Part shown: positions 1 through 64,000 of the stretch, piece by piece
Position numbering within the stretch: the first letter of the stretch is position 1
How the letters are laid out: the number at the start of each line of letters is the position of its first letter
Made by a program: the position numbers and the translations under genes
Source of the DNA: an uncultured Thermoleophilia bacterium
GTDB lineage: Bacteria > Actinomycetota > Thermoleophilia > UBA2241
DNA: 64,000 nt
Assembly (NCBI GenBank): GCA_963848545.1
Contig: CAWKEZ010000110.1
Coordinates: 8,979 to 72,978, forward strand
Reading direction: 5' to 3'
Notes under the pieces: generated by a model
Databases searched by the model: none
The model's input: only the letters and a program-made list of their open reading frames with translations
What the model was told of the DNA's origin: nothing

Positions 1-1577
<1,577 letters not shown>

Positions 1578-1660
1578 TCATCGGCCCTCGGAAGAAGGCG
1601 GTTGGATTGGGGGGACTCCATCCCCAGTCATTTCACTTTAAGATGCGCGGATAATTCGCG

Positions 1661-2536
1661 TCAAGAGACGGCAGCGACCCATCGGACCGCGGCCTCTTGA
1701 AGCGGGGGCGCCATCGAGAGAAAGATATGGGCGCCGTTTGAGCCGACCTCCAGGGTATTTCCCTGGATTCGCACTCCTGTCATTCGCGACCTTGGGATGA
1801 CAAAAGAATCGACTCCGTATCGTTCGGTGGATTCCATCGGGTCACACAAGTACACCAGCTCAAAGGGGTTCAAAACAAGGAGTTGCCTGCGCTGTGCCTC
1901 ATGACGGGACCTCCCGGGGACGGCTGCAAATGAAGAAATAACCGGGGAGTCCTCTTCAAGCCTGACCAGGGGCTCTTGGAGCAGAACTTTCCATTTGTAA
2001 GGCGGTTCAGCCGTCCACGCCTCGGCACGGGGGACGGGCCGGGCGGATCCTGCCAACCTCTTCCTGAGGCGGAGGAGCGCCGGCTCCATTTCACGGCGTG
2101 CCACTGTATTGTAACGGATGGTCAGCCGGTCCCCAAAGGGCACAAAACTGAGCCGACCGTAGAGGAGGATCGCCACGTCCTCGATTGCGGCCACTTTTTC
2201 CAGGGGAATCGAAATCTTCACCCCTGGCTGTGGTTTTTCCGTCCACAAACCAACCGCCCGATCTCCGAGGGCCAGGACGCTGTTGGGAGAAATCACCTTC
2301 TGGCTGAGCCGCCCGACAGAGCGGACCGCCCATGGGATTATGAATATCTGGCTCAGGTCCTGAATACCGCACGTATCCTCAAGAGGCTCGCGGGCGCCTG
2401 ACGGGATGTCGTCTTCACGGCGAGGAGTGTACGGGTGGCTGGCGCGCTCGCTTTTGAAATAGGAGCCCCCTTCAGCTTCTGTAAATTGGATTTCCCAGGT
2501 CTCGGCAGGATCTCGAGAATGAACGGATTCTTTCAT
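1661..2536 (-). CDS. hypothetical protein (291 aa), no recognisable domain
   Basis: Long ORF on same strand as flanking genes; no motif recognised. Confidence 0.35.
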   Translation of the reverse strand: MKESVHSRDPAETWEIQFTEAEGGSYFKSERASHPYTPRREDDIPSGAREPLEDTCGIQDLSQIFIIPWAVRSVGRLSQKVISPNSVLALGDRAVGLWTEKPQPGVKISIPLEKVAAIEDVAILLYGRLSFVPFGDRLTIRYNTVARREMEPALLRLRKRLAGSARPVPRAEAWTAEPPYKWKVLLQEPLVRLEEDSPVISSFAAVPGRSRHEAQRRQLLVLNPFELVYLCDPMESTERYGVDSFVIPRSRMTGVRIQGNTLEVGSNGAHIFLSMAPPLQEAAVRWVAAVS

Positions 2537-2630
2537 GGCTGTGCTTATATGTACGACGAGGATGTTGCTTCGTCAATCCGCGATCAGCGCAGCACGGAAG
2601 GACCGTCCCGCTGCGAGTCGAGGCAGCCAA

Positions 2631-3893
2631 TCAGTTTTTCCGCCATACGCTCGTTCCCCCGAAAAAGACTTCATCAATCGGGGCAATACCCGGGCGGAAA
2701 GCGAGAATCCCCGGGGTCTCGCCGTCCAGGAGCAGGAAGTCGGCGCGCTTTCCCGCGGTGAGGCTCCCCACCTCGGCGCCGAGCCCGAGAGCATACGCGG
2801 CGTTGAGTGTCGCGGCCGCCAGGGCCTCCGTCACGGAGAGGCCCATCTGCAGCACCGCCAGCCCGAACGCGAACGGCATGGATTCGTTGTACGAGGAGCC
2901 TGGGTTGCAGTCCGTAGCGACCGCCACCGGAAGGCCCATGTCGATCATGGCGCGCGCCCGGGCATACGGCTTGCGCATGCTGTACGCGGTTGCCGGCAGC
3001 AGGACCGCGACGACACCGGCGGATGCCATGGCCCTCAGGCCTGCATCGGAAGAAGCGAGGAGATGGTCAGCGGATGCCGCGCCTGCCTCCGCGGCAAGAG
3101 CTGCTCCTCCCGTGTCATGGAGCTCATCAGCATGGAGCCTGCATCCAAGACCTGCCGCGCGCGCCGCCTGGAGGATTCGCCGCGACTGTGAAAGCTCGAA
3201 AACGCCCTGCTCGCAGAAGACGTCGCAGAAACGCGCGAGTCCCTGCCCGGGCGACGGCAGGGACCATTTCCTGCACAATGAGGTCCACGTACGCTTCCTC
3301 GCGTCCCCTGAACTCGGCCGGCACCGCATGGGCGCCGAGAAAAGTGGCAACGATCCGGGGCGGCGCTTCGCCGGCAACGCTGCGGATGACACGCAGCTGC
3401 TTGAGCTCCGCCTCCAGGGAGAGGCCGTAGCCGCTTTTCACCTCCATTGTGGTCGTTCCCAGCCGCAGCGCGGAGTGCGCGCGGGACAGGGTGGCTGCAA
3501 ACAGCTCCGCTTCAGAGGCCGCGCGCACTGATTCCACGGAAGAGAGGATCCCCCCGCCGGCGCGCAGGATCTCCAGGTAGTCAGCGCCCCTGAGCCGGGC
3601 CAGGAACTCTCTTTCCCGCGGTTTCATAAAACACAGGTGTGTGTGGGGATCCACGAAGCCCGGGATCAGGCACCGGCCTCCGCAGTCCATTTCCGCCTGC
3701 ACGGCGGGCGCGCCTTGCGCGGCAAGCGACCCGAGAACCAATGCCTCATCTCCCACGGAAAGAACCCGGCCGTCGCGGCAAAGGAGGGCGCCTTTCTCCC
3801 ACGATTCGACGCTCCCCTGCTGCTGCCCGCGCAGGGCGCGCCCCGCGTCGGGTGGCGTCCAGATGCGCGCGTTGCGGAAGAGGGAGACGCTCA
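2631..3893 (-). CDS. hutI: imidazolonepropionase (HutI), frameshift ~3245-3255 (CCCGGG run)
   Basis: [15 protein letters not shown]...GRCLIPGFVDPHTHL (amidohydrolase metal site) in ORF 3127..4812 frame; C-terminal FCDVFCEQGVF...LHADEL...DCNPGSS in ORF 2631..3392 frame. Confidence 0.8.
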
Positions 3894-4812
3894 TTGCTCG
3901 CCCTGCCCCAGAAGGTCCAGGAGCCTGAGGTCCAGAGACCTGGGTCAACTCGAAGTCGGCCAGCAGGAGGGAGCGCGCCGCGGCGGCCACGAGCGCTTCT
4001 GCGGGAACCAGGCCGTATATTTCTGTTTCCGCCACCTCGATTCCCCTGGCCGCGGCCTCCTTCCGCACAAGCTCCAGCACCTCGTGCAAGGGATTGATGC
4101 GGAAGTCGGTGACGTTGATGCTGACCTGCACCATTCCCTTGTGCTTCAGCTCCACGCCCACGGCCTTCACGTGGGAAAGGCCGCCGCCGGAAGCGCGGAT
4201 GGTGCGAGCAATAGAACGAGCGCCCGCGATGTCCCTGCTCCGCAGGTTGATGTTGAACGCCACGAGGAATTGCCGGGCGCCGATCACCGTTGCTCCGGCG
4301 CTGGGGTGCACGCGCGCCTCCCCCACGTCCGGGGTGCGATCCGGGTTTCCCATTTCCTTCACAAGCGCTTCAAACTGGCCGCGGCGCACGGCTTCCAGGT
4401 TCCGGCGCTCCGGCCGCAGCGCCGCTTCCTCGTAGAGATAGACCGGCACTCCCGTCTCCCGCGCATAGCGCTCGGCGAAGCTTCGCGCCATGGCCACGCA
4501 TTCCTGCATTGAGATGCCGCGCAGGGGCACGAAGGGGATCACGTCCACCGCGCCGATCCTGGGGTGCGCACCGACGTGAATACGAAGGTCAATCGAGGCG
4601 ATTGCCGCGCGCGCCGATGCCAGCAGCGCATCCTGCAGAGGCCGCGGGTGGCCCGCAAGGGTCACCACCAGGCGGTTATGGTCGGGGTCGGCCCGCCAGT
4701 CCAGGAGGTGGACGCCGCGCGCGCCGCGAAACGGGGCGACGATGGCCTCTATCACCTCCTGCCTGCGGCCCTCGCTGTAGTTCGGCACGCATTGCACAAG
4801 GCTGGGGCTCAT
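3894..4812 (-). CDS. ftcD: glutamate formiminotransferase (FtcD-like formiminotransferase domain), read in-frame into hutI with no stop
   Basis: [24 protein letters not shown]... ~305 aa formiminotransferase N+C subdomains; no stop codon before hutI Met; a TGA exists in +1 frame at ~3955. Confidence 0.65.
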
Positions 4813-6525
4813 GCGCCACCTTCCCCAGTCATGGGGATGACGACCCCTCGCTCCTTCGCCGTCTCGATGGCCTTCTCGTATCCCGCGTCCGCATGGCGCA
4901 GAATGCCGGTGGCAGGATCGTTTCTGAGAACAGTAGTGACGCGAAGCTCACCCTCCGCCGTGCCGTCAGCAACGGTCACCTGGCCGGCGTGAAGCGAGTA
5001 GCCAATGCCGACGCCTCCGCCGTGGTGAAAGGACGCCCAGCTCGCACCCGATGCAACGTTCACCATGAGGTTGAGGAGCGGCCAGTCCGCCACCGCATCC
5101 GTGCCGTCCCGCATGGCTTCGGTCTCCCGGTTGGGAGACGCCACGGATCCCGCATCCAGATGGTCCCTGCCTATCACGATGGGCGCCTTGACCCTGCCGG
5201 AGGCCACAAGGTCATTGAAGATCTTTCCCGCTCTGTCGCGCTCGCCATAGCCCAGCCAGCAGATCCTTGCCGGCAGCCCCATGTGCTTCACGCGAGATCG
5301 GGCCAGGCGGAGCCATCGCACCATCCTGGTCTTGTGCGGGGAAAGCTTCCAGGAGCGCCTCATCGGTTGCGTCGATGTCCTTTGGATCACCGGAAAGCGC
5401 CACCCATCGGAAGGGCCCCTCCCCTTCGCAGAAAAGGGGACGGATGTATGCGGGAACGAACCCCGGGTAGTCGAATGCGTTCGTGACTCCATTTGCCAGG
5501 GCCTGGCCGCGGAGGTTGTTTCCGTAGTCGAAAGCCACCGCGCCGCGCGCCTTCATGTCGAGTATGGCCCGGCAGTGCACTGCCATGGAACGACGCGCCG
5601 CCTCGATGTAGCGCCCTGGATCGGACTTTCGCAGCGCAAGGGCAGCATCCAGGCTCATGCCATGAGGCACGTAGCCCCCAAGCTCGTCGTGCGCGCTTGT
5701 CTGGTCCGTCACCACGTCGGGGATGAACCCCGCCTGGACCATCCCCGGGAGAACGTCCGCGGCGTTGCCCGTCACGGCGATGGAGAGCGGCTTCTTTTTT
5801 TCCGCGGCCTCCCGTGCCATCGCCATCGCGGACGCGAGGTCCTTCGCCACGGTGTCCAGGTAGCCCGTTTCCTGCCTTCTCCTTGTCCGCGCGGCGTCCA
5901 CCTCCACGCAGATCAGCACGCCGTCGTTCATGGTCACCGCGAGGGGCTGCGCGCCTCCCATTCCGCCCAGTCCCGCGCTCACCACGATTTTCCCGGCCAG
6001 AGTCGAGCCGAAATGTTTTTCCGCCAGGGCGCCGAATGTCTCGAACGTCCCCTGCAGGATCCCTTGAGTTCCGATGTAGATCCAGGAGCCCGCGGTCATC
6101 TGCCCGAACATCATCAGGCCCCGTCTCTCCAGCTCGTGGAAATGCTCCCATGTGGCCCAATGCGGGACAAGGTTGGAGTTGGCGATCAGCACGCGCGGGG
6201 ACATGCGGTGCGTGCGCAGAATCCCGACCGGCTTGCCGGACTGGACCAGGAGCGTCTCATCGTCGCCAAGGTCAAGAAGGCTGGTCACCAGGGCGTCGAA
6301 GCAGCGCCAGTTGCGGGCGGCCCTCCCCGTCCCGCCATACACGATGAGCTCGTCCGGCTTCTCAGCGTTGCCCGGGTCCAGGTTGTTGCACAACATCCGC
6401 AGGGCCGCCTCCTGGTGCCACCCCTTGCAGTGCAGCTCCACGCCTCGTGGCGCCCGCACAGGCCGCGCTGCCCCGCTCCCGATACCGAGCTCGGCCAGAA
6501 CCTTCTCCCTTGCTGAACCGCTCAT
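4809..6525 (-). CDS. hutU: urocanate hydratase (HutU), frameshift ~5335
   Basis: N-part ORF 5212..6525 ([13 protein letters not shown]-binding) and C-part ORF 4809..5492 ([14 protein letters not shown]...IVIGRDHLD...SPNRETE) overlap in different frames. Confidence 0.85.
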
Positions 6526-6616
6526 GTATAGCCTCCTCGTGAATCCTACGGCGGCTTCTTCTCAGGCGGGTAAAGTACTCAGATATGCCTCAACCACTTT
6601 TGGGTTTTTGGCCAGA

Positions 6617-7285
6617 TCAGCGGCCGGGCCTTCGAGGATCACCCTGCCCCGCCTCGAATACGTAAGCCCGGTCCGCCGCCTCCAGCGCAATGCGCGCATT
6701 CTGCTCGGCAAGAAGAATAGTCTTCCCCTCTGCATGGAGCTGTGCAAGCACCTCGAACAGACGGTCCACCACGACGGGGGCGAGGCCGAGGGAGATTTCG
6801 TCCGCCACGATCACGGAAGGGTCCAGAGCGAGAGCGCGTCCAAGTGCGAGCATCTGCTGCTCCCCGCCGCTCAGGCTTCCGGCGGTCTGCGTCCTGCGCT
6901 CGGCGAGACGGGGAAACAGCTCGTACACTTCACCAAGGACCTCGCGTTCCCTTTTTCCTGAAAGACGCGACGAGGTCACACGCAGATTCTCCTCCACACT
7001 CAAGTCCGGGAAAACATGGCGCCCCTCGGGGACATACCCGATTCCGAGCTCGACGCGGCGAAATGCTGGAATCTCGAGAAGGGAGCGGCCGCAAAAGGTC
7101 GCCACACCCGTTGCCTTCACGAGACCCATAAGACACTTGAGAAGGGTCGTCTTGCCCGCCCCGTTCGCGCCGACGATCGCAGTAAAGCTTCCCCTTGCCG
7201 CTTCGATGGCAACGTCGTGGAGTACGGGGATTCTTCCATATCCCGCGTGGAGGCCCGAAACCGACAGCAGTGCCTCTGCCCTCAT
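6617..7285 (-). CDS. livF: branched-chain amino acid ABC transporter ATP-binding protein LivF
   Basis: Walker A GANGAGKTT, ABC signature LSGGEQQML, 222 aa. Confidence 0.8.
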   Translation of the reverse strand: MRAEALLSVSGLHAGYGRIPVLHDVAIEAARGSFTAIVGANGAGKTTLLKCLMGLVKATGVATFCGRSLLEIPAFRRVELGIGYVPEGRHVFPDLSVEENLRVTSSRLSGKREREVLGEVYELFPRLAERRTQTAGSLSGGEQQMLALGRALALDPSVIVADEISLGLAPVVVDRLFEVLAQLHAEGKTILLAEQNARIALEAADRAYVFEAGQGDPRRPGR

Positions 7286-8074
7286 GGCCTGTTCCCTTCG
7301 CCGGCCTTCGGGCGGGCCGATAGAGAGCCCTCTTTCCCGAGATATGCGCCGATCACCCGCTTATCGTTACGCACCTCCTCGGGGATCCCTTCCGCGATCT
7401 TCCTCCCCTCGTCCAGGACGACGACACGGTCGGAGAGTGACAGCGCGAGGCCGACGTAGTGCTCCACCAGCATGACGGTGAGCCCCGAACGCTGCACACT
7501 CCGAATGAGCTCCGCGAGCGGCCGTATCCCATCCGCGCCTATGCCGGCGGCAGGCTCGTCGAGAAGGAGAAGCGACGGGCGGCTCGCAATGGCCCGGGCG
7601 ATCTCCAGCCGTCGCAGCTCGCCCATGGTGAGCGCGCCCGCGCGGCGCTCCGCCTGCGCCGACAGACCGACCTGCTCCAGCACCTCGTCGACGCGCTCCG
7701 CGATGGAGCGGTTGCGGCCACACGGCGCAAGGCAGCGGAGCGTGTGGAGGATGTTTTTGCCCGCGGCCGAGACCCGGATGTTTTCCCGGACGGTCATCGA
7801 GGAAAAGGGACGCGGGACCTGGAAGCTGCGCCTGACGCCGAGGTGGCTCATGCGCGCCGGCATTGTGCCCTGCACCTCCGTGCCGTCGAACAAGACCTTG
7901 CCGGAGGTGGGCTTGAGCGCCCCGGCAATCACGTTGAAAAGGGTCGTTTTGCCGGCGCCATTCGGGACCGATCACGGCGAGGAACTGCCCCCGCTCGACG
8001 GAAAGGTCGATGGCGTCAAGCGCCTTGAGGCCGCCGAAGCGCACGCACAGGTCCGTGATTTCCAGGAGCGCCAT
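7282..8074 (-). CDS. livG: branched-chain amino acid ABC transporter ATP-binding protein LivG, frameshift ~7940 inside Walker A
   Basis: MALLEITDLCVRFGGLKALD... then GP|NGAGKTTLFNVIAGAL restored only by removing one C from CCC at ~7940; C-part in ORF 7282..7932. Confidence 0.8.
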
Positions 8075-9008
8075 GGCTCTTACGACCTCCCCATGCCCGA
8101 GCCTCCCTGGCGGGGGCCCGGAAGCTGCTTCCGCGAGCGGGGCCAGGGCCATTCCAATGGAGGCGCGACGCCGCGCTCGCTTCCCCAGCCAGACCTTGCG
8201 GCTGGAAACGCAGCATGAGGAGGAGAATCACCCCGAAGGTGAGAAGCCGGAAATTGGAGATGAACCTGAAAGCTTCGGGAAGGGCTCCCAGAATGAGCGC
8301 GCCAAGAAGCGCGCCCCTGATGGTGCCGATTCCTCCGAAAATGAGCATCGAAAGTATGACGACTGATTCGGTGAAACCAAAGCTCGAGGGGGTTATCGCG
8401 CTCAAGAAGGGCGCATATATGCTTCCCGCCATGCCCGCGAAGGCGGCACTCAGCGTAAAGGCGGCCACCTTGTAGGAGGCAACGGGAATACCGACGGACG
8501 AAGAAGCGCTCTCGTCGTCCTTGAGCGCCGTCAGCGACGCCCCGAGCCAGGTTCGCTCCAGGTACTTGCTCGACGCAACGACGAGGGCAAGCATGCATGC
8601 GGCCACCAGCAGAAAGTCCGGATTGCCGAACTGCCGTCCCCCGATGGTCGGCAAGGGGATCGAGTAGATTCCGACCGCTCCCCCGAAAAACGGCACGTAC
8701 TGGAATATTGCGACAACGACGAAGTTGAGGCCGATGGTGGTGATTGCGAGAAAGTCCTCGCGGAGCCGCAGGCTGACGGCGCCGAGGATGAATCCGGCCA
8801 TGCCGGCGACGCTGAAGGAGATCGGTATGGTCAACCAGAAACTGAGATGATAACGGGTTGACAGCACGGCCGCGAAGTAGGCGCCCAGCCCGAGAAAAGC
8901 GCTCTGCGCGAGATTGGGTTGGCCGGCGTAGCCCACGACCATGTTGAGAGCGACGGTAAGCATGGCGTAGATCATGATGGTGACGCCAATGACGATGACG
9001 TAGCTCAC
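8016..9008 (-). CDS. livM: branched-chain amino acid ABC transporter permease LivM (C-terminal tail atypical, possible frameshift/extension)
   Basis: Multi-TM ORF with LivM-like motifs (GYAGQPNLAQSAF..., RFQPQGL); last ~50 aa Arg/Pro-rich and overlapping livG start. Confidence 0.7.
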   Translation of the reverse strand: MSYVIVIGVTIMIYAMLTVALNMVVGYAGQPNLAQSAFLGLGAYFAAVLSTRYHLSFWLTIPISFSVAGMAGFILGAVSLRLREDFLAITTIGLNFVVVAIFQYVPFFGGAVGIYSIPLPTIGGRQFGNPDFLLVAACMLALVVASSKYLERTWLGASLTALKDDESASSSVGIPVASYKVAAFTLSAAFAGMAGSIYAPFLSAITPSSFGFTESVVILSMLIFGGIGTIRGALLGALILGALPEAFRFISNFRLLTFGVILLLMLRFQPQGLAGEASAASRLHWNGPGPARGSSFRAPAREARAWGGRKSHGAPGNHGPVRALRRPQGA

Positions 9009-9874
9009 CGCGTCCCCCTGGGGCCGGGAAGCAGGCCCTGGGGCCGCACGAGAAGTATCGCGATAAGGACGATGAAGGCTATTGCGTCGCGCGGCAGCAC
9101 GAAGCCGGCATACATGACGACGAAAGTCTCCACCAGCCCTATGAGCATCGCGGCCGCGATGGTCCCCAGTGGATTGCCAAGGCCGCCGAGGACGATGATG
9201 GCCAGCATCTTGTACGCCGGTATGTCACCCATCGTGGGGTATACCGTATTGTAGTTTATCCCGAGCATGATGCCCGACACCGCGGCAAGGGAGTAGCCAA
9301 TGACGAAGATGGAGGCGATCACTGCGCGCGTATTGATGCCCATCGCTTCGGCCGTCGGCCCGTCCTGCGAGGTGGCGCGCCAGAAAAGTCCGAGTCTTGT
9401 CCGGCGCAGGGTGAACCAGGTGCCAGTCAGGACGACGCAACCGATGATGAGTATGAGAAGCTGAGCTCCCGTGATGACCGCCCCTCCCAGGCGGAGCGTG
9501 CGCAGGGGAACCCGCGCGGGGAAGGCCAGCGGATAAGGCCCGAACACGAGTCGGAAGGCCTCTTCCATCGCGATGAAAGTCCCGATACTCGCGATCAGGG
9601 GAATGAGGGGTCCTCGATTCAAGATGGGCCGGTACAGGAACCGTTGCAGCCCAAGGCCGAAGAGGGCCGAGGCCACTATCCCTGCGCCGAGGCCCAGGAG
9701 CAGCGAACCGGTGACTCTCCAGATTTTCAGACCCACATAGGCGCCGAGGGTCAGCCCTGCAGCGTTTGCGATGTCCAGAACGCGCAAAAGTCCGTAGATC
9801 AGCGATGGGCCAAGGGCGATCAGGGCGTAGAGCGAGCCGGTCGCAATGCCGTTCAGCAGGCTGGATAAGAACAT
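9005..9874 (-). CDS. livH: branched-chain amino acid ABC transporter permease LivH
   Basis: 289 aa polytopic ORF, 4-nt overlap with livM, LivH-like N-terminus MFLSSLLNGIATGSLYALIALG. Confidence 0.8.
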   Translation of the reverse strand: MFLSSLLNGIATGSLYALIALGPSLIYGLLRVLDIANAAGLTLGAYVGLKIWRVTGSLLLGLGAGIVASALFGLGLQRFLYRPILNRGPLIPLIASIGTFIAMEEAFRLVFGPYPLAFPARVPLRTLRLGGAVITGAQLLILIIGCVVLTGTWFTLRRTRLGLFWRATSQDGPTAEAMGINTRAVIASIFVIGYSLAAVSGIMLGINYNTVYPTMGDIPAYKMLAIIVLGGLGNPLGTIAAAMLIGLVETFVVMYAGFVLPRDAIAFIVLIAILLVRPQGLLPGPRGTR

Positions 9875-9932
9875 CCGGTCTTCTCTTTCGCCCTGACCTC
9901 ACTCACGTGGCCGCTTTGTGCTCCTGCGAGGA

Positions 9933-11097
9933 CTACGGCGTGATGACAGCCGGATCATCCACGATACCGTAATGATGGGGTAACCCGTCCTTCACGATCT
10001 GCAGCTCCACCGCCTTCACGACCTCCCCGGTGGCGTTGTACTTCATGATGGTGCCCGTCACGCCGACGAAATCCTTGACGCTTGCAATGCCTTGCCTGAT
10101 TTGGCCCGCGGCGGTTCCCCTGGCCATGGCGTTCTTGAGCACCAGGAAGGAGTCGTACGTGGTGGCGCCCACCATGTCTGGTGCGTAGCCATAGGCCGCC
10201 GTGAAGCCTTTGATGTAATCGACAACGACCGGTTCCATGCTGTCACGATTGAAGGGCGTCGTGAACACGAGCCCGTTGGCCTGGGCCCCGACCGGCTGGA
10301 AGAACTGGGTCGTTGAGTCCACGCCCTCCGTTCCGACGATCGGGAGCGAAAGGCCGAGAGTGTTCCAGTTGTTCAGGAACTGCTGTCCCTCGGAATAGTA
10401 CTCGACCATGAAATAGCCAGTTGCGCCCTTGGCCTGGTCGCGCATGAGTATGGGCGTGAAATCCTTCTCGCCGAACTGGTTGAAGTCCGTTGCGACGACC
10501 GTTGCGCCGAGCGCTGCGGCCTCGGCCGTAAAGCCTTGAACGAGCGCGGTCCCGAAGTCGTTCTTGATGGCGACGATCGCGATCTTCGTCACGCCGAGGT
10601 CCTTGACAAGAGCCACGGCGGCGGCCTTGCCTTCGACCACTCCGTTGAAATCCTGCTGGAAGATGAAGCGTCCGGTCGCGGGAATGCCGGGGTTGACCGC
10701 GTACGCGGCGAGCATCGGAATGCCGTTCCTCTGGAAGATCGGGGCGGCCGCAAGGGTCTGGTCGCTGTAGGAGCCGCTTACGACAGCGTCGACCTTGTCC
10801 TGGGTGACGAGGCGGGTGGCAATGCTGACCGCCTGCTTGGCGTCGCTGGCGTCATCGTAGTTGATGAGCTGGATCTGCCTGCCATTGATGCCGCCTGGCC
10901 TTGTTGATGTCCACCACGGCGAGCTTCGCTGAGTCATAGGCGCTCTGCCCGTCAGCCGCAGCGAAACCGGACTCGGGAGCGAAAAAGCCGATCTTGATGG
11001 GAGCGCTGCTGCTGGCCGATGGGAAGCTCACGAGGGCTGCAACGACAAACAGCGCCATCAGAGTGAGCCTGGGGATGTACCCGTGCGATTTTTGCAT
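9933..11097 (-). CDS. livK: branched-chain amino acid ABC transporter substrate-binding protein (LivK/LivJ family), frameshift ~10890
   Basis: Signal peptide MQKSHGYIPRLTLMALFVVAALV + IKIGFFAPESG (ORF 10852..11127) continues as GGINGRQIQLINYDDAS... (ORF 9933..10937) after removing one base; RBS AGGAGGG upstream of ATG 11097. Confidence 0.8.
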
Positions 11098-11293
11098 CTC
11101 TTCCCTCCTGTTTCCATGACGTAGCACGGCGCATGCAACGGGACGTGGAGGCCCGCCGCCCTGATCCTCAACGAGGCTGGGTCGGTCGTCTGCGCCGGGC
11201 GGATTGCACTATTTCAGGATTGAAGCACCGTTCCACACTAACACCGGGTAGTTGCGGGGTCAAGTTTGGCTCGCGACTCTGGGCGGGTAATTT

Positions 11294-11600
11294 TCACCCG
11301 CTCCCGAACACAGCCGCAGTCTCTTTCAGGAAAGTGCGGATCGGGATCCCCTGCGGGCACAGGTCCTCGCACTGTCCGCACTCCGTGCACGCGTCAGGTT
11401 TCCCCACGATTCGGGTGTAACCGGTAAGCCAAGGGTCCTTCGTATTCCACATTGATGAGGCATTGAGCGCCGCCATCAACTCGGGAATGGCCACGCCTTG
11501 CGGACACGGCTGGCAGTAGCGGCACGCGCTGCAGTCCACCTTCATCCGCGCTTGCATTGCGGTCCGCGCGGCGTCGTACACGGAAAGGTTCCCCGGCGTC
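11294..11600 (-). pseudogene. C-terminal fragment of an aldo/keto reductase-ferredoxin fusion oxidoreductase (2x CxxCxxCxxxCP), 5' end missing
   Basis: ...KVDCSACRYCQPCPQGVAIPEL...DACTECGQCEDLCPQGIPI...; upstream part of ORF 11294..11848 is antisense to Fic and non-homologous. Confidence 0.5.
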
Positions 11601-11639
11601 AGAGTACTGGGCTTGGCAACGTCAGGCGCGGCGAGATCG

Positions 11640-12433
11640 GCATGGCCAGAACGCCAGGCGAGCTGCGCACCTCGCAGAACTGGATCGGACCGCCCGGTTC
11701 CACGCTGGCCACGGCGACCTACGTGCCGCCCCCCGTGCTCGCCATGCGCGAATCGCTCGCGGCCTGGGAGGTCTTTCTGCGCGAGCGCGGTACCCTGCCC
11801 GACCTGGTGCAGTGCGCGATGGTGCACGAGCAGTTCGAGGCCATTCATCCGTTCGTGGGGGGAACGGGCGCCTGGGCCGCCTGCTGGTCACGCTGTTCCT
11901 CATCGAGCGCCGCCGCTTGACCCGCCCGCTGCTGTATCTCTCCGCCTACCTCGAAGGCCACCGCGACGAGTACTACGCGCTCATGCAACGGGTACGCACC
12001 CATGGGGAGTGGGTCCCTTGGTTGCTGTTCTTCGTCACAGGCGTACGCGAGACGGCGGAACGGGCCACCCGCCAGGCACGCGCTCTCGTTCAGCATCACG
12101 CTCGCCACCGCGGGCTGGTGAAGGGCCGCGCCCTGGCCCTTGCCGACGAGCTCTTTCGCACGCCCTGCATGACCGTGCCCGAGGCCCAGCGTGTCCTCGG
12201 CGCGACCAACCCCACGGCGCGCCGCGCCGTGGGCGAGCTGCTCGAGAAGGGGCTGCTCGAGGAGTGGGGCGAGGAGCGCCGGCCGCGCGTGTACCTGGCG
12301 CGGCACGTCCTCGACGCCGTGCTGCGCCCGGTCGAAGACTTGCGGCAGCTGCCCGGGGCAAAGGCTCAGGGCGCGGTGGTCAAGTCGGCGGCCGGCGAGC
12401 GCCAGGCGCCAACCAGCCGAGGCGACCGCATGA
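11640..12433 (+). CDS. Fic-family protein with C-terminal wHTH, N-terminally truncated, frameshift in Fic motif (~11870, GGGGGG run)
   Basis: PGELRTSQNWIG...HPFVGGNGRLGRLLVTLFL (HPFx[DE]GNGR motif restored by deleting one G); no upstream Fic N-domain; +1 frame has TGATGA double stop exactly at 12431-12436. Confidence 0.6.
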
Positions 12434-13275
12434 TGACCGAGGCCATGGCTCTCATAGACGCCGCCCGCGGGCACGGCGTGCAGCTGCGGCTCACCGGCGG
12501 CCTTGCAGTGCGGCGCTACTGCACCGATCTCGGCTTCATCGACCGGGAGTACTCAGACATCGACCTGGTAGGGCTCTCGCACCAGCAGCGCGAGCTCCAC
12601 GAGGTGTTCACGGCGTTGGGGTACACCCAGAACCGCTACGTGACCCAGGCCACCGACGCGGCGCAGCTGCAGTACATCAAGACGGAGACCTTGGTGCCGC
12701 ACGCGTCGACGCCCGGCGCGAGGACGCCCACGGCGGAGAAGCGCGCGGCGGAGCCGCCGCTCTTCGACCACGCCGACGTCTTCATGGATGTGATGCGCAT
12801 GGACCACGACGTCGATGTTCACGAGCGCCTGGATATTGACGACTACGCCATCTCTCCTGTGGACGCCTTCACCGCCAAGATGCAGATCGGCAGGATCAAC
12901 CAGAAAGACGTGCACGACATCATCGCCCTCGTGAAGGACGTGCCGCTCAGCGAGGTTGGCGACGACTCGTCCATCGATGTGCCGTACCTCGCCGAGGTGT
13001 GCGCCCACGACTGGGGCATCCACCACGACATCACCACCAACCTCGAGGTGGTCATCGCCAGGCTTGACGACTACGGCCTCTCCGAGGAGGAGGTCGCCAG
13101 GGTGTACGGGCGCCTCGCCTCGCTCAGGGAGGCGATCGAGGATGAGGACAAGTCGCTGCGCTGGTGGCTACGCGCGCGCGTCGGTGAGCGCGTCGCCTGG
13201 CGTCGCGAGGTTGAGGAGACCGAGGGTACGCAGGTGATCGCTCCCGAGTGGGATTGGCGGCGCGACCTGGGATAA
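12430..13275 (+). CDS. pol-beta-type nucleotidyltransferase, AbiEii/DUF1814-like (tentative)
   Basis: ATG at 12430 embedded in ATGATGA; LTGGLAVRRYCTDLGFIDREYSDIDLVG fits hGG...DxD NTase motif; 281 aa. Confidence 0.5.
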   Translation: MMTEAMALIDAARGHGVQLRLTGGLAVRRYCTDLGFIDREYSDIDLVGLSHQQRELHEVFTALGYTQNRYVTQATDAAQLQYIKTETLVPHASTPGARTPTAEKRAAEPPLFDHADVFMDVMRMDHDVDVHERLDIDDYAISPVDAFTAKMQIGRINQKDVHDIIALVKDVPLSEVGDDSSIDVPYLAEVCAHDWGIHHDITTNLEVVIARLDDYGLSEEEVARVYGRLASLREAIEDEDKSLRWWLRARVGERVAWRREVEETEGTQVIAPEWDWRRDLG

Positions 13276-13382
13276 GCGCTCGGCGGCCGCGACTGTTTGC
13301 CCCGTTCACTGCTGTGAAATGACTATCGCGACGGTGCGCGTGTGGGCGTGTCATTGGTCTTCGAGGGCAAGGAGCAACGGTC

Positions 13383-13706
13383 ATGGGCGAAGAGTATCTT
13401 CCTGAGGTGTATACGGGGTTTCGCCGCGATTTCCCCGGTGTGGCCGCGGCGCTGGACGGCCTGGGTGAGGCGTTGGACGGGGCCGGACCTCTCGACGAGC
13501 GCACGGCGCGCCTCGTCAAGCTGGGCCTTGCGGTGGGCGCCTTGGCCGAGGGCGCGGTGCGCTCCAACGTGAGAAAGGCGCTGGCCGCCGGGGCCACCTC
13601 TGCCGAGGTGCGCCAGGTGGCCCTTCTGGCGATCACCACCTGCGGCTTCCCGGGCGCCGTTGCCGGACTCGCCTGGGTCGACGAAGTACTGGCCGCCGGC
13701 GCCTGA
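13383..13706 (+). CDS. carboxymuconolactone decarboxylase (CMD/AhpD-like) family protein
   Basis: 107 aa, ...ARLVKLGLAVGALAEGAVRSNVRKALAAGATSAEVRQVALLAITTCGFPGAV typical CMD fold signature. Confidence 0.65.
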   Translation: MGEEYLPEVYTGFRRDFPGVAAALDGLGEALDGAGPLDERTARLVKLGLAVGALAEGAVRSNVRKALAAGATSAEVRQVALLAITTCGFPGAVAGLAWVDEVLAAGA

Positions 13707-13721
13707 GCGGCGCCGGCCGTG

Positions 13722-14411
13722 TCACCAGCCGATACGCCCGCCGTCGCGGGCGCACTTCTCGCGACAGATCTGCGTGATCGCCCGCCGCACCGCGCGGCCG
13801 ATGAGCCAGCCAGCGGGCGTAGCGGGCCCCGCGTACGAGAGTTCCTCGCCGCGCCCAGTACAGGCGATCACCACGGAATCGGTCGACGTGCCGCTGGCCG
13901 GCTCCCCGGCGTCGGTGCGTACGTCCCACTCGGCGAGGGTCATGGTCTTCGCCTCGGTTGCCGTGATGACGGCGTTCACCATGGCGGCGGGGGTGAGGGC
14001 GGCATCGACCAGCAGGATGGTGTTGATCGTCCCGGGACGCGCGGGTGCCGGCGGCGTGACACCGGCGCAGCTGGTGTTGCTGAGCCCCAGGGAGACGGCG
14101 GCGGCGACCGTGATCTGGCGATCGTTCTCCATCGCCACGCGGGCGAACTCCGTGCCGGCCGCGGTCATGAGGCCGACGAACGCCCGGTCGACGCCGGCCT
14201 GCACCGCGAACGCCTCCAGATCATCCGCGGGACGCCCGCCGTCGTACCCCTCGCCGACGTGCATGTTCACGATATCGTGCACGTGACTGAGGCCGCCACC
14301 GATCACGGCCGAGCTCAGCACGGTGAGTGGGTGCCGGCTGGTCACGCGCAGCGCCGTCTCGTCGATGATGACGAAGACTCCCTCGATGCCGGTATCCGGG
14401 GTTAGGGCCAC
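13722..14411 (-). CDS. cbiZ: adenosylcobinamide amidohydrolase (CbiZ family)
   Basis: 229 aa, CbiZ-like motifs (GVFVIIDETALRVTSRHPL..., GTINTILLVDAALTPAAMVNAVITATEAK). Confidence 0.55.
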   Translation of the reverse strand: MALTPDTGIEGVFVIIDETALRVTSRHPLTVLSSAVIGGGLSHVHDIVNMHVGEGYDGGRPADDLEAFAVQAGVDRAFVGLMTAAGTEFARVAMENDRQITVAAAVSLGLSNTSCAGVTPPAPARPGTINTILLVDAALTPAAMVNAVITATEAKTMTLAEWDVRTDAGEPASGTSTDSVVIACTGRGEELSYAGPATPAGWLIGRAVRRAITQICREKCARDGGRIGW

Positions 14412-14426
14412 GGCGGCAATTCTAGC

Positions 14427-15263
14427 TCAGGGTCGCGGCTCGGTGCTGGCCGCCTCGCCGCCGGCCTCTCGCCGCAGCGAACGTGCGGTGCCCAAGAGCG
14501 AACCGAGCAAGATCAGCGGCATGCCCACGGCGATGCCCGCCGTGAGCGGTTCGCCGAGCAGCAGCACGCCGAGGAGCACCGCTACCAGAGGGTTCACATA
14601 GGTGACGATCGTAGTGCGCGACGGGCCTACCTCACGGATGAGAGCGAAGAAAAGGATGAAGGCAAGGGCCGTGCAGACGACGGCCAGACCGGCCACCGCG
14701 GCCACAACCTGGCCCGAGACGGCCGCCGGCGCGTAGTAAAGCCCGGCCGGTGCGTAGACCGCGGCGGTGACCACCAGCGAGGCGGTAACTACGCCCAGAC
14801 TGGGCAAGCCGTCAAGCCGCCGGCTGACGATCAGCGGGCCGCTGGCATAGCACAGCGCCACGACCAGCACTTCTGCGGCGGCCAGCGGCTGCGCGCCGCC
14901 CACGTCGATGCCCACCAGCGCCGCCACCCCGGCAAAACCGATCACGAGCCCGGCGAGACGGCGGGCATCGAGATGGTCGCTCACGCCTACGGCGCGATAG
15001 AGCAAGGCCGCGATGAGTGGCACCGAGGCGACGAGCAGCCCGGCCATGGAGCTCGTCAAACGCTCCTCGGCGTGCGAGAGGAGCAACCAGGGCACGGCGA
15101 GCTCGATGGCCGTGTAGGCGAGCACCCAGCGCCAGCGGGCGAGGAGCGCGCGCAGCTTGCCGCGGCGAAGGGCCAGCGGCATGAGCATGAGGGCCGCCGG
15201 CGCCGTGCGAAAGAACACCAGCGTCGGCGGGGACAGCTCGCCGACCGCCACGCGGATGAGCAT
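14427..15263 (-). CDS. EamA/DMT-family transporter; first TM helix encoded in-frame upstream (to ~15335) without a canonical start
   Basis: 10-TM-like ORF; upstream in-frame RKGWLLFIALCLIWGTPYMLIRVAV is a typical DMT TM1 but preceded by stop with no ATG/GTG/TTG. Confidence 0.65.
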   Translation of the reverse strand: MLIRVAVGELSPPTLVFFRTAPAALMLMPLALRRGKLRALLARWRWVLAYTAIELAVPWLLLSHAEERLTSSMAGLLVASVPLIAALLYRAVGVSDHLDARRLAGLVIGFAGVAALVGIDVGGAQPLAAAEVLVVALCYASGPLIVSRRLDGLPSLGVVTASLVVTAAVYAPAGLYYAPAAVSGQVVAAVAGLAVVCTALAFILFFALIREVGPSRTTIVTYVNPLVAVLLGVLLLGEPLTAGIAVGMPLILLGSLLGTARSLRREAGGEAASTEPRP

Positions 15264-15570
15264 GTAGGGTGTGCCCCAGATGAGGCACAGGGCGATAAAC
15301 AGCAGCCAGCCTTTGCGAGACAGGGCGCCACTCCCTCGGGTATATGTGTGGCCGGCGCGGGCCGGTCACGGCGGCCGGAGGTGTGAGAAGAGTGTATGCG
15401 CTTGGCCGCGGTGGCGCTGACTGGTGTCTACAGAACGCTCCTTGCGTGGTGGAGGCAAAGGGGCTATCGTTTATAGTTCGTCTGGCGTCCGCCGTTCCGG
15501 CGCGCCGCCTCCGCTACAGAAGTGGCCCCACCACGGGCCGAAGCACGCGACAACGGGCAGGAGACGCCGA

Positions 15571-16689
<1,119 letters not shown>

Positions 16690-16795
16690 CCGACGCAGTC
16701 GGGTCGGCGTGCGGGGCGCCGCAAGTGCACCGCACGCTGGACTTGGCCGGACCGTTGCGAGGCGGTAGACGGGGAGGCGTGATAGCGTCTCCCCC

Positions 16796-18526
16796 ATGAA
16801 GATCGCGCTTCTGCAGATCGATCCCACCGTCGGCGACCTGGATGGCAACGCCGATCTGCTGCTGGAGGCCGCCGGCGTGGCGGCGCGTGCCGGCGCCCAC
16901 TTGGCGGTTGCCTCCGAGCTCTCGCTGCTCGGGTATCCGCCGCGCGACCTGCTGCTGAGCCGCTCGTTCGTGGAGCGCAGCTGGGAGACGTGCCACGCGC
17001 TGGCCCGCGAGCTGGCGCAGGGGCCACCTCTCATCGTGGGGCTGGCCGAGGCCAATGAGAGTCAGAGCGGACGGCCCCTCTACAACGCCGCCGCCCTCTT
17101 GCGGTGCGGACAGGTGCAGCAGGTCTTCCGCAAGACGCTGCTGCCCACCTACGACGTGTTCGACGAAGACCGTTACTTCGAGCCGGCCGCCGGCCCGCAG
17201 ATCCTGGAGTGGGGTGGACCACCGGTCCAAGAGCCGGACGTGGCGCACAGGGGGCCGGCACGGCCGCCGCCGCAGAGGCTCGGCGTATCGGTGTGCGAGG
17301 ACGTGTGGAACGATCGCGACTTCTGGCAGCGGCAGCGCTACCACAGCGATCCTCTCGAGGACCTCGCCGAGGCCGGCGCCACCTGCGTGGTCAATCTCTC
17401 GGCTTCGCCGTTCACGATTGGCAAGCAGCAGCATCGCGAGGCCATGCTCGCGGCGATCGCCGGCAAGTACGGTCTGCCGGTGCTCTACGTGAACCAGGTG
17501 GGCGGTGCCGACGAGCTGGTGTTCGACGGGCGCAGCTGCGCCTTTGCCGCCGGCGGTGAGCTGGCGGCGCGCGCCGCGGCCTTCGCCGCAGATGTGCTGG
17601 TGGTCGACCTGGACGAGCTGAGCGGCGCGGCCCCCGCTCCCACCCTCTCCGCCGACGACTTCGCGGCGCCCTCCGAGGTGTGGCGCGCGCTGGTGCTGGG
17701 CGTAAGAGACTACGCCGCCAAGAGTGGCTTCCGGAGCGCCCTCCTGGGCCTCTCGGGAGGCGTCGACTCGGCCGTCGTGGCGGCGGTGGCGGCCGAGGCT
17801 CTGGGGCCCGACAACGTCCTCTGCGTGCTCATGCCGTCGCCCTACTCCAGCGCCGGCAGCATCGGCGACGCGCAAACGCTCGCCGACGGTCTCCGGGTAC
17901 GCACCGTGACGGTGCCCATCGCCGAGATCATGGGTAGCTTCGAGCACGCCCTGGCTCCCGCCTTCGCCGGGCGCGCCGCCGACGTCACCGAGGAGAACGT
18001 GCAAGCGCGTATCCGCGGCAACCTGTTGATGGCGCTCTCGAACAAGTTCCATTCTCTGCTGCTTACGACGGGTAACAAGTCGGAGCTGGCGGTGGGGTAC
18101 TGCACCATCTACGGCGACATGTCGGGTGGCCTCGCCGTCATCTCCGACGTGCCCAAGACGCTGGTGTACCGGATAGCGCGCTGGCTCAACGAGACGCGTG
18201 GCCGCGAGGTGATCCCGCCGGCGATCATCACCAAGGCGCCGTCGGCCGAGTTGCGACCCGACCAGACAGACCAAGACAGCCTGCCGCCCTACGACGAGTT
18301 AGACGCCATTCTAAGGCTGCTCATCGAGGAGCATCTCGGCGCCCGGGAGATCGTGGCGCACGGCCATGATCCGGCCACCGTGGAGAGAGTGGTGCGGCTG
18401 GTGAGCACCGCCGAGTTCAAGCGCAAGCAGGCGGCGCCCGGCCTCAAGGTCACCGACCTGGCGTTCGGGATGGGCTGGCGCATGCCGATCGCCACCATGC
18501 CGCGCGCTCGCCGCCATGCCCGCTGA
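16796..18526 (+). CDS. nadE: glutamine-dependent NAD+ synthetase (nitrilase domain + NAD synthetase domain)
   Basis: 576 aa; N-terminal CN-hydrolase (MKIALLQIDP...) and C-terminal SGGVDSAVVAAVA PP-loop. Confidence 0.9.
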   Translation: MKIALLQIDPTVGDLDGNADLLLEAAGVAARAGAHLAVASELSLLGYPPRDLLLSRSFVERSWETCHALARELAQGPPLIVGLAEANESQSGRPLYNAAALLRCGQVQQVFRKTLLPTYDVFDEDRYFEPAAGPQILEWGGPPVQEPDVAHRGPARPPPQRLGVSVCEDVWNDRDFWQRQRYHSDPLEDLAEAGATCVVNLSASPFTIGKQQHREAMLAAIAGKYGLPVLYVNQVGGADELVFDGRSCAFAAGGELAARAAAFAADVLVVDLDELSGAAPAPTLSADDFAAPSEVWRALVLGVRDYAAKSGFRSALLGLSGGVDSAVVAAVAAEALGPDNVLCVLMPSPYSSAGSIGDAQTLADGLRVRTVTVPIAEIMGSFEHALAPAFAGRAADVTEENVQARIRGNLLMALSNKFHSLLLTTGNKSELAVGYCTIYGDMSGGLAVISDVPKTLVYRIARWLNETRGREVIPPAIITKAPSAELRPDQTDQDSLPPYDELDAILRLLIEEHLGAREIVAHGHDPATVERVVRLVSTAEFKRKQAAPGLKVTDLAFGMGWRMPIATMPRARRHAR

Positions 18527-18613
18527 GGAGCCGCGCCGGAGTCGCGGTCGCCGGCCAGCGCCGCTGAGCACCGGTGCCATGCCATCAGATAGACTTGCCG
18601 CGGGAACACGCCT

Positions 18614-19240
18614 TTGGAGGTTGCACAAATGAGCATTGCCGAACGGCTCGATGCATTGCGCGAAAGTGCCGTGCGTGAGGTCGACATGATCGGGGACGAC
18701 ACCCTCCTGGCCAAGAAGCCGGAGGCTCTGGCAGAGCAGCTCGCCGAGCGCCACTACCTTGAGCCGGTACACGTGCGCAGAGCCAGCTTCGGCATCCCGC
18801 GTCCGGTGAGGATGAGCGTCCCCGGTGGGCCGGGAGCCGAGCTCGCGTTCTCGCTGGTGCCCGCGACACGCGCGGAGCTTTACGTGCCGCTCGCGGGGAT
18901 CAGCACACTTGTGCGGCTCAGCGAGGATGGCGGCGAGCTGGGCTTCACCGCGGCCGAGGTTGATCTGGCCGAGGAACGTCTCGTCATAGTGTACGTCGCC
19001 GAGCACCCGGTGGCCGCGGCGGCGAACGCATTCTTCGCCGCCAAGCTCGATGAGGTGGAGGCCGAGGTTGCGAACCTCAGCAGGGAGGTAGGCGAGTACA
19101 ACGAAAGCCTGCCTGCGGCACTGCTCGAGGCGCTGCGTGCGGCGCGCGCGCGAGCCAAGGAGCGGCAGACCTTTGCGAACGGACTCGAGCACCCTCGTCC
19201 CGCGGAACGGCCCTGGAGCTCGGGCGCGGCGCAGTCCTGA
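18614..19240 (+). CDS. hypothetical protein
   Basis: 208 aa ORF, acidic/Ala-rich, no recognised domain. Confidence 0.35.
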   Translation: MEVAQMSIAERLDALRESAVREVDMIGDDTLLAKKPEALAEQLAERHYLEPVHVRRASFGIPRPVRMSVPGGPGAELAFSLVPATRAELYVPLAGISTLVRLSEDGGELGFTAAEVDLAEERLVIVYVAEHPVAAAANAFFAAKLDEVEAEVANLSREVGEYNESLPAALLEALRAARARAKERQTFANGLEHPRPAERPWSSGAAQS

Positions 19241-19351
19241 GGCCTGTGCTCGGCGGGGACGGCCGCTAGGGGCCTTCCGCCAGGCCCGCCCACAGTCGTC
19301 CGATCGAGGTGGGCGTCGATGTCTCGAGCGACCTCGCCAAAGACGAGCCGC

Positions 19352-19645
19352 TACCTACGCGACAATACGTCGCCTGCCGGAGCGCCGCGGGCTGGCGGTA
19401 GTCGCGACCGTCGTCGCCCGTTTCGTTTGCGGCTTCACGGGCTCCTGAGAGGCACGGTGCATGGCCAGATGGGCAAGCAGCGCCTCTCGCTCGCTGAACT
19501 CTTCGGCGCAGGTGGCGCAGCGGAAGGTGACCGGCCCTCCCATCACCGTTCCGGAGGCCTGCCCGTGCAGCAGCCATCTGTGATGATCGAGCAGCGCCTT
19601 GGTGTAGACCTTGACACCGCAGATCTCGCACTCATAAGGCTTCCA
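19352..19645 (-). CDS. small protein with two C2H2-type zinc fingers
   Basis: GTG start 19645 with GAAGGA RBS; YECEICGVKVYTKALLDHHRWLLHG and FRCATCAEEFSEREALLAHLAMH. Confidence 0.5.
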
Positions 19646-19849
19646 ACCGGTCACTCGAATCCATCCTTCGGCGGAAAACAAAACTAAACTACTCCTGATT
19701 GTACCCCGCTGAGGGTAAGCACCAAGCGACGACGGTCTCGCGAGGCATGGCCTGGCACAGGCACGACGTGCCTCTCGTCGTGTAGCATTACGCTGAGGCC
19801 ATGAACCGCACACGAATCCATCTCGGCGCAGGTCAGGTCGCCGCGGGCA

Positions 19850-21412
19850 ATGCCGGCTGAGCACGGCGACGCGCAGGCCGCAGGCCCACTGCCTGCGGGC
19901 ACGCCGCCGCGCGGGAAAGCGGTCTGGTGGGCCGAGTCGTGGCCGGCCCGCTATGCAGAGGACGCCGTTCGCACGCCCCGCTCGCGGCGGTGGCTGGTGC
20001 TCATCGTCGCCCTGGCCGTCGAATCGGCGAGCATGGTGGCGCTGGGTGCGGTGAGCCAAACCCGTCACATCCTCGGCCTGCCGGGGTCGTTGATGGCGCT
20101 GTCCGCGGTCGTCGCCGGTGCCTTGGGCGGACCCCTCGTGGGCCTGGCGGCGGCGCTGGGCGGCGGGGCGGTGTACTTCATCACGGTCGCGAGCCTGGGA
20201 GCCCGCGGGTCGTGGTTGGCGACCCTGATCTCGATCGCCCTCTGGGGTGCCACGGGTCTCGTCTCGGCCGCTATCGCCGATGCTCTGCGCCGGCAGACAG
20301 CGAGCTTACAACAGGCGTCGCTGTACTCCCGCAGCCTCATCGAGGCGGCCCTCGACCCACTGGTGACCATCGGTCGCGACGGCAAGATCACCGACGTCAA
20401 CGCGGCCACCGAGAAGGTTACCGGGGTCGCCCGGTCCACGCTTATCGGGACCGACTTCTCCGACTGCTTCATGGAACCGGAGAGCGCCCGGATCGGCTAC
20501 CAGAAGGTCTTCAACGAAGGCTTCGTGCGCGACTACCCGCTGGCCATTCGGCACGTCTCCGGCGAGCACACCGACGTCCTCTACAACGCCAGTGTGTACC
20601 GCGACAACGCGGGCCGTCCGGTGGGCGTCTTCGCCGCCGCCCGCGACATCACCGAGCGCAAGCGCGCCGAGCGCGCCCTTCTGCGCGTTGAGAAGGCGCT
20701 GCGCGCGGAGAAGGAGGAGCTGGCGCGTTCCAACGCCGACCTCGAACAGTTCGCCTACGTGGCCTCGCACGACCTTCAGGAGCCGCTGCGCATGGTGGCG
20801 AGCTACACGCAGCTCCTGGCGCGCCGCTACCGGGGCAAGCTCGACGACGAGGCCGATGAGTTCATCGAGTTCGCCGTGGACGGCGCCAACCGTATGCAGG
20901 ATCTCATCCACGATCTGCTCGCCTTCTCGCGCGTCGGCACGCAAGGTAAGCCACTCGTCGAGACTGACTGCGACGGCGTGGTGCGGCGCGTGCTTAACAA
21001 CCTCAGGATGGCCATCCAGGAGACTGGCGCGCGCATAACGGTGGGCGACTTGCCGACGGTGGCGGCGGACGGCGATCAGCTCGCGCAGGTGCTGCAGAAC
21101 CTCATCGGCAATGCCATCAAGTTCCACGGCGACGAGCCGCCTGAAGTGCAGGTGTCGGCGGTGCGCGGCGACGGCGAATGGGTGTTCGCGGTGCGCGACA
21201 ACGGCATCGGCCTCGATGCCCAGTACGCCGACCGCATATTCATCATCTTCCAACGCTTGCACGGGCGCGCTGAGTTTCCGGGCACGGGCATCGGTCTGGC
21301 ACTATGCAAGAAGATCGTCTCCCGCCACGGCGGTCGCATCTGGGTCGAATCCGAGCTCGGGAAGGGCTCTACGTTCTCATTCACCCTGCCGATCAAAGGA
21401 GACGGGCTATGA
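19850..21412 (+). CDS. PAS-domain sensor histidine kinase (membrane N-terminus; start may be downstream)
   Basis: TM-rich N-term, PAS ([16 protein letters not shown]...), HisKA ([14 protein letters not shown]), HATPase (NLIGNAIKF...[13 protein letters not shown]). Confidence 0.8.
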
Positions 21413-21858
21413 TGCCGGTTCCGCCCATCGAGATACTGCTGGTCGAAGACAGCCCCGGCGACGCTCGTCTGGCGATGGAGGCGCTCAAGGAGGCCAAGGT
21501 TCTCAACCACATCAGCGTGGTGCCCGATGGGGTGGAAGCAATGGCCTTCTTGCGCCGCAAGGACGGGTACGGCGACGTGCCGCGCCCCGACCTGATCCTG
21601 CTCGACCTCAACCTGCCCAAGAAGGATGGGCGCGAGGTGCTGGCCGAGGTCAAGGCAGACCCGTCTCTGCAGCACATCCCCGTGGTCATCCTCACTACCT
21701 CCCAGGCCGAGCAAGACATCATGCGCAGCTACCGACTGCATGCCAACTGCTACATCACCAAGCCGGTCGATCTCGACCAGTTCCTCGAAGTCATCAAGTC
21801 GGTCGAGAACTTCTGGCTCACGGTGGTCAAGCTGCCCACGGGTGAGAAAGAGGCATGA
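21409..21858 (+). CDS. single-domain response regulator (CheY-like receiver)
   Basis: ATGA overlap with kinase stop; [13 protein letters not shown]...[14 protein letters not shown]...ILTTS. Confidence 0.85.
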
Positions 21859-23414
21859 CCGCAGCCGATCCCATGTCAGACCTCGCGGCTGGGGAGCGCA
21901 CCAGGGTTCTGCTGATCGAGGACAACCCAGGGGACGCGCGTCTCATCGAGGTGCTGCTCGACGAGGGCGACGCGCACTTCGAGGTGGAGTGGGTGTCGCG
22001 TCTCGACGAAGGGCTGAAGCGCCTGCATGCCGACGGCCCACTGATCGCCGCCGTGCTGCTCGACCTGACGTTGCCGGACAGTCGCGGTTTCGACACCTTC
22101 GCGACGGTGAACACCCAGGCCCCCGGTGTGCCGGTGGTCCTGCTCACGGGCCTCGACGACGAGGAGCTGGCCATGCGCGTGGTGCGCCAGGGGGCGCAGG
22201 ACTACCTTACGAAAGGGCGGGTCGACGGCCCACTGCTGACGCGGGCGATTCACTACGCCATCGAGCGCCGCCGCGCCGACGACGCGCTGCGCCACAGCGA
22301 GGAGATGCTGCGGCTGGCCCTGGAGGCCAGCGACTCGGGCGTGCTGGACGTGGACGTACGGGCGCGCACGGTCAAGGCTACGGCGGGCTGCCAGGCGATG
22401 CTGGGCTACGAGCCTCGGGAGGTCACCAATACTCTCGATGCATGGGCGGCGACGGTGCATCCTCAGGACAGGGCCGCCAGCCTGGGGCCTCTGACCGAGG
22501 TGCTCGAGGGGCGTTCGCCGGTCTTTGAAGAGGAGTACCGTTTGCGCGCCCGCGACGACTCTTGGGTGTGGGTGCACGCCAAGGGACGCGTGATGGAACG
22601 TGCCGGCGATGGGCAGCCCCTGCGCTTCATCATGACGTGCACAAATATCACCGCGCGGAAGACGGCCGAGGAGGCTGCCCAGGAGAGCGCCCGGCTGTTC
22701 GAGGAGCAGCACCGCATCGCCGTGACCCTCCAGGCGAACTTCGTGCATCCCCTTCCGCACGTGGAGGGACTCGATCTCGGCGTGGTGGCGCAGGCGGCCT
22801 ACGAGCCGGAGCTCGTGGGGGGCGACTTCAGCGATGTGTTCCTGCTGCCCGGTTCGGCGGTCGGCGTGATCGTCGGCGACGTCGCCGGCAAGGGCATTCG
22901 CGCCGCCGGCCTCACCGAGACGGTGAGGAGCACCGTGCGCGCCTTCGCCATGATAGACGCATCGCCGGCGTTCATCCTTCGCAAGACCAACGAGGTGCTG
23001 CTGCAGCGCCAGGCGTCGTGGGAGTACGTGACCGCGGTGCTCCTGGTGCTCGACACCGCCACGGGCCGGGCGACGTACGCGAGCGCTGGCCACCCGGCTC
23101 CGGTGCACGCCTCGGCGGATGGTTGCCGCCTCCTGGAGTCGCCTTCCGGGCATCCCCTGGGGGCCTTCGCCTCCGACTACACCGACACGCATGTCGTGCT
23201 GGCGCGCGGCGACTACGTGCTTCTCTACTCCGACGGCGTGGTGGAGGCCCGCCACGAGGGCGAGCTCTTCGGCGACGAACGGCTGGCGCAGACGGTCTGC
23301 GGGCTGCGCGGCCGCGCCGCGCGCGACGTGGCCGCCGGTGTGCGCGACGCTGCGGCCGCCTTCGCCGGCAAGCTGAGCGACGACCTCGAGGTGCTGGCCT
23401 TGCGCCTCGTGTGA
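21855..23414 (+). CDS. response regulator receiver - PAS - PP2C (SpoIIE/RsbU-like) serine phosphatase
   Basis: REC ([13 protein letters not shown]...[11 protein letters not shown]), PAS, then PP2C motifs (GGDFSDVF...GDVAGKG...YASAGHP...SDGVVEA). Confidence 0.85.
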
Positions 23415-23576
23415 CGCCCTTCGTCTTGGGCCGTTTGATGAGCAGGAGGCGAGGCTACGGCGGCGAACAGCTACCGGGGGTCGCCGGCCACACCAGTGCT
23501 CCTTGGACAGGTCACGCAAACCCTTCTCGAACGGCGGCGACCCCCATCCACACGGGCGCGCCGGTCTGCGGCTGGG

Positions 23577-23604
23577 TTGATTCGCCAAGCGGGCCCAGTA
23601 TAGT
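23577..23604 (+). promoter_or_regulatory. candidate sigma70-type promoter for ftsEX (TTGATT-16-TATAGT)
   Basis: Sequence match only, ~45 nt upstream of ftsE ATG. Confidence 0.35.
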
Positions 23605-23647
23605 CAGGACTTGGCCTCAATCGGCTGACAAGGGAGAAACCCGTCCA

Positions 23648-24355
23648 ATGATCGTCTTTGAAGACGTTAGTAAGGTCTACGACCCCGACGTGGTAGGCCT
23701 TCGCGACTTTACGTGCCACATTGGCAAGGGTGAGTTCGTCTTTCTCGTGGGTCCGTCCGGGTCCGGCAAGTCGACGCTCATCAAGCTGGTGCTCAAGGAA
23801 CTGCGGCCAGATACTGGCCGTATCCTCGTGGCCGGCCGCAACCTGGGCACGCTGCGCGCCAGCAAGGTGCCCCTGCTGCGGCGCAACATCGGCTGTGTGT
23901 TCCAGGACTTCAAGCTGCTGCCCAACAAGACCGTCTACGAGAACGTCGCCTACGCCCTCGAGGTGGTGGGCGAGCCGCGGCGCAGCATCCGGCGCAAGGT
24001 CCCCGAGATTCTGAGTCTCGTCGGGCTGTCGGAGAAGACCAACAGCTACCCGCACGAGGTCTCCGGCGGCGAGCAACAGCGTGTCTCCGTGGCGCGCGCC
24101 TTCGTCAACCATCCGCCGCTGCTCCTCGCGGACGAGCCCACCGGCAACATCGATCCCGAGACGGCGGTCGGCATCATGCAGCTACTGGTGCGCATCAATC
24201 GCACAGGTACCACCGTGCTGGTGGCAACGCACGATCGTGACATGGTCAACCGCATGCGGCGGCGCGTGTTGCAGCTCGAGGCGGGTCGCCTCGTGCGCGA
24301 CGAACGTCGCGGGAGCTACGACCAGGTCAGAGAGGAGGTTGGCGATGCGCTTTAG
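23648..24355 (+). CDS. ftsE: cell division ATP-binding protein FtsE
   Basis: MIVFEDVSKVY..GPSGSGKST..., LSGGEQQRVSVARA, 235 aa. Confidence 0.9.
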   Translation: MIVFEDVSKVYDPDVVGLRDFTCHIGKGEFVFLVGPSGSGKSTLIKLVLKELRPDTGRILVAGRNLGTLRASKVPLLRRNIGCVFQDFKLLPNKTVYENVAYALEVVGEPRRSIRRKVPEILSLVGLSEKTNSYPHEVSGGEQQRVSVARAFVNHPPLLLADEPTGNIDPETAVGIMQLLVRINRTGTTVLVATHDRDMVNRMRRRVLQLEAGRLVRDERRGSYDQVREEVGDAL

Positions 24356-25277
24356 CTTCTTCCTCGGCGAGGCACTCGGCTCTATGCGCCGCAACTGGGT
24401 GATGGCCATGGCGGCCATCATCACCGTGTTCATCAGCACGGGCATCCTGGGCGGCGCGCTGGTCACTCGCGACAATCTCAACAGAGGCGCCACGAGCCTC
24501 GAGAACCGCGTCCTCATAGAGGTCTTCCTGAAAGACAGTGTCAACAGCGACCCGGCGCAGCTGCAACAGATGGTGCAGAAGATCAATGGCATCACGATCG
24601 ACGGCCAGAGGGCGGTCAAGAGCTACCAGTACATCAGCAAGGCCCAGGCGCTCAAGATCTTCTCCCAGAGGTTCGGCGAGACCATCGTCTCCAACCTCGT
24701 CACCAACCCGTTGCCGGCGTCCTATCAGATCCAGGTCAAAGACCCGAGTCAGGTCGACGCCGTCGCGGCGCAGTTCTTCAACGACCCCATGGTCGACAAC
24801 ACCCCGGGCACTCACGACGGCGTCAAGTATGCCGCGGCCACCGTACGCAGGATGCTGGGCACCATCAACCTCATCGGCTGGGGCATGTGGATCGCCACGG
24901 GTATCTTCGCGGCCGCGGCCGTGCTGCTGATCAGCACGACTGTGCGCCTGAGCATCTTCGCCCGGCGCCGTGAGGTTGAGATCATGCGTCTGGTTGGTGC
25001 CACCAACTGGTTCATTCGCTGGCCGTTCGTGCTCGAGGGCTTTGTCACGGGCCTCGTCGGCGCCGTGCTGGCGGCTGTTTGCGTCTGGCTGGCCAACTGG
25101 GGCCTCGCCAACTGGGTCAAGAACTCGCAGATCAACTTCCTCGACGTGCGCGTCTTCCGTGTGTGGTGGGAGGGCGGCACCTGGCCCCTGGGGCTGCTGC
25201 CGACCTTGGCCATCCTCGGCACCGTCCTGGGTGCGCTGGGCAGCATCGTGGCCTTGCGGCGCTACCTCAGGACCTGA
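24345..25277 (+). CDS. ftsX: cell division permease FtsX
   Basis: MRFSFFLGEALGSMRRNWVMAMAAI..., 4 TM, overlaps ftsE stop, GAGGAGG RBS. Confidence 0.85.
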   Translation: MRFSFFLGEALGSMRRNWVMAMAAIITVFISTGILGGALVTRDNLNRGATSLENRVLIEVFLKDSVNSDPAQLQQMVQKINGITIDGQRAVKSYQYISKAQALKIFSQRFGETIVSNLVTNPLPASYQIQVKDPSQVDAVAAQFFNDPMVDNTPGTHDGVKYAAATVRRMLGTINLIGWGMWIATGIFAAAAVLLISTTVRLSIFARRREVEIMRLVGATNWFIRWPFVLEGFVTGLVGAVLAAVCVWLANWGLANWVKNSQINFLDVRVFRVWWEGGTWPLGLLPTLAILGTVLGALGSIVALRRYLRT

Positions 25278-25317
25278 GCTGAACGGCGCGAGCTTGCCAG
25301 CGGCCGGCATGTAGCTG

Positions 25318-26493
25318 ATGCGCGCGCTGCGGACCATCGTCGTCGTCTTCCTCGTGGCCCTGGGATTCCTCGGGGGCTATTTCGCGGGGTGGTACCTGCA
25401 CGGCGAGAACGTGCCGCGCGTGGGTGCAACGCCACAGGGCGTCGCGCAGGGCGGCGGGAGCCTGCAGCAGCGCATCATCGAGGAGCTCGAGGCGCGCTAC
25501 TACAAGGCGGTCGACGCGAGCAAGCTGAGTCAGGCCGGCATCAACGGCGTCCTCAAATCGCTCAACGACCCTTACACGGTGTACCTGTCGCCGCAGCAGA
25601 CCAGTGCGCTCCAGGAGACGATCGGCGGCCAGTACGTCGGCATCGGCGCGGCGCTCGAGAAGGTCAAGCTGGGTCTCGTGCTCACCAACGTGTTCGCCGG
25701 CTCGCCGGCCGCCGCCGCGCACCTTCGCCCGGGCGATATCATCGTGACGGTCGACGGGCAGTCTACCGCCGGCGCGCCCATCGATACGAGCATCGCGCGT
25801 ATCAAGGGCAAAGCCGGCACGGTGGTGAAGCTCGCCGTCAAGCCAAAGGCCGGGGGCCCCGTGAAGCTGGTGAGCGTCGCACGGCGGCGCATCGTGGTTC
25901 CCGAGACGCGCATGCAAATGGACAAGGCCGGCGGCAAGAAGGTCGGCTATGTGCAGCTCTACGAGTTCGGAGGGTTCGCGGCCCGCGACGTGCGCGCCGA
26001 CGTGCAGGCGCTGGCGAAGCGCGGCGCGCAGGCGTTCATCCTCGACCTGCGCTACAACGGCGGCGGCCTGCTCACCCAGGCGGTCGACGTGACCGACGTG
26101 TTCCAGACGGGCGTGGTCACGTCTACCAAAGGGTTGCACTCGCCGCTCGACGTGCTCCGCGCCGTGGGTCCCGTGGCAACCACCAAGCCCCTGGTGCTAC
26201 TCGTCAACGGCTACTCGGCGAGCGCCTCCGAGATCGTTACCGGTGCGCTCAAGGATCACCACAGGGCCGAGGTGATCGGCACCCGCACCTTCGGCAAGGG
26301 CCTGGTGCAGAGCATCATCTCGCTGGGCGGCGGCGCCGCCCTCAAGCTCACCACCGCCGTGTACCTCACACCCGACGGCACCAACATCAACAAGAAGGGC
26401 ATCACGCCCGACATCGTCGTGACCGACAACCCCAGGACGAAGAAAGACGAGCAGCTCCAGGCCGCGCTGAAGTACCTTGCGCGGCGGCCCTAG
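25318..26493 (+). CDS. ctpA: carboxyl-terminal processing protease (S41, PDZ domain)
   Basis: N-terminal TM, PDZ (GLVLTNVFAGSPAAAAHLRPGDIIVTVDG), S41 core (LVNGYSASASEIV...FGKG). Confidence 0.85.
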   Translation: MRALRTIVVVFLVALGFLGGYFAGWYLHGENVPRVGATPQGVAQGGGSLQQRIIEELEARYYKAVDASKLSQAGINGVLKSLNDPYTVYLSPQQTSALQETIGGQYVGIGAALEKVKLGLVLTNVFAGSPAAAAHLRPGDIIVTVDGQSTAGAPIDTSIARIKGKAGTVVKLAVKPKAGGPVKLVSVARRRIVVPETRMQMDKAGGKKVGYVQLYEFGGFAARDVRADVQALAKRGAQAFILDLRYNGGGLLTQAVDVTDVFQTGVVTSTKGLHSPLDVLRAVGPVATTKPLVLLVNGYSASASEIVTGALKDHHRAEVIGTRTFGKGLVQSIISLGGGAALKLTTAVYLTPDGTNINKKGITPDIVVTDNPRTKKDEQLQAALKYLARRP

Positions 26494-28381
26494 GAGCGCG
26501 GTGGCGCGGCCGCGACACGGCCATGGGCGCGGCCGCTCGCACGGCGCCTCGGAGGCGCCTCGCGGCGCCGCGGGGACGCCCCGCGAATCCTTGGCCAAAG
26601 CCTTCTCGGCGGCGCCTCGCGGCGCCGAGGCAGGTCGCCGGCCGGCCGGCGGCGGTACCCCCGCCCGGCCGCTGCCGTACCGCGTCGCCCGCTGGGGCAA
26701 GTTCTGGTCACTCGAGCCGCTGTTTGCCGACACGCGCTCGTTCCTGGTCGCCAAGGGCGGCGAGCCGCCGCGGCTCGATGAGCTGGTGCTGGCCGTGCCC
26801 GTGCACGGCGACCGCCGCCGCATCGTCGCCGTGCTGGGCCGCGCCGACGATCTGAGCGCCGTGCTGCGCGCCATGCTGTACGCCCGCGGCGTGCCGCAAG
26901 GGTTCTCCGACGAAGTGCTGGAGGAGGCGGCCGCCGTGGGCGTGCGCGCGGCACACCCCGATCACGGCCGCCGCGACCTCACCGACCTGCCCACGTTTAC
27001 CATCGACCCCGACAGCGCCCGCGATTTCGACGACGCGATAAGCGTGCAGCGTGAGGGTGAGGGTTACCGCGCCCACGTGCACATCGCCGACGTGTCGTAC
27101 TTCGTCGATACCGACGGCGCCATTGAGGAGGAGGCGCGCCGCCGCACGTCGAGCGTGTACTTGCCGCTCTTCGCCGAGCCCATGCTGCCGGCCGCGCTCA
27201 GCAGCGATCTCTGCAGCCTGGTGCCGCGGCGTCCGCGCAAGTGCCTCACCGTGGAGTTCAGCTTCGCCGCTGACGGTCGCCGTCAGGGCGCCCAGTTCTA
27301 CCGCTCGCTCATCAGCAGCGACCACCGGCTCACCTACGGCGTGGTAGACGGCGTGATCGGCGCTGCCGACGAGGCCGCGCCCGGCGGGGCGTCGCAGGCC
27401 GCGACCGTGCCTGGCGCCACCGTTGCGCCGGACGACGAGTTGGCGGCTAGACTGCGGCTGGCGCACGAGCTGGCCGGAGTGCTGCGCCGCCGCCGTCAGG
27501 CGCGCGGTGCCCTCACATTCGGTTCCTTCGAGCCGGAGTATGCCTTCGACCACGCCGGTGAGCTGGCCGGCGCCGCGGCACGCCCCGAGACACCGTCGCA
27601 TGGGCTGGTGGAGGAGTTCATGCTTGCCGCCAACGAGGCGGTGGCAGAGTTTCTGCTGCACAAGCGGGCGCGAGCCTTGTACCGCGTGCACGAGGCCCCG
27701 GAGCCCGCCAGCGTGCGTGAGCTGCTCGACGCGCTCGAGGAGCTCGGCGTGCCCACGCCGGCCTTCCCCGCCGGCGAGGGTGTGCCGGCGACGCAGCTCG
27801 CGGCGGCCTTCGGCCGCCTGAGCCGCGGCGTCGCCGAGACGAGCGCCCGCGAGGGGCGCGGCCGCCAGGCCTGGTCGACGCTTGTGTTGCGTGCCCTCAA
27901 GCAAGCCCGTTACAGCGTCGCCAACCTGGGCCATTTCGGTCTGGCCAGCCCGGCGTACCTGCACTTCACGTCGCCGATCCGTCGCTACCCTGACCTGGTG
28001 GTGCACCGCAGCCTGCTGCAGCACCTGGGGGAGGGCGGCGGCGAGCTCGGCGACGGCGAGCTCGCCGCCGCTGCCGAGGACTGCTCCGCGCGGGAGCGCG
28101 AGATCGCCCGTCTGGAGATGGATGCCGACGCCGTGGCGCTGTGCTTCCTGCTCGACCGTCGGTTGCGGGAGGAGGGCTGGGAACAGACGTTCAGCGGGGA
28201 GATCGTGGGGCTCATCGGCGGGGGGCTGTTCGTGCGCTTTGCCGGCCTCTTCGAGGGCTTCCTTGCGTCGCGGCGCCTGGGCGGCGAGCGCCTCTCGGTG
28301 AGCGAGCACGAGACGGCGCTGGTGGGCGACGCCAGCGGGCGGCGCTTCCGCCTCGGCGACGCCATTCGACGTGAGGGTTGA
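26477..28381 (+). CDS. rnr: RNase II/R-family 3'-5' exoribonuclease (start uncertain)
   Basis: RNB domain motifs DPDSARDFDDAISV..., HVHIADVSYFV, ...SVYLPLF..., C-terminal S1-like. Confidence 0.8.
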   Translation: MRGGPRSAVARPRHGHGRGRSHGASEAPRGAAGTPRESLAKAFSAAPRGAEAGRRPAGGGTPARPLPYRVARWGKFWSLEPLFADTRSFLVAKGGEPPRLDELVLAVPVHGDRRRIVAVLGRADDLSAVLRAMLYARGVPQGFSDEVLEEAAAVGVRAAHPDHGRRDLTDLPTFTIDPDSARDFDDAISVQREGEGYRAHVHIADVSYFVDTDGAIEEEARRRTSSVYLPLFAEPMLPAALSSDLCSLVPRRPRKCLTVEFSFAADGRRQGAQFYRSLISSDHRLTYGVVDGVIGAADEAAPGGASQAATVPGATVAPDDELAARLRLAHELAGVLRRRRQARGALTFGSFEPEYAFDHAGELAGAAARPETPSHGLVEEFMLAANEAVAEFLLHKRARALYRVHEAPEPASVRELLDALEELGVPTPAFPAGEGVPATQLAAAFGRLSRGVAETSAREGRGRQAWSTLVLRALKQARYSVANLGHFGLASPAYLHFTSPIRRYPDLVVHRSLLQHLGEGGGELGDGELAAAAEDCSAREREIARLEMDADAVALCFLLDRRLREEGWEQTFSGEIVGLIGGGLFVRFAGLFEGFLASRRLGGERLSVSEHETALVGDASGRRFRLGDAIRREG

Positions 28382-28641
28382 GCGCGTCGACCGCCTGGCG
28401 GGCCGTGTAGATCTGGCCCCTGCGGTGACGCCATCGCCTCAGCCCGCCGCGGCGCGCGGCCGGCGGCCGGCCTCGCCCGCGACGGGCGGCCGCGCCCCGC
28501 GCCGGCGTGCACCGGGGGCTCCGCCACGCGGCGCAGACGGTAGCCGGCGACCGGCGGCCGCCTATCTGGGGCCGCCATGCGCGCTGAGGGCGGTCGAGAG
28601 CGCATCGTCACTGCCGCCCGGCGATGCGGTAACCTTAGCTC

Positions 28642-29130
28642 ATGACACGAGAGACCGGCATCAAACGTGTGGCCGAGAACCGCAAAGCCCGGCACGACTA
28701 CTTCATCGACGACACTTTCGAGGCGGGCATCGCCTTGGTGGGCACCGAGGTGAAGTCGCTGCGCGAGGGGCGCATCAACCTGCGCGACAGCTACGTGGAG
28801 GTCAAAGGCACCGCCGCCGCCCCGCAGCTCTTCCTCGTGGGAGCTCATATCAGCCCCTACGATCAGGGCAACATCTGGAACCACGACCCGCTGCGGCCCC
28901 GGCGGCTGCTGCTGCACCGCCACGAGATCGACCGCCTGGCGCAGCGGGTGCGCGAGCGCGGCTATACGGTGGTGCCCATCAAGGTGTACTTCAAGGACGG
29001 GCGTGCCAAGGTGGAGATCGGCCTCGCCCGCGGCAAGAAGCTCTACGACAAGCGCCACGACATGGCCGATCGCGACGCCAAACGCGACGTTGAGCGTGCA
29101 CTACGCGGGCGCGGGGAAGACAGGCGTTGA
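28642..29130 (+). CDS. smpB: SsrA-binding protein SmpB
   Basis: [13 protein letters not shown]...[16 protein letters not shown]... Confidence 0.9.
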
Positions 29131-29158
29131 CGGGTCAGATCCCCTGCGGGAGGTGCTC

Positions 29159-29437
29159 ATGGATACTCTGAACCAGGAGCAGATCGAGGCGGCGCTGGGC
29201 GAGCTGGGCGGCTGGGGCCTCGAGGGAGAGGCGCTTACGCGCACGTTTCGTTTCGCCGACTTCGTGCACGCCGTGGAGTTCGTGGAGCACCTCGCCGAGG
29301 TGGCCGAGGAGCGGCAGCACCACCCCGACATCGACATCCGCTACAACAAGGTCACTCTTCGGCTGAGCACGCACAGTGCCGGCGGTATCACCGCGCGCGA
29401 CGTCGAACTGGCGGAAGCCGTAGATCATCTGGTCTGA
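29159..29437 (+). CDS. phhB: 4a-hydroxytetrahydrobiopterin (pterin-4-alpha-carbinolamine) dehydratase
   Basis: 93 aa; ...GWGLEGEALTRTFRFADFVHAVEFVEHLAEVAEERQHHPDIDIRYNKVTLRLSTH; GGGAGG RBS. Confidence 0.85.
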   Translation: MDTLNQEQIEAALGELGGWGLEGEALTRTFRFADFVHAVEFVEHLAEVAEERQHHPDIDIRYNKVTLRLSTHSAGGITARDVELAEAVDHLV

Positions 29438-29593
29438 GAGCGGCCGGCCGTTCGGGCTGGCCGGCCGTTCAGGTTCGTCGGTGGTTGGCGCTCCCGGCGG
29501 GTCACGCTCCCCGGCCGCGCAAGGCCCCGGGTGCTCCGGCCCAGAGGGTTCCCAGCGGCTCGCTACGCCCGGCGTGCTACAATCCGCATCCGT

Positions 29594-29670
29594 GCCCTCG
29601 TAGCTCAGGGGATTAGAGCGCGCGCCTCCGGAGCGCGAGGTCGAAGGTTCGAATCCTTCCGGGGGCACCA
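29594..29670 (+). tRNA. tRNA-Arg (anticodon CCG)
   Basis: Cloverleaf folded by hand: acceptor GCCCTCG/CGGGGGC, D-stem GCTC/GAGC, anticodon stem CGCGC/GCGCG with loop CTCCGGA, T-arm GAAGG-TTCGAAT-CCTTC, discriminator A + CCA. Confidence 0.85.
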
Positions 29671-29674
29671 TTAG

Positions 29675-29884
29675 CCTCAGATTCGCCGCTGGTTTGCGGA
29701 GCTGACCGGCACGTGGATCAAACGAGGCACCCACCGCTGTGTCCGAGAGCTCGTGCGATCGATCCGCACCTGGATCAGCAACTGGAACGACGACCCCAAG
29801 CCGTTCGTCTGGCACAAGACGGCCGACGAGATCTTCGACAGCCTCGCCGCCTACTGCCAGCGGATCAACGACTCAGGACACTAG
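29675..29884 (+). mobile_element. remnant of IS630-family transposase (C-terminal ~65 aa only), 5 nt downstream of tRNA-Arg
   Basis: RWFAELTGTWIKRGTHRCVRELVRSIRTWISNWNDDPKPFVWHKTADEIFDSLAAYCQRINDSGH* matches conserved IS630 transposase C-terminus. Confidence 0.6.
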
Positions 29885-30030
29885 CCTACAGCCAGCAGTC
29901 CTTCTGGCTTCGACCTCAGCGGACATTGCTGGCACGGATTGTAGTTCGTTGTTGGACGCGCTACCTTTGCTGAACCGGCAGCCGCGAGGTGGTGCTGGGG
30001 GTTCAGGCCGACGGAGGAGTGCCGTCCCTG

Positions 30031-31590
30031 ATGAGTGATGCCAGCTCGGGCTCGAAGGTGGAGGGACGCCGCCTGCCAGGGGTGATGCGGCGCATCGTCT
30101 GGTTGCGTCTTCACCGCAACCGAGTGTTGGGCCTCACGTTCCTCGGCATCGCCACCGCGTTCTGCCTTGACCTCGTCATTCCCGGCTACGCGATTGCCGG
30201 GTTCTACCTCTTCCCACTCATGCTCGTGGCCCTCGCGCTCCACGAGCGATTCATTGTGGCAGTAACCGGGATCCTCTGCCTGAGCCTGGCTATCTTCACG
30301 ATGGTGCTCCAGGGACGCGCTAACGGCCAGAACATCCTGCTCCTTGGCTTCGGCACGGTGGCGGGGCTCGGTCTGGTTGCGCTGGGCTACCTGTACGACC
30401 GTTTCGACCAGCTCTACGTGACCGAACGGTTCACGACGGCCAGGCTGCAATCCCTTACCGCGCAGTTGCAGAGGCTTCAGGAGGCGTCCGTGCTCGACTC
30501 AGACCGGCCGCTCTCGGACCTGCTCGATCACATCGTCCAGCAGGCGCGGCAGCTCATGGAAAGCGACAGCGGCGTGCTCTTCCGACACGATGCTGGCGAC
30601 GATCTGCTGAAACCGGAGGCTACGGTCGGCGTTTCACGCGACGCCGTCGAGGCGATGTCATGGCCGACCGGCATGGATCCGGCCGGTGAGGCGGCGTCGC
30701 AGCGTCGGCCGGTGGCGTCGACTGATCTCAAGGTCTCTTGGGGCGACGGCGACGATCGCCCAGTCGCCGCGCCCATCGACTGGACGCGGGACTTCGCGGC
30801 GTGCATCGCTGTGCCGCTCATGGTCGGAACAGATCTTTTCGGCGTGATCGCCCTCTACTATCGTGTGCCCAGGCAGTTCAGCAAACAGGACATGAGCCTC
30901 GCGCAGTCGTTCAGCGACCAGGCGGCGCTGGCGATCGCGAACGCCAGGCTGCGCGAACAGATGGAGAGCAGCATCGCGGCCGCTGAGCGCCTGCGGTTGG
31001 CGCGCGATCTCCACGACTCGGTCACACAGTCGTTGTTCGCGGCCAGTCTCCAGGCAGAGGCGCTGAGTCGCAAGTGGCGGCCGCCTTCCCTAGAAGCGCA
31101 GAGAAGTCTTGACGACATGCGTCGCCTCACCCGCGGTGCTCTCGCCGAGATGCGCGCCATGCTTCTGGAGATGCGTCCGGCCGCGCTGGCGCAGTCGCCG
31201 CTGGACGCCTTGCTCCGGCAATTGGTCGACGCGACCGGGGCGCGGACGCACATACCCGTGAAGCTCTCCCTCGCTGATTCGCCGCCACTGTCGCCCGATG
31301 TGACGATTGCGCTCTACCGAATCGCCCAAGAAGCTATGAACAACGTGGTACGCCATTCCAAGGCCAGCCACGCCTGGGTGACATTGGGCTGCTCGGACGG
31401 GGTCGTGAAGCTGACCGTGGGCGACGATGGGAGCGGGTTTGACTCGTCGCCAGTCGGGCCGGAACGGTTCGGTCTGCGGATCATGAGGGAACGGGCCGAG
31501 GCGGTGGCCGCGACTCTGAGCATTACGAGCACGAGGCACCGCGGTACGGTTGTCACGGCCGAATGGTCCGTCACCGGGATGCAAGGTTGA
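30031..31590 (+). CDS. GAF-domain sensor histidine kinase, NarL-partner type (HisKA_3)
   Basis: TM-rich N-term, GAF, H-box RLARDLHDSVTQSLF, HATPase; ATG 30031 after GGAGGAG. Confidence 0.8.
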   Translation: MSDASSGSKVEGRRLPGVMRRIVWLRLHRNRVLGLTFLGIATAFCLDLVIPGYAIAGFYLFPLMLVALALHERFIVAVTGILCLSLAIFTMVLQGRANGQNILLLGFGTVAGLGLVALGYLYDRFDQLYVTERFTTARLQSLTAQLQRLQEASVLDSDRPLSDLLDHIVQQARQLMESDSGVLFRHDAGDDLLKPEATVGVSRDAVEAMSWPTGMDPAGEAASQRRPVASTDLKVSWGDGDDRPVAAPIDWTRDFAACIAVPLMVGTDLFGVIALYYRVPRQFSKQDMSLAQSFSDQAALAIANARLREQMESSIAAAERLRLARDLHDSVTQSLFAASLQAEALSRKWRPPSLEAQRSLDDMRRLTRGALAEMRAMLLEMRPAALAQSPLDALLRQLVDATGARTHIPVKLSLADSPPLSPDVTIALYRIAQEAMNNVVRHSKASHAWVTLGCSDGVVKLTVGDDGSGFDSSPVGPERFGLRIMRERAEAVAATLSITSTRHRGTVVTAEWSVTGMQG

Positions 31591-31592
31591 CC

Positions 31593-31973
31593 ATGCAGCT
31601 CGAGGCACCAACCAACCGGATCAGGGTCGTCATCGTTGACGATCATGCTCTAGTGCGCACGGGCCTGGAAACGATACTGCTGCTCTTCGATGACATTGAA
31701 CTCGTTGCGCAAGCGGATAGTGGCGCGGAGGCCATCAGATTGTGTGAAGAGGCCCAGCCAGACGTGGTTCTGATGGACTTGGTGATGCCTGGCATGGACG
31801 GCGTCGTCGCGACCAGAGAGATACTACGGCTGTGCCCAACTACCAGAGTCCTAGTGCTGACCAGCTTCTCGGAAGAGGCGCTGATTGAGAGCGCCCTGAA
31901 CGCGGGAGCTATCGGCTATCTCATGAAGAACATCTCTGGCGATCAACTGGCGGCGGCCATCAGAGCAGGCTAG
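31593..31973 (+). CDS. NarL/LuxR-family response regulator, receiver part (ends at in-linker TAG caused by apparent 1-nt indel ~31970)
   Basis: RVVIVDDHALVRTGL...DVVLMDLVMPGMDG...VLVLTSF; HTH continues in frame -1 from ~31965. Confidence 0.8.
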   Translation: MQLEAPTNRIRVVIVDDHALVRTGLETILLLFDDIELVAQADSGAEAIRLCEEAQPDVVLMDLVMPGMDGVVATREILRLCPTTRVLVLTSFSEEALIESALNAGAIGYLMKNISGDQLAAAIRAG

Positions 31974-31989
31974 CCTGGGCAAGTCTACA

Positions 31990-32628
31990 TTGGCTCCCGA
32001 AGTCGCCGACGTGCTCATCCACCGAGTTGCAAAGCCCGGACACCTGGGCGACGACCTCACCACACGTGAGCGCCAGGTCCTATCCTTGCTGGCGGACGGT
32101 CTCACCAACGCGGAGATCGCAGAGCGCCTCGCGGTCAGTCTCTCCACTGTCAAGAGCCACGTCAGCAGCATCATCATCAAGCTCGGCGCGGCCAGCCGCA
32201 CCGACGCGGCCGTCATCGCTGAGCGGCATCGTCTCATGCGGACCAGGCCTATCCCGCGTGAAACGCAGGCTGCCCACCTGTCGTCCCTCATCCGCAGCCC
32301 GCCCGTGTTCGTGGACCCGGACTCCTCTATCAAGGACGCGGTCAGAGTGATGAAAGAGGAGCTCGTGCGTGCGGTCCTCGTGCTCACGCCCGTCGGGCTG
32401 GGCATTGTCACTGAGGGCGATCTGCGGGACCGGGCGCTCGTCGCCGGCCTGCCGCTGGACACCCCAGTGAGTGCCATCATGACTTCGCCGGTCAAGACCA
32501 TGCGGGGCGACCGGCTGGCGGCGGAGGCGGCGATCGAGATGTTGAACGCCCGCATTAACCACCTGCCGGTGGTGGACGCCCGCGGCCAGGTCCTGGATCG
32601 TCTCGTCTTTCAGCCTGATGAGGCTTGA
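31990..32628 (+). CDS. LuxR-type HTH (continuation of the response regulator) read in-frame into a CBS-domain pair
   Basis: TTRERQVLSLLADGLTNAEIAERLAVSLSTVKSHVSSIIIKLGA (LuxR HTH) then two CBS motifs (...PVFVDPDSSIKDAVRVM...VLTPVGLGIVTEGDL; ...TPVSAIMTSPVKTM...INHLPVVDARGQVL); no stop or canonical start between HTH and CBS. Confidence 0.6.
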   Translation: MAPEVADVLIHRVAKPGHLGDDLTTRERQVLSLLADGLTNAEIAERLAVSLSTVKSHVSSIIIKLGAASRTDAAVIAERHRLMRTRPIPRETQAAHLSSLIRSPPVFVDPDSSIKDAVRVMKEELVRAVLVLTPVGLGIVTEGDLRDRALVAGLPLDTPVSAIMTSPVKTMRGDRLAAEAAIEMLNARINHLPVVDARGQVLDRLVFQPDEA

Positions 32629-33650
32629 CGCGCTCAGCCCGTGACGCGCTCGCATGGTCGATCTCGGAGGCCGGAACCGTCACGGAGGTCGTCACGCTCG
32701 CGCAACGTGTGCCCGAGGTGTTTCTGACGCTCCTGGACGCCAATCTGGAGGCACACGACATCTCGCGTGTCATCACGGTGCAGAACGACACTGTCGTCAC
32801 CCGGCTGCTGCAACTCGCCATGGAGCGTCACGGTCCGCCGCCGGTGCGCTTCGCCTGGCTCGCGTTGGGCAGCGTCGCCCGCTGGGAGACGACGCTCGCG
32901 TCGGACCAGGACAACGCTCTCGCGTACGCGGACACCGACGACCCGGACGTGGACTCGTACTTCGAGAAGGTGGCGATTGAGGTGAACGACGGGCTGGCGC
33001 ACTGCGGCTACGCTCTCGACGCCTCGGATGTGCTCGCACGCAATAGGCTCTGGCGCAAGCCCGTCTCCCAGTGGACGGCCGTGTTCACCGACTGCCTGGA
33101 ACATCCCGACCGCTCGAACCTCGTGAGGGCGGCCCTCACGTTCGATTTCCGTCAAGTGACCGGCGAGCTCGACATCGTGCGGCCGCTGGTGGAGGTCTTG
33201 CGGCAGGCTCCGGAACGCCCCGGCTTTCTCGCGCGCCTGGCGCGCACGGTCACCGATGTACGCTCACCACTGGGCTTTCGCCAGCGCCTCATCGGCCCGG
33301 TGGACCTGAAGAAGAGCGCAGCGTTGCCCCTCGAGAACCTGGCGCGCTTCTACGCGCTGTCGAACCGCGTGACGGTGCCGGGCACCCTGGATCGCCTCGC
33401 CGCCATCGAGAGCCTCGGGGTCCTGACCGGTGAGACCGCGAAGGCGCTGCAGGAGGCGTTCGATCGATCGATCTCGAACGTGCGCCTGCTCGAGCACCAC
33501 GCGGCCGCTATTGCCGAGGGGCGCACGCCGGACAACGTCGTGGACACCGACCGTCTGCCGCCCCTGGCCCGGCTGGATCTGCAGGCCGCCCTGCGCGCTG
33601 TGGCCGCCGCCCAGCGAGCGATGTCCCACTACGTGCCGCTAGGCATGTAG
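32625..33650 (+). CDS. DUF294-type putative nucleotidyltransferase with substrate-binding C-domain (TTG start overlapping upstream TGA)
   Basis: ...VRFAWLALGSVARWETTLASDQDNALAY... (DUF294 NTase motif), DUF294_C-like tail. Confidence 0.65.
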   Translation: MTRSARDALAWSISEAGTVTEVVTLAQRVPEVFLTLLDANLEAHDISRVITVQNDTVVTRLLQLAMERHGPPPVRFAWLALGSVARWETTLASDQDNALAYADTDDPDVDSYFEKVAIEVNDGLAHCGYALDASDVLARNRLWRKPVSQWTAVFTDCLEHPDRSNLVRAALTFDFRQVTGELDIVRPLVEVLRQAPERPGFLARLARTVTDVRSPLGFRQRLIGPVDLKKSAALPLENLARFYALSNRVTVPGTLDRLAAIESLGVLTGETAKALQEAFDRSISNVRLLEHHAAAIAEGRTPDNVVDTDRLPPLARLDLQAALRAVAAAQRAMSHYVPLGM

Positions 33651-33838
33651 CCCCAGCCGGCGGCACGCCCCCGAGCCGCCACGCATCAGCGAAGAGAGGT
33701 GACGCCGTGATCGTCAAGACGTTTGTGATCCAGTTGCTTGCTGGCGCGGGCCGTGCCACTATGCAAGGCGGCCCGTTTGCGGGCGCGCTCGCCGTTGGCG
33801 GTACTGCTCTAAACCGGGGGCTCGCCACACGGAGGACA

Positions 33839-33955
33839 CGTGAGGCTTGAGGATCTGCTCGGACCCCGCGTGCGCTACAAGGGCGAGGAGGGGCGCGTCG
33901 TGCAGGGGCATGCCGACGATGGCAAGGCCGCGGTGACGGTGACCTCCGTGCAATG
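33839..33955 (+). CDS. small hypothetical protein (38 aa)
   Basis: GTG start 4 nt after GGAGGA; stop overlaps next ORF start (ATGA). Confidence 0.3.
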
Positions 33956-34280
33956 AGTGGCGCGCCACGTCGCGTCGTGACCGTGCCCGAGTCTGAGTGG
34001 AAGGAGCTGGAGCTTATTGACTGGGAAAGACGCCGCAAAGGCCGTCCCCATGCTTCGACTCCAGGGAACCTGATTAGCGAGCACTCGCGCCTGCCGGTGA
34101 TCATGCCGGCTCGCGACGTGAAGCACCTGACCGCGAACTTCCCAGACGCCCTTGGCGCACGTTCTTGCCGGCCTCGGCGTCGAGGCCACCGCAATAGAAC
34201 GCGAGGTCGAGGCCACGCGCCAGGCCGTGATTGCGAAGACCGACAACCGCTCCCTGCTCGGTACCCTGCGGCTGGCGTAG
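33953..34280 (+). CDS. small hypothetical protein, possibly frameshifted (~34170)
   Basis: ORF MSGAPRRVVTVPESEWKELELIDWERRRKG...; an alternative frame from ~34170 gives coding-like ...LAGLGVEATAIEREVEATRQAVIAKTDNRSLLGTLRLA*. Confidence 0.25.
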
Positions 34281-34341
34281 GGCGGAAGGAGGTGGCGCTG
34301 AAGACGTGTCGGTTGGTCGCAGCTTGCCTGCGTGCTGTCAC

Positions 34342-34641
34342 TCAGGATCCGACTGACTCCTGAATCTCGGCGACCGTCTCCTCGCTCGGCAGACCGCTCG
34401 ACAGGGTCACGACCATGACGGTTGGTCCGAACGACCTCGCCGCGTCGAACGCCGCCCGCACCGCGGCGAAGACCGATTCCTCGTCTCCTGGGGCGAAGGT
34501 GCTGAGGCGGCCCACGCTTGCGTCCACGCCCGCCTTGGCGGCAGCCCTGCACGGCGGCCTCGATCGCCGGGTGAAGGTGCTCCTGGCGTAGCGGATAGAC
34601 CGAGAACTGCAGACCGACCCCGCTCTTGCCTGCTGATTCCT
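34342..34641 (-). CDS. YkoF/MTH1187-family (thiamine-binding-like) small protein, 1-nt frameshift ~34520
   Basis: MSAQESAGKSGVGLQFSVYPLRQEHLHPAIEAAVQ | AAAKAGVDASVGRLSTFAPGDEESVFAAVRAAFDAARSFGPTVMVVTLSS... Confidence 0.5.
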   Translation of the reverse strand, partial: RNQQARAGSVCSSRSIRYARSTFTRRSRPPCRAAAKAGVDASVGRLSTFAPGDEESVFAAVRAAFDAARSFGPTVMVVTLSSGLPSEETVAEIQESVGS

Positions 34642-34827
34642 GGGCGCTCATCGGTCGATGCGCTTGATGGTCACCGTGATCGTCTGCGGATCCTCAAGGC
34701 GATGGGCGGCCCGCTTCTGCAGGTAGAGGGTGCCGATCACCAGGGGCTGGTCTGACTCGGGCTCCTCGTAGCGCACTGTGTTCTTGGTCTCTCTGGCCCT
34801 GTTCGAGGTCACCTTGAGCGGTTCCAT
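34638..34827 (-). CDS. small hypothetical protein (62 aa), stop overlaps ykoF-like start (ATGA)
   Basis: MEPLKVTSNRARETKNTVRYEEPESDQPLVIGTLYLQKRAAHRLEDPQTITVTIKRIDR*. Confidence 0.3.
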
Positions 34828-35042
34828 CGTTTCTCACTTTCGAGATGTAACGGGAAGCGGCCTACCACCGGTCATCGCCGGCGCCGACTCTCGAAGCCAT
34901 GGTGGGATCGTTACGGCGCACGGCGCGGCGCTAGGTACCGATACGGGTCAAGCATCGATCGTCAGGCGGTCAGACGGCGACCATGCTGGCGAGGCTGCGG
35001 AACAGCAGCTTCTTCGCTCGCGCCTTCGGGGGCAAGGGCTAG

Positions 35043-36397
35043 CAGGCTGCTGAAGAAGCGGCCTTGGAGTTGCACCGATGCCGGGCGGAGCCGCAGTGAG
35101 CCGGCAACGGGCTGAGCTGAGCGCGTTTCGGGCTCGCAGGAAGGGCCCGTGGGGCCCGTTCCCGGCCCCTTGCCTTACGCCGGAGACGGCTCCGCCAGCA
35201 GCGTTCGCAGGCGTACCAGGTTGTAGGCGGCGCAGGCGAAGGTGAAGACTGCGGCCGCCTTGGCCTTGCCGCGGTGGCGCAGCTTGCGCAGGCCGCCGAC
35301 CGTCTTGATCCAGCCGAAGGGTTCTTCGACCAGTTTGCGGCGGCGCTGGCTGACCGCGTAGCCGTCGTGACGCGTCGTGCGGCGGTCGACCGCGCTGAAG
35401 CGGTCCTTGGCGGCGACGTGCGGGGTGATCTTCAGGGCGCGCACGCCGGCGACGAAGTCCTTCGTGTCGTAGCCGCGATCGGCGCCGACGCTCATGCGCC
35501 CGCGCCTGCGGCGCCGCTGGCGTCGAAGCAGCCGCAGGCCGGCCTCGCGCTCGGCGGTGCCGGAGGCCTCGGTCAGCTCGCAGTCGACGATGAGGCCGTT
35601 GCGGTTCTCGGTCAGGCTGTGGCCGGCGTAGCAGAGCTTGGCCGCCTGGCTGTCGCCCTTGCGCGCGAGACGGGCCTCGGGGTCCGTGGTCGAGCGGTGG
35701 CTGGCGTTGCCGCGCCGCTCGCCGCGCCAGTCGACCTCGGGGTTGCGGCCGCCGCCGTGCGGCGCCGGCGGCTCCTCGTCGTCCCCCTGCTCGATCGGCC
35801 GCAGGCTCTTCAGCGAGGCGGCCGCCTCGATGAGCGTGCCGTCGAGGGAGAAGTGCTCGCGGCTGAGCAGCTTGTGCGCCTCGGCCTGAGCGCGGATCGC
35901 TTCGAAGAAGGCCTCGGCGACCTCGGCGGTGAGCAGGCGGTCACGGTTCTTGGTGAAGGTGGTCGGATGCCAGACCGGCTCGTCCAAGGGCAGGCCGACG
36001 AACCAGCGCAGGAGCAGGTTGTAGCGGAGCTGCTCGCAGAGCCGGCGCTCGGAGGGTATGGCGTAGAGGATCTGGATGAGCTGGGCGCGCAGCAGGTACT
36101 CGGGGGCGACCGAGGGGCGGCCGCGCTCGGCGTAGAGCGCGTCGAGACTGGGCCTCATCTCCTCGAGGGCGACGTCGACCAGCGCGCGGATGCCACGCAG
36201 CGGATGGTCGTCCGGTACGACGTCCTCGAGCGTAGTCAGCACGATGAACCCCGCCTGCAGCTCCTCGTCCCCGCGCACTGCGCCACCTCCCCGTCGCCTG
36301 CCTGTAACGCGCACAGTAGCAGCTTCGAGGCGACACGCGAGACCACCTCCGCGAGGCTCTCGCAGAGCTTGAAGCGGGGCTATTTTCAGCAGCCTGC
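35043..36397. mobile_element. IS5-family insertion sequence (~1.35 kb) with ~17-bp terminal inverted repeats and 4-bp CTAG target-site duplication
   Basis: Left end CAGGCTGCTGAA... (35043) and right end ...TTCAGCAGCCTG (36397) are reverse complements; CTAG at 35039-35042 and 36398-36401. Confidence 0.75.
35175..36279 (-). CDS. IS5-family DDE transposase
   Basis: GTG start with GGAGGTGG RBS; LTTLEDVVPDDHPLRGIRALVD...LYAERGRPSVAPEYLLRAQLIQILYAIPSERRLCEQLRYNLLLRWFVGL... and DDE core. Confidence 0.8.
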
Positions 36398-36522
36398 TAG
36401 CGCCGCACTGGCGCGTCTCCCCGACGCCTTTAAAGCGTCGCCCGCCGCTCCACACCCTCAGGCCCGTCGCGGCCGCTGCTTTCAACCTCCGTGGTGGAGC
36501 GCCCAGGCGAGTGTCGCGCGGG

Positions 36523-37270
36523 CTACCTCGGGCGAGCGCCGAGCCGCGGTGGCCGCCCTCGCGCAGGGTGATGAAGCGCGTTGGGCTCGGCCAGCACGGC
36601 CGCCAGACGGAGGCTGTGGGCGAAAGGCACGTCCTCGTCGTCGCGGGCGTGCACCAGCAGCACGCGCGGCATCCCTCGCGCGATCTCGACCAGATCGAGG
36701 CGGCGCAGGAACGGTCGCAGCACGGCGCGGCGAAGCGGGGCCGTACTCGCCACTCGCCGCGGGCGTCGGCCCACCACTCCGCGGCTGCGCGGCGCGCCTC
36801 ATAGGCGGCGAGGCCGGTCAGCAGCGACGCCCCGTCGGCCGGGCAGAGCAGAACGAGCGAGCGGAACAGCGCTGGATGAGCGTGAGCGGCGAGCAAGAGG
36901 AAGCAGGCCCCCATGCTCGCTCCACGGGCTGCCAGCCAAGGCACCCCGCTCGGCCCGCAGGAGCAGCCGGCCGGCGGCGACCGCGTCGTGCCAGACGTCT
37001 GGCCCCAGCACACCCTGGCTCTCGCCGTGGCCGCGGAAATCGAAGGTCAACACCGCGAGCCCGGCAGCGGCGGCCTGCTCACCCATCAGGGTGTGGTTCT
37101 CCTTGCGGCTGCCGGCGCCGTAGCGCGCGAGCCATGCTCCGCGTGGCGGACCATCGAGTCGAAAGAGCAGACCGGCCAGCTCAAGACCGTCGCAGGGGAT
37201 CGTGATGCGCGCGGGCGGCCGGGCGTTCTCGGCTCCGGCCGGCCGGGCGTTCTCCGCCTTGCGGGCGCTG
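36523..37270 (-). pseudogene. alpha/beta-hydrolase (dienelactone-hydrolase-like) gene split over three frames
   Basis: N-part ...ITIPCDGLELAGLLF...VLTFDFRGHGESQG, nucleophile elbow GASMGACFLLLAAHAHP, C-part PRVLLVHARDDEDVPFAHS each in a different frame. Confidence 0.5.
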
Positions 37271-37407
37271 CGTCCTGGCTCTCAGGCGCCGTGTTCGGAA
37301 CTCTCATGTACCGAGTTTAGCCCACCGCTGGCGGTGTGATGTACTAGCGGCAAGCGCGCCGCAAGGGGCGGCGTGGCGCCGCCCGAACCTGCAGCAGCGG
37401 AGGTCGC

Positions 37408-38667
37408 ATGCACGAGGTTAATGTCGGCCACAAGAGTTTGGCCGACTACCGCTCCATCGTCCCCAAAGATCTCATGGCCGAGATCGACGAGCTCTCGCGC
37501 GAGCTGCTGCGCGGACGCAAGGTCCTTCACGTTAACGCCACCGCCTTTGGCGGCGGCGTGGCCGAGATTCTCTACGCCCTGGTGCCTCTCGACGAGCGAC
37601 GCCGGCCTGGAGGCGCAGTGGCAGATCATGACGGCGCCGCCGGAGTTCTTCACCGTAACGAAGAGCTTCCACGACGGCCTGCAGGGCCACGCCGGTCAGA
37701 CTTCCCCACGGAGGCGCGCGAGCTCTACGAGAGCGTCTGCCGGGCCAATGCCGCCGAGCTCACGCGGTACTACGACTTCGTCGTCATCCACGACCCCCAG
37801 CCCCTTGCCATCCGGGACTTCGTGACCCTCAGCCAGGACCGCGCCACATGGTGGATCTGGCGCTGCCACATCGACACATCTACGCCCAACCGAGAGCTGT
37901 ACGAGTACCTGCTGCCGTCCCTCAACGGCTACGACGCCGCGGTATACACGTTGCAAGACTATGTGCCCAGCGGTCTCGGCATACCGGTGCGTGCCATCGC
38001 CCCCACCATCGACCCGCTGGCGCCCAAGAACATGAAGCTCTCCAGCGAAGACGCCAGCTACATCGTGCGCCAGTTCGGCATCGACGCAGAGCGGCCGCTG
38101 CTGCTGCAGGTGTCACGCTTCGACCCCTGGAAGGATCCGCTGGGAGTGGTCGACGTGTATCGCTCCGTCAAGGCTGTGCACCCCGACGTGCAGCTCGCCC
38201 TCGTCGGTTCCATGGCGAGCGACGATCCCGAGGGCTGGGAGTACCTCGAGAAGGTCATCGATTACGTGGGCGCCGACCCGGACGTGTTCGTGCTCTCCAA
38301 CATCGACAATGTGGGGTCGGTGGAGATCAACGCCTTTCAGAGCCACGCCGACGTGATCATCCAGAAGTCCACTCGCGAAGGGTTCGGCCTCACCGTGACC
38401 GAGGGGCTCTGGAAGGGCCGCCCCACCATTGGTGGGGCGGTAGGCGGCATCCCCCTGCAGATCGAAGACGGCGTGACCGGGTACCTGGTGAAGTCGGCGG
38501 CGGAGTGCGCGCAACGCTGCCTGCAGGTGCTGGCCGATCCCGAGATGCACCGCCGCATGGCTCTGCAGGGCAAGGAGCACGTGCGTCGCGAGTTTCTTAC
38601 GCCGCGGCTCCTGCGCGACGACTTACGGCTCTTCCGCGACCTGCTCACGGGTAAGATAGGGTCCTAG
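37408..38667 (+). CDS. GT4 glycosyltransferase, TreT (trehalose glycosyltransferring synthase)-like; two compensating frameshifts ~37590 and ~37700
   Basis: KVLHVNATAFGGGVAEILYALVPL then |SDAGLEAQWQIMTAPPEFFTVTKSFHDGLQG in another frame, returns to frame at ...TEARELYES; C-terminal GT4 E-x7-E region. Confidence 0.55.
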   Translation: MHEVNVGHKSLADYRSIVPKDLMAEIDELSRELLRGRKVLHVNATAFGGGVAEILYALVPLDERRRPGGAVADHDGAAGVLHRNEELPRRPAGPRRSDFPTEARELYESVCRANAAELTRYYDFVVIHDPQPLAIRDFVTLSQDRATWWIWRCHIDTSTPNRELYEYLLPSLNGYDAAVYTLQDYVPSGLGIPVRAIAPTIDPLAPKNMKLSSEDASYIVRQFGIDAERPLLLQVSRFDPWKDPLGVVDVYRSVKAVHPDVQLALVGSMASDDPEGWEYLEKVIDYVGADPDVFVLSNIDNVGSVEINAFQSHADVIIQKSTREGFGLTVTEGLWKGRPTIGGAVGGIPLQIEDGVTGYLVKSAAECAQRCLQVLADPEMHRRMALQGKEHVRREFLTPRLLRDDLRLFRDLLTGKIGS

Positions 38668-38734
38668 AGCGAGGGGCCTAGAGCGGCCGGCGCGCACTGC
38701 GCGGGCGGGTCCACGGCAAACAGGGGGCGGGGGC

Positions 38735-40213
38735 GTGGGGCAAAGCAGGCAGACGGCCGACCTTGCGGGACGCCGGCTGGTCGTGGCGGCCAACCGGGGA
38801 CCAGTGCAGTTCCACCTCGACCCTTCCGGCGAGCCCGTGGTAACGCGCGGACCGGGCGGGCTCGTCACGGTGCTCACCGAGGTGCTGCGCAAGCACGCCG
38901 GCACCTGGGTTGCCGCGGCTCAAGGCGACGCCGAGGCCGAGCTTGCTAATCAGGGGCACTCCGTCGAGGTCAAGGTGGGCGGCGATGTGTATCGAGTGCG
39001 CTACGTCGCCGTGGAACCCAAGACGTACTACAAGTACTACAACATCGTGGCCAATCCGATGCTGTGGTTCATCCAGCACTACCTGTGGGACCTTGGCCGG
39101 CACCCCGACATCTCGGCGAATGAGCTCGACGCCTGGTACAACGGCTACGTGCCGGTGAACCGTCTTTTCGCCCAAGCTATCGCGGACGAGGTTGGCGATG
39201 ATGGCCTGGTCATGCTGCACGACTACCAGCTCTACTGTGTCGCGCCCGAGGTAAGGGCCGCCTTGCCACACGTGTTTCTGCACCAGTTTGTGCACATCCC
39301 CTGGCCGCAGAGCGACGCCTGGCTGGTGCTGCCCGAGCGCATCCGCGGGGCCGTCTTCGAGGGTCTGCTGGGCAACGACATCGTCGCCTTTCACACGCGG
39401 CACTACGCGGTGAACTTCCTGCAGTGCTGCAACGACCTCCTCGACCTACCGGTCGACATGCAGCGCCTCACGGTGCAGGTGGGCGCTCGCGAGGTATGGG
39501 TGCGGGCGTACCCTGTCTCCATCGACCCGGCGAGCTTGCGGGCGGCCGCCAAGGCGCAACGGGTGGCGGCCGAGGAGCGGCATCTGCTGGAGCGCCGCCG
39601 CGAGCATCTGCTGCTGCGCGTCGACCGCCTCGACCTGAGCAAGAACATCATCCGGGGGTTCCTCGCTTTCGACCGCTTCCTCGACATGCACCCCGAGTTT
39701 CGCGAGCGCATCACCTTCCTCGCGCTGGTGCAGCCCTCGCGCGAGGACGTGGAGGAGTTCGTGGTCTACCGCGAACGCGTGACGCGCACCGTCGAGCAGA
39801 TCAACACCAAGCACGGCAACACCGACTGGATGCCCATCGACCTGCGCGTGCAGGACAATTTCCCGATGACCCTGTCTGCCTACCGCCACTACGACGCCCT
39901 CCTGGTCAACGCGATCTTCGACGGCATGAACCTGGTCGCCAAGGAGGGGCCTATCCTCAACCAGCGCGACGGGGTGCTCATCCTCTCCGAGAACACAGGG
40001 GCGAGCGAGGAGCTGGGTGCCTTCGCGGTGAGCGTAAACCCGTTCGATATCGATGAGCAGGCCGAGGCTATCTACCGCGCTCTCACCATGCCGGTCGCGG
40101 AGAAGCGCGATCGGCTGCGGCAGCTTCGCGCCGTCGTCGCCCGCAACAGCATCGAGAAGTGGGTGCACGCGCAGTTCGCCGACATCGCGCTGAAACTCGC
40201 TGCGCAGGGGTGA
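38735..40213 (+). CDS. otsA: alpha,alpha-trehalose-phosphate synthase (GT20)
   Basis: LVVAANRGPV..., LVMLHDYQLYCVAPEVR, FVHIPWPQSD, ...GMNLVAKEG. Confidence 0.85.
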   Translation: MGQSRQTADLAGRRLVVAANRGPVQFHLDPSGEPVVTRGPGGLVTVLTEVLRKHAGTWVAAAQGDAEAELANQGHSVEVKVGGDVYRVRYVAVEPKTYYKYYNIVANPMLWFIQHYLWDLGRHPDISANELDAWYNGYVPVNRLFAQAIADEVGDDGLVMLHDYQLYCVAPEVRAALPHVFLHQFVHIPWPQSDAWLVLPERIRGAVFEGLLGNDIVAFHTRHYAVNFLQCCNDLLDLPVDMQRLTVQVGAREVWVRAYPVSIDPASLRAAAKAQRVAAEERHLLERRREHLLLRVDRLDLSKNIIRGFLAFDRFLDMHPEFRERITFLALVQPSREDVEEFVVYRERVTRTVEQINTKHGNTDWMPIDLRVQDNFPMTLSAYRHYDALLVNAIFDGMNLVAKEGPILNQRDGVLILSENTGASEELGAFAVSVNPFDIDEQAEAIYRALTMPVAEKRDRLRQLRAVVARNSIEKWVHAQFADIALKLAAQG

Positions 40214-40244
40214 TGCGCAAGGCCGGTCGCCGAACGCCGGTTGC

Positions 40245-41327
40245 TCAGCGGTCGCCGCCGTCGGCCCGGGCGCAGCGCTGGGCGGCGAGGGCTACGTACT
40301 CTGCGGCCACATCGATGCCGATCGACCTGCGGCCCAACTCCCGGGCCACCAGCATGGCGGTGCCGGTACCGCAGAACGGGTCGAGCACCACGCCGCCGGC
40401 CGGGCAGGTAGCCAGTATGGGCAGACGGCAGAGGTCGGCGGGGAAGGGTGCGTAATGGGCCTCGCGTCGCTGCGTATCTTCGGGCAGGATGTCCCACACG
40501 TCGCCGGGCTTGCTACCGCGCGGATGGTAGCGCAGGAAGTAGAAGCCGTGCCGCTGCAACTCGCGGGCGCGGCCCGAGACCGCGGCGGAATCCGAGTGGG
40601 TGGTCCGCTGGCTGCCGCGGATGACCATGCGAAAGTCGCTCAAGCGGCCCGCGGCGAGCTCGCCGAGCGTCTCGTCGAGGGCGGCCAGGGCGGACGTCTT
40701 CTCGGCGGCCGTCAGCGCCGTGGAGAGCTCGATCTGGCGGCGGTACCGCACGCCGTGCACGCCCGTGGCCGAGATCACGGCGCCGTTCTCTACACGCGCC
40801 GCCCGCGGCGCGTGACGCACGGCATCGGCGTCGTAGAAGTAGTCCCTGGGCTGCCGGACGAAGTGAAACAGCAGCTCATGAACATTGCGCAGCCTGTCGC
40901 GACTGCCATCGGGTCCGCCTTTCACCTTGTGCCAGACGACGCTGTTGCGCAGCGTCCAGCCCTGCTCGTCGCAGAGGTGGAAGGCCACGCGCCAGGGGAT
41001 GCCCAGCTGGCGCTTGCCGCGGTAGGTGTCGCCCAGGTTGAGCCAGAGCGAGCCCTCCGGTTTGAGCACTCGGAGCAGTTCGGCGGCGATGGCGCCGAGG
41101 CCCGCCACGTATTCCTGCCAGCGGCCCTCGGCGCCGATCCCGCCGGCGGCGTAGCGCCGGTGGCCGTAGTAGGGCGGACTGGTGATGCAGCAGTCTATCG
41201 ACGCCGCGGGGAAGAGGCGGAGGGTATGCGCGGCGTCGCCGCACAAGAACAGGGGTCGCGGGTGGAGCCGCGGGTCGTGACTCGCAAGGTACCTCGTGAG
41301 GCGGGCCGCGACCCGCGGCTCGCTCAC
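40245..41327 (-). CDS. DNA methyltransferase, beta-class (SPPY motif IV before FxGxG motif I): N4-cytosine or N6-adenine
   Basis: ...DCCITSPPYYGHRRY... and ...VVLDPFCGTGTAMLVARELGRRSIGIDV; GTG start overlaps GT4 stop (GTGA). Confidence 0.7.
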   Translation of the reverse strand: MSEPRVAARLTRYLASHDPRLHPRPLFLCGDAAHTLRLFPAASIDCCITSPPYYGHRRYAAGGIGAEGRWQEYVAGLGAIAAELLRVLKPEGSLWLNLGDTYRGKRQLGIPWRVAFHLCDEQGWTLRNSVVWHKVKGGPDGSRDRLRNVHELLFHFVRQPRDYFYDADAVRHAPRAARVENGAVISATGVHGVRYRRQIELSTALTAAEKTSALAALDETLGELAAGRLSDFRMVIRGSQRTTHSDSAAVSGRARELQRHGFYFLRYHPRGSKPGDVWDILPEDTQRREAHYAPFPADLCRLPILATCPAGGVVLDPFCGTGTAMLVARELGRRSIGIDVAAEYVALAAQRCARADGGDR

Positions 41328-42373
41328 CCCGCGCGCACCCGCTCCGCGAGCACCCGCCGGTAGATGGCCTCGTAGTCGCTCACCATGCGGTCGACCGTGA
41401 AGCGCTCCTCCACGGTGTGGCGGCACACCGCCGGGTCGATCTCGCCGAGCCGGCCGACGGCGGCCACGAGGTCGTCGAAGGTATCGCAGATGAATCCCGT
41501 TTTGCCGTGGTCGATCACCTCGGGCACCGAGCCCTGGCGCAGCGCCACCACCGGCGTGCCCGTGGCCAAGGCCTCGATCATCACGAGGCCGAACGGCTCC
41601 GGCCAGGTGATGGGAAACAGGAACGCCTTGGCGTGCGCGAACAGCTCGCGCTTGCGGGCGTCGTCGACCTCGCCCTCGTACACGATCTGGTCGCCGTCGA
41701 TGAGCGGCTCCACCTTCTCCTCGAAGTACTCGCGGTAGGGCTCCTGGAGCACGCCGGCCATAATGAGCCGCTGGCCGGTACGCTTGGCCGCGGCGATTGA
41801 GAGGTGGAAACCCTTGGCCTCGCAGACTCGTCCGAAGGCCAGCAGGTAGTCGTCCTTGCTGGGCGTGTAAGGCCACTGCTCCACGGCGATGGCGTTGTAG
41901 GCGAGGCCGGCCCAGTTCATGCCCGACGGCGCCATGGACTGCTGGTATCGGCTGATACCGATGTAGGCCACCTCGTCCTTGAACTGCTTGTAGAAGCCGT
42001 AGGCGGCGGTGTCGAAGGCGCAGTGCACGGTGTGCACCATGGGCGTCCCCAGATAGCGGCTGAAGGCGATGCCAAGAAAGCCCGAGTGATCGTGCACGAG
42101 GTCGAAGCGGTCGTGCTCGATGCCGGCGAAGGCGAACGACACGTGGCAGGCGTCGTAGCTCGTCTGGCCCATCACCTCGGGCATCTGCGTGGGGTAGAGG
42201 GAGCGCAGCTCGGCGGCGGTGCGCGCGTCTCCGGTGGCGTACAGCACCACCTCGTGACCGTGCGCCGTGAGCCCGTCGCACAACTGCTGCACCACCCACT
42301 CGGTGCCGCCGTAGCCGGCGGGCGGCACGGTGATCCAGGGCGGGGCTATCTGGGCGATGCGCATGCCTCGCAT
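41324..42373 (-). CDS. GT4 (group 1) glycosyltransferase
   Basis: MRIAQIAPPWITVPPAGYGGTE... and C-terminal EPFGLVMIEALATGTPVVA. Confidence 0.8.
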   Translation of the reverse strand: MRGMRIAQIAPPWITVPPAGYGGTEWVVQQLCDGLTAHGHEVVLYATGDARTAAELRSLYPTQMPEVMGQTSYDACHVSFAFAGIEHDRFDLVHDHSGFLGIAFSRYLGTPMVHTVHCAFDTAAYGFYKQFKDEVAYIGISRYQQSMAPSGMNWAGLAYNAIAVEQWPYTPSKDDYLLAFGRVCEAKGFHLSIAAAKRTGQRLIMAGVLQEPYREYFEEKVEPLIDGDQIVYEGEVDDARKRELFAHAKAFLFPITWPEPFGLVMIEALATGTPVVALRQGSVPEVIDHGKTGFICDTFDDLVAAVGRLGEIDPAVCRHTVEERFTVDRMVSDYEAIYRRVLAERVRAG

Positions 42374-42482
42374 TGTACAAGACCAGCGACGGCCTCATGC
42401 GACGGCATGGGCGACCGGGACGGGCGAGGCCGCGCCTGCATTTGGCTGTCCAAGCCGACCCGGAGTGGGTAGAGTGGCGTCG

Positions 42483-43772
42483 ATGATCCTTTACCTCGAT
42501 TGCTCGAGCGGCATCAGCGGTGACATGCTCGTGGCCGCGCTGCTCGCGCTCTGCGGAGCGCGGGCGGAAGACCCGGGGCCTCTTGACGACGTGGTGCGCC
42601 CCGCCCTGGCGGCGGCCGGCATCGACCCCCGCCTCGGGTCTCTCGAGGAGGTCCGCCGCGGCGGCCTCGCGGCGCTCTCGTTCAGGGTGGCCGACGGCGT
42701 GGGTTTCGCGACCTTCGACGAGCTCATCATGTCTCTGTACGCGTCGGACCTGGATCAGCCCGTCGCCGACGCCGTGGCCTCCGTGGCGGAGCGCATGGCG
42801 GCCGCCGAGGCCGAGGTGCACGGCCGCGACGCGGAACACCTGCACGAGCTGAGCGGCGTCGACACGGCGGTCGACCTCATCGCGGCGGCGGCCCTGCTGC
42901 AGCGCCTGGCCCCCGAGCGCATCGTCGCGTCACCACCGGCCATGGGCAACGGCACCGTCGATACCGCGCACGGACGCCTGAGCGTGCCGGCGCCGGCCGT
43001 GCTGAGCCTGCTGGCCGGTCTGCCTACTCTGGGCGGCGCGGAGGCGCACGACGACAAGCCGTTGGGCGAGCTCACCACGCCCACCGGCGCGGCCCTGCTG
43101 GCCCATTACGCGGAGAGCTTCGGCGCCCTGCCGGCCGGCCGTATCGAGCTCACCGGGTATGGGGCCGGCCAGCGCGAGGTGCCGGGCCAGCCCAACGTGC
43201 TGCGCGCCGTGCTCGTCGACCCTCGCGGTGTTTCCGCCACTGAGGCGACGGGCGCGGGCGACGACGCTGCCGCCGGCCACGGCCTCGGCGACCACCTGCT
43301 GCTCGAGACCAACATCGACGACATGAGCCCCGAGATGCTGGCCCTGGCCGCCGATACTCTGCGCGCCGCCGGCGCCGTGGACGTGTGGGTCAGCGAGGCG
43401 CTCATGAAGAAGGGTCGCCCCGGCAGCGTGCTGCACGTGCTCTGCACGGTCGCCGACCGACCGCTTCTGGCCGATCTGATCTTCGCTGAGACCTCCACCT
43501 TCGGCCTGCGCGTGCTGTCGGTCGGCCGCCTGTACGCTGAGGAGCGGCGCGAGACCGTTACTATCGGCAGCCACGAGATCGGCGTGCGTCTGGGCTACGC
43601 CGGCGGACGGTTGGTCACCGTCTCGCCGGAGTTCGAGGACGTGCGGCAGGTGGCGATCGCCGTCGGCCGGCCGGCCAAGGTGGTGTACGAGGCCGCCCAA
43701 GCCGGGGCCCGCGCGCGCTTCAGCCGCGCCCCTCGCGTGCACAATGAAGCTAGTCGGCCTGAAGCCGACTAG
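42483..43772 (+). CDS. larC: LarC-family nickel insertion protein (DUF111)
   Basis: MILYLDCSSGISGDMLVAAL... LarC N-terminal signature; C-terminal region conserved; no larA/B/E adjacent. Confidence 0.7.
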   Translation: MILYLDCSSGISGDMLVAALLALCGARAEDPGPLDDVVRPALAAAGIDPRLGSLEEVRRGGLAALSFRVADGVGFATFDELIMSLYASDLDQPVADAVASVAERMAAAEAEVHGRDAEHLHELSGVDTAVDLIAAAALLQRLAPERIVASPPAMGNGTVDTAHGRLSVPAPAVLSLLAGLPTLGGAEAHDDKPLGELTTPTGAALLAHYAESFGALPAGRIELTGYGAGQREVPGQPNVLRAVLVDPRGVSATEATGAGDDAAAGHGLGDHLLLETNIDDMSPEMLALAADTLRAAGAVDVWVSEALMKKGRPGSVLHVLCTVADRPLLADLIFAETSTFGLRVLSVGRLYAEERRETVTIGSHEIGVRLGYAGGRLVTVSPEFEDVRQVAIAVGRPAKVVYEAAQAGARARFSRAPRVHNEASRPEAD

Positions 43773-44067
43773 CAGATGCGGTCCGCCTGCGGCGACCGCA
43801 CGGGGGGTTGCCTCGCTTGCGCGCAGCCAGCGGGCCACCCCGACTAATCCCCCCACTGCAGGGTCGGAACAGGCGCGGCGGCCGCAAGGCCCTCCGCGTG
43901 TGCTCGGCGGCCTTGGGCCGATGAGCTTCGAACCCACTCTTGACGAAATTGACCCTCTCGATTACGCGTATGTAGAATGCGGCACAAGGGGCTGCCCGGC
44001 GCCTGCCGCGGCGGCCCCGCCTGACCCCTGCGAGACGCGCGGAATAGTGGATACAAAGGAGGACGCG

Positions 44068-45786
44068 TTGACTTCGTCTACCAAGCCCATTCGCCTGTCG
44101 CCGGTGCCGCGAGACATCGACATCGCCCAGGCTGCGACGATGCAGCCCATCACGGCCATCGCCGAGAAGGCCGGGATCCTCGAGAGTGAGCTCGAGCTCT
44201 ACGGTCGCTACAAGGCCAAGATCGACTACATGGCGGTGCTCGAGCGCTTCAAGGACAAGCCCGACGGCAAGATCATCAACGTGACGGCGATCACCCCCAC
44301 GCCGCTGGGCGAGGGCAAGACCGTTACGGCCGTAGGCCTCACCGAGTCGATGAACGCCATCGGCATCGACACCATGTTGGCCGTGCGTGAGCCCTCTCTA
44401 GGCCCGGTGTTCGGTATCAAGGGTGGTGCCGCCGGCGGCGGCTACTCGCAGGTCGTTCCGATGGAAGACATCAATCTCCACTTCACCGGCGACATCCACG
44501 CGGTCGGTGTCGCCAACAACCTTCTCGCCGCCATGGTCGACAGCCACATCATGCACGGCAACGATCTCCAGATCGACCCCCTCACCATCTCCTGGCGGCG
44601 CTGCGTCGACCTCAACGACCGTGCCATGCGCGAGATCGTCAACGGCCTCGGCGGGCGGCTCAACGGCCTGCCGCGCCAGACCGGCTACGACATCACGGTG
44701 GCCAGCGAGGTCATGGCCATCCTGGGCCTCGCCACCAGCCTCAAGGACCTGCGTGAGCGCCTTGGCCGCATCACGTTTGCCTACAGCAAGACGGGCAAGC
44801 CGCTGACCGCCGACGACATCGGCGCCGGCGGGGCCATGACAGTGCTCCTCAAGGATGCCCTCAAGCCCAATATCGTGCAGACGCTCGAGGGCAACGCGGC
44901 GCTCATCCACGCGGGCCCGTTCGCCAACATCGCCCAGGGCAACAACTCCATCATCGCCGACAAGGTCGCCATGAAGCTCAGCGATTACGTCGTCACCGAG
45001 AGCGGCTTCGCCGCCGACCTCGGCTCCGAGAAGTTCATGGACATCATCTGCCGCTACGGGGGCTTCGTGCCGAGCTGCGTGGTCATCACCTGCACCATGC
45101 GGGCGCTCAAGATGCACGGCGGGCTGCCGCTCGACCCCGAGCTGCTCAAGGCCGAGAACAACGAGGCGCTCACCAAGGGCTGCGAGAACCTCGCCAAGCA
45201 GATCGAGAACATGAAGCTCTTCGGCCTGCCCGTGGTGGTGACCATCAACCGCTTCGCCTTCGACCGTGACAACGAGGTCGAGATCGTGCGCCAGGAAGCC
45301 ATCGCAGCCGGCGCCGAAGACGCCGTGCCGATCAACGTGCACGCGCTCGGCGGCGACGGCGGCCAGGAGGCCGCCGAGGTAGTCAAGGCGGCCGCCGACA
45401 AGGGCGGCGACTTCCACTTTCTCTACTCCCTGGAGGCGTCCATCAAGGAGAAGATCGAGACCATCGCCACCAAGGTGTACGGCGCCGACGGCGTCGATTA
45501 CATGCCCGAGGCGGAGGCCAAGATCAAACTGTTCACCGAGCAGGGCCTCGACAAGCTGCCGCTGTGCATGGCGAAGACGCACCTCTCGCTGAGCCATGAT
45601 CCCGCCCTCAAGGGCCGTCCGCGCGGCTTCCGTGTGCCGATTCGCGATGTCCGTCCCGCCACCGGCGCCGGGTACCTGTACCCGCTGCTCGGTGAGATGC
45701 GCACCATGCCGGGTCTGGCCAAGCGGCCGGCGGCCGTAGATGTAGACATCGACGTCGAGACGGGGCGCATCATCGGCCTGTTCTGA
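44068..45786 (+). CDS. fhs: formate--tetrahydrofolate ligase
   Basis: TTG start after AAGGAGG; ...ITPTPLGEGKTVTAVGL..., ...IPVNLAG-type FTHFS core, 572 aa. Confidence 0.9.
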   Translation: MTSSTKPIRLSPVPRDIDIAQAATMQPITAIAEKAGILESELELYGRYKAKIDYMAVLERFKDKPDGKIINVTAITPTPLGEGKTVTAVGLTESMNAIGIDTMLAVREPSLGPVFGIKGGAAGGGYSQVVPMEDINLHFTGDIHAVGVANNLLAAMVDSHIMHGNDLQIDPLTISWRRCVDLNDRAMREIVNGLGGRLNGLPRQTGYDITVASEVMAILGLATSLKDLRERLGRITFAYSKTGKPLTADDIGAGGAMTVLLKDALKPNIVQTLEGNAALIHAGPFANIAQGNNSIIADKVAMKLSDYVVTESGFAADLGSEKFMDIICRYGGFVPSCVVITCTMRALKMHGGLPLDPELLKAENNEALTKGCENLAKQIENMKLFGLPVVVTINRFAFDRDNEVEIVRQEAIAAGAEDAVPINVHALGGDGGQEAAEVVKAAADKGGDFHFLYSLEASIKEKIETIATKVYGADGVDYMPEAEAKIKLFTEQGLDKLPLCMAKTHLSLSHDPALKGRPRGFRVPIRDVRPATGAGYLYPLLGEMRTMPGLAKRPAAVDVDIDVETGRIIGLF

Positions 45787-45936
45787 GCACCCTAGCGCGT
45801 GCCCCGGGGCGCCGGCCGCCTAACGGCGCCGGCGCCCCGCGGAGCCGCTCTCGGCGGCTCCGCGGGGTCCGGGCATCAGGCGTGATCGCGCGGCTCGGGC
45901 GTGATCACGTGGCGCGTCTCACAGCGGAGGTAAACC

Positions 45937-46578
45937 GTGAGCGATGGTCCCCCCATCTACGTAGAAGAACCCCTGCAGGTCTACCTCGACGACGCTGCGT
46001 CCAAGAAGCCTGCACCCGGGGGCGGCAGCGTGTCGGCCTGTGTCGGCGCGCTCGGCGCCGCCCTCGTCGAGATGGTGTGTAATCTCACTCGTGGGCGCGA
46101 GAAGTTCGCCGCCGCGGAAGACGAGATCGTGGCCCTCGTCGCCGACGCGGAGGCGGCGCGTCTGCGCCTCCAGCAGTTGCTCCAGGACGACACCACGGCG
46201 TACAACGGCGTGATCGAGGCCTTCAAGCTGCCCAAAGACACCGACCGGGAGAAAGAGGCACGCCGCGCCGCCGTTCAGTCTGGCCTCGTGGCGGCCGCCA
46301 ACGTGCCCCTCGAGATCTGCAAGGTCGCCGTGGAGGTCTGCCGCCTGTCGAAGACAGCGGCCGCCCTGGGCAACCCGCAGGCGGTCACCGACGCCGGCAT
46401 CGGCGCCATCCTCGGCGAGGCGGCCGTGGTGGGCGCCGCCCTCAACGTGAAGATCAACCTCGGCTCCATAGAGGATTGCGATTACACCGCGGCGGCCGCC
46501 GCGCAGATCGACGAGATGCAAACCCAGGCTGCCCTCCTGCGCGCCGAGGTGCTCGCTCTCACGCTCTCCAAGCTCTGA
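45937..46578 (+). CDS. fchA: methenyltetrahydrofolate cyclohydrolase (FchA / cyclodeaminase-cyclohydrolase family)
   Basis: 213 aa, ...PAPGGGSVSACVGALGAALVEMVCNLT... characteristic of FTCD_C/FchA family. Confidence 0.75.
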   Translation: MSDGPPIYVEEPLQVYLDDAASKKPAPGGGSVSACVGALGAALVEMVCNLTRGREKFAAAEDEIVALVADAEAARLRLQQLLQDDTTAYNGVIEAFKLPKDTDREKEARRAAVQSGLVAAANVPLEICKVAVEVCRLSKTAAALGNPQAVTDAGIGAILGEAAVVGAALNVKINLGSIEDCDYTAAAAAQIDEMQTQAALLRAEVLALTLSKL

Positions 46579-46611
46579 CCATCTTCGAAAGAGAAACGCG
46601 AAAGGTACGCC

Positions 46612-47471
46612 ATGGCAGCTCAGATCATCGACGGCAAGGCTATCGCCGAGCAGATCCGTGAAGAGATCAAGGCCGAGGTCGCGAAGCTCGCGACGTGCGG
46701 TGTAAAGCCGGGAGTAGCCACCATCCTGGTGGGTGAGGACGGCGGCGCGCAGTTCTACCGCGGCCAGATCGAGAAGAACACCGCCACCGTGGGCTTCAAT
46801 TACTACAACAACATCCTGCCGGCCGGAGCCAGCGAGGCGGAGGTGTTGGCCCTCATCGACAAGCTCAACGCCGACCTCCACGTGCACGGCATCCTGGCGC
46901 TCATGCCCATGGCCGGCGAGATCGACCAGAACAAGGTCTTCAACGCCATCGCGCCGGTGAAAGACCTCGACTGCGTGAACCCGGCCAACATCGGCCACGT
47001 GCTGCTCGGCGACCAGCTCTTCGCGCCGGCGACGCCGTCGGCCTGCATGGAGATCTTCGACCGCGAGGGCATCGAGCTGCAGGGCCTGGATGTGACGATC
47101 GTCAACCACTTCGAACATCGTCGGCAAGCCGGTGGCGCTGCTCTGCCTCAACCGTAATGCCTCGGTGCACGTGGTCCACGTGTTCAGCCAAGACGTGCCC
47201 GCCGCCTGCCGCGAGGCCGACGTCGTCATCAGCGCGGCGCCGGTGCGTAACCTCATCAAGAAGAACATGGTCAAGCCTGGCGCCGTGGTGGTAGACGTCA
47301 CCACGATGCGCGGCGACGACGGCAAGCAGGTGGGCAGCCTGGAGTGGGAGGGCGTACTCGAAGGTGGCCGGCAGCGCCACGCCGGTGCCCGGAGGCGTGG
47401 GGCCCGTGACCAACGTCATCCTGCTCAAGAACGCTCTGGTGGCCTGCAAGACGCAGAGTGGCGTGAGCTGA
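46612..47471 (+). CDS. folD: bifunctional methylene-THF dehydrogenase/methenyl-THF cyclohydrolase FolD, at least two frameshifts (~47115, ~47340)
   Basis: MAAQIIDGKAIAEQIREEIK...ILVGEDGGAQFY...; NAD(P) Rossmann part in ORF 47132..47539 frame; true C-terminus GPVTNVILLKNALVACKTQSGVS* in third frame. Confidence 0.8.
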
Positions 47472-47621
47472 CAGCCACGTTCAGCTCGGGGCGCGGCCGG
47501 CGGCGTGAGCACCGGCGGCTGGGACGTGGTTCAATATAGAGAGACTCTGGTGGGAAGGAGGATGGCCGCACCGGGGCGGCGCGGCCATCCAACGAACGCG
47601 GAACATGACGTGGAGCTGATG

Positions 47622-48202
47622 TGATGCCCAGGCGAGTAACTCGTAGCGCGCCGGTCCTGACCGGCGGCGGACAACCCGACCTCGATCTCGCGCAGGTCGG
47701 GACCATCGTTGCCGAGGGCGATCCTCACGGCAACCTCATCGCGCTCCTGCAGCGCACCCAGCAGGTGTACGGCTATCTGCCGGAGCCGGTGGTCAACGAG
47801 ATCTCCCGGCTGAGCGGCGTGCCCGCCTCGCGCATCCACGGCATCATCACGTTCTACGCTCAGTTCTCGACGCTGCCGAGCGGTCGTCACAAGATCTGCG
47901 TCTGCCACGGCACCGCCTGCCACGTGGCCGGCGCCTCGCGCATCACCGAGGCCTTCGAGCAAGAGCTTGGGGTCGCCGACGGCGACACCACGCCCGACAT
48001 GGAGTTCACGCTCGACAGGGTCGCCTGCATGGGGGCTTGTTCCAGGCGCCCGTGATGCGCATCGACGACGGCACGTTCGGCAACCTTAACGCCGATCAGA
48101 CGCGCAAGATCATCCATGACCTCGTCAAGGATCTCGGCCTCGAAGAGGCTTACTCCGGCGGTGGGTCCGCCGTCGCGGCGGCGGGGGGTGACGGCAATGG
48201 CT
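47622..48202 (+). CDS. NuoE/HoxE-like 2Fe-2S thioredoxin-fold ferredoxin subunit, frameshift ~48035; stop overlaps nuoF-like start
   Basis: ...IITFYAQFSTLPSGRHKICVCHGTACHVAG...ACMGACS|LAPVMRIDDGTFGNL... (4 Cys ligands). Confidence 0.75.
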
Positions 48203-50107
48203 GAGTCCGTGAGCACGGCGCCGCAGACCGTGCCGGCCGAGGGCGTCAAGGTCGGCGTGTCAGCCGCCGGCAACGGCAAGCGCCGGGTGTCGGTGTGCGC
48301 CGGCACTGCCTGCGTGTTCGCCGGCTCCATGAAGGTGCGCGACGCATTCATCGCGGAGGTGGCGGCCGCCGGCCTGCAGGACGAGGTCGAGGTGACCATC
48401 ATCGGCTGTCACGGCCTGTGCTCGCAGGGGCCGTTGGCGGTGCTCTCGGATGGCGATACCTACTACCCGCGCCTCAAGGTCAAAGATGTGGCCACGGTGG
48501 TCCAGGAGCATCTCGTGGGCAGCACCGTGGTGGAGAAGCTACTCTACGTCGATCCCGTGAGCGGCGAGCGCATCGCCTGTGCTCACGAGATCCCGTTCTA
48601 CAAGGCGCAGACGCGCATCGCTCTGCGCGACGTGGGCGTCATCAATCCCGAGAGCCTCGACGAGTACCTCGCGCGCGGCGGTTATGAGGCGTCGCGCAAG
48701 GCGCTCACCACCATGCAGCCGCAGGAGATCGTCGCCGAGATGCTAGCCTCCGGCTTGCGCGGTCGCGGCGGCGCCGGTTTTCCCACCGGCATGAAGTGGA
48801 AGTTCGCCGCCGCCTCCCCCGGCGACGTTAAGTACGTCATCTGTAACGGCGACGAGGGCGACCCCGGGGCTTTCATGGACGCGTCCATCATGGACGGCGA
48901 CCCGCATGCCGTGCTCGAGGGTATGACCATCGCCTCGTACGCCATCGGCGCCCACGAGGGCTACATCTACGTGCGTGCCGAGTATCCGCTCGCGGTCAAG
49001 CGTCTGCGCCTGGCCATTGCCGCCGCCGAGGAGCGCGGGTTCCTCGGCCACGACATCTTCGGTAGCGGCTGGGATTTCAAGCTCAAGATCAAGGAGGGCG
49101 CCGGAGCCTTCGTGTGCGGCGAAGAGACCGCCCTGATCGCCTCCGTCCAAGGTGAGCGGGGCATGCCGCGCAAGCGGCCGCCGTTCCCGGCCGTCTCCGG
49201 CCTGTGGGGCAAGCCCACCAACATCAACAACGTCGAGACGTACGCCAACGTGCCCTGGATCATCGCCCACGGCGCCGCCGCCTACGCCGCCTTCGGCAAC
49301 GAGACCTGCAAGGGCACCAAGGCCTTCAGCCTGGCCGGCAAGATCGTCAACGGCGGCCTCGCCGAGGTGCCCATGGGCTCCACCCTGCGCCACGTCATCT
49401 TCGACGTGGGCGGCGGCATCAAGAACGGCCGCCAGTTCAAGGCCGTGCAGCTCGGCGGCCCCTCGGGCGGCTGCATCCCGGCGAGCCTGCTCGACACCCC
49501 GGTCGACTACGAGAGCCTGGCCGCCACCGGCGCCATCGTGGGTTCTGGCGGCATGGTGGTGGCCGACGACAGCACCTGCATGGTCGACCTCGCCAAGTAC
49601 TTCCTGCAGTTCACCCAGAACGAGAGCTGCGGCAAGTGCGTGCCCTGTCGCCTGGGCACCAAGCGCATGCTCGAGATCCTCGAGCGCATCACGGCCGGCG
49701 AGGGGCGTGAGGGCGATATCGAGAAGCTCGAGACGCTCGCCACGTCTATCAAGAAGACCAGCCTCTGCGGCTTGGGGCAGACGGCGCCCAACCCGGTGCT
49801 TACCACGGTGCGCTACTTCCGCGACGAGTACGAGGCGCACATCAGCGAGCATCGCTGTCCGGCGCTGGCCTGCGACGCGCTTATCGCCTACACCATCGAT
49901 CCCGACGCCTGCACGGGCTGCCTGTTGTGCGCCAAGCGCTGCCCGGTCGGCGCCGCTCACGGCGAGAAGAAGCAGCCGCACGTGATCGACCAGGACCTGT
50001 GCGTCAAATGCGATGCCTGCCGCGCGGCCTGCAAGTTCGAAGCGGTGAAGGTCGTAAGCGGGCCAGACACCATCGCTGCCGCCGTAGCCGCGCAGCGCGG
50101 CGGCTGA
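48197..50107 (+). CDS. NuoF-like NAD(H)-binding FMN iron-sulfur flavoprotein (HndC/HydB-type: N-terminal 2Fe-2S, NuoF core, C-terminal 2x[4Fe-4S])
   Basis: CAGTACVFAG...IGCHGLCSQGP; GRGGAGFPTGMKW; ESCGKCVPCRLGT; CTGCLLCAKRCP...CVKCDACRAAC. Confidence 0.85.
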   Translation: MAESVSTAPQTVPAEGVKVGVSAAGNGKRRVSVCAGTACVFAGSMKVRDAFIAEVAAAGLQDEVEVTIIGCHGLCSQGPLAVLSDGDTYYPRLKVKDVATVVQEHLVGSTVVEKLLYVDPVSGERIACAHEIPFYKAQTRIALRDVGVINPESLDEYLARGGYEASRKALTTMQPQEIVAEMLASGLRGRGGAGFPTGMKWKFAAASPGDVKYVICNGDEGDPGAFMDASIMDGDPHAVLEGMTIASYAIGAHEGYIYVRAEYPLAVKRLRLAIAAAEERGFLGHDIFGSGWDFKLKIKEGAGAFVCGEETALIASVQGERGMPRKRPPFPAVSGLWGKPTNINNVETYANVPWIIAHGAAAYAAFGNETCKGTKAFSLAGKIVNGGLAEVPMGSTLRHVIFDVGGGIKNGRQFKAVQLGGPSGGCIPASLLDTPVDYESLAATGAIVGSGGMVVADDSTCMVDLAKYFLQFTQNESCGKCVPCRLGTKRMLEILERITAGEGREGDIEKLETLATSIKKTSLCGLGQTAPNPVLTTVRYFRDEYEAHISEHRCPALACDALIAYTIDPDACTGCLLCAKRCPVGAAHGEKKQPHVIDQDLCVKCDACRAACKFEAVKVVSGPDTIAAAVAAQRGG

Positions 50108-50122
50108 CACGACCAACGAGTG

Positions 50123-50168
50123 GCGAGGGGCCGCGGCGGTGTCGACAGACACCGCCGCGGCCCCTCGC
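50123..50168 (+). terminator. strong GC hairpin (21-bp stem, GACA loop) after nuoF-like gene
   Basis: GCGAGGGGCCGCGGCGGTGTC-GACA-GACACCGCCGCGGCCCCTCGC. Confidence 0.5.
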
Positions 50169-50243
50169 CGCGCACTGCCTCTGGGGCCGCTGCGGCCGGA
50201 TTTGCGCATCGTGTGCGAAATGGCGGTGGATCAGGGCGCTATG

Positions 50244-50288
50244 TAGGAATCGGCAATATGCGTTTTTCGCACGTTGCCGATTCCTACA
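50244..50288. promoter_or_regulatory. perfect 14-bp inverted repeat (GTAGGAATCGGCAA-N17-TTGCCGATTCCTAC) in AT-richer region upstream of lrp
   Basis: Direct reading of sequence; followed by TTGACA-like -35 at ~50303. Confidence 0.4.
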
Positions 50289-50369
50289 AAGGGTGCCTTC
50301 CCCTTGACATTTTCCGACGCTGGGTATCGAAATAGGCGGGCGGAATTGGCGCGTGACCAGGGGGGTCGA

Positions 50370-50835
50370 ATGCCATTCAGTCTCGACGCGATCGATCGGA
50401 AGATCGTGCTCTCCTACTCGAAGACGGTCGCGTGTCGTCGGCCGAGATAACACGGCGCATCGGCCACGTGTCGGAACGGGCCGTGCGCTACCGGATCGAG
50501 CGTCTCATCCGCTCTGGCGTGATCCGCGTCAGCGCCATAGTCAATCCGCAAGCGGTGGGCTTCTCGGTAATCGGCGACGTGCTCATCGACGTCGCTCCCG
50601 GCAAGCTGCAAGACGTCGCCGCCCAACTCGTTGAGATCCCGACCGTCAGCTACCTGGCGGGCTCCGTCGGCGAGGGCGACCTCAGCGTGCAGGTGTACGC
50701 CCGCGACACGGAGGAGCTCCTGCGCTTCGTCAACGAAGTGATCGGCAAGGTTCCGGGAGTCACGCGCACAAAGCTTGCCATGGTGCCGTGGAAGCTCAAG
50801 GACGTGTATCAGTGGCAGGTTCCCGTTGGAGGCCG
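50370..50835 (+). CDS. Lrp/AsnC-family transcriptional regulator, frameshift ~50415; no stop before downstream permease in this frame
   Basis: MPFSLDAIDRKIVL|...EDGRVSSAEITRRIGHVSERAVRYRIERL (HTH) ...RAM domain. Confidence 0.65.
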
Positions 50836-50955
50836 CTGTGGAAGGGAGGGCCATCGGCTGAGGCGTTTCCGCGTACGTGTGTCTCTCACCAACGACCACG
50901 GTATCGCCGGCAGGGGCCTAGTCGGTGAGCCAAGGGGACGAAGCAAGGGGGGAAA

Positions 50956-52581
50956 TGTGGCTGAAGAACTAGCCTTTGCCCGCAAAGCGAGCGGCCTTGT
51001 TCGTGGCCTCTCCATGATGGACGCTTTCGCCGTCGGTTTCATGAACCAGGGGCTCACCCCGAGCATCTGGTTCACGATCAGCCTCGGCCTGGGTGTCTTC
51101 ATGGGCGGCAACCTGATTATCGCCTGTATCATCTCGGCGGTGCTCGCCGGTATCGGCTTCCCCATCGTCTGGGGTGTCCTCGGCGGGTCGATGCCGAGGT
51201 CGGGCGGCGAGTACGTCTACAACTCACGCATCATCCATCCGATCTACGGTATCGCTCAGAGCTTCGGAGATGCCGCCATCTGGCTGATGTGGATCTTCGT
51301 GCTGGCACCGCTCGCCGTGGACCCCGGTCTCACCACCACGTTCAACTACATGGGGCTCAACGGCGCTGCCAACTGGATCACCAGCTCCACGGCCGTCACC
51401 CTGCTGATGGTCACCGTCTTCAACATCCTCGGTTTCATCTTCGTGGTCTTCGGCATCAGGATCTTCGCCCTGACGCAGAAGATCGTGATGTTCTTCGGCA
51501 TCGGTGGCTGCATCGTCATCGGCCTCGTGCTGACCTTCTCATCACATGCCAACTTCGTCTCCAAGTGGAACACTGCCGCGGCAGCTACACACTCGGCCAA
51601 CTACAACCAGTTCATCGTCAAGGTCGGCCAGGCGGCCGGCCAGCTGGTGCCGCACTCCTGGAGCTGGGGTCCCACATTCGGCTGCATGGTGGCCATGTCG
51701 TGGCTGTTCGCCTACGCCTACTCGATCTCGTTCATCGGCGGCGAGGTCAAGCGGCCCAGACAAGACCATCATCTTGTCCAACCTCTTCGCCATCGCCGTG
51801 CCGTTCGTCTTCATGCTGTGGATCGCCATCGTGCTCGAACAGGACGGTCGGCTACCAGTTCCTGAATGCCTCAGCCTGGAACGACAACAACGGTGGCATC
51901 GCGGCGGTCGCCAACATGCCGCACACCACCAACTTCATGGATCTGGCGGTCTACAACATCGGCACGAAAGCCTGGTACACGAAGCTCGCCGCCGGCTACA
52001 TGGGCTTCTCGTATGTGGCGTTCACGCTGTGGTGGATCGCGCTTTCCTACCTGGCCTTCCCGCGCATCCTCTTTGCCTGGGGCATGGACCGCATGGGCCC
52101 CAAGTGGTTCACCGACATCAACCCTCGCTGGGCCAGCCCGGTGAAGAACTACATCGTCTGCTTCGTGATCGGCGAGGGGTTGCTGGTCCTTCAGACCTTG
52201 TGGCTCTCCAGTGTCATGCAGAACCTAATCGTCACCGGCATGCAGGTGACGTCGGTATTCATCCCGACAGCGATCGCGGCTCTGCTCTTCCCGTACGTCA
52301 AGCGCGCCAAGGGGGTGTGGGACTCGTCGCCGTACAAGACGTGGATGTTCCTCGGCATCCCGGTGGTGGTCTGGGGTGCCGTGCTCGACCTCATCTACCT
52401 CGGCATTCTGCTCTACGTCTTCGTGTTCAACAGCGCGGCCGGCCAGTTCACCCTGGCGGGCGACATCATCATGGTGACTGCCTGGGTCGCGGGCATCGCC
52501 TGGTACTTCTTCTGGAAGCAGCGCAGCAGAGCGGTCGGCGTGGACGTCTCGCTCACCTACGGCGAGTTGCCACCCGAGTGA
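50956..52581 (+). CDS. APC-superfamily amino acid permease, frameshifts ~51760-51870
   Basis: GTG start after AAGGGGGG; 12-TM-like sequence across ORFs 50432..51865, 51289..52581 and 51546..52586. Confidence 0.6.
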
Positions 52582-52647
52582 TCTAGCAGTACCGTGAGGG
52601 ACGGGAGCATCTCGCTCCCGCCCCTCACTCGTCCCTGGAGTGTGTAG

Positions 52648-53580
52648 ATGATCAAGCTCTTCTTCGTCACCGACGTGCACGGCTCGAACGTCTGCTACCG
52701 CAAGTTCCTGAACGCCCTGCCGATCTACGGCGTCGATGTCGCCGTGATGCTCGGCGACCTCACCGGCAAGGTGCTCGTGCCCTTAGTCGAGAAGGGCAAC
52801 GACGCCTGGGAGTGCACCCTCATGGGTCAGCACCGCGACATCGCCAGCAAAGAGGAGCTCGCCGAGTACAAGAAGGTCATCGAGAACGCCGGCTACTACT
52901 GGGTCCACCAGAGCCGCGAGGAGTTCGAGGAGACGCGCGCCGACCCGGCCAAGATCGACACGCTCTTCAAGAGCCTCGTCTTTACGCGCGTGCAGGAGTG
53001 GCTCGACTTAGCCGACGAGCGCCTCGAGGGCAAGCCCTACGAGATGTACATGTGCCCCGGCAACGACGACTGGTTCGTGATCGACGACATGATCGACGCC
53101 GCCAAGCTGATCCACCCCTGCGACAAGCGCGTGGTCGACGTCGGCGGCCACGAGATGGTGACCAGCTCGGCCTCCAACCCGACGCCCTGGGATACCCCCC
53201 GCGAGATGAGCGAGGTCGACCTCGAGGCGCACCTGCGCGCCCTCACCGAGCAGATCAAAAACCAGGAGACGGCGATCTACAACTTCCACGTGCCGCCCTA
53301 CGGCTACTCGCTCGACCTCTGCCCCAAGCTCGACGAGAACCTCACCATGGCGGCCGAGGAGAAGATCCACGCCGGCAGCCTGGGCGCCAAGAAGCTGATC
53401 GAGGAGAACCAGCCGCTGCTCGGCCTCTTCGGCCACATCCACGAGAGCCGTGGTGCCCAGAAGGCCGGCCGCACGCTGCTCATCAACCCCGGCAGCGAGT
53501 ACTCCGAGGGCATCTTGAAAGGTGTTATCGTCATGCTCGACAAGAAGAAGGTGAAAGACTACGTCTTCACGTCGGGCTGA
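52648..53580 (+). CDS. calcineurin-like metallophosphoesterase
   Basis: DVHG (motif I), GDLTG, GNDD, GHIHE motifs; intact 310-aa ORF; lower GC than surroundings. Confidence 0.7.
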   Translation: MIKLFFVTDVHGSNVCYRKFLNALPIYGVDVAVMLGDLTGKVLVPLVEKGNDAWECTLMGQHRDIASKEELAEYKKVIENAGYYWVHQSREEFEETRADPAKIDTLFKSLVFTRVQEWLDLADERLEGKPYEMYMCPGNDDWFVIDDMIDAAKLIHPCDKRVVDVGGHEMVTSSASNPTPWDTPREMSEVDLEAHLRALTEQIKNQETAIYNFHVPPYGYSLDLCPKLDENLTMAAEEKIHAGSLGAKKLIEENQPLLGLFGHIHESRGAQKAGRTLLINPGSEYSEGILKGVIVMLDKKKVKDYVFTSG

Positions 53581-53642
53581 TCGTCACGAGACGGAGAAGC
53601 AGCGCGAAGACCCAGATCCCGAAAGGGGGGCGATAGCAAGAT

Positions 53643-54449
53643 ATGGGACAGTTCATACTCCCGAAGGACATACCGCTCGACCGGTATCCCAAACCCGAGG
53701 TGTTTCTCGATGAGGGCAAGCGGATCGCGGAGGCGGCCCAGAAGCAGGGCATCGTCATGCGCGTCATGGGTCCGTTGGCGCTGCACTACTACTTCCCCGA
53801 CCAGATAGATCTGTACGCGAGTCTCGAGCGCCTCGGTGAGCGTTACTTCACCGATATCGACTACGCCACCTACGGCAAGACGCGCAAGCACCTGGTGAAG
53901 TTCATGGAGTCGGTGGGCTACGAGTGCGACCTGCAGACGATGGCCATGACCGGCACCACGCGCCACATCTACTTCGGCGGCAAGGTGCCCATGATCGACG
54001 TCTTCATCGACAAGCTCGACTACTGCCACGAGGTCAACTACGACGGTCGCCTGGAGCTCGATCCCTGGAGCGTGTCGCTGGCCGACATCCTCCTGCAGAA
54101 GCTGCAGATCTGGGAGATCAACGACAAGGACCTCAAAGACATCGAGTACCTTTTCACGGTCGCCGACTTCGGCGAAGACGATACTAAGAAGGTCAACGTC
54201 GGCTACATCGCACGGCGGTTCGCCGACGACTGGGGCTTCTGGTACACCGGCACCACGAACCTCCAGCGTGTCAAGGATCATGTGGACAACGTCGCCGCCC
54301 TGAGCGACGAGCAGAAGGCCAAGATCAAGCAGGTCTCCGACAACGTGAAGGGCCGCATCGACCAGGAGCCGAAGACCAAGAAGTGGGACAAGCGCTCCAA
54401 GAAGGGCACCAAGAAGCTCTGGTACAACACAGGCTTCTCCGACTGGTGA
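53643..54449 (+). CDS. hypothetical protein (268 aa), Lys-rich C-terminus
   Basis: Intact ORF, lower GC, no confident domain (weak G...DxD-like MGPLALHYY...TDIDYAT). Confidence 0.4.
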   Translation: MGQFILPKDIPLDRYPKPEVFLDEGKRIAEAAQKQGIVMRVMGPLALHYYFPDQIDLYASLERLGERYFTDIDYATYGKTRKHLVKFMESVGYECDLQTMAMTGTTRHIYFGGKVPMIDVFIDKLDYCHEVNYDGRLELDPWSVSLADILLQKLQIWEINDKDLKDIEYLFTVADFGEDDTKKVNVGYIARRFADDWGFWYTGTTNLQRVKDHVDNVAALSDEQKAKIKQVSDNVKGRIDQEPKTKKWDKRSKKGTKKLWYNTGFSDW

Positions 54450-54573
54450 TAGGCCGTGGCCGGCGTGCCCTCCGGGCACGGCGGCGCACACCGACTCTAC
54501 TCGAGAGGGCCGGGGCGCCTACAGCGCCCCGGCCCTTCTGTTCTCGTGTAAAGCGTGTCGCGCCGGCCGCGCG

Positions 54574-55965
54574 TCAGTGCGCGACGAGCGTGCCCTGACG
54601 GTCGAGCTCACGCACCCCGGTCAGCGCCCCGCCGAGGCGCTCCACCACCTGGTCCATCTGCGCATAAGTGATGATCGCCGGCGGCTCCAGCCTGAACGTG
54701 TGGGCGTTGAAGAGCGTGCCGCCCACCAGGACCCCCCTGGCGAACAGGTCCTGGCTCACGGCGTAGCCGATCTCGGTGCTCTTGAACTGCAGCCCGATGA
54801 GCATGCCGAGGCCGCGGATCTCCGTGAACAGGTCGTCGTAGTCGGCGGCCAGCGCCTCGACCTTGCCCTTCAGATAGGCGCCCTTCTCGCGAGCCTGCCC
54901 GGGGATGTCTTCTTCGAGGGTGGCATGCAGCGCGGCAATAGCCGCCGAGGTGGCCATGGGGTTGCCACCGAAGGTGGTGGAGTGCATGTAGGGGTTCTCG
55001 AACATGCATTCATACACGTCGGCGGTGGAGATGATGTTGCCGCACGGGATCACGGCGCCGCCGAGTGCCTTGCCCATCGTCATGATGTCGGGGGCCACGT
55101 CCCAGTGGTCGATGCCCCAGAGCGTGCCCGTGCGGCCCATGCCGGTCTGGACTTCGTCGGCGATGAACAGAATGCCCCATTTGTCGCAGATCTCGCGCAC
55201 CTTGGGGAAGTAGTCGTCGGGCGGGACGATGGCGCCAGCCTCGCCCTGCACGGGCTCGGCGATGAACGCCGCGATGTCGAAGCCGATGGCGTCGCAGACG
55301 GAGAGCTCCTTGTCGAGCGCGTCGGCGTCGCCGTAGGGCACGAAGCGCACGCCGGGCATGAGCGGGTAGAAGGGCTCGCGAAACTCGGCCTTGCCGCTGA
55401 CGCTCAGGCTGCCGAACGACTTTCCGTGGAATCCCTTGGTTGTGGCGATCATGCCCTTGGTGTGGCCGGGCTTCTTGCGCCAGGCGTGCAACTTGGCGAA
55501 CTTCATGGCGCCCTCGTTGGCCTCGGTTCCCGAGTTGCAGAGGAACGAGTACTGCAGGTCGCCCGGCGTGACCGTGGCCAGGATGTGGCTCAGGTAGCCC
55601 CTCATGGGGTCCAATAGTTCCTGCGAATGCAGCGCCTGGTGCTCGAGCTGGTCCCTGACCGCTTTCACCACAGTTGGATGACGATGGCCGAGCATGTAGA
55701 TGCCGAAGCCACCAAGGCAGTCGATGAACTCCTTGCCGTGGATGTCTCGGAAGAGTGAGCCCTCGTCGCTCCACTCCACTGACGTGTAGTCGCTGGACAC
55801 CGACTTGCGGTACTCGAGAATCCCGGGGTTGACGTATTTGTCGAAGTTGGCTACGCAGTCCGCCACAACGGCATCCTGCTCACCGCGGCTTAGTGCTGAT
55901 TTGGACATCAGATCAAGCGCTTTGCGCGACTCTCGTAGGGCCGCCTGCTTCTCTGCATCCTTCAT
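54574..55965 (-). CDS. class-III aminotransferase, putrescine aminotransferase (PatA/YgjG)-like
   Basis: MKDAEKQAALRESRKALDLMSKS...; PLP site ...FIADEVQTGMGRTG...TMGKALGG; 463 aa; GGGGGA RBS. Confidence 0.75.
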   Translation of the reverse strand: MKDAEKQAALRESRKALDLMSKSALSRGEQDAVVADCVANFDKYVNPGILEYRKSVSSDYTSVEWSDEGSLFRDIHGKEFIDCLGGFGIYMLGHRHPTVVKAVRDQLEHQALHSQELLDPMRGYLSHILATVTPGDLQYSFLCNSGTEANEGAMKFAKLHAWRKKPGHTKGMIATTKGFHGKSFGSLSVSGKAEFREPFYPLMPGVRFVPYGDADALDKELSVCDAIGFDIAAFIAEPVQGEAGAIVPPDDYFPKVREICDKWGILFIADEVQTGMGRTGTLWGIDHWDVAPDIMTMGKALGGAVIPCGNIISTADVYECMFENPYMHSTTFGGNPMATSAAIAALHATLEEDIPGQAREKGAYLKGKVEALAADYDDLFTEIRGLGMLIGLQFKSTEIGYAVSQDLFARGVLVGGTLFNAHTFRLEPPAIITYAQMDQVVERLGGALTGVRELDRQGTLVAH

Positions 55966-56140
55966 TCGTTTCCCCCATCGCGTTGCGGTGTTGACCGAAA
56001 AACTCCCCATTTGCGGTATAGTTCGTACATCCGACCGAGCGTCATCCGACTGTAACGCGAAAACGGCTCGGCCGCAATGCTGTACTTGGGGGCGGGGTGG
56101 GGTGGGCCCTGATGGTAAGGTTCTGCGTGCAGAGGTGTAC

Positions 56141-56812
56141 ATGACTACGGAACGAGACAAGCCCCCGCTCGACCCCATGGCCGAGCTTTCGCCTACGGCA
56201 CGCCGCCTGGTGACGGCGGCGCGTCGGCTGCTCGCTCGTGACGGCTTCGCGGCGCTCACCGTGGAAGGCGTGGCCGCCGAAGCGGGCGCCTATCGCGATT
56301 CGGTACGCTACTACTTCGGCAGCAAGGCAGCCTTCATCGCCGCGGTGGTTGACTCCCTGGCTCACGACCAGAGCGTCGCGGCCTTTGCCGAGACGCAGGG
56401 GCTGCCGGCGGGCGCGCCCCGCGTACACACGTTGGTGGCGAGCGATCGTCAGCTTGTCGACGATCGCGCCGGGTTCCGCGACTTCTTCGCGATCTTCCCT
56501 CACGTCATCGCGGACGAGGAGCTCCGCACCAGGGTCGCGGGCCTCTACGACTGGTATCGCGACCTGTACGTGGCGGGCATGGGGGAGAACGCCTCGGACG
56601 AGCGCAGAGAGCTTCTGCGCAGCGTCGCCTCGCTGATGGTGGCGGTGACCGACGGACTAGCCGTGCAGAAGCTCCTCGATCCTTCCAAGGTCGACCTCGA
56701 ACCGCTCTTCGAGCTGTGGGAGCGCATCCTGCGGCGCGAGCTCCTCGACGACGCGGGCAATGCCCGTGAGGGCGAAGACCGTGGAGAAGACGCCGCCCAC
56801 CAGGGGAGCTAG
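56141..56812 (+). CDS. TetR-family transcriptional regulator
   Basis: N-terminal HTH ...ARRLLARDGFAALTVEGVAAEAGAYRDSVRYYFGSKAAFIAAV. Confidence 0.75.
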   Translation: MTTERDKPPLDPMAELSPTARRLVTAARRLLARDGFAALTVEGVAAEAGAYRDSVRYYFGSKAAFIAAVVDSLAHDQSVAAFAETQGLPAGAPRVHTLVASDRQLVDDRAGFRDFFAIFPHVIADEELRTRVAGLYDWYRDLYVAGMGENASDERRELLRSVASLMVAVTDGLAVQKLLDPSKVDLEPLFELWERILRRELLDDAGNAREGEDRGEDAAHQGS

Positions 56813-57016
56813 CGCGCCGCCACGGCTCCTGGCGTGCCGCCACGGCGCCTAGCCAGCGCCGAGGATTCCCTGCGGTGATCTCCGCTGGGTACGTGTCGTA
56901 CGGCACATTTACAGGACCGGCACCGTGGTGTACGCTCGCGCCGTGTGCGCGGGGCCACATGGGGGGCTCCGCCGGCCGCAAGGCCAGCACCGGGCACTAA
57001 AGCAGGAGGGTCAGTA

Positions 57017-57220
57017 GTGGCGCAGGGGACGGTGAAGTGGTTCAGCAACGAGAAGGGGTATGGCTTCATCGAACGGGAAGACGGTGATGACCTGTTCGTG
57101 CACTACTCCGAGATCACGATGGACGGGTACAAGACACTCGCCCAAGGGCAGCGTGTGGAGTTCGAGGTCACCGAGGGCGACAAGGGGTTGCAAGCCTCTA
57201 CGGTGAGGCCCGTTGCCTGA
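57017..57220 (+). CDS. cspA: cold-shock protein (CspA family)
   Basis: [15 protein letters not shown]...DLFVHYSEI (RNP1/RNP2); AGGAGGG RBS; long 5' UTR. Confidence 0.9.
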
Positions 57221-57239
57221 CACACGCGGCACGTGCGCA

Positions 57240-57280
57240 GGGGCCCGCCCGCTGTCATAAGCCGGCGGGCCCCTTTCTTG
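57240..57280 (+). terminator. rho-independent terminator after csp (10-bp GC stem + TTTCTT)
   Basis: GGGGCCCGCC-N14-GGCGGGCCCC-TTTCTT. Confidence 0.6.
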
Positions 57281-57347
57281 TCCCTCCTGTGTGGCTGGAG
57301 TAGTATAGCCGTCCCGCTTTTGCGGCCCGTCGCAGGAGGAATGCGCC

Positions 57348-57629
57348 ATGATCGGGGAAGACGACGTCCGCTATGTAGCCAAGCTCGCGCGACTCCGGCT
57401 CGAGCAGGACGAGGTCGTCCAGATGACGGACGAGCTCGCCACCATCTTGGCCCACATCGACAAGATGGCCGAGCTCGATACCACCGCGGTGCCGCCCACC
57501 GCGCACGTGCTCGATGTCGTCAACGTCCTGCGTACGGATCGCGCCCGGGAGGGTCTGTCGCGGGCCGACGCGTTGCGCAACGCTCCGGCCGTGAGCGACG
57601 ACTGCTTCCGCGTGCCGAGGATGGGTTGA
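57348..57629 (+). CDS. gatC: Asp/Glu-tRNA amidotransferase subunit C
   Basis: 93 aa, ...VRYVAKLARLRLEQDEV... Confidence 0.85.
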   Translation: MIGEDDVRYVAKLARLRLEQDEVVQMTDELATILAHIDKMAELDTTAVPPTAHVLDVVNVLRTDRAREGLSRADALRNAPAVSDDCFRVPRMG

Positions 57630-57631
57630 CG

Positions 57632-59166
57632 GTGAGTGCTCTCGACCCTCTGCGGCTCACCGCTCGCGAGGCCAAGCGCTTGCTCGTCGACGGCGAGGTC
57701 TCGGCGGCCGAGCTCACCAAGGTGTACCTCGACCAGATCGCTGCGGCAGAACCTCGCGTGCGCGCCTACATCCGGGTAACGCACGACAACGCCGCCAAGT
57801 ACTCCACCAAGGTCGATCGCGAGATGCAGGCCATGCGCGGTCCCCTCGCGGGGCTGCCCATCGCCATCAAAGACAACATGGTCACCGAAGGCGTGACCAC
57901 CACCTGCGCCTCGCGGATCCTGCACAACTACATGCCGGTGTACACGGCCACCGCCGTGCGTCAGGTATGGGACGACCACGTCGTCATGCTCGGCAAGACC
58001 AACCTCGACGAGTTCGCCATGGGCTCGTCGACCGAGAACTCCTCATATCACGAGACGCGCAACCCGTGGGACCTCGCCACCGTGCCCGGCGGCTCCAGCG
58101 GCGGCTCCGCCGCCGCCGTGGCCGCCGGTGAGGCGTTGTGGGCGCTGGGCAGCGACACGGGTGGCTCTATCAGGCAACCTGCGGCGCTCTGTGGCATCGT
58201 CGGCATGAAGCCCACGTACGGCGCCGTGAGCCGCTACGGCCTGGTGGCCTTCGCCAGTTCGCTCGATCAGATAGGGCCGCTCGCCCGCTCGGTGTACGAC
58301 TGCGCCTTGCTGTTGCAGCACATCGTGGGCCGCGATCCTCGCGACGCGACCAGCATCGACCTGCCCGAGCCGGTGCGCCTGCCCGACGCAGCGCGCCTCG
58401 ACGGTCTGCGCGTAGGCATCCCGGTCGAGTACCTCGCGACCGGCATCGATCCCGGTGTGCGGGCGCGGTTCGACGAGACCATCGCGCGCGTGGAGGAGCT
58501 GGGCGGCACGTGCCGCGAGGTGAGCCTGCCGCACACCGAGTACGCGTTGCCGGCCTACTACTCATCGCGCCGGCCGAGGCCAGCGCCAATCTCGCGCGGT
58601 TCGATGGTGTGCGCTATGGCTATCGCTGCGACGCGCCGGTGGATTTGCTGGACATGTATGAGCGCACCCGTGGCGAGGGCTTCGGCCGCGAGGTGAAGCG
58701 GCGCATCATGATTGGCACCTACGCGCTCTCGGCTGGGTACTATGACGCCTACTACGGACGCGCCCAGAAGGTGCGCACGCTGGTGAGTGGCGATTTCACC
58801 CGCGCCTTCACCGAGGTCGACCTCATCGCCTCGCCCACCTCGCCCACGGTGGCGTTCAAGGCTGGGTCGCGCACCAGCGATCCGCTCTCCATGTACCTAT
58901 GCGACGTGTGCACCATCCCGGTCAATCTTGCGGGTCTGCCCGCCATCAGCATCCCCTGTGGCCTCAGCGACGGGCTGCCGGTGGGCTTTCAGCTCATCGG
59001 GCCCGCCTTCAGCGAGAACCGCATCCTGCAAGCGGCGCACGCCCTGGAAGGGGCCATCGGCTTCGCCGCGGTGCCCACGTTCGGCGATTCCTCGGCGGGC
59101 GCCGACGCCGGGTCGGCTACGCCCGGCGCGCCTCACGGTCCCGATCACGAGGGGGCGCCGTCGTGA
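57632..59166 (+). CDS. gatA: Asp/Glu-tRNA amidotransferase subunit A, 1-nt deletion ~58562
   Basis: Amidase signature [14 protein letters not shown]...; ...[28 protein letters not shown] continues in ORF 58138..59166. Confidence 0.85.
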
Positions 59167-60620
59167 CCGCCTGGGAGCCCGTTGTCGGCCTCCAGAGATG
59201 CACGTCGAGCTTGACACCCAGACCAAGATGTTCTGCGGCTGCCGGGTCACCAATGGCGACGACCCCAACACGCATACCTGCCCCGTCTGCCTGGCGCACC
59301 CCGGGGCGCTGCCCCGTGCCCAATCAGCGCGCGGTGGAGTCTGCGGCGCGCATCGCTCTGGCGCTCAACTGCACCGTGACTCGGCGCACCATCTTTCACC
59401 GCAAGAACTACTTTTATCCCGACTCGCCGAAGGCGTACCAGATCAGCCAGTACGACGAACCCCTCGCAGTGAACGGCTGGTTTGAGTACTGGGTGGGCGA
59501 GGAGAAGCTGCGCTGTCGTATCAACCGCGTCCACATGGAAGAAGACGCCGCCAAGCTCGTGCACGCCGGCGGCGACGCCGGCCGCATCGCCGGCTCAGAC
59601 TTCGTCGATGGTCGACTTCAACCGCGGCGGTACGCCGCTCATCGAGATCGTGAGCGAGCCGACATCCCGTCGCCAGAGGCGGCCCGCGAGTTCTTGCAGC
59701 AGCTCCGCAACCTCGTCATCGAGCTCGGCGTGAGCGAGTGCGACATGGAGGAGGGTCAGATCCGCTGGGACGCCAACGTGAGCGTGCGGGCGGCGGGCAG
59801 CGAGGTCCTCGGCACGCGCACCGAACTCAAGAACATGAACAGCTTCCGCTATCTGCAGCAGGCCCTCGAGGCCGAGATACCGCGGCAGATCGCGATCCTC
59901 GAGGCGGGGGGCAACGTCGATCTGGAGACGCTGCACTTCGACCCCGACACGGGCACCACGACCCCGCTGCGCTCCAAGGAAGAGGCGCACGACTATCGCT
60001 ACTTCCCGGAGCCGGACCTCGTGCCGCTGGTCATCGACGTGGCCTGGGTGGAGGAGCTGCGGGCGACGCAGCCGGAGCTGCCGGCGGCGCGAGTGGCGCG
60101 TTTCACGGCGCAATACGGCCTCTCGCGTGGCGACGCCCTGGTGCTGGGCAGCGCGCACGGTCTTGCCGATTTCTACGAGGAAGTCGTTGGCCTTGGCGTG
60201 GGTGCCAAGCCGGCGGCCAATTGGACGATGGGCGAGTACCTCGCCCATCTCGATGCCGCCGGCCTCGAGGCCGGCCACGGTCATGCGACCGCCGAGCGGC
60301 TGGCCAAGCTGGTAACGCTGGTGGAGAACGGCACTCTCTCGTCGAGTGCCGCCAAAGATGTGTTCGCGAAGATGATCGAGGAGCGTGCCGAGCCCGAGGC
60401 GGTGGCGGAGAAGTACGGCCTCGGCCAGATCAGCGATACGGCGCAGCTCGCCGCGGCGGTGGCCGCCGTGGTGGCCGCCAACCCTGGTCAGGTTGAGCAG
60501 TATCGCGCCGGCAAGCAGCAGGTGCTGGGGTTCTTCGTCGGCCAAGTGATGAAGGCCACCGGCGGCCGTGCCAACCCGCAGGTCGTGAACGATCTGCTGC
60601 GTAAGCACCTGGAGGGCTGA
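59163..60620 (+). CDS. gatB: Asp/Glu-tRNA amidotransferase subunit B, at least three indels (~59200, ~59300, ~59595/59660)
   Basis: WEPVVGL...[39 protein letters not shown]..., [25 protein letters not shown] spread across three frames; GTGA overlap with gatA. Confidence 0.85.
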
Positions 60621-60967
60621 AGCCCAAGTCGTCCGACCCGTGGCGGCTCCGCATGGTGAGGCGACGAAGTGCGCCTCGCCGGTTCATTCGCCGGCATCAG
60701 CTGCGAAAGGCGGGGCATTCGCTGGCTGCATCCGACGCCACACACATCCAGTCAGCAACTTGTCCATGTACACCCCCGATGCCTTCTGGCACCGGGGCAC
60801 GACTTGCCTGCCCGAGGCCGCCTGTGGAACAATGCAGTGACGAGCAGTTCTCTAGCGTACTGCCGAGTATCACGAGTCGGTCTCCTCTCACACCGCGTGC
60901 ATCACGAGGTGAAGTCGTCCCCCGAGGCGTCCCTCACGGCGGCGCCCGCTCACCGAGGTAGGTGGTA

Positions 60968-62240
60968 ATGACCAGCGACCTTTCCAGCTTTGTGATCGCC
61001 AGTGCCCGACCTGCCGCAGTGCCCGCGGTGCGCGTCGACGACACCACCCTGCGCGACGGCGAACAAACCGCCGGCGTGGTCTTCTCCAACCACGAAAAGG
61101 TGCGCATCGCCAGGCTGCTGGACGAGGTGGGCGTACACCAGATCGAGGTTGGCATCCCGGCCATGGGCGGCGACGAGAAAGAAACGATCAAGCAGATCGT
61201 CAAGCTGGGGCTGGATACCTCCATCCTCGCCTGGAACCGCGCCGTGATCGAAGACATCAAGCACTCCATCAACTGCGGTGTCGATGCGGTGGCCATCTCG
61301 ATGTCGGCCAGCGACATCCACATCGAGCACAAGCTTCAGAAGTCACGCCAATGGGTGCTCGACCAGATCCGCGAGTGTGTGGCGTTCGCCAAGAGCCACA
61401 ACCTGTACGTCTCGGTGAACGCCGAAGACGCCTCGCGCGCCGACCTCGAAGTTTCTGCTGCGCTTCGGCCAGGCCGGCAAGGAGGAGGGCGCCGACCGCC
61501 TGCGCTTCTGCGACACGTTGGGCATCCTCGACCCGTTCGACACCTATAACGTCATCGCGTTCCTCAAGAGAGAGGGCGGGTTCGACATAGAGATGCACAC
61601 GCACGACGACTTCGGCATGGCTACCGCCAACGCGTTGGCCGGCATCAAGGCTGGAGCGACCTACGTGAATACCACTGTGAACGGCCTCGGCGAGCGTGCC
61701 GGCAACGCGGCGCTCGAAGAGGTGGTCATGGCGCTCAAGTACATCGGCAAGGTCGACATGGGCCTGCACACCAGTCGCTTCCGCGAGCTCAGCGAGTACG
61801 TGGCGGCGGCCTCGGCGCGCACCGTCCCGTCCTGGAAGAGCATCGTGGGCACCAATGTGTTCGCGCACGAGAGCGGCATTCACGCCGACGGCGTCATCAA
61901 GAACCCGCTGAACTACGAGGCCTTCGCCCCCGAAGACGTGGGGTTGGAGCGCCAGATCGTGGTGGGCAAGCACTCCGGCTCGCGCACCATCTACCGCAAG
62001 TTCCAGGAGTTCGGCCTGGAGCTCTCGCAGGCCGATTGCGAGGGCATCCTGGCCCTGGTGCGGCAGACCGCGGTTGAGCTCAAGAGGGCCCTATTCGACA
62101 AGGAGCTCATGTACGTCTACCAGGACTACCTCGGGAGGCTCGGCGACTCGGTGCCCATGGGCAACGGCGTCTCGGCCGACGACTCTCAGATCGCCGCGGC
62201 CGCCCAGGAGGCCGCCGGCGCGGCCGAGGTGCCTTCGTGA
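60968..62240 (+). CDS. LeuA/NifV-family synthase (short form: 2-isopropylmalate / homocitrate / citramalate synthase), frameshift ~61445
   Basis: VDDTTLRDGEQTAGVVF... (DRE-TIM), HTHDDFGMATANALAGIKAGA, no C-terminal LeuA regulatory domain. Confidence 0.7.
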
Positions 62241-63492
62241 CGGAACTCACGCTGGCCGAGAAGATACTCGCCGCGCACGCCGGGCTCACCGAGGTGGTGC
62301 CCGGTCAGATCGTCGTCGCCGAGGTAGATGTAGCTATCGCTCAAGACGGCACCGGGCCGCTCGCCATCCAGCAGATCGAAGCGCTCAACGGCGGCGCTGT
62401 GAAGGCGCCCACCTGCGTGTTCTTCATCGACCACGCCGCACCGGCGCCGCGCAGCGAGCTGGCCACCGCGCAGAAGACGATCAGGGCGTTCTGCGCTTCG
62501 TCCGGTGCCACGCTCAGCGACATCGAGATGGGCGTCTGCCATCAGCGCGTGGCGGAGAGCTTCGCGCGGCCTGGCGATCTGGTGATCGGCGCCGACTCGC
62601 ACACGTGTATGGCCGGCGCCTTGGGGGCGTTCGCCACGGGCATGGGCAGCACCGATGTGGCCGTGGGCATGGCCAGCGGCAAGACGTGGCTGCGCGTGCC
62701 GGAGACGTTGCGCGTCGAAGTCCTCGGCGCGTTGCCGGACGGCGTTGAGGCCAAAGACCTCATCCTCACGCTGATCGGCACGCTGGGCGCGGACGGCGCC
62801 ACCTACAAAGCGCTCGAATTTGGAGGGCCGGGCATCGCCGCGTTGCCGATGCCCGGGCGCTTCACGCTCAGCAACATGGCGGTCGAGGCCGGCGCCAAAG
62901 TGGGGCTCATGCCCAGCGACAACTCGACCCGCGCCTTCCTCGCCGAGCTCGGCCGTGAGGCCGACTGGCGGCCTCTGGCGGCCGATCACGGCGCTGCCTA
63001 CGAGCGCGTGGTCAGCCTCGACGCCGGCGGCATGGTACCCATGGTGGCGAGGCCGCACACCGTCGACAACACCGCGCCGGCGGCCGATCTCAAGGGCACC
63101 AAGATCGACCAAGTGCTGATCGGCACGTGCACCAACGGTCGTCTCGCCGACCTGCGCGCGGCGGCGCGCCTGCTGCGCGGTCGGCGGCGCGCCGCGTACA
63201 CCCGCCTGATCGTCACCCCGGCCTCTCAGGCGGTGGCCAGGGCGGCTCTCGCCGAGGGCCTCTTCGAGCTCTTCTGGGACGCCGGCGCCGTCATCACCAA
63301 CCAGGCTGCGGTGCCTGCGTGGGCGTCCACGAGGGCATCCTGGCCGACGGCGAGGCCTGCCTGAGCACCGCCAATCGCAACTTCCGCGGACGAATGGGTA
63401 ATCCCGAGGCGTCTATCTACCTGGGCTCGCCGGCCACAGCGGCCGCCACGGCCGTGGCCGGCGAGATCAGCGATCCTCGCGAGCTTCTCTAG
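62237..63492 (+). CDS. aconitase-family dehydratase large subunit (LeuC / homoaconitase-like), frameshift ~63310; no small subunit follows
   Basis: GTGA overlap with upstream synthase; ...[18 protein letters not shown]...; C-terminal ...[32 protein letters not shown] in ORF 63127..63492. Confidence 0.7.
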
Positions 63493-63505
63493 AAAGGAGG
63501 AGGCC

Positions 63506-64000
63506 GTGGCCAAGCAGTACAGCGCACCGCCGCCCATGGTCATCGACTCCAGCAAGCGGTACACCGCCACCATCAGCACCGATCTGGGCGATATCGTCCT
63601 CGAGCTGTTCGCCGACAAGGCGCCCAAGACGGTCAACAACTTCGTCTTCCTGGCTCGCGACGGCTACTTCGACGGCGTCACGTTCCACAGAGTCATCAAG
63701 GGCTTCATGGCCCAGGGCGGCGACCCCACGGGCAGCGGCAGCGGCGGCCCCGGCTACAAGTTCACCGACGAGTTTCACCCTGCCCTGAAGCACGATCAGG
63801 CCGGCATCCTCTCGATGGCCAACGCGGGGCCGGGCACGAACGGCTCGCAGTTCTTCATCACCTACCGCGATACGCCCCACTTGAACGGCAAGCACACGGT
63901 CTTCGGGCGCGTCATCCAAGGCATGGAGGTCGCCGAGGCCATCCCCGAACGCGACCCCATGCGCGCCCGAGAGCCCGGCCTGGCCATGAACAAGGTCACC
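63506..64000 (+). CDS. cyclophilin-type peptidyl-prolyl cis-trans isomerase (partial, runs off window)
   Basis: GTG after [24 protein letters not shown]...[16 protein letters not shown]. Confidence 0.8.

Follow-up and report, generated by a model that had tools for sequence, protein, structure and literature searches.

A public contig that probably joins Spirochaetia and Thermoleophilia DNA through an assembly error

The stretch of DNA analysed here (the window, 64 kb in full) changes its apparent source between nucleotides 11625 and 11626. Judged by comparison with related sequences, this join is very probably an assembly artefact (we place the probability near 90%), that is, a cross-phylum chimeric contig assembled from a Spirochaetia and a Thermoleophilia population. 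The original prediction, made from the letters of the window, had proposed either a mis-join of two contigs or a genuine insertion or island boundary. The mis-join is supported: the two sides belong to different phyla, and each parent genome runs intact through the breakpoint. The insertion or island boundary is much less likely, the hallmarks of an island being absent. The features discussed below are collected in Table 1.

Table 1. Features on either side of the join, in window coordinates.
Feature	Position	Strand	Basis or remark
Breakpoint	11625..11626	none	nucleotide-sharp, without filler, without common k-mer, ≤1 nt microhomology
Spirochaetia-type segment	1..11625	none	extends past window start
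Thermoleophilia-type chromosomal segment	11626..64000	none	L004/L006 identity and synteny, tetranucleotide signature, Pfam
AKR-Fer4 gene, 3′ fragment (codons ~273–382 and stop)	11294..11625	-	Pfam Fer4_9/Fer4_17, tblastn
Fic_N-Fic-nucleotidyltransferase-like fusion gene, 3′ fragment (codons 143–687)	11626..13275	+	Pfam Fic match, tblastn, homologue alignment
G6 homopolymer, 1-nt deletion relative to L004	11857..11862	+	ORF list, L004 gap at 11863, tblastn frame switch 11857–11869
Inserted A (example of a private indel)	10896	-	three-way alignment; Peripla_BP_6 match split

Results

The junction

The alignment of the window to its left-hand relative, contig L001, stops at 11625, and the alignments to the right-hand relatives L002, L003 and L004 begin at 11626; in 50 of 76 related Fic loci (from MAGs of Thermoleophilia and other Actinomycetota), the DNA alignment to the window also starts exactly at 11626. 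Beyond the join the parental sequences (L001 on one side, L002, L003 and L004 on the other) each run on differently. The breakpoint lies inside the reading frames of both adjoining genes, at residue 273 of an AKR-Fer4 oxidoreductase and residue 143 of a Fic protein, in each case in the middle of a domain.

A search for k-mers or microhomology common to both sides, and for repeats around the join, returned only chance 8–16-mers. The tRNA scan found no tRNA at the junction (the sole tRNA of the window is at 29594–29670), and no mobility genes are located within 23 kb of it (the sole transposase is at 35175–37013); the hallmarks of an island boundary, that is, an integrase or recombinase, a tRNA or att target, and flanking direct repeats, were not found at the junction. 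Records at NCBI and ENA place both the window's enolase, a frameshift-scrambled protein of 447 aa (P0366), and its NadE (P0241) on a contig of 75,121 bp; the join is therefore a property of the deposited contig and not an artefact of cutting the window.

Two truncated genes

As had been predicted, two genes are truncated at one point: both have lost their 5′ parts, and the remaining fragments abut, pointing away from each other. The first is the AKR-Fer4 gene, for which L001 encodes an intact homologue of 382 aa (Aldo_ket_red, residues 16–275; Fer4, residues 303–365). When this protein was searched against the window with tblastn, only residues 269–382 were found, and residues 1–268 are absent from every frame of the 64 kb; the claim that the oxidoreductase is reduced to its C-terminal ferredoxin part is thereby upheld. 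The fragment lacks a promoter and the entire AKR barrel, and its Pfam matches are to Fer4 families alone, with none to the (beta/alpha)8 barrel family PF00248; because the barrel is wholly missing, no functional oxidoreductase is encoded. The only open reading frame that covers the ferredoxin part is on the minus strand (11294–11848); its matches are exclusively to ferredoxin-family (4Fe-4S) proteins and are confined to the last ~80 residues, while the 74 codons at its start lie antisense to the Fic gene. No exact protein match was found for the 184-aa frame that spans the junction.

The second gene is read on the plus strand, where the Fic frame begins near 11,630 and, after a frameshift, continues as one long open reading frame that ends at 13275. 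Full-length relatives are ~384 aa, or 687 aa with a nucleotidyltransferase-like domain fused at the C-terminus; L004 encodes an intact homologue of the longer type (Fic_N, 42–123; Fic, 129–235; NTP_transf_5, 382–544, a weak match), and the continuation of the window's fragment into the nucleotidyltransferase-like domain is the usual architecture among its relatives. Aligned to full-length homologues, the fragment starts at approximately residue 143–148; it shares 86–90% amino acid identity with the L004 protein, spread over two frames, and lacks all of Fic_N as well as the first ~14 residues of the Fic domain. No match to Fic residues 1–139 was obtained by tblastn anywhere in the window. The original prediction of a Fic gene without its N-terminal domain is therefore correct as to the truncation, which begins at codon 143, but not as to the spacing: the two fragments had been placed ~40 nt apart, and the gap between them is 0 nt. 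Relative to L004, the deletion in the G run shifts the frame within the catalytic HPFxGGNGR motif, which is encoded as HPFVGG in one frame and NGRLGR in the next; an intact Fic core with HPFx[D/E/G]GNGRxxR in a single frame (PF02661) is not present in the window's fragment.

These observations bear on whether the Fic and ferredoxin reading frames might be naturally short, intact genes. Some database homologues of the Fic protein are indeed called at 327–333 aa without Fic_N; however, these calls are fragments in error-prone contigs, and in the DNA the gene continues upstream of the called start. In the window, homology on both sides ends at one nucleotide, in mid-domain, and neither fragment has a start or promoter context of its own, the ferredoxin frame borrowing its first codons from the antisense strand of Fic. 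The upstream continuation, the mid-domain ends and the tblastn results refute naturally short genes, to which we assign next to no weight; intact N-termini, for which the other frames and the rest of the window were also searched by tblastn, do not occur, so the truncations stand.

The parents of the two sides

The genes of the left segment encode enolase, proteins of histidine utilisation (urocanase, FTCD and an amidohydrolase), a Liv-type ABC transporter, and the 3′ end of AKR-Fer4. Through an exact protein match of the LivH-like gene we reached L001, a 40-kb metagenome contig (ENA ERZ25039519 contig_15662), and we also compared L005, a contig of 265 kb from a second, independent assembly (ERZ25039501 contig_21624). 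Window positions 1–11625 align to positions 8251–19851 of L001 with 97.65% identity and to L005 with 97.37% identity; the identity to these relatives is >99.5% except in one divergent patch (6500–8000). Both contigs are colinear with the left segment and continue past the breakpoint with the AKR-Fer4 gene and its neighbours intact. In the databases the L001 enolase is labelled ‘MAG: Spirochaetia bacterium’, and the nearest named enolases are those of Spirochaetia (86–90% identity).

The right segment encodes CMD, CbiZ, EamA, an RpoD-type sigma factor, NadE, two-component proteins, FtsEX, CtpB, RNase R, SmpB, a tRNA-Arg, one IS, trehalose genes, FTHFS and GatAB, among others. By way of its NadE gene (16796–18526) we reached L004, a contig of 809 kb that shares its sample with L001; the deposited name of L004 and L006 is ‘uncultured Thermoleophilia bacterium MFD04492.bin.1.102’. 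The window and L004 have 82–90% DNA identity and a common gene order from 11626 to at least 26311 (the Fic fusion, CMD, EamA, the RpoD-type sigma factor, NadE, a histidine kinase and response regulators, FtsEX and CtpB); L004 has an intact Fic gene, with UPF0182 upstream. The N-terminal 142 residues of Fic are encoded in 69 of the 76 related loci, including all 42 that have full flanks, and in none of the 76 is there any trace of the left-type segment. The gene upstream of Fic varies among the relatives (UPF0182 in four of the 42 fully flanked loci), so the locus appears to be rearrangement-prone in nature.

Each side of the window is thus colinear with a different genome, uninterrupted past the breakpoint (L001 and L005 on the left; L004, L006 and 69 other loci on the right), and the taxonomy of the genes shifts at the join from a Spirochaetia-type enolase and contig to a Thermoleophilia-type NadE, Fic gene and synteny. 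In the comparison of synteny that the original prediction had proposed, neither L001 and L005 nor L004 and L006 have the arrangement found in the window, and their genes are intact.

With two sets of parents in hand, an intragenomic event in one organism, with the compositional step representing an older genomic island, becomes highly improbable. A single deletion or inversion could truncate two genes back-to-back; however, the two sides match genomes of different phyla, each with its own nadE and its own neighbourhood, the left being 99.5% identical to Spirochaetia MAG contigs and the right 82–90% identical to a Thermoleophilia contig, and the lost halves of the genes are nowhere in the 64 kb.

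The same comparisons weigh on a real and very recent transfer between phyla, in which a Thermoleophilia chromosome would have gained 11.6 kb or more of DNA from the core chromosome of a spirochaete. The route would be illegitimate, homology-free recombination, with the end of the insert inside the Fic-nucleotidyltransferase gene and the incoming DNA ending inside the AKR gene. Since L004 and L001 come from one sample, the Spirochaetia and Thermoleophilia organisms co-occur, which speaks for such a transfer; the variable context upstream of Fic is also in its favour, as is the join itself, which offers no common k-mer to account for a graph-based mis-join. Against it, the >99.5% identity to the donor population would require a transfer across phyla in very little time; the DNA concerned is chromosomal, with housekeeping and catabolic genes (enolase, hut genes, an ABC transporter); and mobility genes, tRNA, att-like repeats and microhomology are lacking, as is any related locus among the 76 that carries part of the left segment. 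A 40-nt pattern that spans the junction also has no match in 185,579 species genomes or in the JGI metagenomes, which is weak evidence, the relevant project being at ENA. We consider a transfer of this kind very unlikely, although not quite so unlikely as an intragenomic event.

Composition across the join

The original prediction had described GC as ~50–62% upstream of the join and ~70% downstream. The step is real, but its size was overstated: the mean of the left 11.6 kb is 62.9% (0.56–0.68 in 1-kb windows), and the right side has 65–69% per 10–11-kb chunk (0.60–0.74 in 1-kb windows). Locally, GC climbs from 0.58–0.64 to ~0.70 between 11.4 and 11.7 kb, and the GC3 of likely genes is ~0.75 on the left vs ~0.87 on the right. 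We rejected GC alone as a discriminator, since in places within the right side it falls to 0.60–0.62, comparable to values on the left.

Oligonucleotide composition, for which a tetranucleotide comparison had also been proposed, switches at the same point. With tetranucleotide signatures normalised for base composition, the left segment correlates at 0.85–0.91 with non-overlapping parts of L001 and L005 and at 0.54–0.68 with chunks of the right side; the latter correlate at 0.87–0.95 with L004. A 4-mer likelihood-ratio classifier, trained solely on sequence outside the window, gives positive values for each of the 21 windows on the left (mean +50) and has a mean of −25 on the right; its sign changes between the windows 11001–12500 and 11501–13000.

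Frameshifts and sequence quality

In a three-way alignment of the left 11.55 kb with L001 and L005, 11 single-base indels are private to the window (10 insertions), both within and outside homopolymers, compared with one such indel private to each of L001 and L005. Most of the genes on the left are split by the window's private indels (e.g., the inserted A at 10896 breaks the gene for a substrate-binding protein into the reading frames 9933–10937 and 10852–11127). The window's private substitutions on the left have a different character, with 138 of 187 coding sites at the third codon position; this bias implies that the left segment evolved as working spirochaete genes, and by its pattern of substitutions the segment reads as the genuine DNA of a third spirochaete strain, shaped by purifying selection.

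In favour of a transfer between phyla, the frameshifts in the left-hand genes might be taken as the decay of useless foreign DNA. Substitutions of the kind left by purifying selection together with 11 frameshifts that break most of the genes are, however, contradictory under natural evolution and are what read error is expected to produce; the combination is best read as consensus error rather than decay.

The idea that only the left side is of low quality was dropped, as the right side also carries frameshifts and split genes (folD, gatA and an HMGL-like gene). A codon-step detector that finds frameshifts ab initio called 6–7 events in the left 11.6 kb and 11–13 in the right 52.4 kb, with only 1–2 in the adjacent region from 11.6 to 37 kb; compared with L004, the part of the window from 11.6 to 26.3 kb has just one frameshift within a gene, that in the Fic motif. 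The detector recovered six of ~9 known events on the left (370/380 and 8133/8160 each counted once), and its seventh call (9021, with a laxer penalty) matches no known indel. A step in sequence quality at the join is suggested, with a moderate contrast in error density that is clear only when the left is compared with the adjacent 11.6–37 kb.

Discussion

How the join may have formed

Because no sequence is common to both pieces at the join, the collapse of a repeat is unlikely, and the join probably arose from a chimeric read, of which ligation-based Nanopore libraries produce a small proportion. In the mechanism that we favour, two fragments would have been ligated in library preparation, or otherwise read as one, and the resulting chimeric long read used to extend a contig. 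The ‘truncated genes’ would then be merely the places where each fragment happened to end (AKR codon 273 and Fic codon 143), and the single-base frameshifts on both sides, including the deletion in the Fic G run and the inserted A, would be residual errors of the long-read consensus.

The related contigs derive from the Microflora Danica long-read project, which used Nanopore reads only, assembly with metaFlye, and a single Medaka polish (PMC12313526). The window's own contig presumably belongs to the same project, given that two contigs of that project are nearly identical to its left side.

Significance

The biological weight of the junction is small, as the mis-join very probably accounts for both the truncated genes and the GC step. 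Its practical value is as a quality-control flag on a public contig that very probably mixes at least 11.6 kb of spirochaete genes with otherwise Thermoleophilia sequence, or the reverse. The misplaced genes include the single-copy enolase, the hut pathway and the Liv-type transporter, and a chimera of this kind can distort metabolic reconstructions, contamination estimates, the inference of horizontal transfer, and protein databases, which already list the window's scrambled enolase as a separate entry. Such joins can be diagnosed without reads, given sibling assemblies of both parent populations. Were the junction real, an inter-phylum transfer would have been observed almost as it occurred.

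Comparison with known systems

The two gene fragments can be placed in known families by what they retain. Compared with AKRs that have a C-terminal 4Fe-4S ferredoxin domain (PF00248 and PF13187), the 110 residues kept by the AKR-Fer4 fragment are 96% identical to the C-terminus of the L001 protein and include both Cys clusters; unlike those enzymes, the fragment has no barrel (residues 16–275). Compared with the Fic_N-Fic protein adenylyltransferases (PF13784 and PF02661), the Fic fragment retains most of the Fic core, the HPFxGGNGR region and the helical/wHTH part, but it is without residues 1–142 and is frameshifted inside the motif; also, the family to which it belongs carries the fused C-terminal nucleotidyltransferase-like domain. 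The nearest model, NCBIfam NF046030, scores the fragment at 154 bits, far below its cut-off of 550.

The junction shares with the boundary of a genomic island a sharp compositional step, a change in the taxonomy of the best hits, and a disrupted host gene. It differs from such a boundary in having no integrase, tRNA target, direct repeats or mobility genes; in its cargo, which is core chromosome of another phylum with >99.5% identity to the donor; and in that the incoming DNA is itself cut in the middle of a gene, with one boundary seen within the window.

The closer likeness is to assembly chimeras. Long-read metagenome assemblers, metaFlye among them, have been documented to produce contigs that merge phyla; such contigs can be recognised by an abrupt change in GC, coverage and gene-level taxonomy, and the same assemblies contain indels that disrupt open reading frames (Trigodet et al., bioRxiv 10.1101/2025.04.22.649783). 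The window resembles these cases in its shift of GC, k-mers and taxonomy at one point, in the merging of two phyla, and in related data that are of the metaFlye type and carry indels disrupting reading frames; it differs in the kind of diagnosis, which for Trigodet et al. was 100% read clipping with a coverage step and here is comparative evidence alone.

Sequence anomalies on the Spirochaetia-type side

The segment of the window flanking positions 6500–8000 is >99.5% identical to L001 and L005, two metagenome contigs that are colinear with the Spirochaetia-type side; the 6500–8000 patch itself is ~10% divergent, with a 25-nt insertion (6540–6564) and 152 substitutions private to the window, of which 109 affect third codon positions. 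The patch looks like the product of homologous recombination between strains of the spirochaete population, or of a strain-mixing consensus. On the same side, the enolase gene contains a G inserted at 370 and at 380 and a T deleted at 133; these changes yield a 447-aa product that has a separate entry (P0366) in public protein collections.

Both parental genomes encode a glutamine-dependent NAD synthetase on the same strand (L001, 1–1163; window, 16796–18526), in each case 5–7 kb from the breakpoint position. The conserved sequence common to the two genes is limited to a 56-nt stretch, so we treat the pairing as a coincidence.

Uneven consensus quality on the Thermoleophilia-type side

Split genes and frameshift-like events also occur on the Thermoleophilia-type side (table). 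The ab initio frameshift detector identified ~10 events in 37–64 kb vs 1–2 in 11.6–37 kb, which indicates that the consensus quality of the contig is uneven. An IS-type transposase gene is located exactly at the divide between the 'clean' 11.6–35 kb and the error-rich 37–64 kb; the assembly could conceivably have gone wrong a second time here, at the repeat, for example by a strain switch. The comparison with L004, the syntenic Thermoleophilia contig, covers this side up to 26.3 kb.

With the 4-mer likelihood-ratio classifier, a few 1.5-kb windows on this side are weakly 'spirochaete-like' (maximum, +28); they fall where GC is lower, around a gene for an AsnC-type regulator, and probably represent ordinary local variation.

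Features in the window
Feature	Position	Strand	Description
Enolase ORF	201–1544	−	reading scrambled from ~residue 387
Divergent patch	6500–8000		livG/livF-type ATPase genes, start of urocanase
Fic fusion gene	11626–13275 (fragment); L004, 2702–4765		
IS-type transposase	35175–37013	−	612-aa ORF, DUF772 + DDE_Tnp_1
folD	~47113		split/frameshift-like event
gatA	~58562		split/frameshift-like event
HMGL-like/homocitrate-synthase-like gene	~61448		split/frameshift-like event
Further events	37597/37697, 48032, 51758/51846, 63314		frameshift-like
Weakly spirochaete-like windows	50001–51500; also 29–33 kb, 54.5–57 kb		

Gene content and the Fic fusion

The window and L004, its closest relative, differ in gene content. 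A CbiZ gene (13722–14411, minus strand) lies between the CMD and EamA genes in the window; it is also present at this place in L002, a contig with related Fic loci, and is absent from L004. Conversely, the rpoD–nadE interval in L004 contains MarR, DUF5996, and glyoxalase genes (7759–9940) that are absent from the window (16692–16737).

The C-terminal domain of the Fic fusion also has a stand-alone paralogue in the window (53643–54449; 26% identity), which adjoins a metallophosphoesterase-like ORF. Among MAGs of Actinomycetota, Thermoleophilia included, the fusion is a single 687-aa ORF, that is, Fic_N-Fic followed by a C-terminal nucleotidyltransferase-like domain whose match to PF14907 is weak and under the cut-off. 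This architecture is kept in at least 69 loci, and L002 encodes the fusion twice (9921–11572 and 15037–16660), with the copies separated by 5 kb.

Follow-up and report, generated by a model that had tools for sequence, protein, structure and literature searches.

SoFic, a class-II Fic enzyme of Shewanella oneidensis and E. coli with a C-terminal winged helix (wHTH), AMPylates EF-Tu in its switch I region and is toxic (bioRxiv 10.64898/2026.07.09.737422; PMC12249575). Both SoFic and the CccR-type Fic-wHTH proteins bind promoters, and the catalytic motif of SoFic-type class-II Fic enzymes has been given as HPFx(D/E)GN(G/K)R (bioRxiv 10.64898/2026.07.09.737422). Among nucleotidyltransferases (NTases), MenT1 has been placed with the DUF1814/AbiEii-like toxins (PMC7450476).

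The window analysed here is a stretch of 64,000 nucleotides from a contig of an uncultured Thermoleophilia bacterium. A sequence-only reading of the window had proposed that a Fic-wHTH gene is translationally coupled, through an overlapping ATGATGA, to a separate AbiEii-like NTase gene, the two forming a toxin-antitoxin or abortive-infection pair. Our analysis suggests instead that positions 11627-13275 are very probably one gene, namely a 5'-truncated and once-frameshifted copy of a conserved Thermoleophilia protein of ~687 residues that is encoded by a single ORF. Our literature search on Fic plus NTase architectures and on PF14907 found no paper describing such a fusion.

The reading frame shared by the Fic and NTase domains

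The ORF map of the window places the C-terminal half of the Fic domain, the winged helix, a linker of 32 codons and an NTase portion of 281 codons in the same frame, frame 1, as parts of a stop-free ORF of 572 codons (11557-13275; Table 1), and the fused ORF of the sequence-only reading is thus confirmed. Inserting one extra G after 11862 yields 549 codons without interruption (11627-13272). In tblastn searches with the protein of the closest relative, L003, residues 172-256 match frame 2 of the window and residues 253-719 match frame 1 at 90% identity; the coding sequence of L003 itself (3768-5831) encodes 687 aa and is identical to P0121. Numbered on this protein, the inhibitory glutamate is Glu82, the Fic histidine His217, the linker serine S397 and the NTase aspartates D454 and D456.

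Table 1. Features at and around the Fic-NTase gene in the window
Feature	Position	Strand	Basis or remark
Aldo/keto-reductase-type gene, C-terminal ~105 codons (2x[4Fe-4S] part)	11294..11620	-	5' two-thirds missing; left partner at junction
Junction	11620..11626	.	Both divergent genes lose 5' ends; composition and synteny differ on either side
Fic core, family residues 144-222, frame 2, ending HPFVGG	11627..11862	+	Pfam Fic E 1.2e-6; NCBIfam SoFic positions 150-200
G6 run lacking one base, switch from frame 2 to 1 in HPFVG-GNGR	11857..11863	+	Comparison with relatives
Remaining Fic fold (GNGRLGRLL... and next helices), frame 1	11863..12159	+	NCBIfam SoFic 197-352/361 on ORF 11557-13275
SoFic-type C-terminal wHTH (TVPEAQRVLG...RVYLARHVLDAV)	12160..12321	+	SoFic HMM coverage; weak Pfam HTH_20
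Interdomain linker, same frame, variable except invariant h-K-[S/T]	12322..12417	+	Stop-free in at least 54 relatives
NTase-fold domain: N-terminal pol-beta core (RLTGGLAVRR, SDID, DHADVFMDVMRMDH) and C-terminal helical lobe	12418..13275	+	Stop 13273-13275

The same order of domains, Fic_N–Fic–wHTH–linker–NTase in one ORF of ~687 residues, is found in a family of proteins from soil Thermoleophilia (Actinomycetota), often with two paralogues per genome. We sampled 78 loci, 76 from a genome scan and two from metagenome contigs. At least 54 of these have an uninterrupted stop-to-stop ORF of 690-740 codons that carries both HPFxxGNGR and RLxGGLAxR; these intact loci come from Thermoleophilia metagenome-assembled genomes, including at least eight from short-read assemblies. 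No in-frame stop separates the parts, either in the window ORF 11557-13275 or in these relatives. The co-occurrence of Fic and NTase in other genomes, which had been proposed as a check, was found in ~70 of the 78 related loci. Further, more than 100 of the 120 database proteins listed are full-length (~675-765 aa, with a query coverage of 94-100% except for one at 75%). Those that are named go by 'Fic family protein' or by protein adenylyltransferase; their precomputed Pfam annotation consists essentially of Fic_N and Fic alone.

The family ORF is under purifying selection. Between the window and L003, dN/dS is 0.096 for Fic plus wHTH and 0.17 for the NTase, and in the linker, read in the fused frame, dN is 0 and dS is 0.27. 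Conservation extends over both halves and the C-terminal tail APEWDWRRDLG. Within the linker, the lysine of the h-K-[S/T] motif is present in 54 of 54 members and is followed by serine in 52 and by threonine in two; in the window, the lysine lies at 12382-12384 and the serine at 12385-12387. An AF2 model of the full-length protein (41 sequences at 70-86% identity; pLDDT 60, pTM 0.42) is too poor for reading domain packing, contacts or linker docking.

In targeted tblastn searches, the neighbours of the gene, which encode an S9 peptidase, NlpC/P60, CMD, CbiZ, EamA and a sigma factor, are syntenic across Thermoleophilia. The locus is therefore a piece of conserved chromosomal synteny, and the suggestion that it belongs to a mobile defence cassette is not upheld. 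A promoter scan of the locus found nothing, a result that says little for a high-GC actinobacterium.

The truncated 5' end and the frameshift

As sequenced, the window copy is degraded, and it sits on the junction noted in the sequence-only reading. It lacks family residues 1-143, corresponding to the Fic_N dimerisation and inhibitory helix region with SSRIEG; Fic homology begins at ~11627-11640, and in blastn window positions 11626-13276 match L003 positions 4196-5832 at 88% identity with nothing matching further left. The frameshift that had been noticed at a homopolymer in the Fic motif is also real in the assembled sequence: the motif is split at the G6 run 11857-11862, with HPFVGG falling in frame 2 and the following GNGRLGR in frame 1, and a comparison of GGGGGC in L003 with GGGGGG- in the window indicates that exactly one base is absent at 11863.

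At the junction the GC content climbs from 0.61 to 0.69. Tetranucleotide usage in 1-11625 correlates with that of the remaining sequence at 0.78-0.90, compared with 0.89-0.98 within the remainder. To the left lies the end of a divergent gene, whose product has Pfam Fer4_9/Fer4_17 matches and, in tblastn against plasmids, matches over query residues 16-114 the C-terminal part of genes annotated as 'aldo/keto reductase'. The junction shows neither a run of Ns nor any other sign of a contig boundary, and no repeat, IS element, integrase or tRNA was found at the join. Insertion of an island into Fic was also considered but rejected, since the left-hand segment itself terminates in a truncated gene and the join is unmarked by repeat, integrase or tRNA. 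A nearby SBP gene carries a second frameshift at ~10,893, outside a homopolymer.

Both defects, the truncation and the missing G, are somewhat more likely to be technical than biological, the candidate causes being concatenated contigs, a chimeric join and a miscalled homopolymer. The alternative is that the 5' ends of the two divergent genes were lost through a rearrangement or deletion and that the remnant was then frameshifted, making it a recent pseudogene, a history that we regard as possible but do not favour. It would fit the sequence running across the junction without Ns, and the second frameshift in the SBP gene could mean regional gene decay. Across ~4.3 kb of coding sequence in synteny with L003, moreover, the G-run deletion is the sole non-triplet indel, suggesting that the assembly is not generally error-ridden and that a genuine mutation could underlie the frameshift. 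On the other hand, the tetranucleotide usage of the left 11.6 kb is unlike that of all the remaining 52 kb, as expected for DNA from elsewhere, and the join lacks any repeat, IS element or integrase. The remnant moreover has a dN/dS of only 0.1-0.17, which means that, if it was inactivated at all, this happened very recently. Lastly, the gene is GC-rich, and its nanopore-derived relatives often carry frameshifts, at positions that differ from one relative to the next; by hand count, 12 of ~42 nanopore-style MFD loci are frameshifted, compared with one of ~27 other loci.

Identity of the two halves

The assignment of the upstream part to a Fic protein with a C-terminal wHTH holds in Pfam (Fic) and in the SoFic HMMs. 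In a full-length relative, Pfam finds Fic_N (E 2e-17) as well as Fic, and an end-to-end alignment with the SoFic models is obtained for the first ~375 residues of the family: the PADLOC defence model PDLC03963 matches a family protein with an E-value of 9e-97 over positions 5-358 of 361, and the NCBIfam model aligns over positions 12-338 of 361. Since the SoFic HMMs thus reach positions 338-358 of 361, the wHTH is of the SoFic-like C-terminal kind, and it also gives weak matches to HTH_20, MarR_2 and IclR HTH. The equivalog NF046030 is missed, however, with two full-length relatives scoring 154 and 174 bits and the window fragments 79 and 40 bits against a cut-off of 550.

With a loose search pattern, the class-II inhibitory motif (S/T)xxxE(G/N) is recovered in 48 of 54 members, as SSRIEG or SARIEG. 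The canonical D/E of the catalytic motif, by contrast, is absent from most of them: HPF[VIL]GGNGRLGR, with glycine at that position, occurs in 47 of the 54, HPFLEGNGR in the other seven, which form a second paralogue clade, and HPFVDSNGR in the loci L064-L066, which lie outside the 54. Because glycine occupies the D/E position in these 47 members, SoFic-like AMPylation chemistry may not apply to them.

The C-terminal domain is an NTase of the pol-beta fold on which no curated model that we tested reaches its threshold. In the family alignment, G23 and G24, D43-I44-D45 and, on a later strand, D116/D120 are invariant, leaving the GG…DxD…D signature intact; these pol-beta motifs I and II (hG[GS] and [DE]h[DE]h) define the superfamily rather than the DUF1814 family. 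Structure prediction of the downstream part, which had been recommended earlier, gave a confident AF2 model with a pol-beta fold (pLDDT 83, pTM 0.80). Its nearest solved folds in Foldseek are MenT1, ANT(2'')-Ia and LnuA, all weak matches with a query TM-score of ~0.4. MenT1 is matched at an E-value of 7.7e-4 and a probability of 1.0, with a TM-score of 0.39 normalised to the query and 0.56 to the target, and LnuA has the best target-normalised score (0.69). The AbiEii/DUF1814-like label therefore stands only in part: the domain is a pol-beta NTase with MenT1 as its nearest fold, but it does not belong to AbiEii by HMM, as Pfam PF08843 matched neither the window protein (E up to 0.1) nor any of 26 family members (E up to 1).

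Other sequence models gave weak signals. NTP_transf_5 (PF14907) matched 15 of the 26 members at E up to 1 (best E 3e-6), with 17.1 bits for the window NTase, 21.8 for the fused ORF and 24.9 for the L003 protein against a threshold of 31.2, and Aminoglyc_resit, the model for aminoglycoside-2''-adenylyltransferase, matched eight of the 26 below threshold. The window protein has 17 bits, compared with cut-offs of 31.2 for NTP_transf_5 and 21 for Aminoglyc_resit. A profile of the NTase family gave chance matches only against all PDB sequences, with no chain at E up to 1. The NTase family comprises 2,247 cluster representatives; most of them are stand-alone proteins of ~255 aa, and almost none are named in the sources. 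In the flanks of five stand-alone homologues that we examined, the neighbours varied and none was a Fic gene. The window itself holds a stand-alone member, at 53643-54449, next to a metallophosphoesterase.

Possible functions and comparison with known systems

Two nucleotidyl-transfer folds are thus joined in one chain, and each has relatives that shut translation down, by way of EF-Tu in the case of SoFic and of tRNA in that of MenT. By analogy with SoFic, dimerisation, auto-inhibition and both the addition and the removal of AMP at a protein hydroxyl are probable for the SoFic-like half, as is autoregulation in which the wHTH binds DNA. The NTase tethered to it would be a second nucleotidyl-transfer module coupled in cis to the Fic half; in the most plausible form of this coupling, the conserved hydroxyl of the linker or else the partner domain would become modified, making the protein a single-chain analogue of toxin/enzymatic-antitoxin pairs. 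We put forward such cis-regulation between the two halves only tentatively. Equally tentatively, the intact ~687-residue protein may be a new kind of single-chain, self-regulating nucleotidyl-transfer switch, in which the SoFic-type Fic domain and the MenT/ANT-like NTase domain act on each other via the invariant K-S/T hydroxyl of the linker, or jointly on the translation machinery. If the switch reading is true, a toxin with its enzymatic antitoxin, or a writer with its eraser, would be contained in one polypeptide of the core Thermoleophilia chromosome.

Rather than regulating each other, the two halves might be independent effectors that both stop translation, with Fic AMPylating an EF-Tu-like GTPase and the NTase extending tRNA 3' ends as MenT does, in a two-headed enzyme for growth arrest or defence. 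This is somewhat doubtful. The catalytic residues are kept in both halves, SoFic is toxic and targets switch I of EF-Tu for AMPylation, and the acceptor stems of tRNA are modified by MenT1, the closest neighbour in structure. However, MenT1 is only weakly similar, no more so than ANT(2'')-Ia and LnuA, which act on small molecules, and most members are without the canonical acidic Fic residue. The gene, furthermore, is vertically inherited, syntenic, often duplicated and chromosomal, rather than an island gene.

It is unlikely that the NTase has a small molecule as its substrate, as ANT(2'')/LnuA or NTP_transf_5 enzymes do, leaving the Fic-wHTH part mainly as a transcription factor controlled by a ligand or by modification. 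The only sequence-level signals do come from NTP_transf_5 and aminoglycoside-2''-adenylyltransferase, LnuA heads the target-normalised TM-scores, and SoFic and CccR-type Fic-wHTH proteins bind promoters; yet every such match lies under its curated threshold, and a comparison of the neighbourhoods of relatives found no biosynthetic or resistance genes conserved nearby.

The pair of translationally coupled genes, with the fused ORF as a sequencing accident, can be dismissed as very improbable, because a single ORF is found in at least 54 relatives, short-read assemblies among them, and the linker has changed only synonymously in the fused frame. The ATGATGA (12430-12436) is indeed present, with GAGG 8 nt upstream, and its ATG at 12430 opens the 281-codon reading 12430-13275 with LTGGLAVRRY...SDIDLV; a small downstream antitoxin gene can occur in known SoFic systems (PMC12249575), and the nearest solved fold of the NTase, MenT1, is a toxin. 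The coupling itself fails, though, since the TGA (12431-12433) ends an 80-codon ORF in frame 2 (12191-12433), whereas the Fic C-terminus, wHTH, linker and NTase are all read in frame 1. In most relatives the site reads CTC ATG GCC, without the out-of-frame TGA, and a start at 12430 would drop a conserved R..DR[LM]M that is also common to the stand-alone homologues. The heptamer is, in addition, common in the window (eight copies, compared with 3.65 +/- 2.0 expected), and the AbiEii HMM gives no match. For the window, a false lead is thereby removed: there is no Fic/AbiEii pair and no mobile defence cassette, just a damaged single gene at a suspicious join.

More widely, the fusion defines a well-conserved and abundant family, with more than 100 near-full-length public sequences, in which the C-terminal 280 residues adopt an NTase fold with intact catalytic motifs. 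The two folds, together with a Fic motif lacking the acidic residue, provide a concrete and testable case for Fic regulation or diversification.

Compared with known systems, the family shares with SoFic the Fic_N region, the catalytic His, GNGRxxR and the wHTH, and its inhibitory motif is SSRIEG where SoFic has SSEIEN. SoFic, however, lacks the ~310 extra C-terminal residues formed by linker and NTase, and the family loci, unlike those of SoFic, have no small downstream AS1-like gene and lie in chromosomal synteny rather than in a defence island. With MenT1, MenT3 and AbiEii the NTase shares the pol-beta core, a helical C-terminal lobe and the hGG...DxD metal-binding motifs. In contrast to those systems, it is fused to Fic, and the analogy once drawn with an AbiEi partner does not apply, as the upstream position is held by a covalently fused Fic-wHTH and the locus has no separate AbiEi/COG5340 or MenA antitoxin gene. 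ANT(2'')-Ia, LnuA and NTP_transf_5 provide the sole sequence-level signals for the NTase core, but its C-terminal lobe and APEWDWRRDLG tail are family-specific and a resistance context is absent. To our knowledge, MntA, HepT and GlnE are not homologous to the family, and the parallel with these proteins is purely conceptual: in type VII toxin-antitoxin systems (MntA-HepT, MenA3-MenT3), an enzyme that transfers nucleotidyl or phosphoryl groups controls its partner by covalent modification, and in the adenylyl writer/erasers of the GlnE type, two nucleotidyl-transfer modules are carried on one polypeptide.

Reading frame of the Fic-nucleotidyltransferase gene

The gene in the window is a damaged copy of a conserved SoFic-nucleotidyltransferase (NTase) fusion, which, as far as our literature searches reached, is undescribed in the literature. 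The sequence-only reading had noted a fused ORF, a homopolymer frameshift within the Fic motif, an ATGATGA heptamer and NTase-like motifs, all of which are present (see table), and the association of Fic and NTase is real, the two being contiguous in about 70 of 78 related loci (tblastn). Overall, its observation is confirmed in part and its interpretation supported in part.

Features of the fusion gene and of other genes discussed, in window coordinates
Feature	Position	Strand	Frame	Reading
Fic-like sequence	11,498-13,275	+		split over two frames
Fic upstream piece	ends at G6 run 11857-11862 (frameshift)	+	2	...GMARTPGELRTSQNWIGPPG...HEQFEAIHPFVGG
Fic downstream piece	3' of G6 run	+	1	resumes with GNGRLGRLLVTLFLIERRRL
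Winged helix	after Fic downstream piece	+	1	TVPEAQRVLG...RVYLARHVLDAV
Linker	between winged helix and NTase	+	1	short, ...GAVVKSAAGERQAPTSRGDR
NTase part	TAA stop 13273-13275	+	1	no stop before it; MMTEAMALIDAARGHGVQLRLTGGLAVRRY...SDIDLV...
Fused ORF	11557-13275			572 codons
ATGATGA heptamer	12430-12436			its TGA ends the 80-codon ORF
80-codon ORF	12191-12433		2
Linker K-S site	12382-12387			residues 396-397 in L003
CbiZ gene	13722-14411	-
Metallophosphoesterase gene	52648-53580	+		calcineurin-like
Stand-alone NTase paralogue	53643-54449	+		268 aa
Substrate-binding protein gene	9933-11127	-		split over two frames, shift near 10893
Its signal peptide and N-terminus	10852-11127
Its remainder	9933-10937

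Among the homologues obtained with the 281-residue NTase part as the query were proteins whose N-termini already included a winged helix-turn-helix (wHTH) or half of a Fic domain, on the same polypeptide; on two metagenome contigs encoding such proteins, the whole Fic N-terminus lies upstream, interrupted in each by a frameshift at a differing site. Scanning a single genome from each species gave 76 loci, nearly all from Thermoleophilia/Actinomycetota MAGs, at least 54 of which, short-read assemblies among them, have one stop-to-stop ORF of 690-740 codons with both HPFxxGNGR and RLxGGLAxR. The full-length query was the 687-aa protein of the closest relative, locus L003 (3768-5831, identical to database protein P0121), and more than 100 of the 120 matches listed (P0121-P0240) are near-full-length (about 675-765 aa, 94-100% query coverage, one 75%). 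Where named, these matches are called "Fic family protein" or protein adenylyltransferase, with precomputed Pfam assignments of Fic_N and Fic, and additionally PF07756 in two.

The window and L003 share 88% nucleotide identity, with a dN/dS of 0.096 for Fic plus wHTH and 0.17 for the NTase, while in the linker (37 codons, fused frame) dN is 0 and dS 0.27. The overlapping stop is not conserved, since most relatives carry CTC ATG GCC where the window has ATG ATG ACC, and a start at the proposed ATG would drop the conserved R..DR[LM]M, which is retained also by stand-alone homologues. Based on these results and the single ORF of the relatives, we reject the translationally coupled gene pair that had been proposed: the TGA lies in an unused frame, the C-terminus of Fic being encoded in another. 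The window has eight copies of the heptamer, where 3.65 +/- 2.0 would be expected.

Damage to the window copy and its surroundings

Nucleotide homology to L003 starts only at 11626 (L003 4196), and the window copy therefore lacks residues 1-143, comprising the Fic_N region, the dimerisation helix and the inhibitory motif. Left of this point, the minus strand retains just the 3'-terminal ~105 codons of the gene for an aldo/keto-reductase-type Fe-S protein, so that two divergent genes lose their 5' ends at one point. Composition and synteny break sharply at 11620-11626: GC rises from about 0.61 to 0.69, and tetranucleotide usage of the left 11.6 kb, which has a GC of about 0.63 and contains a Liv-type ABC transporter operon and the reductase fragment, correlates with the rest of the window at 0.78-0.90, versus 0.89-0.98 inside the remaining 52 kb, its low-GC stretch included. 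To the right, the gene order CMD, (CbiZ), EamA, sigma factor is as in relatives. Rather than a biological boundary, the junction resembles a chimeric join or a point where contigs were concatenated.

The frameshift is one missing base (GGG GGC in L003, GGG GG- in the window), the sole non-triplet indel between the two across about 4.3 kb of coding sequence. By hand count, frameshifts at assorted sites of this GC-rich gene occur in 12 of ~42 nanopore-style (MFD) loci versus 1 of ~27 others. The truncation and the lost frame may instead mark a recent pseudogene; given the character of the junction and the distribution of frameshifts, it is more likely that both defects are technical, namely unrelated segments that were joined and a miscalled homopolymer. 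Within the Liv-type operon, the gene for the substrate-binding protein is split as well, apparently by a 1-nt insertion (GCC A GGC GGC) outside any homopolymer.

In relatives, the fusion gene neighbours S9 peptidase (42 loci), CMD (30), NlpC/P60 (29) and YggT (14) genes. Often the gene is followed within a few kb (roughly 2-4 kb; L019, L020, L023, L026, L032, L037, L039, L043, L047, L048) by a paralogous second copy, about 60% identical to the first; the S9 peptidase gene, in some loci together with NlpC/P60, lies between the two. Neither integrase or transposase genes nor other signs of mobility were seen around the fusion gene, and the locus represents conserved chromosomal synteny within one class rather than the mobile defence cassette suggested earlier; adjacency alone therefore says little on function. 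The CbiZ (adenosylcobinamide amidohydrolase) gene, which separates CMD from EamA in the window, is not at that position in L003, which is otherwise syntenic over 11626 to 16692.

The nucleotidyltransferase domain

The C-terminal domain belongs to the pol-beta superfamily of NTases, in a family that has no name, and resembles AbiEii at the fold level only. As the sequence-only reading had it, the downstream part is a pol-beta NTase: G23-G24, D43-x-D45 and H114/D116/D120 are invariant, as is a set of Lys/Asp residues in the helical C-terminal lobe, and a confident AF2 model (pLDDT 83, pTM 0.80) has MenT1 (E 7.7e-4, TM 0.39/0.56), ANT(2'')-Ia and LnuA (target TM 0.69) as its nearest solved structures, with TglT/MenT3 ranking just 19. 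Its proposed AbiEii membership fails, as none of 26 family members searched gave a sequence-level AbiEii/DUF1814 match; sub-threshold matches were to NTP_transf_5 (15/26) and Aminoglyc_resit (8/26). PADLOC and NCBIfam models gave no match to the domain, and a profile search with the family matched no PDB chain. The family has 2,247 cluster representatives (E up to 1e-3), mostly stand-alone and about 255 residues long.

Among P0121-P0240, the C-terminal 280 residues are above threshold in no curated model. The window also encodes, in a stretch of lower GC, a stand-alone distant paralogue (26% identity, same motif set, no Pfam or PADLOC match), which follows a metallophosphoesterase gene at a distance of 63 nt.

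Possible coupling of the two domains and comparison with SoFic

The linker of roughly 32 residues is variable apart from an invariant h-K-[S/T] (K in 54/54, S in 52, T in 2), which is a candidate intramolecular modification site. Because this motif is invariant and both catalytic centres are conserved in the fusion, we tentatively favour a cis-coupled switch, possible rather than probable, in which one domain would regulate its partner by covalently modifying either the partner itself or the linker. MenT toxins are NTases that extend tRNA 3' ends; auto-phosphorylation is reported to control them (PMC11375011). SoFic AMPylates EF-Tu switch I, with constitutive deAMPylation, and dimerises via an N-terminal helix (bioRxiv 10.64898/2026.07.09.737422); E. 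coli Sofic is toxic, and a 47-residue downstream protein counters its toxicity (PMC12249575). With such activities in both halves the protein might be a two-headed translation inhibitor, which we consider doubtful. A small-molecule NTase paired with a regulatory Fic-wHTH half, for which ANT(2'')-Ia and LnuA among the structural matches and the binding of the SoFic wHTH to SoFic's own promoter (bioRxiv 10.64898/2026.07.09.737422) could be cited, appears improbable.

Turning to SoFic itself, full-length relatives match Pfam Fic_N (E 2e-17) and Fic (E 1e-14), the PADLOC SoFic model (E 9e-97, positions 5-358 of 361) and the NCBI SoFic model (aligned 12-338 of 361, at 154-174 bits, under its 550-bit cut-off), and keep the class-II inhibitory motif as SSRIEG. 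The first paralogue clade reads HPFVGGNGR, whereas the second retains the canonical HPFLEGNGR; a third (L064-L066, outside the 54) has HPFVDSNGR. The Fic half of the fusion matches the SoFic models, whereas the catalytic motif reads HPF[VIL]GGNGRLGR in 47 of the 54 fusion-family members, with Gly in place of the canonical acidic residue, and its Fic chemistry may therefore differ from that of SoFic.

Follow-up and report, generated by a model that had tools for sequence, protein, structure and literature searches.

A probable rearrangement scar between two conserved blocks downstream of tRNA-Arg(CCG) in an uncultured Thermoleophilia bacterium

The 14.2-kb interval that begins at the tRNA-Arg(CCG) gene of an uncultured Thermoleophilia bacterium, analyzed within a 64-kb stretch of its DNA (the window), is best explained as two things, a vertically inherited right part and a degenerate mosaic left part located at a rearrangement breakpoint, a reading that we hold with a probability of about 0.7. 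The variable part is limited to 29,671-36,467 (6.8 kb) and, because its flanks adjoin in no relative, it would mark a rearrangement junction and not a clean insertion. A preliminary description had read the whole of 29594-43800 as an island inserted at the tRNA. The genes and elements that it listed, from tRNA-Arg and the IS630 remnant through LarC, are all found where it had placed them, and the synteny break, the mobile-element debris and the hotspot character of the tRNA stand, but the 14-kb extent does not. The main value of the present analysis is corrective: a sequence-only reading of heterogeneous genes beside a tRNA had overstated the island more than two-fold, and had mislabelled a conserved trehalose/methyltransferase/GT4/LarC block as foreign. 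The overall picture, in which IS debris lies at a synteny breakpoint next to a tRNA hotspot, is common and already known. For this uncultured lineage, tRNA-Arg(CCG) is documented as a recurrent integration site, a 1354-bp CTAG-flanked IS5 element is defined, and a REC-GerE-CBS-DUF294 gene fusion is recorded, none of which will surprise a specialist.

Conserved blocks on either side of the junction

The tRNA-Arg(CCG) gene (29594-29670, + strand; ARAGORN and Rfam tRNA) closes a left block of order FtsX-CtpA-RNase R-SmpB-pterin dehydratase-tRNA-Arg(CCG). This block is kept in ~40 related genomes, with the tRNA at the identical position in every relative scanned, and the synteny of the window with all of them stops exactly at tRNA-Arg. 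Its nucleotide identity to relative L001, from MAG CAVVTV01, is 85.7-86.1%. In 13 relatives, the genes downstream of the tRNA are EamA-MurI-(RNase PH)-RdgB-CDF-Nramp-MgtE. This block was sought across the 64-kb window and not found, and the ancestral post-tRNA neighbours are not resumed beyond 43.8 kb. Conversely, none of the genes of the window between 29.7 and 56.5 kb occurs within ~9.5 kb downstream of the tRNA in the ~40 relatives, paralogues in L002 (40-55% identity) excepted. The two flanks of the variable segment are never adjacent in any relative examined; the relatives were compared over 10 kb of flank each and, with the closest of them only ~86% identical, several events may be compounded. 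A ~90-nt element found 3' of the tRNA in 15 relatives was considered as a structured RNA and dropped, covariation not being detected; it is not present in the window.

On the right, homology to the relatives starts at 36468, and 36468-43726 forms a single unbroken 7.3-kb match, at 86% nucleotide identity, to the Thermoleophilia relative L161, from MAG ERZ25039477. Its first gene is an alpha/beta-hydrolase pseudogene (about 36482-37220, - strand), delineated by tblastn and DNA alignment with orthologues, which carries at least four frame-breaking indels and a 49-nt insertion and is 50-59% identical to the hydrolases of L161 and L162 in tblastn, so that the decay noted earlier is borne out. Pfam and NCBIfam assign the two following ORFs to a TreT-type trehalose synthase (37408-38667, +) and to OtsA (38735-40213, +), with 86% and 90% amino acid identity to L161, respectively; more than 100 Thermoleophilia-type TreT homologues are found at 63-86%. 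Both are core genes conserved in the lineage. The ensuing N6/N4 DNA methyltransferase (MTase; 40245-41327, -) and GT4 glycosyltransferase (41324-42373, -), both assigned by Pfam, are arranged as first described, the GTG start of the MTase overlapping the TGA stop of the GT4 gene as GTGA (4 nt), and this pair, overlapping by 4 nt in the same way, is also found in L161 and L162, at 84% and 90% amino acid identity. LarC, involved in nickel-pincer cofactor biosynthesis (42483-43772, +; Pfam, NCBIfam LarC1 and LarC2), is 87% identical to its L161 counterpart at the amino acid level and is followed, as in the relatives, by FTHFS-FchA-FolD-NuoEF. Of note for the quality of the sequence, FolD, an essential gene, is split over three frames in the window, with indels around 47110 and 47350-47360, and some of the apparent decay may therefore be assembly error.

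The gene order of this block is shared more widely. Five relatives, L161, L162 and L166-L168, carry SPOUT-ArgRS-PenR-M55-(FeoB/M78)-hydrolase-TreT-OtsA, and two of them (L161 and L162) extend further into MTase-GT4-LarC and then FTHFS-FchA-FolD. The more distant L081 has OtsA-GT4-LarC-FTHFS, without the MTase; the LarC-FTHFS order is thus common to all three, and L081 was the one close locus returned by a metagenome scan with FTHFS, the 79 others being distant and of Firmicutes type. The usual neighbour upstream of the hydrolase in the relatives is the ArgRS-M55-tRNA-Gly block, whose genes were sought in the window and not found. Given this collinearity, the claim that 29594-43800 is not core genome is not supported, and the presence/absence comparison divides accordingly: 29.7-36.5 kb is missing from the tRNA locus of the ~40 relatives, and 36.5-43.8 kb is present in relatives. 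As far as gene order and identity can tell, 36,468-43,800 and onward is most probably vertically inherited chromosome of the Thermoleophilia lineage.

The mosaic segment

From left to right, the segment comprises ~19 nt similar to the terminus of an integrase-carrying element in L037, the final (3') fifth of an IS630 transposase gene, a kinase-regulator cassette, frameshifted gene fragments and an intact IS5 element. It lies directly 3' of the tRNA, with foreign-looking sequence from 1-20 nt past 29670. The first 19 nt (29671-29689, +) match the post-tRNA flank of L037 in blastn, the match extending to 29689 with 16 of 19 bases alike; in L037 this flank precedes a tyrosine-integrase gene, and the 19 nt may be all that is left of an integrative element, the link to L037 being short. 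Searches by tblastn with annotated IS630-family transposases confirm the remnant announced just after the tRNA (29675-29883, +). Its reading frame of 67-69 codons retains the last ~67 codons and the stop, the 5' four-fifths being gone, and is 67% identical over 67 residues to the final 67 residues of 363-aa transposases annotated on plasmids, with 79% nucleotide identity to an IS630-type gene in L170. Because 29671-29689 also matches the L037 flank, the IS630 homology may start at 29681-29690 instead of 29675. The 69-aa remnant returns no Pfam or NCBIfam match, the homology ends at the stop codon so that comparison with other copies does not define a right end, and the features of a complete IS630 element (full DDE_3 transposase, terminal repeats and TA duplication) are not all present.

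The cassette begins with a GAF/HisKA_3/HATPase_c sensor histidine kinase (29989-31590, +; Pfam), ~77% identical at the nucleotide level to the kinase of a canonical chromosomal locus in L163 and L164. It is followed by a gene that Pfam and frame analysis identify as a REC-GerE-CBS-CBS-DUF294-DUF294_C fusion (31593-33650, +). The NarL-type regulator part, with its receiver domain at 31593-31973 and GerE helix-turn-helix from about 32050, is frameshifted and, with no intervening stop codon, continues into the CBS pair and DUF294/DUF294_C. The fusion gene, which shares 91.9% nucleotide identity with an intact 683-aa gene in L163, is broken by three indels (+1 at 31966, -2 at 32596 and +1 at 32643). 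The comparison with the four loci was restricted to blastn, the tblastx search of 29.5-37.5 kb being swamped by high-GC noise. Relative to the canonical locus of L163 and L164, the window has a ~3-kb deletion that takes in an AA_permease, a Usp gene and the cNMP-binding domain, and the next gene after DUF294, UPF0060, persists in the window as a 5' stub (33707-33741, +) whose blastn homology to L163 and L164 stops at 33741. Read from these alignments, the cassette would be the canonical chromosomal locus minus ~3 kb internally and cut off at its right inside the next gene. L163 retains this canonical locus in addition to its 92%-identical copy of the cassette, which begins ~20 nt after tRNA-Phe(GAA); an att repeat was sought at that tRNA-Phe and not found. 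There is a slim chance that the cassette is itself mobile as a module, inserting immediately 3' of tRNA genes with no integrase of its own.

The small overlapping ORFs recorded at 33.7-35.0 kb are present and are mostly gene fragments. They include a frameshifted DUF6933-like fragment (33953-34280, +; PF22016, E=1.7e-10 when the frames are joined and E=4.8e-4 in the raw six-frame scan) and a frameshifted YkoF-like gene (34342-34651, -; PF07615, E=8.6e-9 on the joined sequence), upstream of which the ORF list holds a 59-aa ORF without family match (34648-34827, -). The YkoF-like gene and this ORF (34342-34827) have no nucleotide match in any relative locus fetched.

The segment ends with an intact IS5-family element delimited by its inverted repeat and by NCBIfam (35043-36396, 1354 bp, - strand; 35039-36400 with the CTAG flanks), about 80 bp past the stop codon of the hydrolase pseudogene. 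Its 367-aa transposase (35175-36278, -) scores 259.3 bits against NF033581 (cut-off 140), contains the Pfam domains DUF772 and DDE_Tnp_1, and has more than 100 homologues sized 365-368 aa. The termini, CAGGCTGCTGAA/TTCAGCAGCCTG, carry CTAG on either side and form a perfect 17-bp inverted repeat when CTAG is included; the terminal inverted repeats are of 12 bp. Copies in related assemblies are 85-88% identical at the nucleotide level and have the same ends, and four of them (L169-L172) have identical termini and CTAG flanks within unrelated surrounding DNA. The element is intact and bears CTAG on both sides, as the preliminary description stated, but CTAG occurs at every copy examined and is either a fixed target or else part of the terminus. 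The duplication was accordingly dropped as proof of a simple insertion and, every copy being CTAG-flanked, the matching CTAGs neither prove nor exclude a role of IS5 in the rearrangement. No second IS5 copy was found in the window. A composite transposon was also considered and dropped, the bracketing elements being of different families (IS630 fragment and IS5). Within the segment, the IS5 element alone looks currently mobile.

Related assemblies contain multiple copies of the IS5 family, many of them as stand-alone contigs of ~1.35 kb, which is compatible with an artefact in which the metagenome-assembled contig is chimeric at a repeated IS (IS5 or IS630), the tRNA and TreT blocks not being truly adjacent. 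The uninformative CTAG flanks, the contigs of several relatives that end at or just past tRNA-Arg and the imperfect consensus sequence suggested by the FolD frameshifts point the same way. However, the IS630 piece is a truncated fragment and not a repeat that an assembler would bridge. Moreover, the right block is 86.0-88.9% identical to L161, and this divergence is alike that of the left block relative to L001, so both blocks probably come from one population. We consider a chimeric contig quite unlikely.

A rearrangement would account for the junction in several steps. The tRNA-Arg(CCG) site would first have hosted an integrative element, of the kind found there in relatives to this day, and IS630 and IS5 copies may then have built up there. 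An IS-associated deletion or recombination could have eliminated the integrase together with the distal att repeat and the genes that originally adjoined the site, and this loss would have brought the tRNA block up against the TreT-FTHFS block, whose neighbour in relatives is ArgRS-M55-tRNA-Gly.

tRNA-Arg(CCG) as an integration site

tRNA-Arg(CCG) is a genuine integration hotspot in this lineage. In L009, blastn identifies a 44-nt repeat of the tRNA 3' end that encloses a 6.7-kb insert, and in L002 a 31-nt att repeat lies 8.6 kb downstream of tRNA-Arg, the bounded insert carrying among its cargo a NarL-type regulator and a GAF kinase. In L037, a tyrosine integrase (PF00589, E=1.5e-16) is encoded 70 nt from the tRNA. 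The same blastn approach that recovered the repeats of L009 and L002 returned no direct repeat of the tRNA 3' end in the window, neither near ~43.8 kb, where one had been anticipated, nor anywhere in the 64 kb; tRNA 3'-end fragments of at least 14 nt (up to 1-2 mismatches) do not recur beyond chance. No integrase or integrase remnant is found by Pfam among the called genes or in a six-frame scan of 33.64-35.06 kb, and a tblastn search of the window with the L037 integrase gives a best E of 0.14, with no integrase.

The compositional skew expected of an island is not seen in GC3, codon usage or tetranucleotide composition. Tetranucleotide distances are 11.8-16.7 for 4-kb segments starting at 28-38 kb, and 19.7 and 17.4 for the two 4-kb segments that reach 43.8 kb, all within the window-wide range of 10.6-30. 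The mean codon fit is 0.27 for 29.7-36.4 kb, compared with 0.37 +/- 0.13 for the core, and 0.31-0.54 for TreT to LarC, where GC3 is 0.84-0.94.

These results bear on two readings in which the tRNA received an island. A single genomic island, assembled by horizontal transfer, inserted at tRNA-Arg(CCG) and spanning the whole of 29,594-43,800, would agree with the position of the interval beside a tRNA that serves relatives as a hotspot, with its IS debris and MTase, with the functional heterogeneity of its genes and with the absence of all of them after tRNA-Arg in relatives. Against this, 36468-43726 is collinear with L161 at 86% identity, in an order that both L161 and L162 continue into the FTHFS block, the att repeat, integrase and compositional skew are lacking, with a codon fit from TreT to LarC that equals or exceeds the core mean, and the ancestral neighbours do not return past 43.8 kb, which together make such an island extremely improbable.

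A smaller, decayed island would cover 29,671-36,467 only, as one integrase-mediated insertion with the kinase/regulator cassette as cargo, the integrase and attR having been lost later and the non-adjacent flanks reflecting unrelated rearrangements. The 16 of 19 nt that agree with the integrase-side flank of L037, the att-bounded L002 insert with its similar cargo at the same tRNA, and the position of the L163 cassette ~20 nt past tRNA-Phe are all in keeping with this possibility. We nevertheless regard it as unlikely: neither an att repeat nor an integrase remnant is found, the composition is native, unrelated fragments interrupt the segment, and the cassette arose by deletion from the chromosomal locus whose flanking sequence it keeps in the UPF0060 stub. 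This smaller island overlaps the rearrangement reading, from which it differs solely in the order of events.

Comparison with known systems

Among IS5-family insertion sequences, the element of the window is an ordinary member, with no material difference. The resemblance to tRNA-integrated genomic islands or integrative elements with a tyrosine integrase, of the kind listed by tools such as Islander, lies in the location directly 3' of a tRNA, the accessory signalling genes and the IS debris. However, the full signature at this tRNA belongs to the relatives, where L009 and L002 have the repeat and L037 has the integrase, whereas the window has no integrase, distal tRNA repeat or compositional signal, its flanks are non-contiguous in relatives, and more than half of the interval first drawn belongs to conserved core synteny. 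The segment is closer in kind to the rearrangement or deletion scars associated with IS elements, in that a short mosaic with truncated and frameshifted genes connects two conserved syntenic blocks and has a truncated IS630 at one end and an intact IS5 at the other; its reciprocal junctions lie outside the sequence compared, and an inversion, a translocation or a deletion may have produced it. Lastly, the cassette resembles the cNMP-binding/CBS/DUF294 signalling proteins (putative nucleotidyltransferase), its CBS pair, DUF294 and DUF294_C being 76-77% identical at the nucleotide level to the canonical genes of the relatives, but a complete NarL-type REC and GerE replaces the cNMP-binding domain through the ~3-kb deletion. 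This REC-GerE-CBS-DUF294 fusion is intact in L163 and frameshifted in the window and, if the fusion protein is functional, it would constitute an unusual response regulator with a DUF294 nucleotidyltransferase domain as its output.

Features between tRNA-Arg(CCG) and larC

Because spurious ORFs are plentiful at the ~67% GC of the window, genes were called via GC3 frame bias and named using Pfam and NCBIfam. The SmpB protein of the window is 82-97% identical to matches in ~40 loci, all from genomes of uncultured Thermoleophilia (Actinomycetota). Profile, RNA and alignment searches recover every element listed in the preliminary description, which had proposed an accessory island anchored at tRNA-Arg(CCG) and spanning 29594-43800. 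The tRNA (29594-29670) is followed by an IS630-family transposase remnant, whose reading frame (29675-29883) shares 67% identity with the last 67 of the 363 residues of annotated IS630-family transposases. Next come a GAF/HisKA_3/HATPase_c kinase (29989-31590) and, on the plus strand, a receiver domain and GerE HTH continuing into a CBS pair and DUF294/DUF294_C (31593-33650). In this fusion, a whole NarL-type response regulator replaces the cNMP-binding sensor usual in DUF294 proteins. Gene fragments occupy 33.7-35.0 kb (a UPF0060 stub, a DUF6933-like piece, a YkoF-like gene and a 59-aa ORF), and are followed by an IS5-family element (35043-36396) with perfect termini, CTAG on either side and a 367-aa transposase scoring above the NCBIfam cut-off. 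Beyond it lie a putative hydrolase pseudogene on the minus strand, then TreT and OtsA, an N6/N4 methyltransferase (40245-41327) with a GTG start that overlaps the TGA stop codon of a GT4 gene, and LarC after this pair. Elsewhere in the window, a fluoride riboswitch is found at 1565-1634 on the minus strand (Rfam RF01734, 51.4 bits vs a gathering score of 34); the lowest GC is that of the first ~3 kb (0.56-0.62), and the largest tetranucleotide distance that of the first 4-kb window.

Synteny of the two flanking blocks

Synteny was compared with relatives only ~86% identical to the window, each viewed through 10-kb flanks. On the left, the order FtsX-CtpA-RNase R-SmpB-pterin dehydratase-tRNA-Arg(CCG) is kept in all relatives, and synteny stops at the tRNA. 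What follows is EamA, a zinc-ribbon protein, MurI, (RNase PH), RdgB, CDF, Nramp and MgtE in 13 relatives and a different block in five, while each remaining relative is unique, including the closest ones (L001, at 86% nucleotide identity, and L002). The EamA-MurI block was not found anywhere in the window.

Presence or absence of the right-hand genes is the decisive result. Five relatives share the order SPOUT MTase-ArgRS-PenR-(M42)-M55-(DtxR-FeoB)-(M78)-hydrolase-TreT-OtsA, which continues, in the two loci with enough sequence (L161 and L162), with MTase-GT4-LarC-FTHFS-FchA-FolD and, in L161, NuoE-NuoF; a sixth locus, L081, reads OtsA-GT4-LarC-FTHFS-FchA, the MTase being missing. Window positions 36468-43726 form a single unbroken 7.3-kb match with L161 (86.0% identity), the FTHFS-FolD stretch is 88.9% identical to the same locus, and L001 matches the left block at 85.7-86.1%. 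The 4-nt MTase/GT4 overlap also occurs in L161 and L162, and the homologues of TreT number more than 100 (63-86% identity), the available source names pointing to Thermoleophilia/Actinomycetota. More than half of the island as proposed is therefore core that this lineage inherited vertically, and there is no right boundary at 43.8 kb. None of the genes preceding the hydrolase in relatives is present in the whole window. The methyltransferase, found in L161 and L162 and absent from the more distant L081 (~1100-1191), represents an older lineage-level gain or loss and so does not belong to a recent island. The hydrolase-TreT block of relatives has a tRNA-Gly(CCC) 0.8-3.5 kb upstream (L161 7680-7755, L162 5573-5648), which is followed by variable content (M78, with or without DtxR-FeoB), so that the right block also borders a tRNA-linked variable zone.

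The variable 6.8 kb at 29,671-36,467

Over the 19 nt directly 3' of the tRNA, 16 bases agree with the flank of the relative L037; the IS630 fragment follows. L163 and L164 have a canonical locus, ordered kinase, REC+GerE regulator, amino-acid permease, Usp, cNMP-CBS-DUF294, UPF0060, to which the kinase-regulator-DUF294 unit is ~77% identical at the nucleotide level. The window cassette is devoid of ~3 kb of this locus, from the regulator 3' end to the CBS pair, and stops 35 nt into UPF0060. A second copy in L163 (15578-17629, minus strand), 91.9% identical to the REC-GerE-CBS-DUF294 region, codes for an intact 683-aa REC-GerE-CBS-CBS-DUF294-DUF294_C protein, relative to which the window carries indels of +1, -2 and +1; it starts ~20 nt after tRNA-Phe(GAA), and no tRNA-Phe att repeat was found there. 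IS5 sits ~80 bp beyond the stop codon of the hydrolase, and the DNA to the left of IS5 differs from the M78 gene of relatives. Since CTAG also borders the other IS5 copies on both sides (4/4), matching CTAGs cannot show that the flanks were once contiguous. In a related assembly, same-family IS5 copies adjoin IS630-type (DDE_3) transposase genes (L170 1207-2804; L171 5655-6719), and that assembly holds three identical IS5 transposase genes on three contigs.

This metagenome-assembled contig may conceivably be chimeric at an IS or carry indel errors in its consensus, and in it the essential FolD gene (46612-47468, plus strand) is split over three reading frames as compared with its L161 orthologue. 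Either genuine decay or indel errors in the assembly underlie this split, and other frameshifts in the window are therefore less confidently called pseudogenes. The hydrolase, with far more indels than the adjacent genes, is probably a real pseudogene.

As for insertion at the tRNA, no part of its 3' half recurs in the 64 kb above chance 14-mers, whether near ~43.8 kb or elsewhere. The search approach is sound, because blastn with the tRNA region as query recovers repeats of the tRNA 3' end in the fetched relatives: one of 44 nt in L009, 6.7 kb downstream and directly followed by the ancestral EamA gene, and one of 31 nt in L002, 8.6 kb downstream. No integrase or remnant was detected among the called genes (Pfam), by six-frame Pfam scanning of the 1.4 kb left unannotated, or by tblastn of the window with a relative's integrase. 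GC3, codon-usage fit and tetranucleotide distance report nothing unusual over 29.7-43.8 kb: TreT, OtsA, MTase, GT4 and LarC have GC3 values of 0.84-0.94 and a codon fit no lower than the core mean, and tetranucleotide distances are 11.8-19.7 vs 10.6-30 window-wide. What stands of the accessory island, an interpretation upheld in part, is a variable, IS-scarred, tRNA-adjacent segment of 6.8 kb instead of 14.2 kb, devoid of the defining features of an integrated island. The two flanks of this segment, core blocks of equal divergence, are never adjacent in relatives, so the locus is not accounted for by simple insertion. It is read most economically as a rearrangement junction at a tRNA hotspot, strewn with IS debris and decaying fragments, where two core blocks would have been joined and in which the final 19 nt of a former integrative element may survive. 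The locus is ordinary genome plasticity.

Integration at tRNA-Arg(CCG) in relatives

In 15 relatives (L001, L002, L006, L008, L011-L013, L015, L017, L022, L025, L028, L030, L034, L036), the first ~90 nt after tRNA-Arg(CCG) form a conserved element, not present in the window, that comprises a 6-bp hairpin (CGTTGT/ACAACG) and the box CCGGTCGC-CTAC-CCGGTCGC, past which the loci diverge wholly. Covariation was looked for in this element and none was found; it may represent a terminator together with a recombination site, or else an end common to a family of elements. L037 carries a tyrosine integrase (10879-11338; Phage_integrase, E=1.5e-16) with its end 70 nt from the tRNA. The 8.6 kb enclosed by the repeat in L002 (10939-19618) include a NarL-type regulator and a GAF kinase, and the repeat in L009 (1421-8193) encloses 6.7 kb. 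L037, L002 and L009 all bear classical integration signatures at this tRNA.

Follow-up and report, generated by a model that had tools for sequence, protein, structure and literature searches.

A BfuBC core of the electron-bifurcating type encoded behind formate-tetrahydrofolate genes in uncultured Thermoleophilia

Introduction

What does a flavoprotein pair of the electron-bifurcating type do behind the folate genes fhs, fchA and folD, with no gene for a third subunit beside it? The question is raised by a 64-kb stretch of DNA (the window) from an uncultured Thermoleophilia bacterium (Actinomycetota), in which five genuine genes follow one another in the order fhs-fchA-folD-bfuC-bfuB. The prevailing view is that no Bfu-type core can do without a third branch, which is specific to the substrate, and the list of substrates that they can couple is growing; we know of no BfuA-less BfuBC that has been characterised biochemically, the third subunit being the rule of the family. 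A fully equipped BfuBC without BfuA inside a formate-tetrahydrofolate (THF) operon is a clean test case, in which either the two-subunit core functions by itself or a new kind of partner docks, possibly in C1 metabolism. Such a clade would also bring an anaerobic side to the redox physiology of the uncultured Thermoleophilia of soil and freshwater.

Results

The five-gene block and its signals

The gene order and domain content proposed by an earlier sequence-only reading were recovered by Pfam after frame repair (Table 1). Fhs, the FTCD_C protein and FolD form a formate-THF C1 module, all full-length and above the Pfam gathering scores (FolD after frame repair). Repaired FolD contains THF_DHG_CYH and THF_DHG_CYH_C and can be aligned over 278 residues with solved FolD structures. 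The start of fhs had been placed at an ATG at 43744; the alignment puts it instead at a conserved TTG at 44068, which is invariant in 8 loci together with its ribosome-binding site. The fchA-like gene is present in every fhs-type locus, and its product is predicted to be a methenyl-THF cyclohydrolase and/or a formimino-THF cyclodeaminase.

Also present in the window are hutU, hutI and a gene for glutamate formiminotransferase (translations read by eye). Because of these genes, the FTCD_C gene labelled "fchA" could act in the breakdown of histidine, in which case the pathway would run in the oxidative direction and yield formate and ATP, and the "reductive C1 route" first suggested is not borne out in its direction.

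The block looks like one operon, and its layout suggests co-transcription of all five genes. The promoter-like site upstream of fhs was the sole promoter-like match of the promoter scan within 43.5-50.6 kb, and its -35 and -10 hexamers are kept across 8 loci in the alignment. The hairpin 3' of bfuB has a dG of -61.9 kcal/mol (z -8.2; 0 of 200 shuffles fold as well); a terminator scan of 43.5-50.6 kb that relies on T tails did not call it. The next gene beyond it is lrp, such that the strong terminator followed by lrp was correctly recognised from the letters, and a partner encoded just outside in the same operon is contradicted by the end of the operon at this hairpin.

Table 1. Features of the fhs-bfuB block, in window coordinates
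Feature	Position	Strand	Evidence and remarks
Sigma-70-type promoter-like site, TTGACC-18-TAGAAT	43949..43978	+	Upstream of fhs
fhs, formate-tetrahydrofolate ligase, 572 aa	44068..45786	+	Pfam FTHFS, E 2.6e-250; TTG start behind AAGGAGG
fchA-like gene, 213 aa	45937..46578	+	FTCD_C (PF04961), E 8e-61
folD, methylene-THF dehydrogenase/cyclohydrolase	46612..47471	+	Repaired protein 285 aa; 2 frameshifts
bfuC, NuoE/HydC/StnA-like [2Fe-2S] subunit	47624..48204	+	ATG behind GGAG; repaired protein about 193 aa
bfuB, NuoF/HydB/StnB-like, 636 aa, intact	48197..50107	+	Pfam, PDB scores, residue alignment
Terminator-like perfect 24-bp GC-rich hairpin, no U tail	about 50120..50171	+	Operon end, 3' of the bfuB stop

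Frameshifts in folD and bfuC

The first reading took folD and the NuoE-like gene as intact and passed silently over three frameshifts. In three-frame translation and a DNA alignment against 5 orthologues, folD shows two +1 frameshifts, one from a surplus T at 47110 and one from a surplus A at about 47361, and bfuC has one base missing after 48043, such that the ORF as sequenced stops at 48055; the folD orthologues are intact at 284-293 aa. At least 9 frameshifts occur in 23 kb, about 1 per 2.6 kb across 22 genes, and other genes affected in the window include gatA, a leuA-like gene, aconitase and enolase. On account of this spread, the three frameshifts in folD and bfuC are most likely assembly errors. 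It is true that 3 of the 9 fall within 1.4 kb of folD-bfuC, where the window-wide rate predicts about 0.55, as would suit true pseudogenes of this strain in a decaying operon. However, we consider decay extremely improbable: all three are single-base indels with no other damage, none of fhs, fchA and bfuB (1.9 kb) is broken, the same type of frameshift is seen in the four genes just named, which are essential, split matches come also from related long-read MAG loci, and every orthologue is intact.

BfuC and BfuB resemble a complete bifurcating core

Repaired BfuC matches Pfam 2Fe-2S_thioredx (PF01257, E 2e-45), keeps four cysteines in the motif CX4C...CX3C, and finds its best PDB matches among NfnC, HydC and StnA-type chains (121 bits to 8oh5_A); the start of the gene is kept across loci in the alignment. 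At the overlap ATGGCTGA, the ATG of bfuB lies at 48197 and the TGA of bfuC at 48202-48204, sharing 8 nt. The overlap of the NuoE-like stop with the NuoF-like start that had been noticed before is thus real, but exists only in the repaired bfuC frame. From this arrangement, the two genes are predicted to be translationally coupled.

In BfuB, Pfam reports an N-terminal 2Fe-2S_thioredx piece, Complex1_51K (PF01512), NADH_4Fe-4S (PF10589) and two C-terminal Fer4 motifs (PF00037); the SLBB region has no separate Pfam report and is gap-free against 7t2r_B. The sites are a thioredoxin-like [2Fe-2S] at the N-terminus, the FMN/NADH site, a [4Fe-4S], B2, and a ferredoxin domain at the C-terminus with 2x[4Fe-4S]. 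Over its whole length BfuB can be aligned with 7t2r_B, a NiFe-HydB (818.7 bits), and with 8oh5_B of Stn (814.1 bits), and it scores 802 bits with 9bov_B; by PDB bit score, however, Stn, NiFe-Hyd and FeFe-Hyd cannot be told apart. Scores to Bfu structures lie at 660-820 bits, as against about 385 for NuoF and 405-436 for FdsB, and the assignment to the HydB/HndC (Bfu) type made beforehand agrees with them. In the alignment to 7t2r_B and 8oh5_B, all B1, B3, B4 and B5 cysteines are kept, and the B2 site reads C, T, H, C, C at A. mobile HydB positions 438, 476, 525, 531 and 536. This B2 site (Cys, Cys/Thr, His, Cys, Cys) is missing from non-bifurcating homologues (Schut et al. 2022, PMC9304861). 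Judged by its ligands, the bfuCB pair encodes a complete core of the bifurcating Bfu (HydBC/StnAB) type, with FMN, an NAD(H) site and six Fe-S sites, among them the C-terminal two that face ferredoxin. The "NAD(P)H" interface of the first reading is not borne out for such a core, which binds NAD(H); the NADP(H)-binding subunit of Stn/NfnABC, its nearest characterised relatives, is the very part that is missing. Only one position conserved family-wide, N145D, is altered in fhs-type BfuB, and for this reason it looks as constrained as the BfuBs that bind BfuA.

Two other groupings were rejected. For NuoEF of complex I, the score to NuoF is too low, the extra N- and C-terminal Fe-S domains do not belong and the pair lies outside a nuo operon; for FdsB of NAD-dependent formate dehydrogenase (FDH), the bit scores given above decide against it.

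No gene for a third subunit lies near the block where it recurs

The operon is present in 11 distinct Thermoleophilia loci, the window and 10 related ones, with the five genes uninterrupted in the window, L001, L002/L003, L004, L005, L084, L086, L087, L088 and L090; BfuB of the related fhs-type loci is 72-86% identical to the window copy. The block is constant and its flanks vary: LarC is split off by inserted genes in L086, and downstream some loci have an lrp island and others do not. The related genomes diverge roughly at the genus-to-family level, and since they are no further apart, part of the synteny from fhs to bfuB may be inherited rather than selected.

Within 8-10 kb of L001-L005, L084 and L086-L088, neither a BfuA N-terminal part nor a GltD part (tblastn) nor an H-cluster motif was found; the called genes of L090 include no BfuA-type gene, and those of the related loci no FDH or MetF family and no metV. 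The window was searched by a Pfam scan of 13.7-43.8 kb and by reading translations of 0.2-13.3 and 50.4-64 kb by eye, and these parts hold no hydrogenase, FDH, MetF/MetV or BfuA-like gene. The statement that no hydrogenase, FDH or MetF subunit is encoded in cis, made at first for the sequence behind bfuB, thus extends to the examined window parts and the 10 related loci. The same tblastn/motif test places a BfuA-like gene directly downstream of bfuB in 74 of the 75 other BfuB loci. The canonical BfuABC arrangement, with BfuA in the same cluster, is not found in the fhs-type loci, which are BfuBC-only clusters.

The near-universal presence of BfuA elsewhere argues that the pair could be the BC part of an ordinary bifurcating enzyme of three parts, with the gene for the BfuA-type subunit at a distance: a GltD/NuoG-like NADP(H) subunit (Stn/NfnABC-type, with NADPH for or from FolD), or an FDH or hydrogenase subunit. 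We regard this as possible though doubtful. In a midpoint-rooted neighbour-joining (NJ) tree without support values, the Thermoleophilia BfuB clade groups with loci mostly carrying GltD-type BfuA, and the nearest outgroup loci, Sporomusa silvacetica L082 among them, have a Fer2_4+GltD-type BfuA. The scores to 8oh5_B and 9bov_B, the retention of nearly all family-conserved residues in fhs-type BfuB, and the thermodynamics of bifurcation, which demand a third substrate, point the same way. In G. acidurici, formate is derived from formyl-THF via Fhs. A bifurcating Fdh-Bfu acts in the uric acid fermentation of this organism (PMC9304861). Against a distant BfuA stand the lack of any such gene in the 8-10 kb around the 11 distinct loci (0 of 11), the hairpin that ends the operon, and the sole BfuA homologue found in an operon-bearing genome, which is an 824-aa protein of GltD/NuoG type, fused to the C-half of NuoI and encoded in a nuo operon beside its own BfuC and BfuB. 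If a distant BfuA gene were used after all, the enzyme would be an ordinary Stn- or Fdh-type one with a split gene organisation.

A paralogous set in a complex I operon

In GCA_040769125.1, the fhs-type operon shares a 1.84-Mb contig with a separate complex I operon, in which a paralogous, 72%-identical BfuCBA set is encoded. This coexistence also led us to reject a displaced NuoEF as the origin of the pair. The nuo-type BfuC bears the N-terminal half of NuoI, and the fhs-type BfuC is without it, a point in favour of a soluble fhs-type pair.

The two BfuB types are 72-74% identical, form together one Thermoleophilia clade, and are not told apart by the central FMN/[4Fe-4S] part. Such closeness is what would be expected if the adjacency had no meaning, a duplicated complex I-associated BfuCB having landed behind folD in an ancestor and been kept by inheritance, now balancing redox in general or held in reserve as an input module of a Nuo-Bfu complex. 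The folD-bfuC gap (90-265 nt across loci, the longest of the block) and the limited distance between the related genomes are in keeping with this account. We nevertheless find it unlikely, as the block is whole in loci whose flanks differ on both sides, the folD-bfuC spacer contains no conserved promoter (promoter scan and locus alignment), and the fhs-type BfuC, without the NuoI N-half, cannot replace the nuo-type BfuC in complex I.

Proposed role in the folate C1 branch

We tentatively favour, at somewhat less than even confidence, that bfuCB encodes a soluble redox module between NAD(H) and ferredoxin, which the cell makes along with the formate-THF enzymes for use in the folate C1 branch. 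BfuBC would form a physical complex that passes electrons between NAD(H) and ferredoxin, and through it the pyridine-nucleotide step at FolD would be coupled to the ferredoxin pool. Electron transfer from NADH to ferredoxin is impossible without a third, more positive acceptor. BfuBC alone would therefore run only downhill, from reduced ferredoxin to NAD+; going uphill or bifurcating would depend on a third redox partner, none being encoded adjacent.

A bifurcating methylene-THF reductase (MTHFR) has long been postulated. The pair lies directly behind folD, whose product makes methylene-THF, and among the C1 couples it is methylene-THF/methyl-THF, at -200 mV, that has a potential high enough for NADH-driven ferredoxin reduction. 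The pair might thus feed NADH electrons to a MetF or MetFV encoded elsewhere, as part of a bifurcating or NADH-dependent MTHFR acting after FolD. The A. woodii MTHFR has an NADH-binding RnfC2 subunit, and NuoEFG homologues before metFV, speculated to be bifurcating, are reported to be widespread in Desulfobacterales and Chloroflexi (PMC8515935). However, metF and metV were found neither in the window nor among the called genes of the related loci, and the NuoEFG-metFV type has a NuoG (BfuA) homologue that is absent here, such that we hold a MetF link of this kind to be very unlikely.

In a broader form, the BfuA-less BfuBC would be a dedicated bifurcating core for a C1 reaction never shown to be Bfu-linked, through a separately encoded MetF/MetFV or through direct docking of a non-BfuA formate/CO2 enzyme. 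This is quite unlikely in our estimate. Were it true, NADH oxidation in the folate branch would drive ferredoxin reduction in an actinobacterium.

Discussion

NuoEF and FdsBG share with the window pair the FMN/NADH domain, the N3-type [4Fe-4S] and the NuoE-type [2Fe-2S], but are without its N-terminal [2Fe-2S] domain, B2 site and C-terminal 2x[4Fe-4S]. Nuo-Bfu, the complex I with a BfuABC input module of Geobacter and others, is nearer, since the closest paralogue sits inside nuo operons of related Thermoleophilia genomes; the window pair, in contrast, lies outside a nuo operon, coexists with the nuo-type set on one contig and has no NuoI-half extension. HydABC ([FeFe]; T. maritima, A. woodii, T. 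kivui) and NiFe-HydABCSL (A. mobile) have the same BfuB/BfuC architecture and ligands (677-819 bits). In the sampled HydABC loci hydA comes right after hydB, whereas here there is no HydA/H-cluster gene and no NiFe subunit in cis.

The gene order of A. woodii, which we take to be fhs1-fchA-folD-rnfC2-metV-metF, recalls that of the window. The A. woodii MTHFR (MetF-MetV-RnfC2) and the X-type NuoEFG-metFV clusters likewise have an NADH-binding flavoprotein module among C1/THF genes (PMC8515935), but RnfC2 belongs to another protein type, that of RnfC, a NuoG homologue is part of the X-type clusters, and the window block has neither this homologue nor metF or metV.

A BfuBC without BfuA is a described category, the Type 4 Bfu of BfuB clade 57, which includes a predicted Rub-Bfu and for most members of which the authors left the third substrate undetermined (Schut et al. 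2022, PMC9304861). The window pair likewise is a BfuBC core with no BfuA gene in its cluster, but the rubrerythrin gene of Rub-Bfu is not adjacent, and the phyla that the legend names for clade 57 are Dictyoglomi, Firmicutes and Thermotogae, with no Actinobacteria in the supplement text (PMC9304861). BfuA-less pairs are thus already known; their association with fhs-fchA-folD is not described in that work, whose text makes no mention of folate. The named phyla and the GltD-type relatives argue against membership of the window pair in clade 57.

The nearest relatives, the Stn (Sporomusa-type Nfn)/NfnABC or Nfn-Bfu transhydrogenases (S. ovata StnABC, 8oh5; C. saccharolyticus and T. sibiricus NfnABC) share the StnB-like and StnA-like subunits with the window. 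The stnABC genes of S. ovata lie directly downstream of the Wood-Ljungdahl gene cluster, and Stn keeps NADH, ferredoxin and NADPH in balance there, in the service of a methylene-THF dehydrogenase specific for NADP (PMC7483475). In the Thermoleophilia, by contrast, neither the operon nor the 8-10 kb on its sides encodes the GltD/NuoG-like, NADP(H)-binding StnC in any of the 11 distinct loci, and the N-terminal thioredoxin-like domain of the window BfuB has all four cysteines, two of which are lost in S. ovata StnB (PMC7483475). To judge by the GltD-type relatives of the pair, BfuA may have been lost separately in a lineage of Stn/Nfn type.

Organization of the fhs-fchA-folD-bfuC-bfuB block

The G+C content of the window is about 67%, and six genes lie on its forward strand between 42.3 and 50.2 kb; the identity of every gene in the block was confirmed with Pfam (see the table). 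The sequence-only reading had the start of the NuoF-like gene (bfuB) overlapping the stop of the NuoE-like gene (bfuC), with a terminator and then lrp behind the pair. The overlap, ATGGCTGA, is indeed there, and past the bfuB stop we found a perfect 24-bp hairpin (dG -61.9 kcal/mol, z -8.2 vs. shuffles) with lrp as the next gene. The ATG at 43744 from which fhs had been read was given up in favor of a TTG behind a ribosome-binding site. Eight loci have in common the two promoter hexamers (-35 and -10), the ribosome-binding site and the TTG at which fhs starts.

Conservation of the fhs 5' UTR is limited to the promoter and the ribosome-binding site, and an Rfam search upstream of fhs for riboswitches (ZTP, THF and similar) gave no hit at the gathering threshold or at E<=1; on these two grounds riboswitch control of fhs was rejected. 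An internal promoter was likewise rejected, since none was predicted in the folD-bfuC spacer of the window and none was conserved there in the locus alignment. Given one promoter, short gaps, the overlapping last pair and the terminal hairpin, the simplest reading is that the five genes form a single operon and would be co-transcribed.

The LarC-type nickel-insertion gene precedes fhs, on the same strand, in nearly every related locus, with no larA, larB or larE nearby. It was rejected as an operon member because it has its own conserved promoter region and because in one related locus (L086) three inserted genes part it from fhs, so that it probably lies outside the operon. On the other side of the block, a second inverted repeat (GTAGGAATCGGCAA...TTGCCGATTCCTAC, 14-bp arms) is located between the terminator hairpin and lrp, and a TTGACA hexamer was noticed by eye about 15 nt downstream of it, ahead of lrp. 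Elsewhere in the window there are a fluoride riboswitch directly upstream of the enolase ORF, an IS-type transposase between regulatory and trehalose-synthesis genes, and a tRNA gene.

Features of the window and their positions
Feature	Position	Strand	Remarks
Enolase ORF	204-1577	-	
Fluoride riboswitch	1565-1634	-	RF01734, 51.4 bits, E 2.5e-11
hutU, glutamate formiminotransferase (FTCD_N), hutI	2634-6561	-	
tRNA gene	29594-29667	+	Rfam RF00005, 65.6 bits
IS-type transposase	35178-37046	-	DUF772 + DDE_Tnp_1
TreT-like gene	37408-38664		trehalose synthesis
GT20 gene	38765-40210		trehalose synthesis
LarC-type nickel-insertion gene	42483-43772	+	
Promoter-like site upstream of fhs	43949-43978		-35/-10, TTGACC-18-TAGAAT
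fhs	44068-45786	+	TTG start behind AAGGAGG; Pfam
fchA (customary name), FTCD_C-domain gene	45937-46578	+	Pfam
folD	46612-47471	+	Pfam
folD indel	47110		extra T
folD indel	~47361		extra A
bfuC, NuoE-like	47624-48204	+	Pfam
bfuC indel	after 48043		one base missing
bfuB, NuoF-like	48197-50107	+	636 aa; Pfam
Second inverted repeat	50244-50290		
Island downstream of bfuB	50381-56810		
Frameshift examples	204-1577, 2634-6561, 7285-11208, 50381-52578, 57632-59163, 60962-63489		

Frameshifts in the assembly

folD and the NuoE-like gene had been taken for intact ORFs, which they are not in the sequence as given: three frames are needed to read through folD and two to read through the NuoE-like gene. 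Alignment to five orthologues located three single-base indels in folD and bfuC. When about 23.4 kb of coding sequence from the 37-64 kb region was compared with intact orthologues, the frame was seen to switch at least nine times, the switches outside folD and bfuC being in lrp, an amino-acid permease gene (two), gatA, a leuA-like gene and the aconitase gene. When the rest of the window was translated, frameshifts were also seen by eye in the enolase gene, hutU, hutI and liv-type transporter genes, and split matches occur at several related Thermoleophilia MAG loci. As essential genes such as gatA and that for aconitase are broken, the frameshifts are most likely indel errors left in a long-read assembly that had not been polished. 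folD and the NuoE-like gene account for three of the nine within 1.4 kb, which is slightly above expectation; real decay of the two genes in this strain was judged unlikely, the frameshifts being spread over the whole window and reaching essential genes. ORF-based annotation of the window would leave many genes fragmented by these pervasive single-base frameshifts.

Conservation of the block in Thermoleophilia

The best protein matches come from uncultured Thermoleophilia, with 72-89% identity. The block is present in 10 further loci, nine of them distinct (L001, L002/L003, L084, L004, L005, L086, L087, L088 and L090), in which folD (284-293 aa) and bfuC (179-199 aa) are intact. The block is constant and its flanks vary: cspA and gatCAB come directly after bfuB in L002/L003 and L084, whereas in the window and in L086-L090 an island missing from those loci lies between bfuB and cspA, composed of lrp, a permease gene, two genes without known function and an aminotransferase gene, with a TetR gene next in most. 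The island of the window encodes Lrp, an APC-type permease, proteins of 310 and 268 aa, a class III aminotransferase (reverse strand) and a TetR regulator; the 310- and 268-aa proteins are 82-88% identical to their orthologues, for which no Pfam family is on record. The relatives are only moderately divergent, and some of the shared gene order may be due to inheritance.

Type of the flavoprotein pair

In Pfam, the NuoF-like protein comprises an N-terminal thioredoxin-like [2Fe-2S] domain, the 51-kDa FMN/NADH domain, NADH_4Fe-4S and two C-terminal Fer4 motifs, so that the extra Fe-S domains proposed by the sequence-only reading at both ends of the protein are present. In a comparison of this protein with all PDB sequences, B subunits of bifurcating enzymes (NiFe-HydABCSL, 7t2r; Stn, 8oh5; 9bov; HydB, 7q4v/8a6t/7p5h; NfnB, 9n5u) gave scores of 660-820 bits, but FdsB only 405-436 bits and complex I NuoF about 385 bits, which bears out the earlier assignment to the HydB/HndC type rather than to canonical NuoF. 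The protein aligns with A. mobile HydB over 588 residues without gaps, and cysteines are kept in the N-terminal [2Fe-2S], in the N3-type [4Fe-4S] and in both C-terminal [4Fe-4S] clusters. Also kept are the five ligand positions (Cys, Thr, His, Cys, Cys) of the 'B2' site, which is present in bifurcating BfuB and missing from non-bifurcating homologues (Schut et al., PMC9304861). The best matches of the NuoE-like protein are NfnC and HydC chains. The domains and ligands that define membership in the core of the Bfu family of bifurcating enzymes are thus in place and, together with the PDB scores, they show that the window pair is a complete NAD(H)- and ferredoxin-facing BfuBC core as defined in PMC9304861, encoded by translationally coupled genes.

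A paralogous set within the complex I operon

In three other Thermoleophilia loci (L006-L008), bfuC-bfuB is found inside a nuo operon, with a BfuB 70-74% identical to that of the window, and the gene after this nuo-type bfuB encodes a protein of 825 aa (824 aa in L085, see below) with NuoG-type [2Fe-2S], GltD-like FAD/NAD(P)H and further Fe-S domains. The window pair could then be a relocated NuoEF; this was rejected because in GCA_040769125.1 one 1.84-Mb contig carries the fhs operon (L084) together with a complete nuo operon (L085) whose own E/F/G-like genes are still in place; the gene order of the latter is nuoA-B-C-D-H-bfuC'-bfuB'-bfuA'-J-K-L-M-N. The window pair is therefore a paralogue, and between L084 and L085 BfuB is 72% and BfuC 56% identical. 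An N-terminal extension of the nuo-type BfuC corresponds to the first half of NuoI (TYKY), and the C-terminus of the 824-aa protein of L085 to the second half. As the extension is missing from the fhs-type BfuC, the latter cannot replace the membrane-complex subunit; judging from its sequence, it is most likely soluble.

A separate nuoI is missing from the paralogous nuo operon in L085 (7311-12475 of the locus; GCA_040769125.1, JAXGLO010000001.1), L006, L007 and L089. It is split: its N-half forms the N-terminal part of BfuC (253 aa) and its C-half the C-terminal part of the 824-aa protein, giving the order nuoA-B-C-D-H-[I_N::bfuC]-bfuB-[bfuA::I_C]-J-K-L-M-N, in which a whole Stn/Nfn-like BfuCBA module lies in effect inside nuoI. 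We found no description of this arrangement in the Bfu survey (PMC9304861). In L089 (ERZ27248074 k141_4992437), a nuo-type 5' context (nuoH and the 253-aa BfuC) is joined within bfuB to an fhs-type 3' context (lrp, permease, 310-aa and 268-aa genes). Its BfuB (P0080) is a mosaic, nuo-like at the N-terminus and fhs-like at the C-terminus, as are P0062, P0063, P0068, P0086, P0089, P0090 and P0097, and P0065 has the reverse pattern; they result either from chimeric assembly through the central region, which is nearly identical, or from gene conversion between the two paralogues.

In a distance-based neighbor-joining tree, the fhs-type and nuo-type BfuB of Thermoleophilia make up one clade, and most outgroup loci grouping with it, including that of Sporomusa silvacetica, have a GltD-type third subunit; since the tree is midpoint-rooted and carries no support values, this placement is a lead and not a result.

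The third subunit and the proposed function

After the NuoF-like gene, no catalytic partner had been seen in the first inspection, and this holds: in the window, Pfam scans of 13.7-43.8 kb and translations of 0.2-13.3 and 50.4-64 kb read by eye turned up no gene for a hydrogenase, a formate dehydrogenase, MetF or a BfuA-like protein, and no BfuA-type module, H-cluster or GltD-like domain was found within about 8-10 kb of the fhs-type loci tested. In our sample of other lineages, a gene with the BfuA-type N-terminal [2Fe-2S] module comes right after bfuB in 74 of 75 loci and runs on into an H-cluster or a GltD-like domain. This agrees with the literature, in which virtually all HydB homologues are accompanied by HydC and HydA homologues (PMC9304861). 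Against this background, the fhs-type clade is a genuine exception.

To see whether a BfuA interface had been lost, we searched for BfuB positions that are kept family-wide but no longer in the fhs-type clade. Only one family-conserved position differs, hence there is no sequence sign of an abandoned interface. Beside this result stands the possibility that a BfuA-type partner of the pair is encoded in trans, which we regard as rather unlikely; the other rival explanations were each given still less weight. Tentatively, we favor the window pair being a BfuA-less NAD(H)-ferredoxin module. The two proteins would form the usual BfuBC complex and shuttle electrons between NAD(H) and ferredoxin, by which the FolD step would be tied to the ferredoxin pool. 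Without a third, more positive acceptor, such a complex could pass electrons only from reduced ferredoxin to NAD+, and bifurcation would require a partner.

The window also contains hutU, a glutamate formiminotransferase gene and hutI, with no cyclodeaminase gene beside them; apart from fchA, which belongs to the fhs operon 40 kb away, no FTCD_C gene was seen in the window. The route from formimino-THF through methenyl-THF and formyl-THF to formate and ATP is established in histidine and purine fermenters. The sequence-only reading took the pathway to run in the reductive direction, from formate. The gene set is as compatible with an oxidative route to formate and ATP as with formate assimilation.

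Comparison with known systems

Our literature search found nothing on an fhs-fchA-folD-bfuCB operon, on fhs or folD together with nuoEF, or on the C1 metabolism of these Thermoleophilia. Clusters with NuoEFG homologues ahead of metFV are on record, and it has been speculated that they encode bifurcating MTHFRs (PMC8515935); the window locus has no metF or metV. It also differs from canonical BfuABC and from the transhydrogenase branch (Stn/NfnABC), whose clusters contain the BfuA and the StnC gene, respectively. The characterized precedent is Stn of Sporomusa ovata, whose genes come immediately after the Wood-Ljungdahl gene cluster and which keeps the pools of NADH, ferredoxin and NADPH in balance for a methylene-THF dehydrogenase specific for NADP (PMC7483475). 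The NADP(H) subunit of Stn is the very part missing from the window operon. BfuA-less cores have been described as an uncharacterized category, Type 4 (clade 57), for which the authors do not name the third substrate and allow for a BfuA encoded elsewhere (PMC9304861). By cluster content, the window locus falls under the operational definition of Type 4. The phyla in the legend for clade 57 are Dictyoglomi, Firmicutes and Thermotogae (PMC9304861), and not that of Thermoleophilia, so that the BfuA-less pair of Thermoleophilia looks like an independent loss of BfuA.
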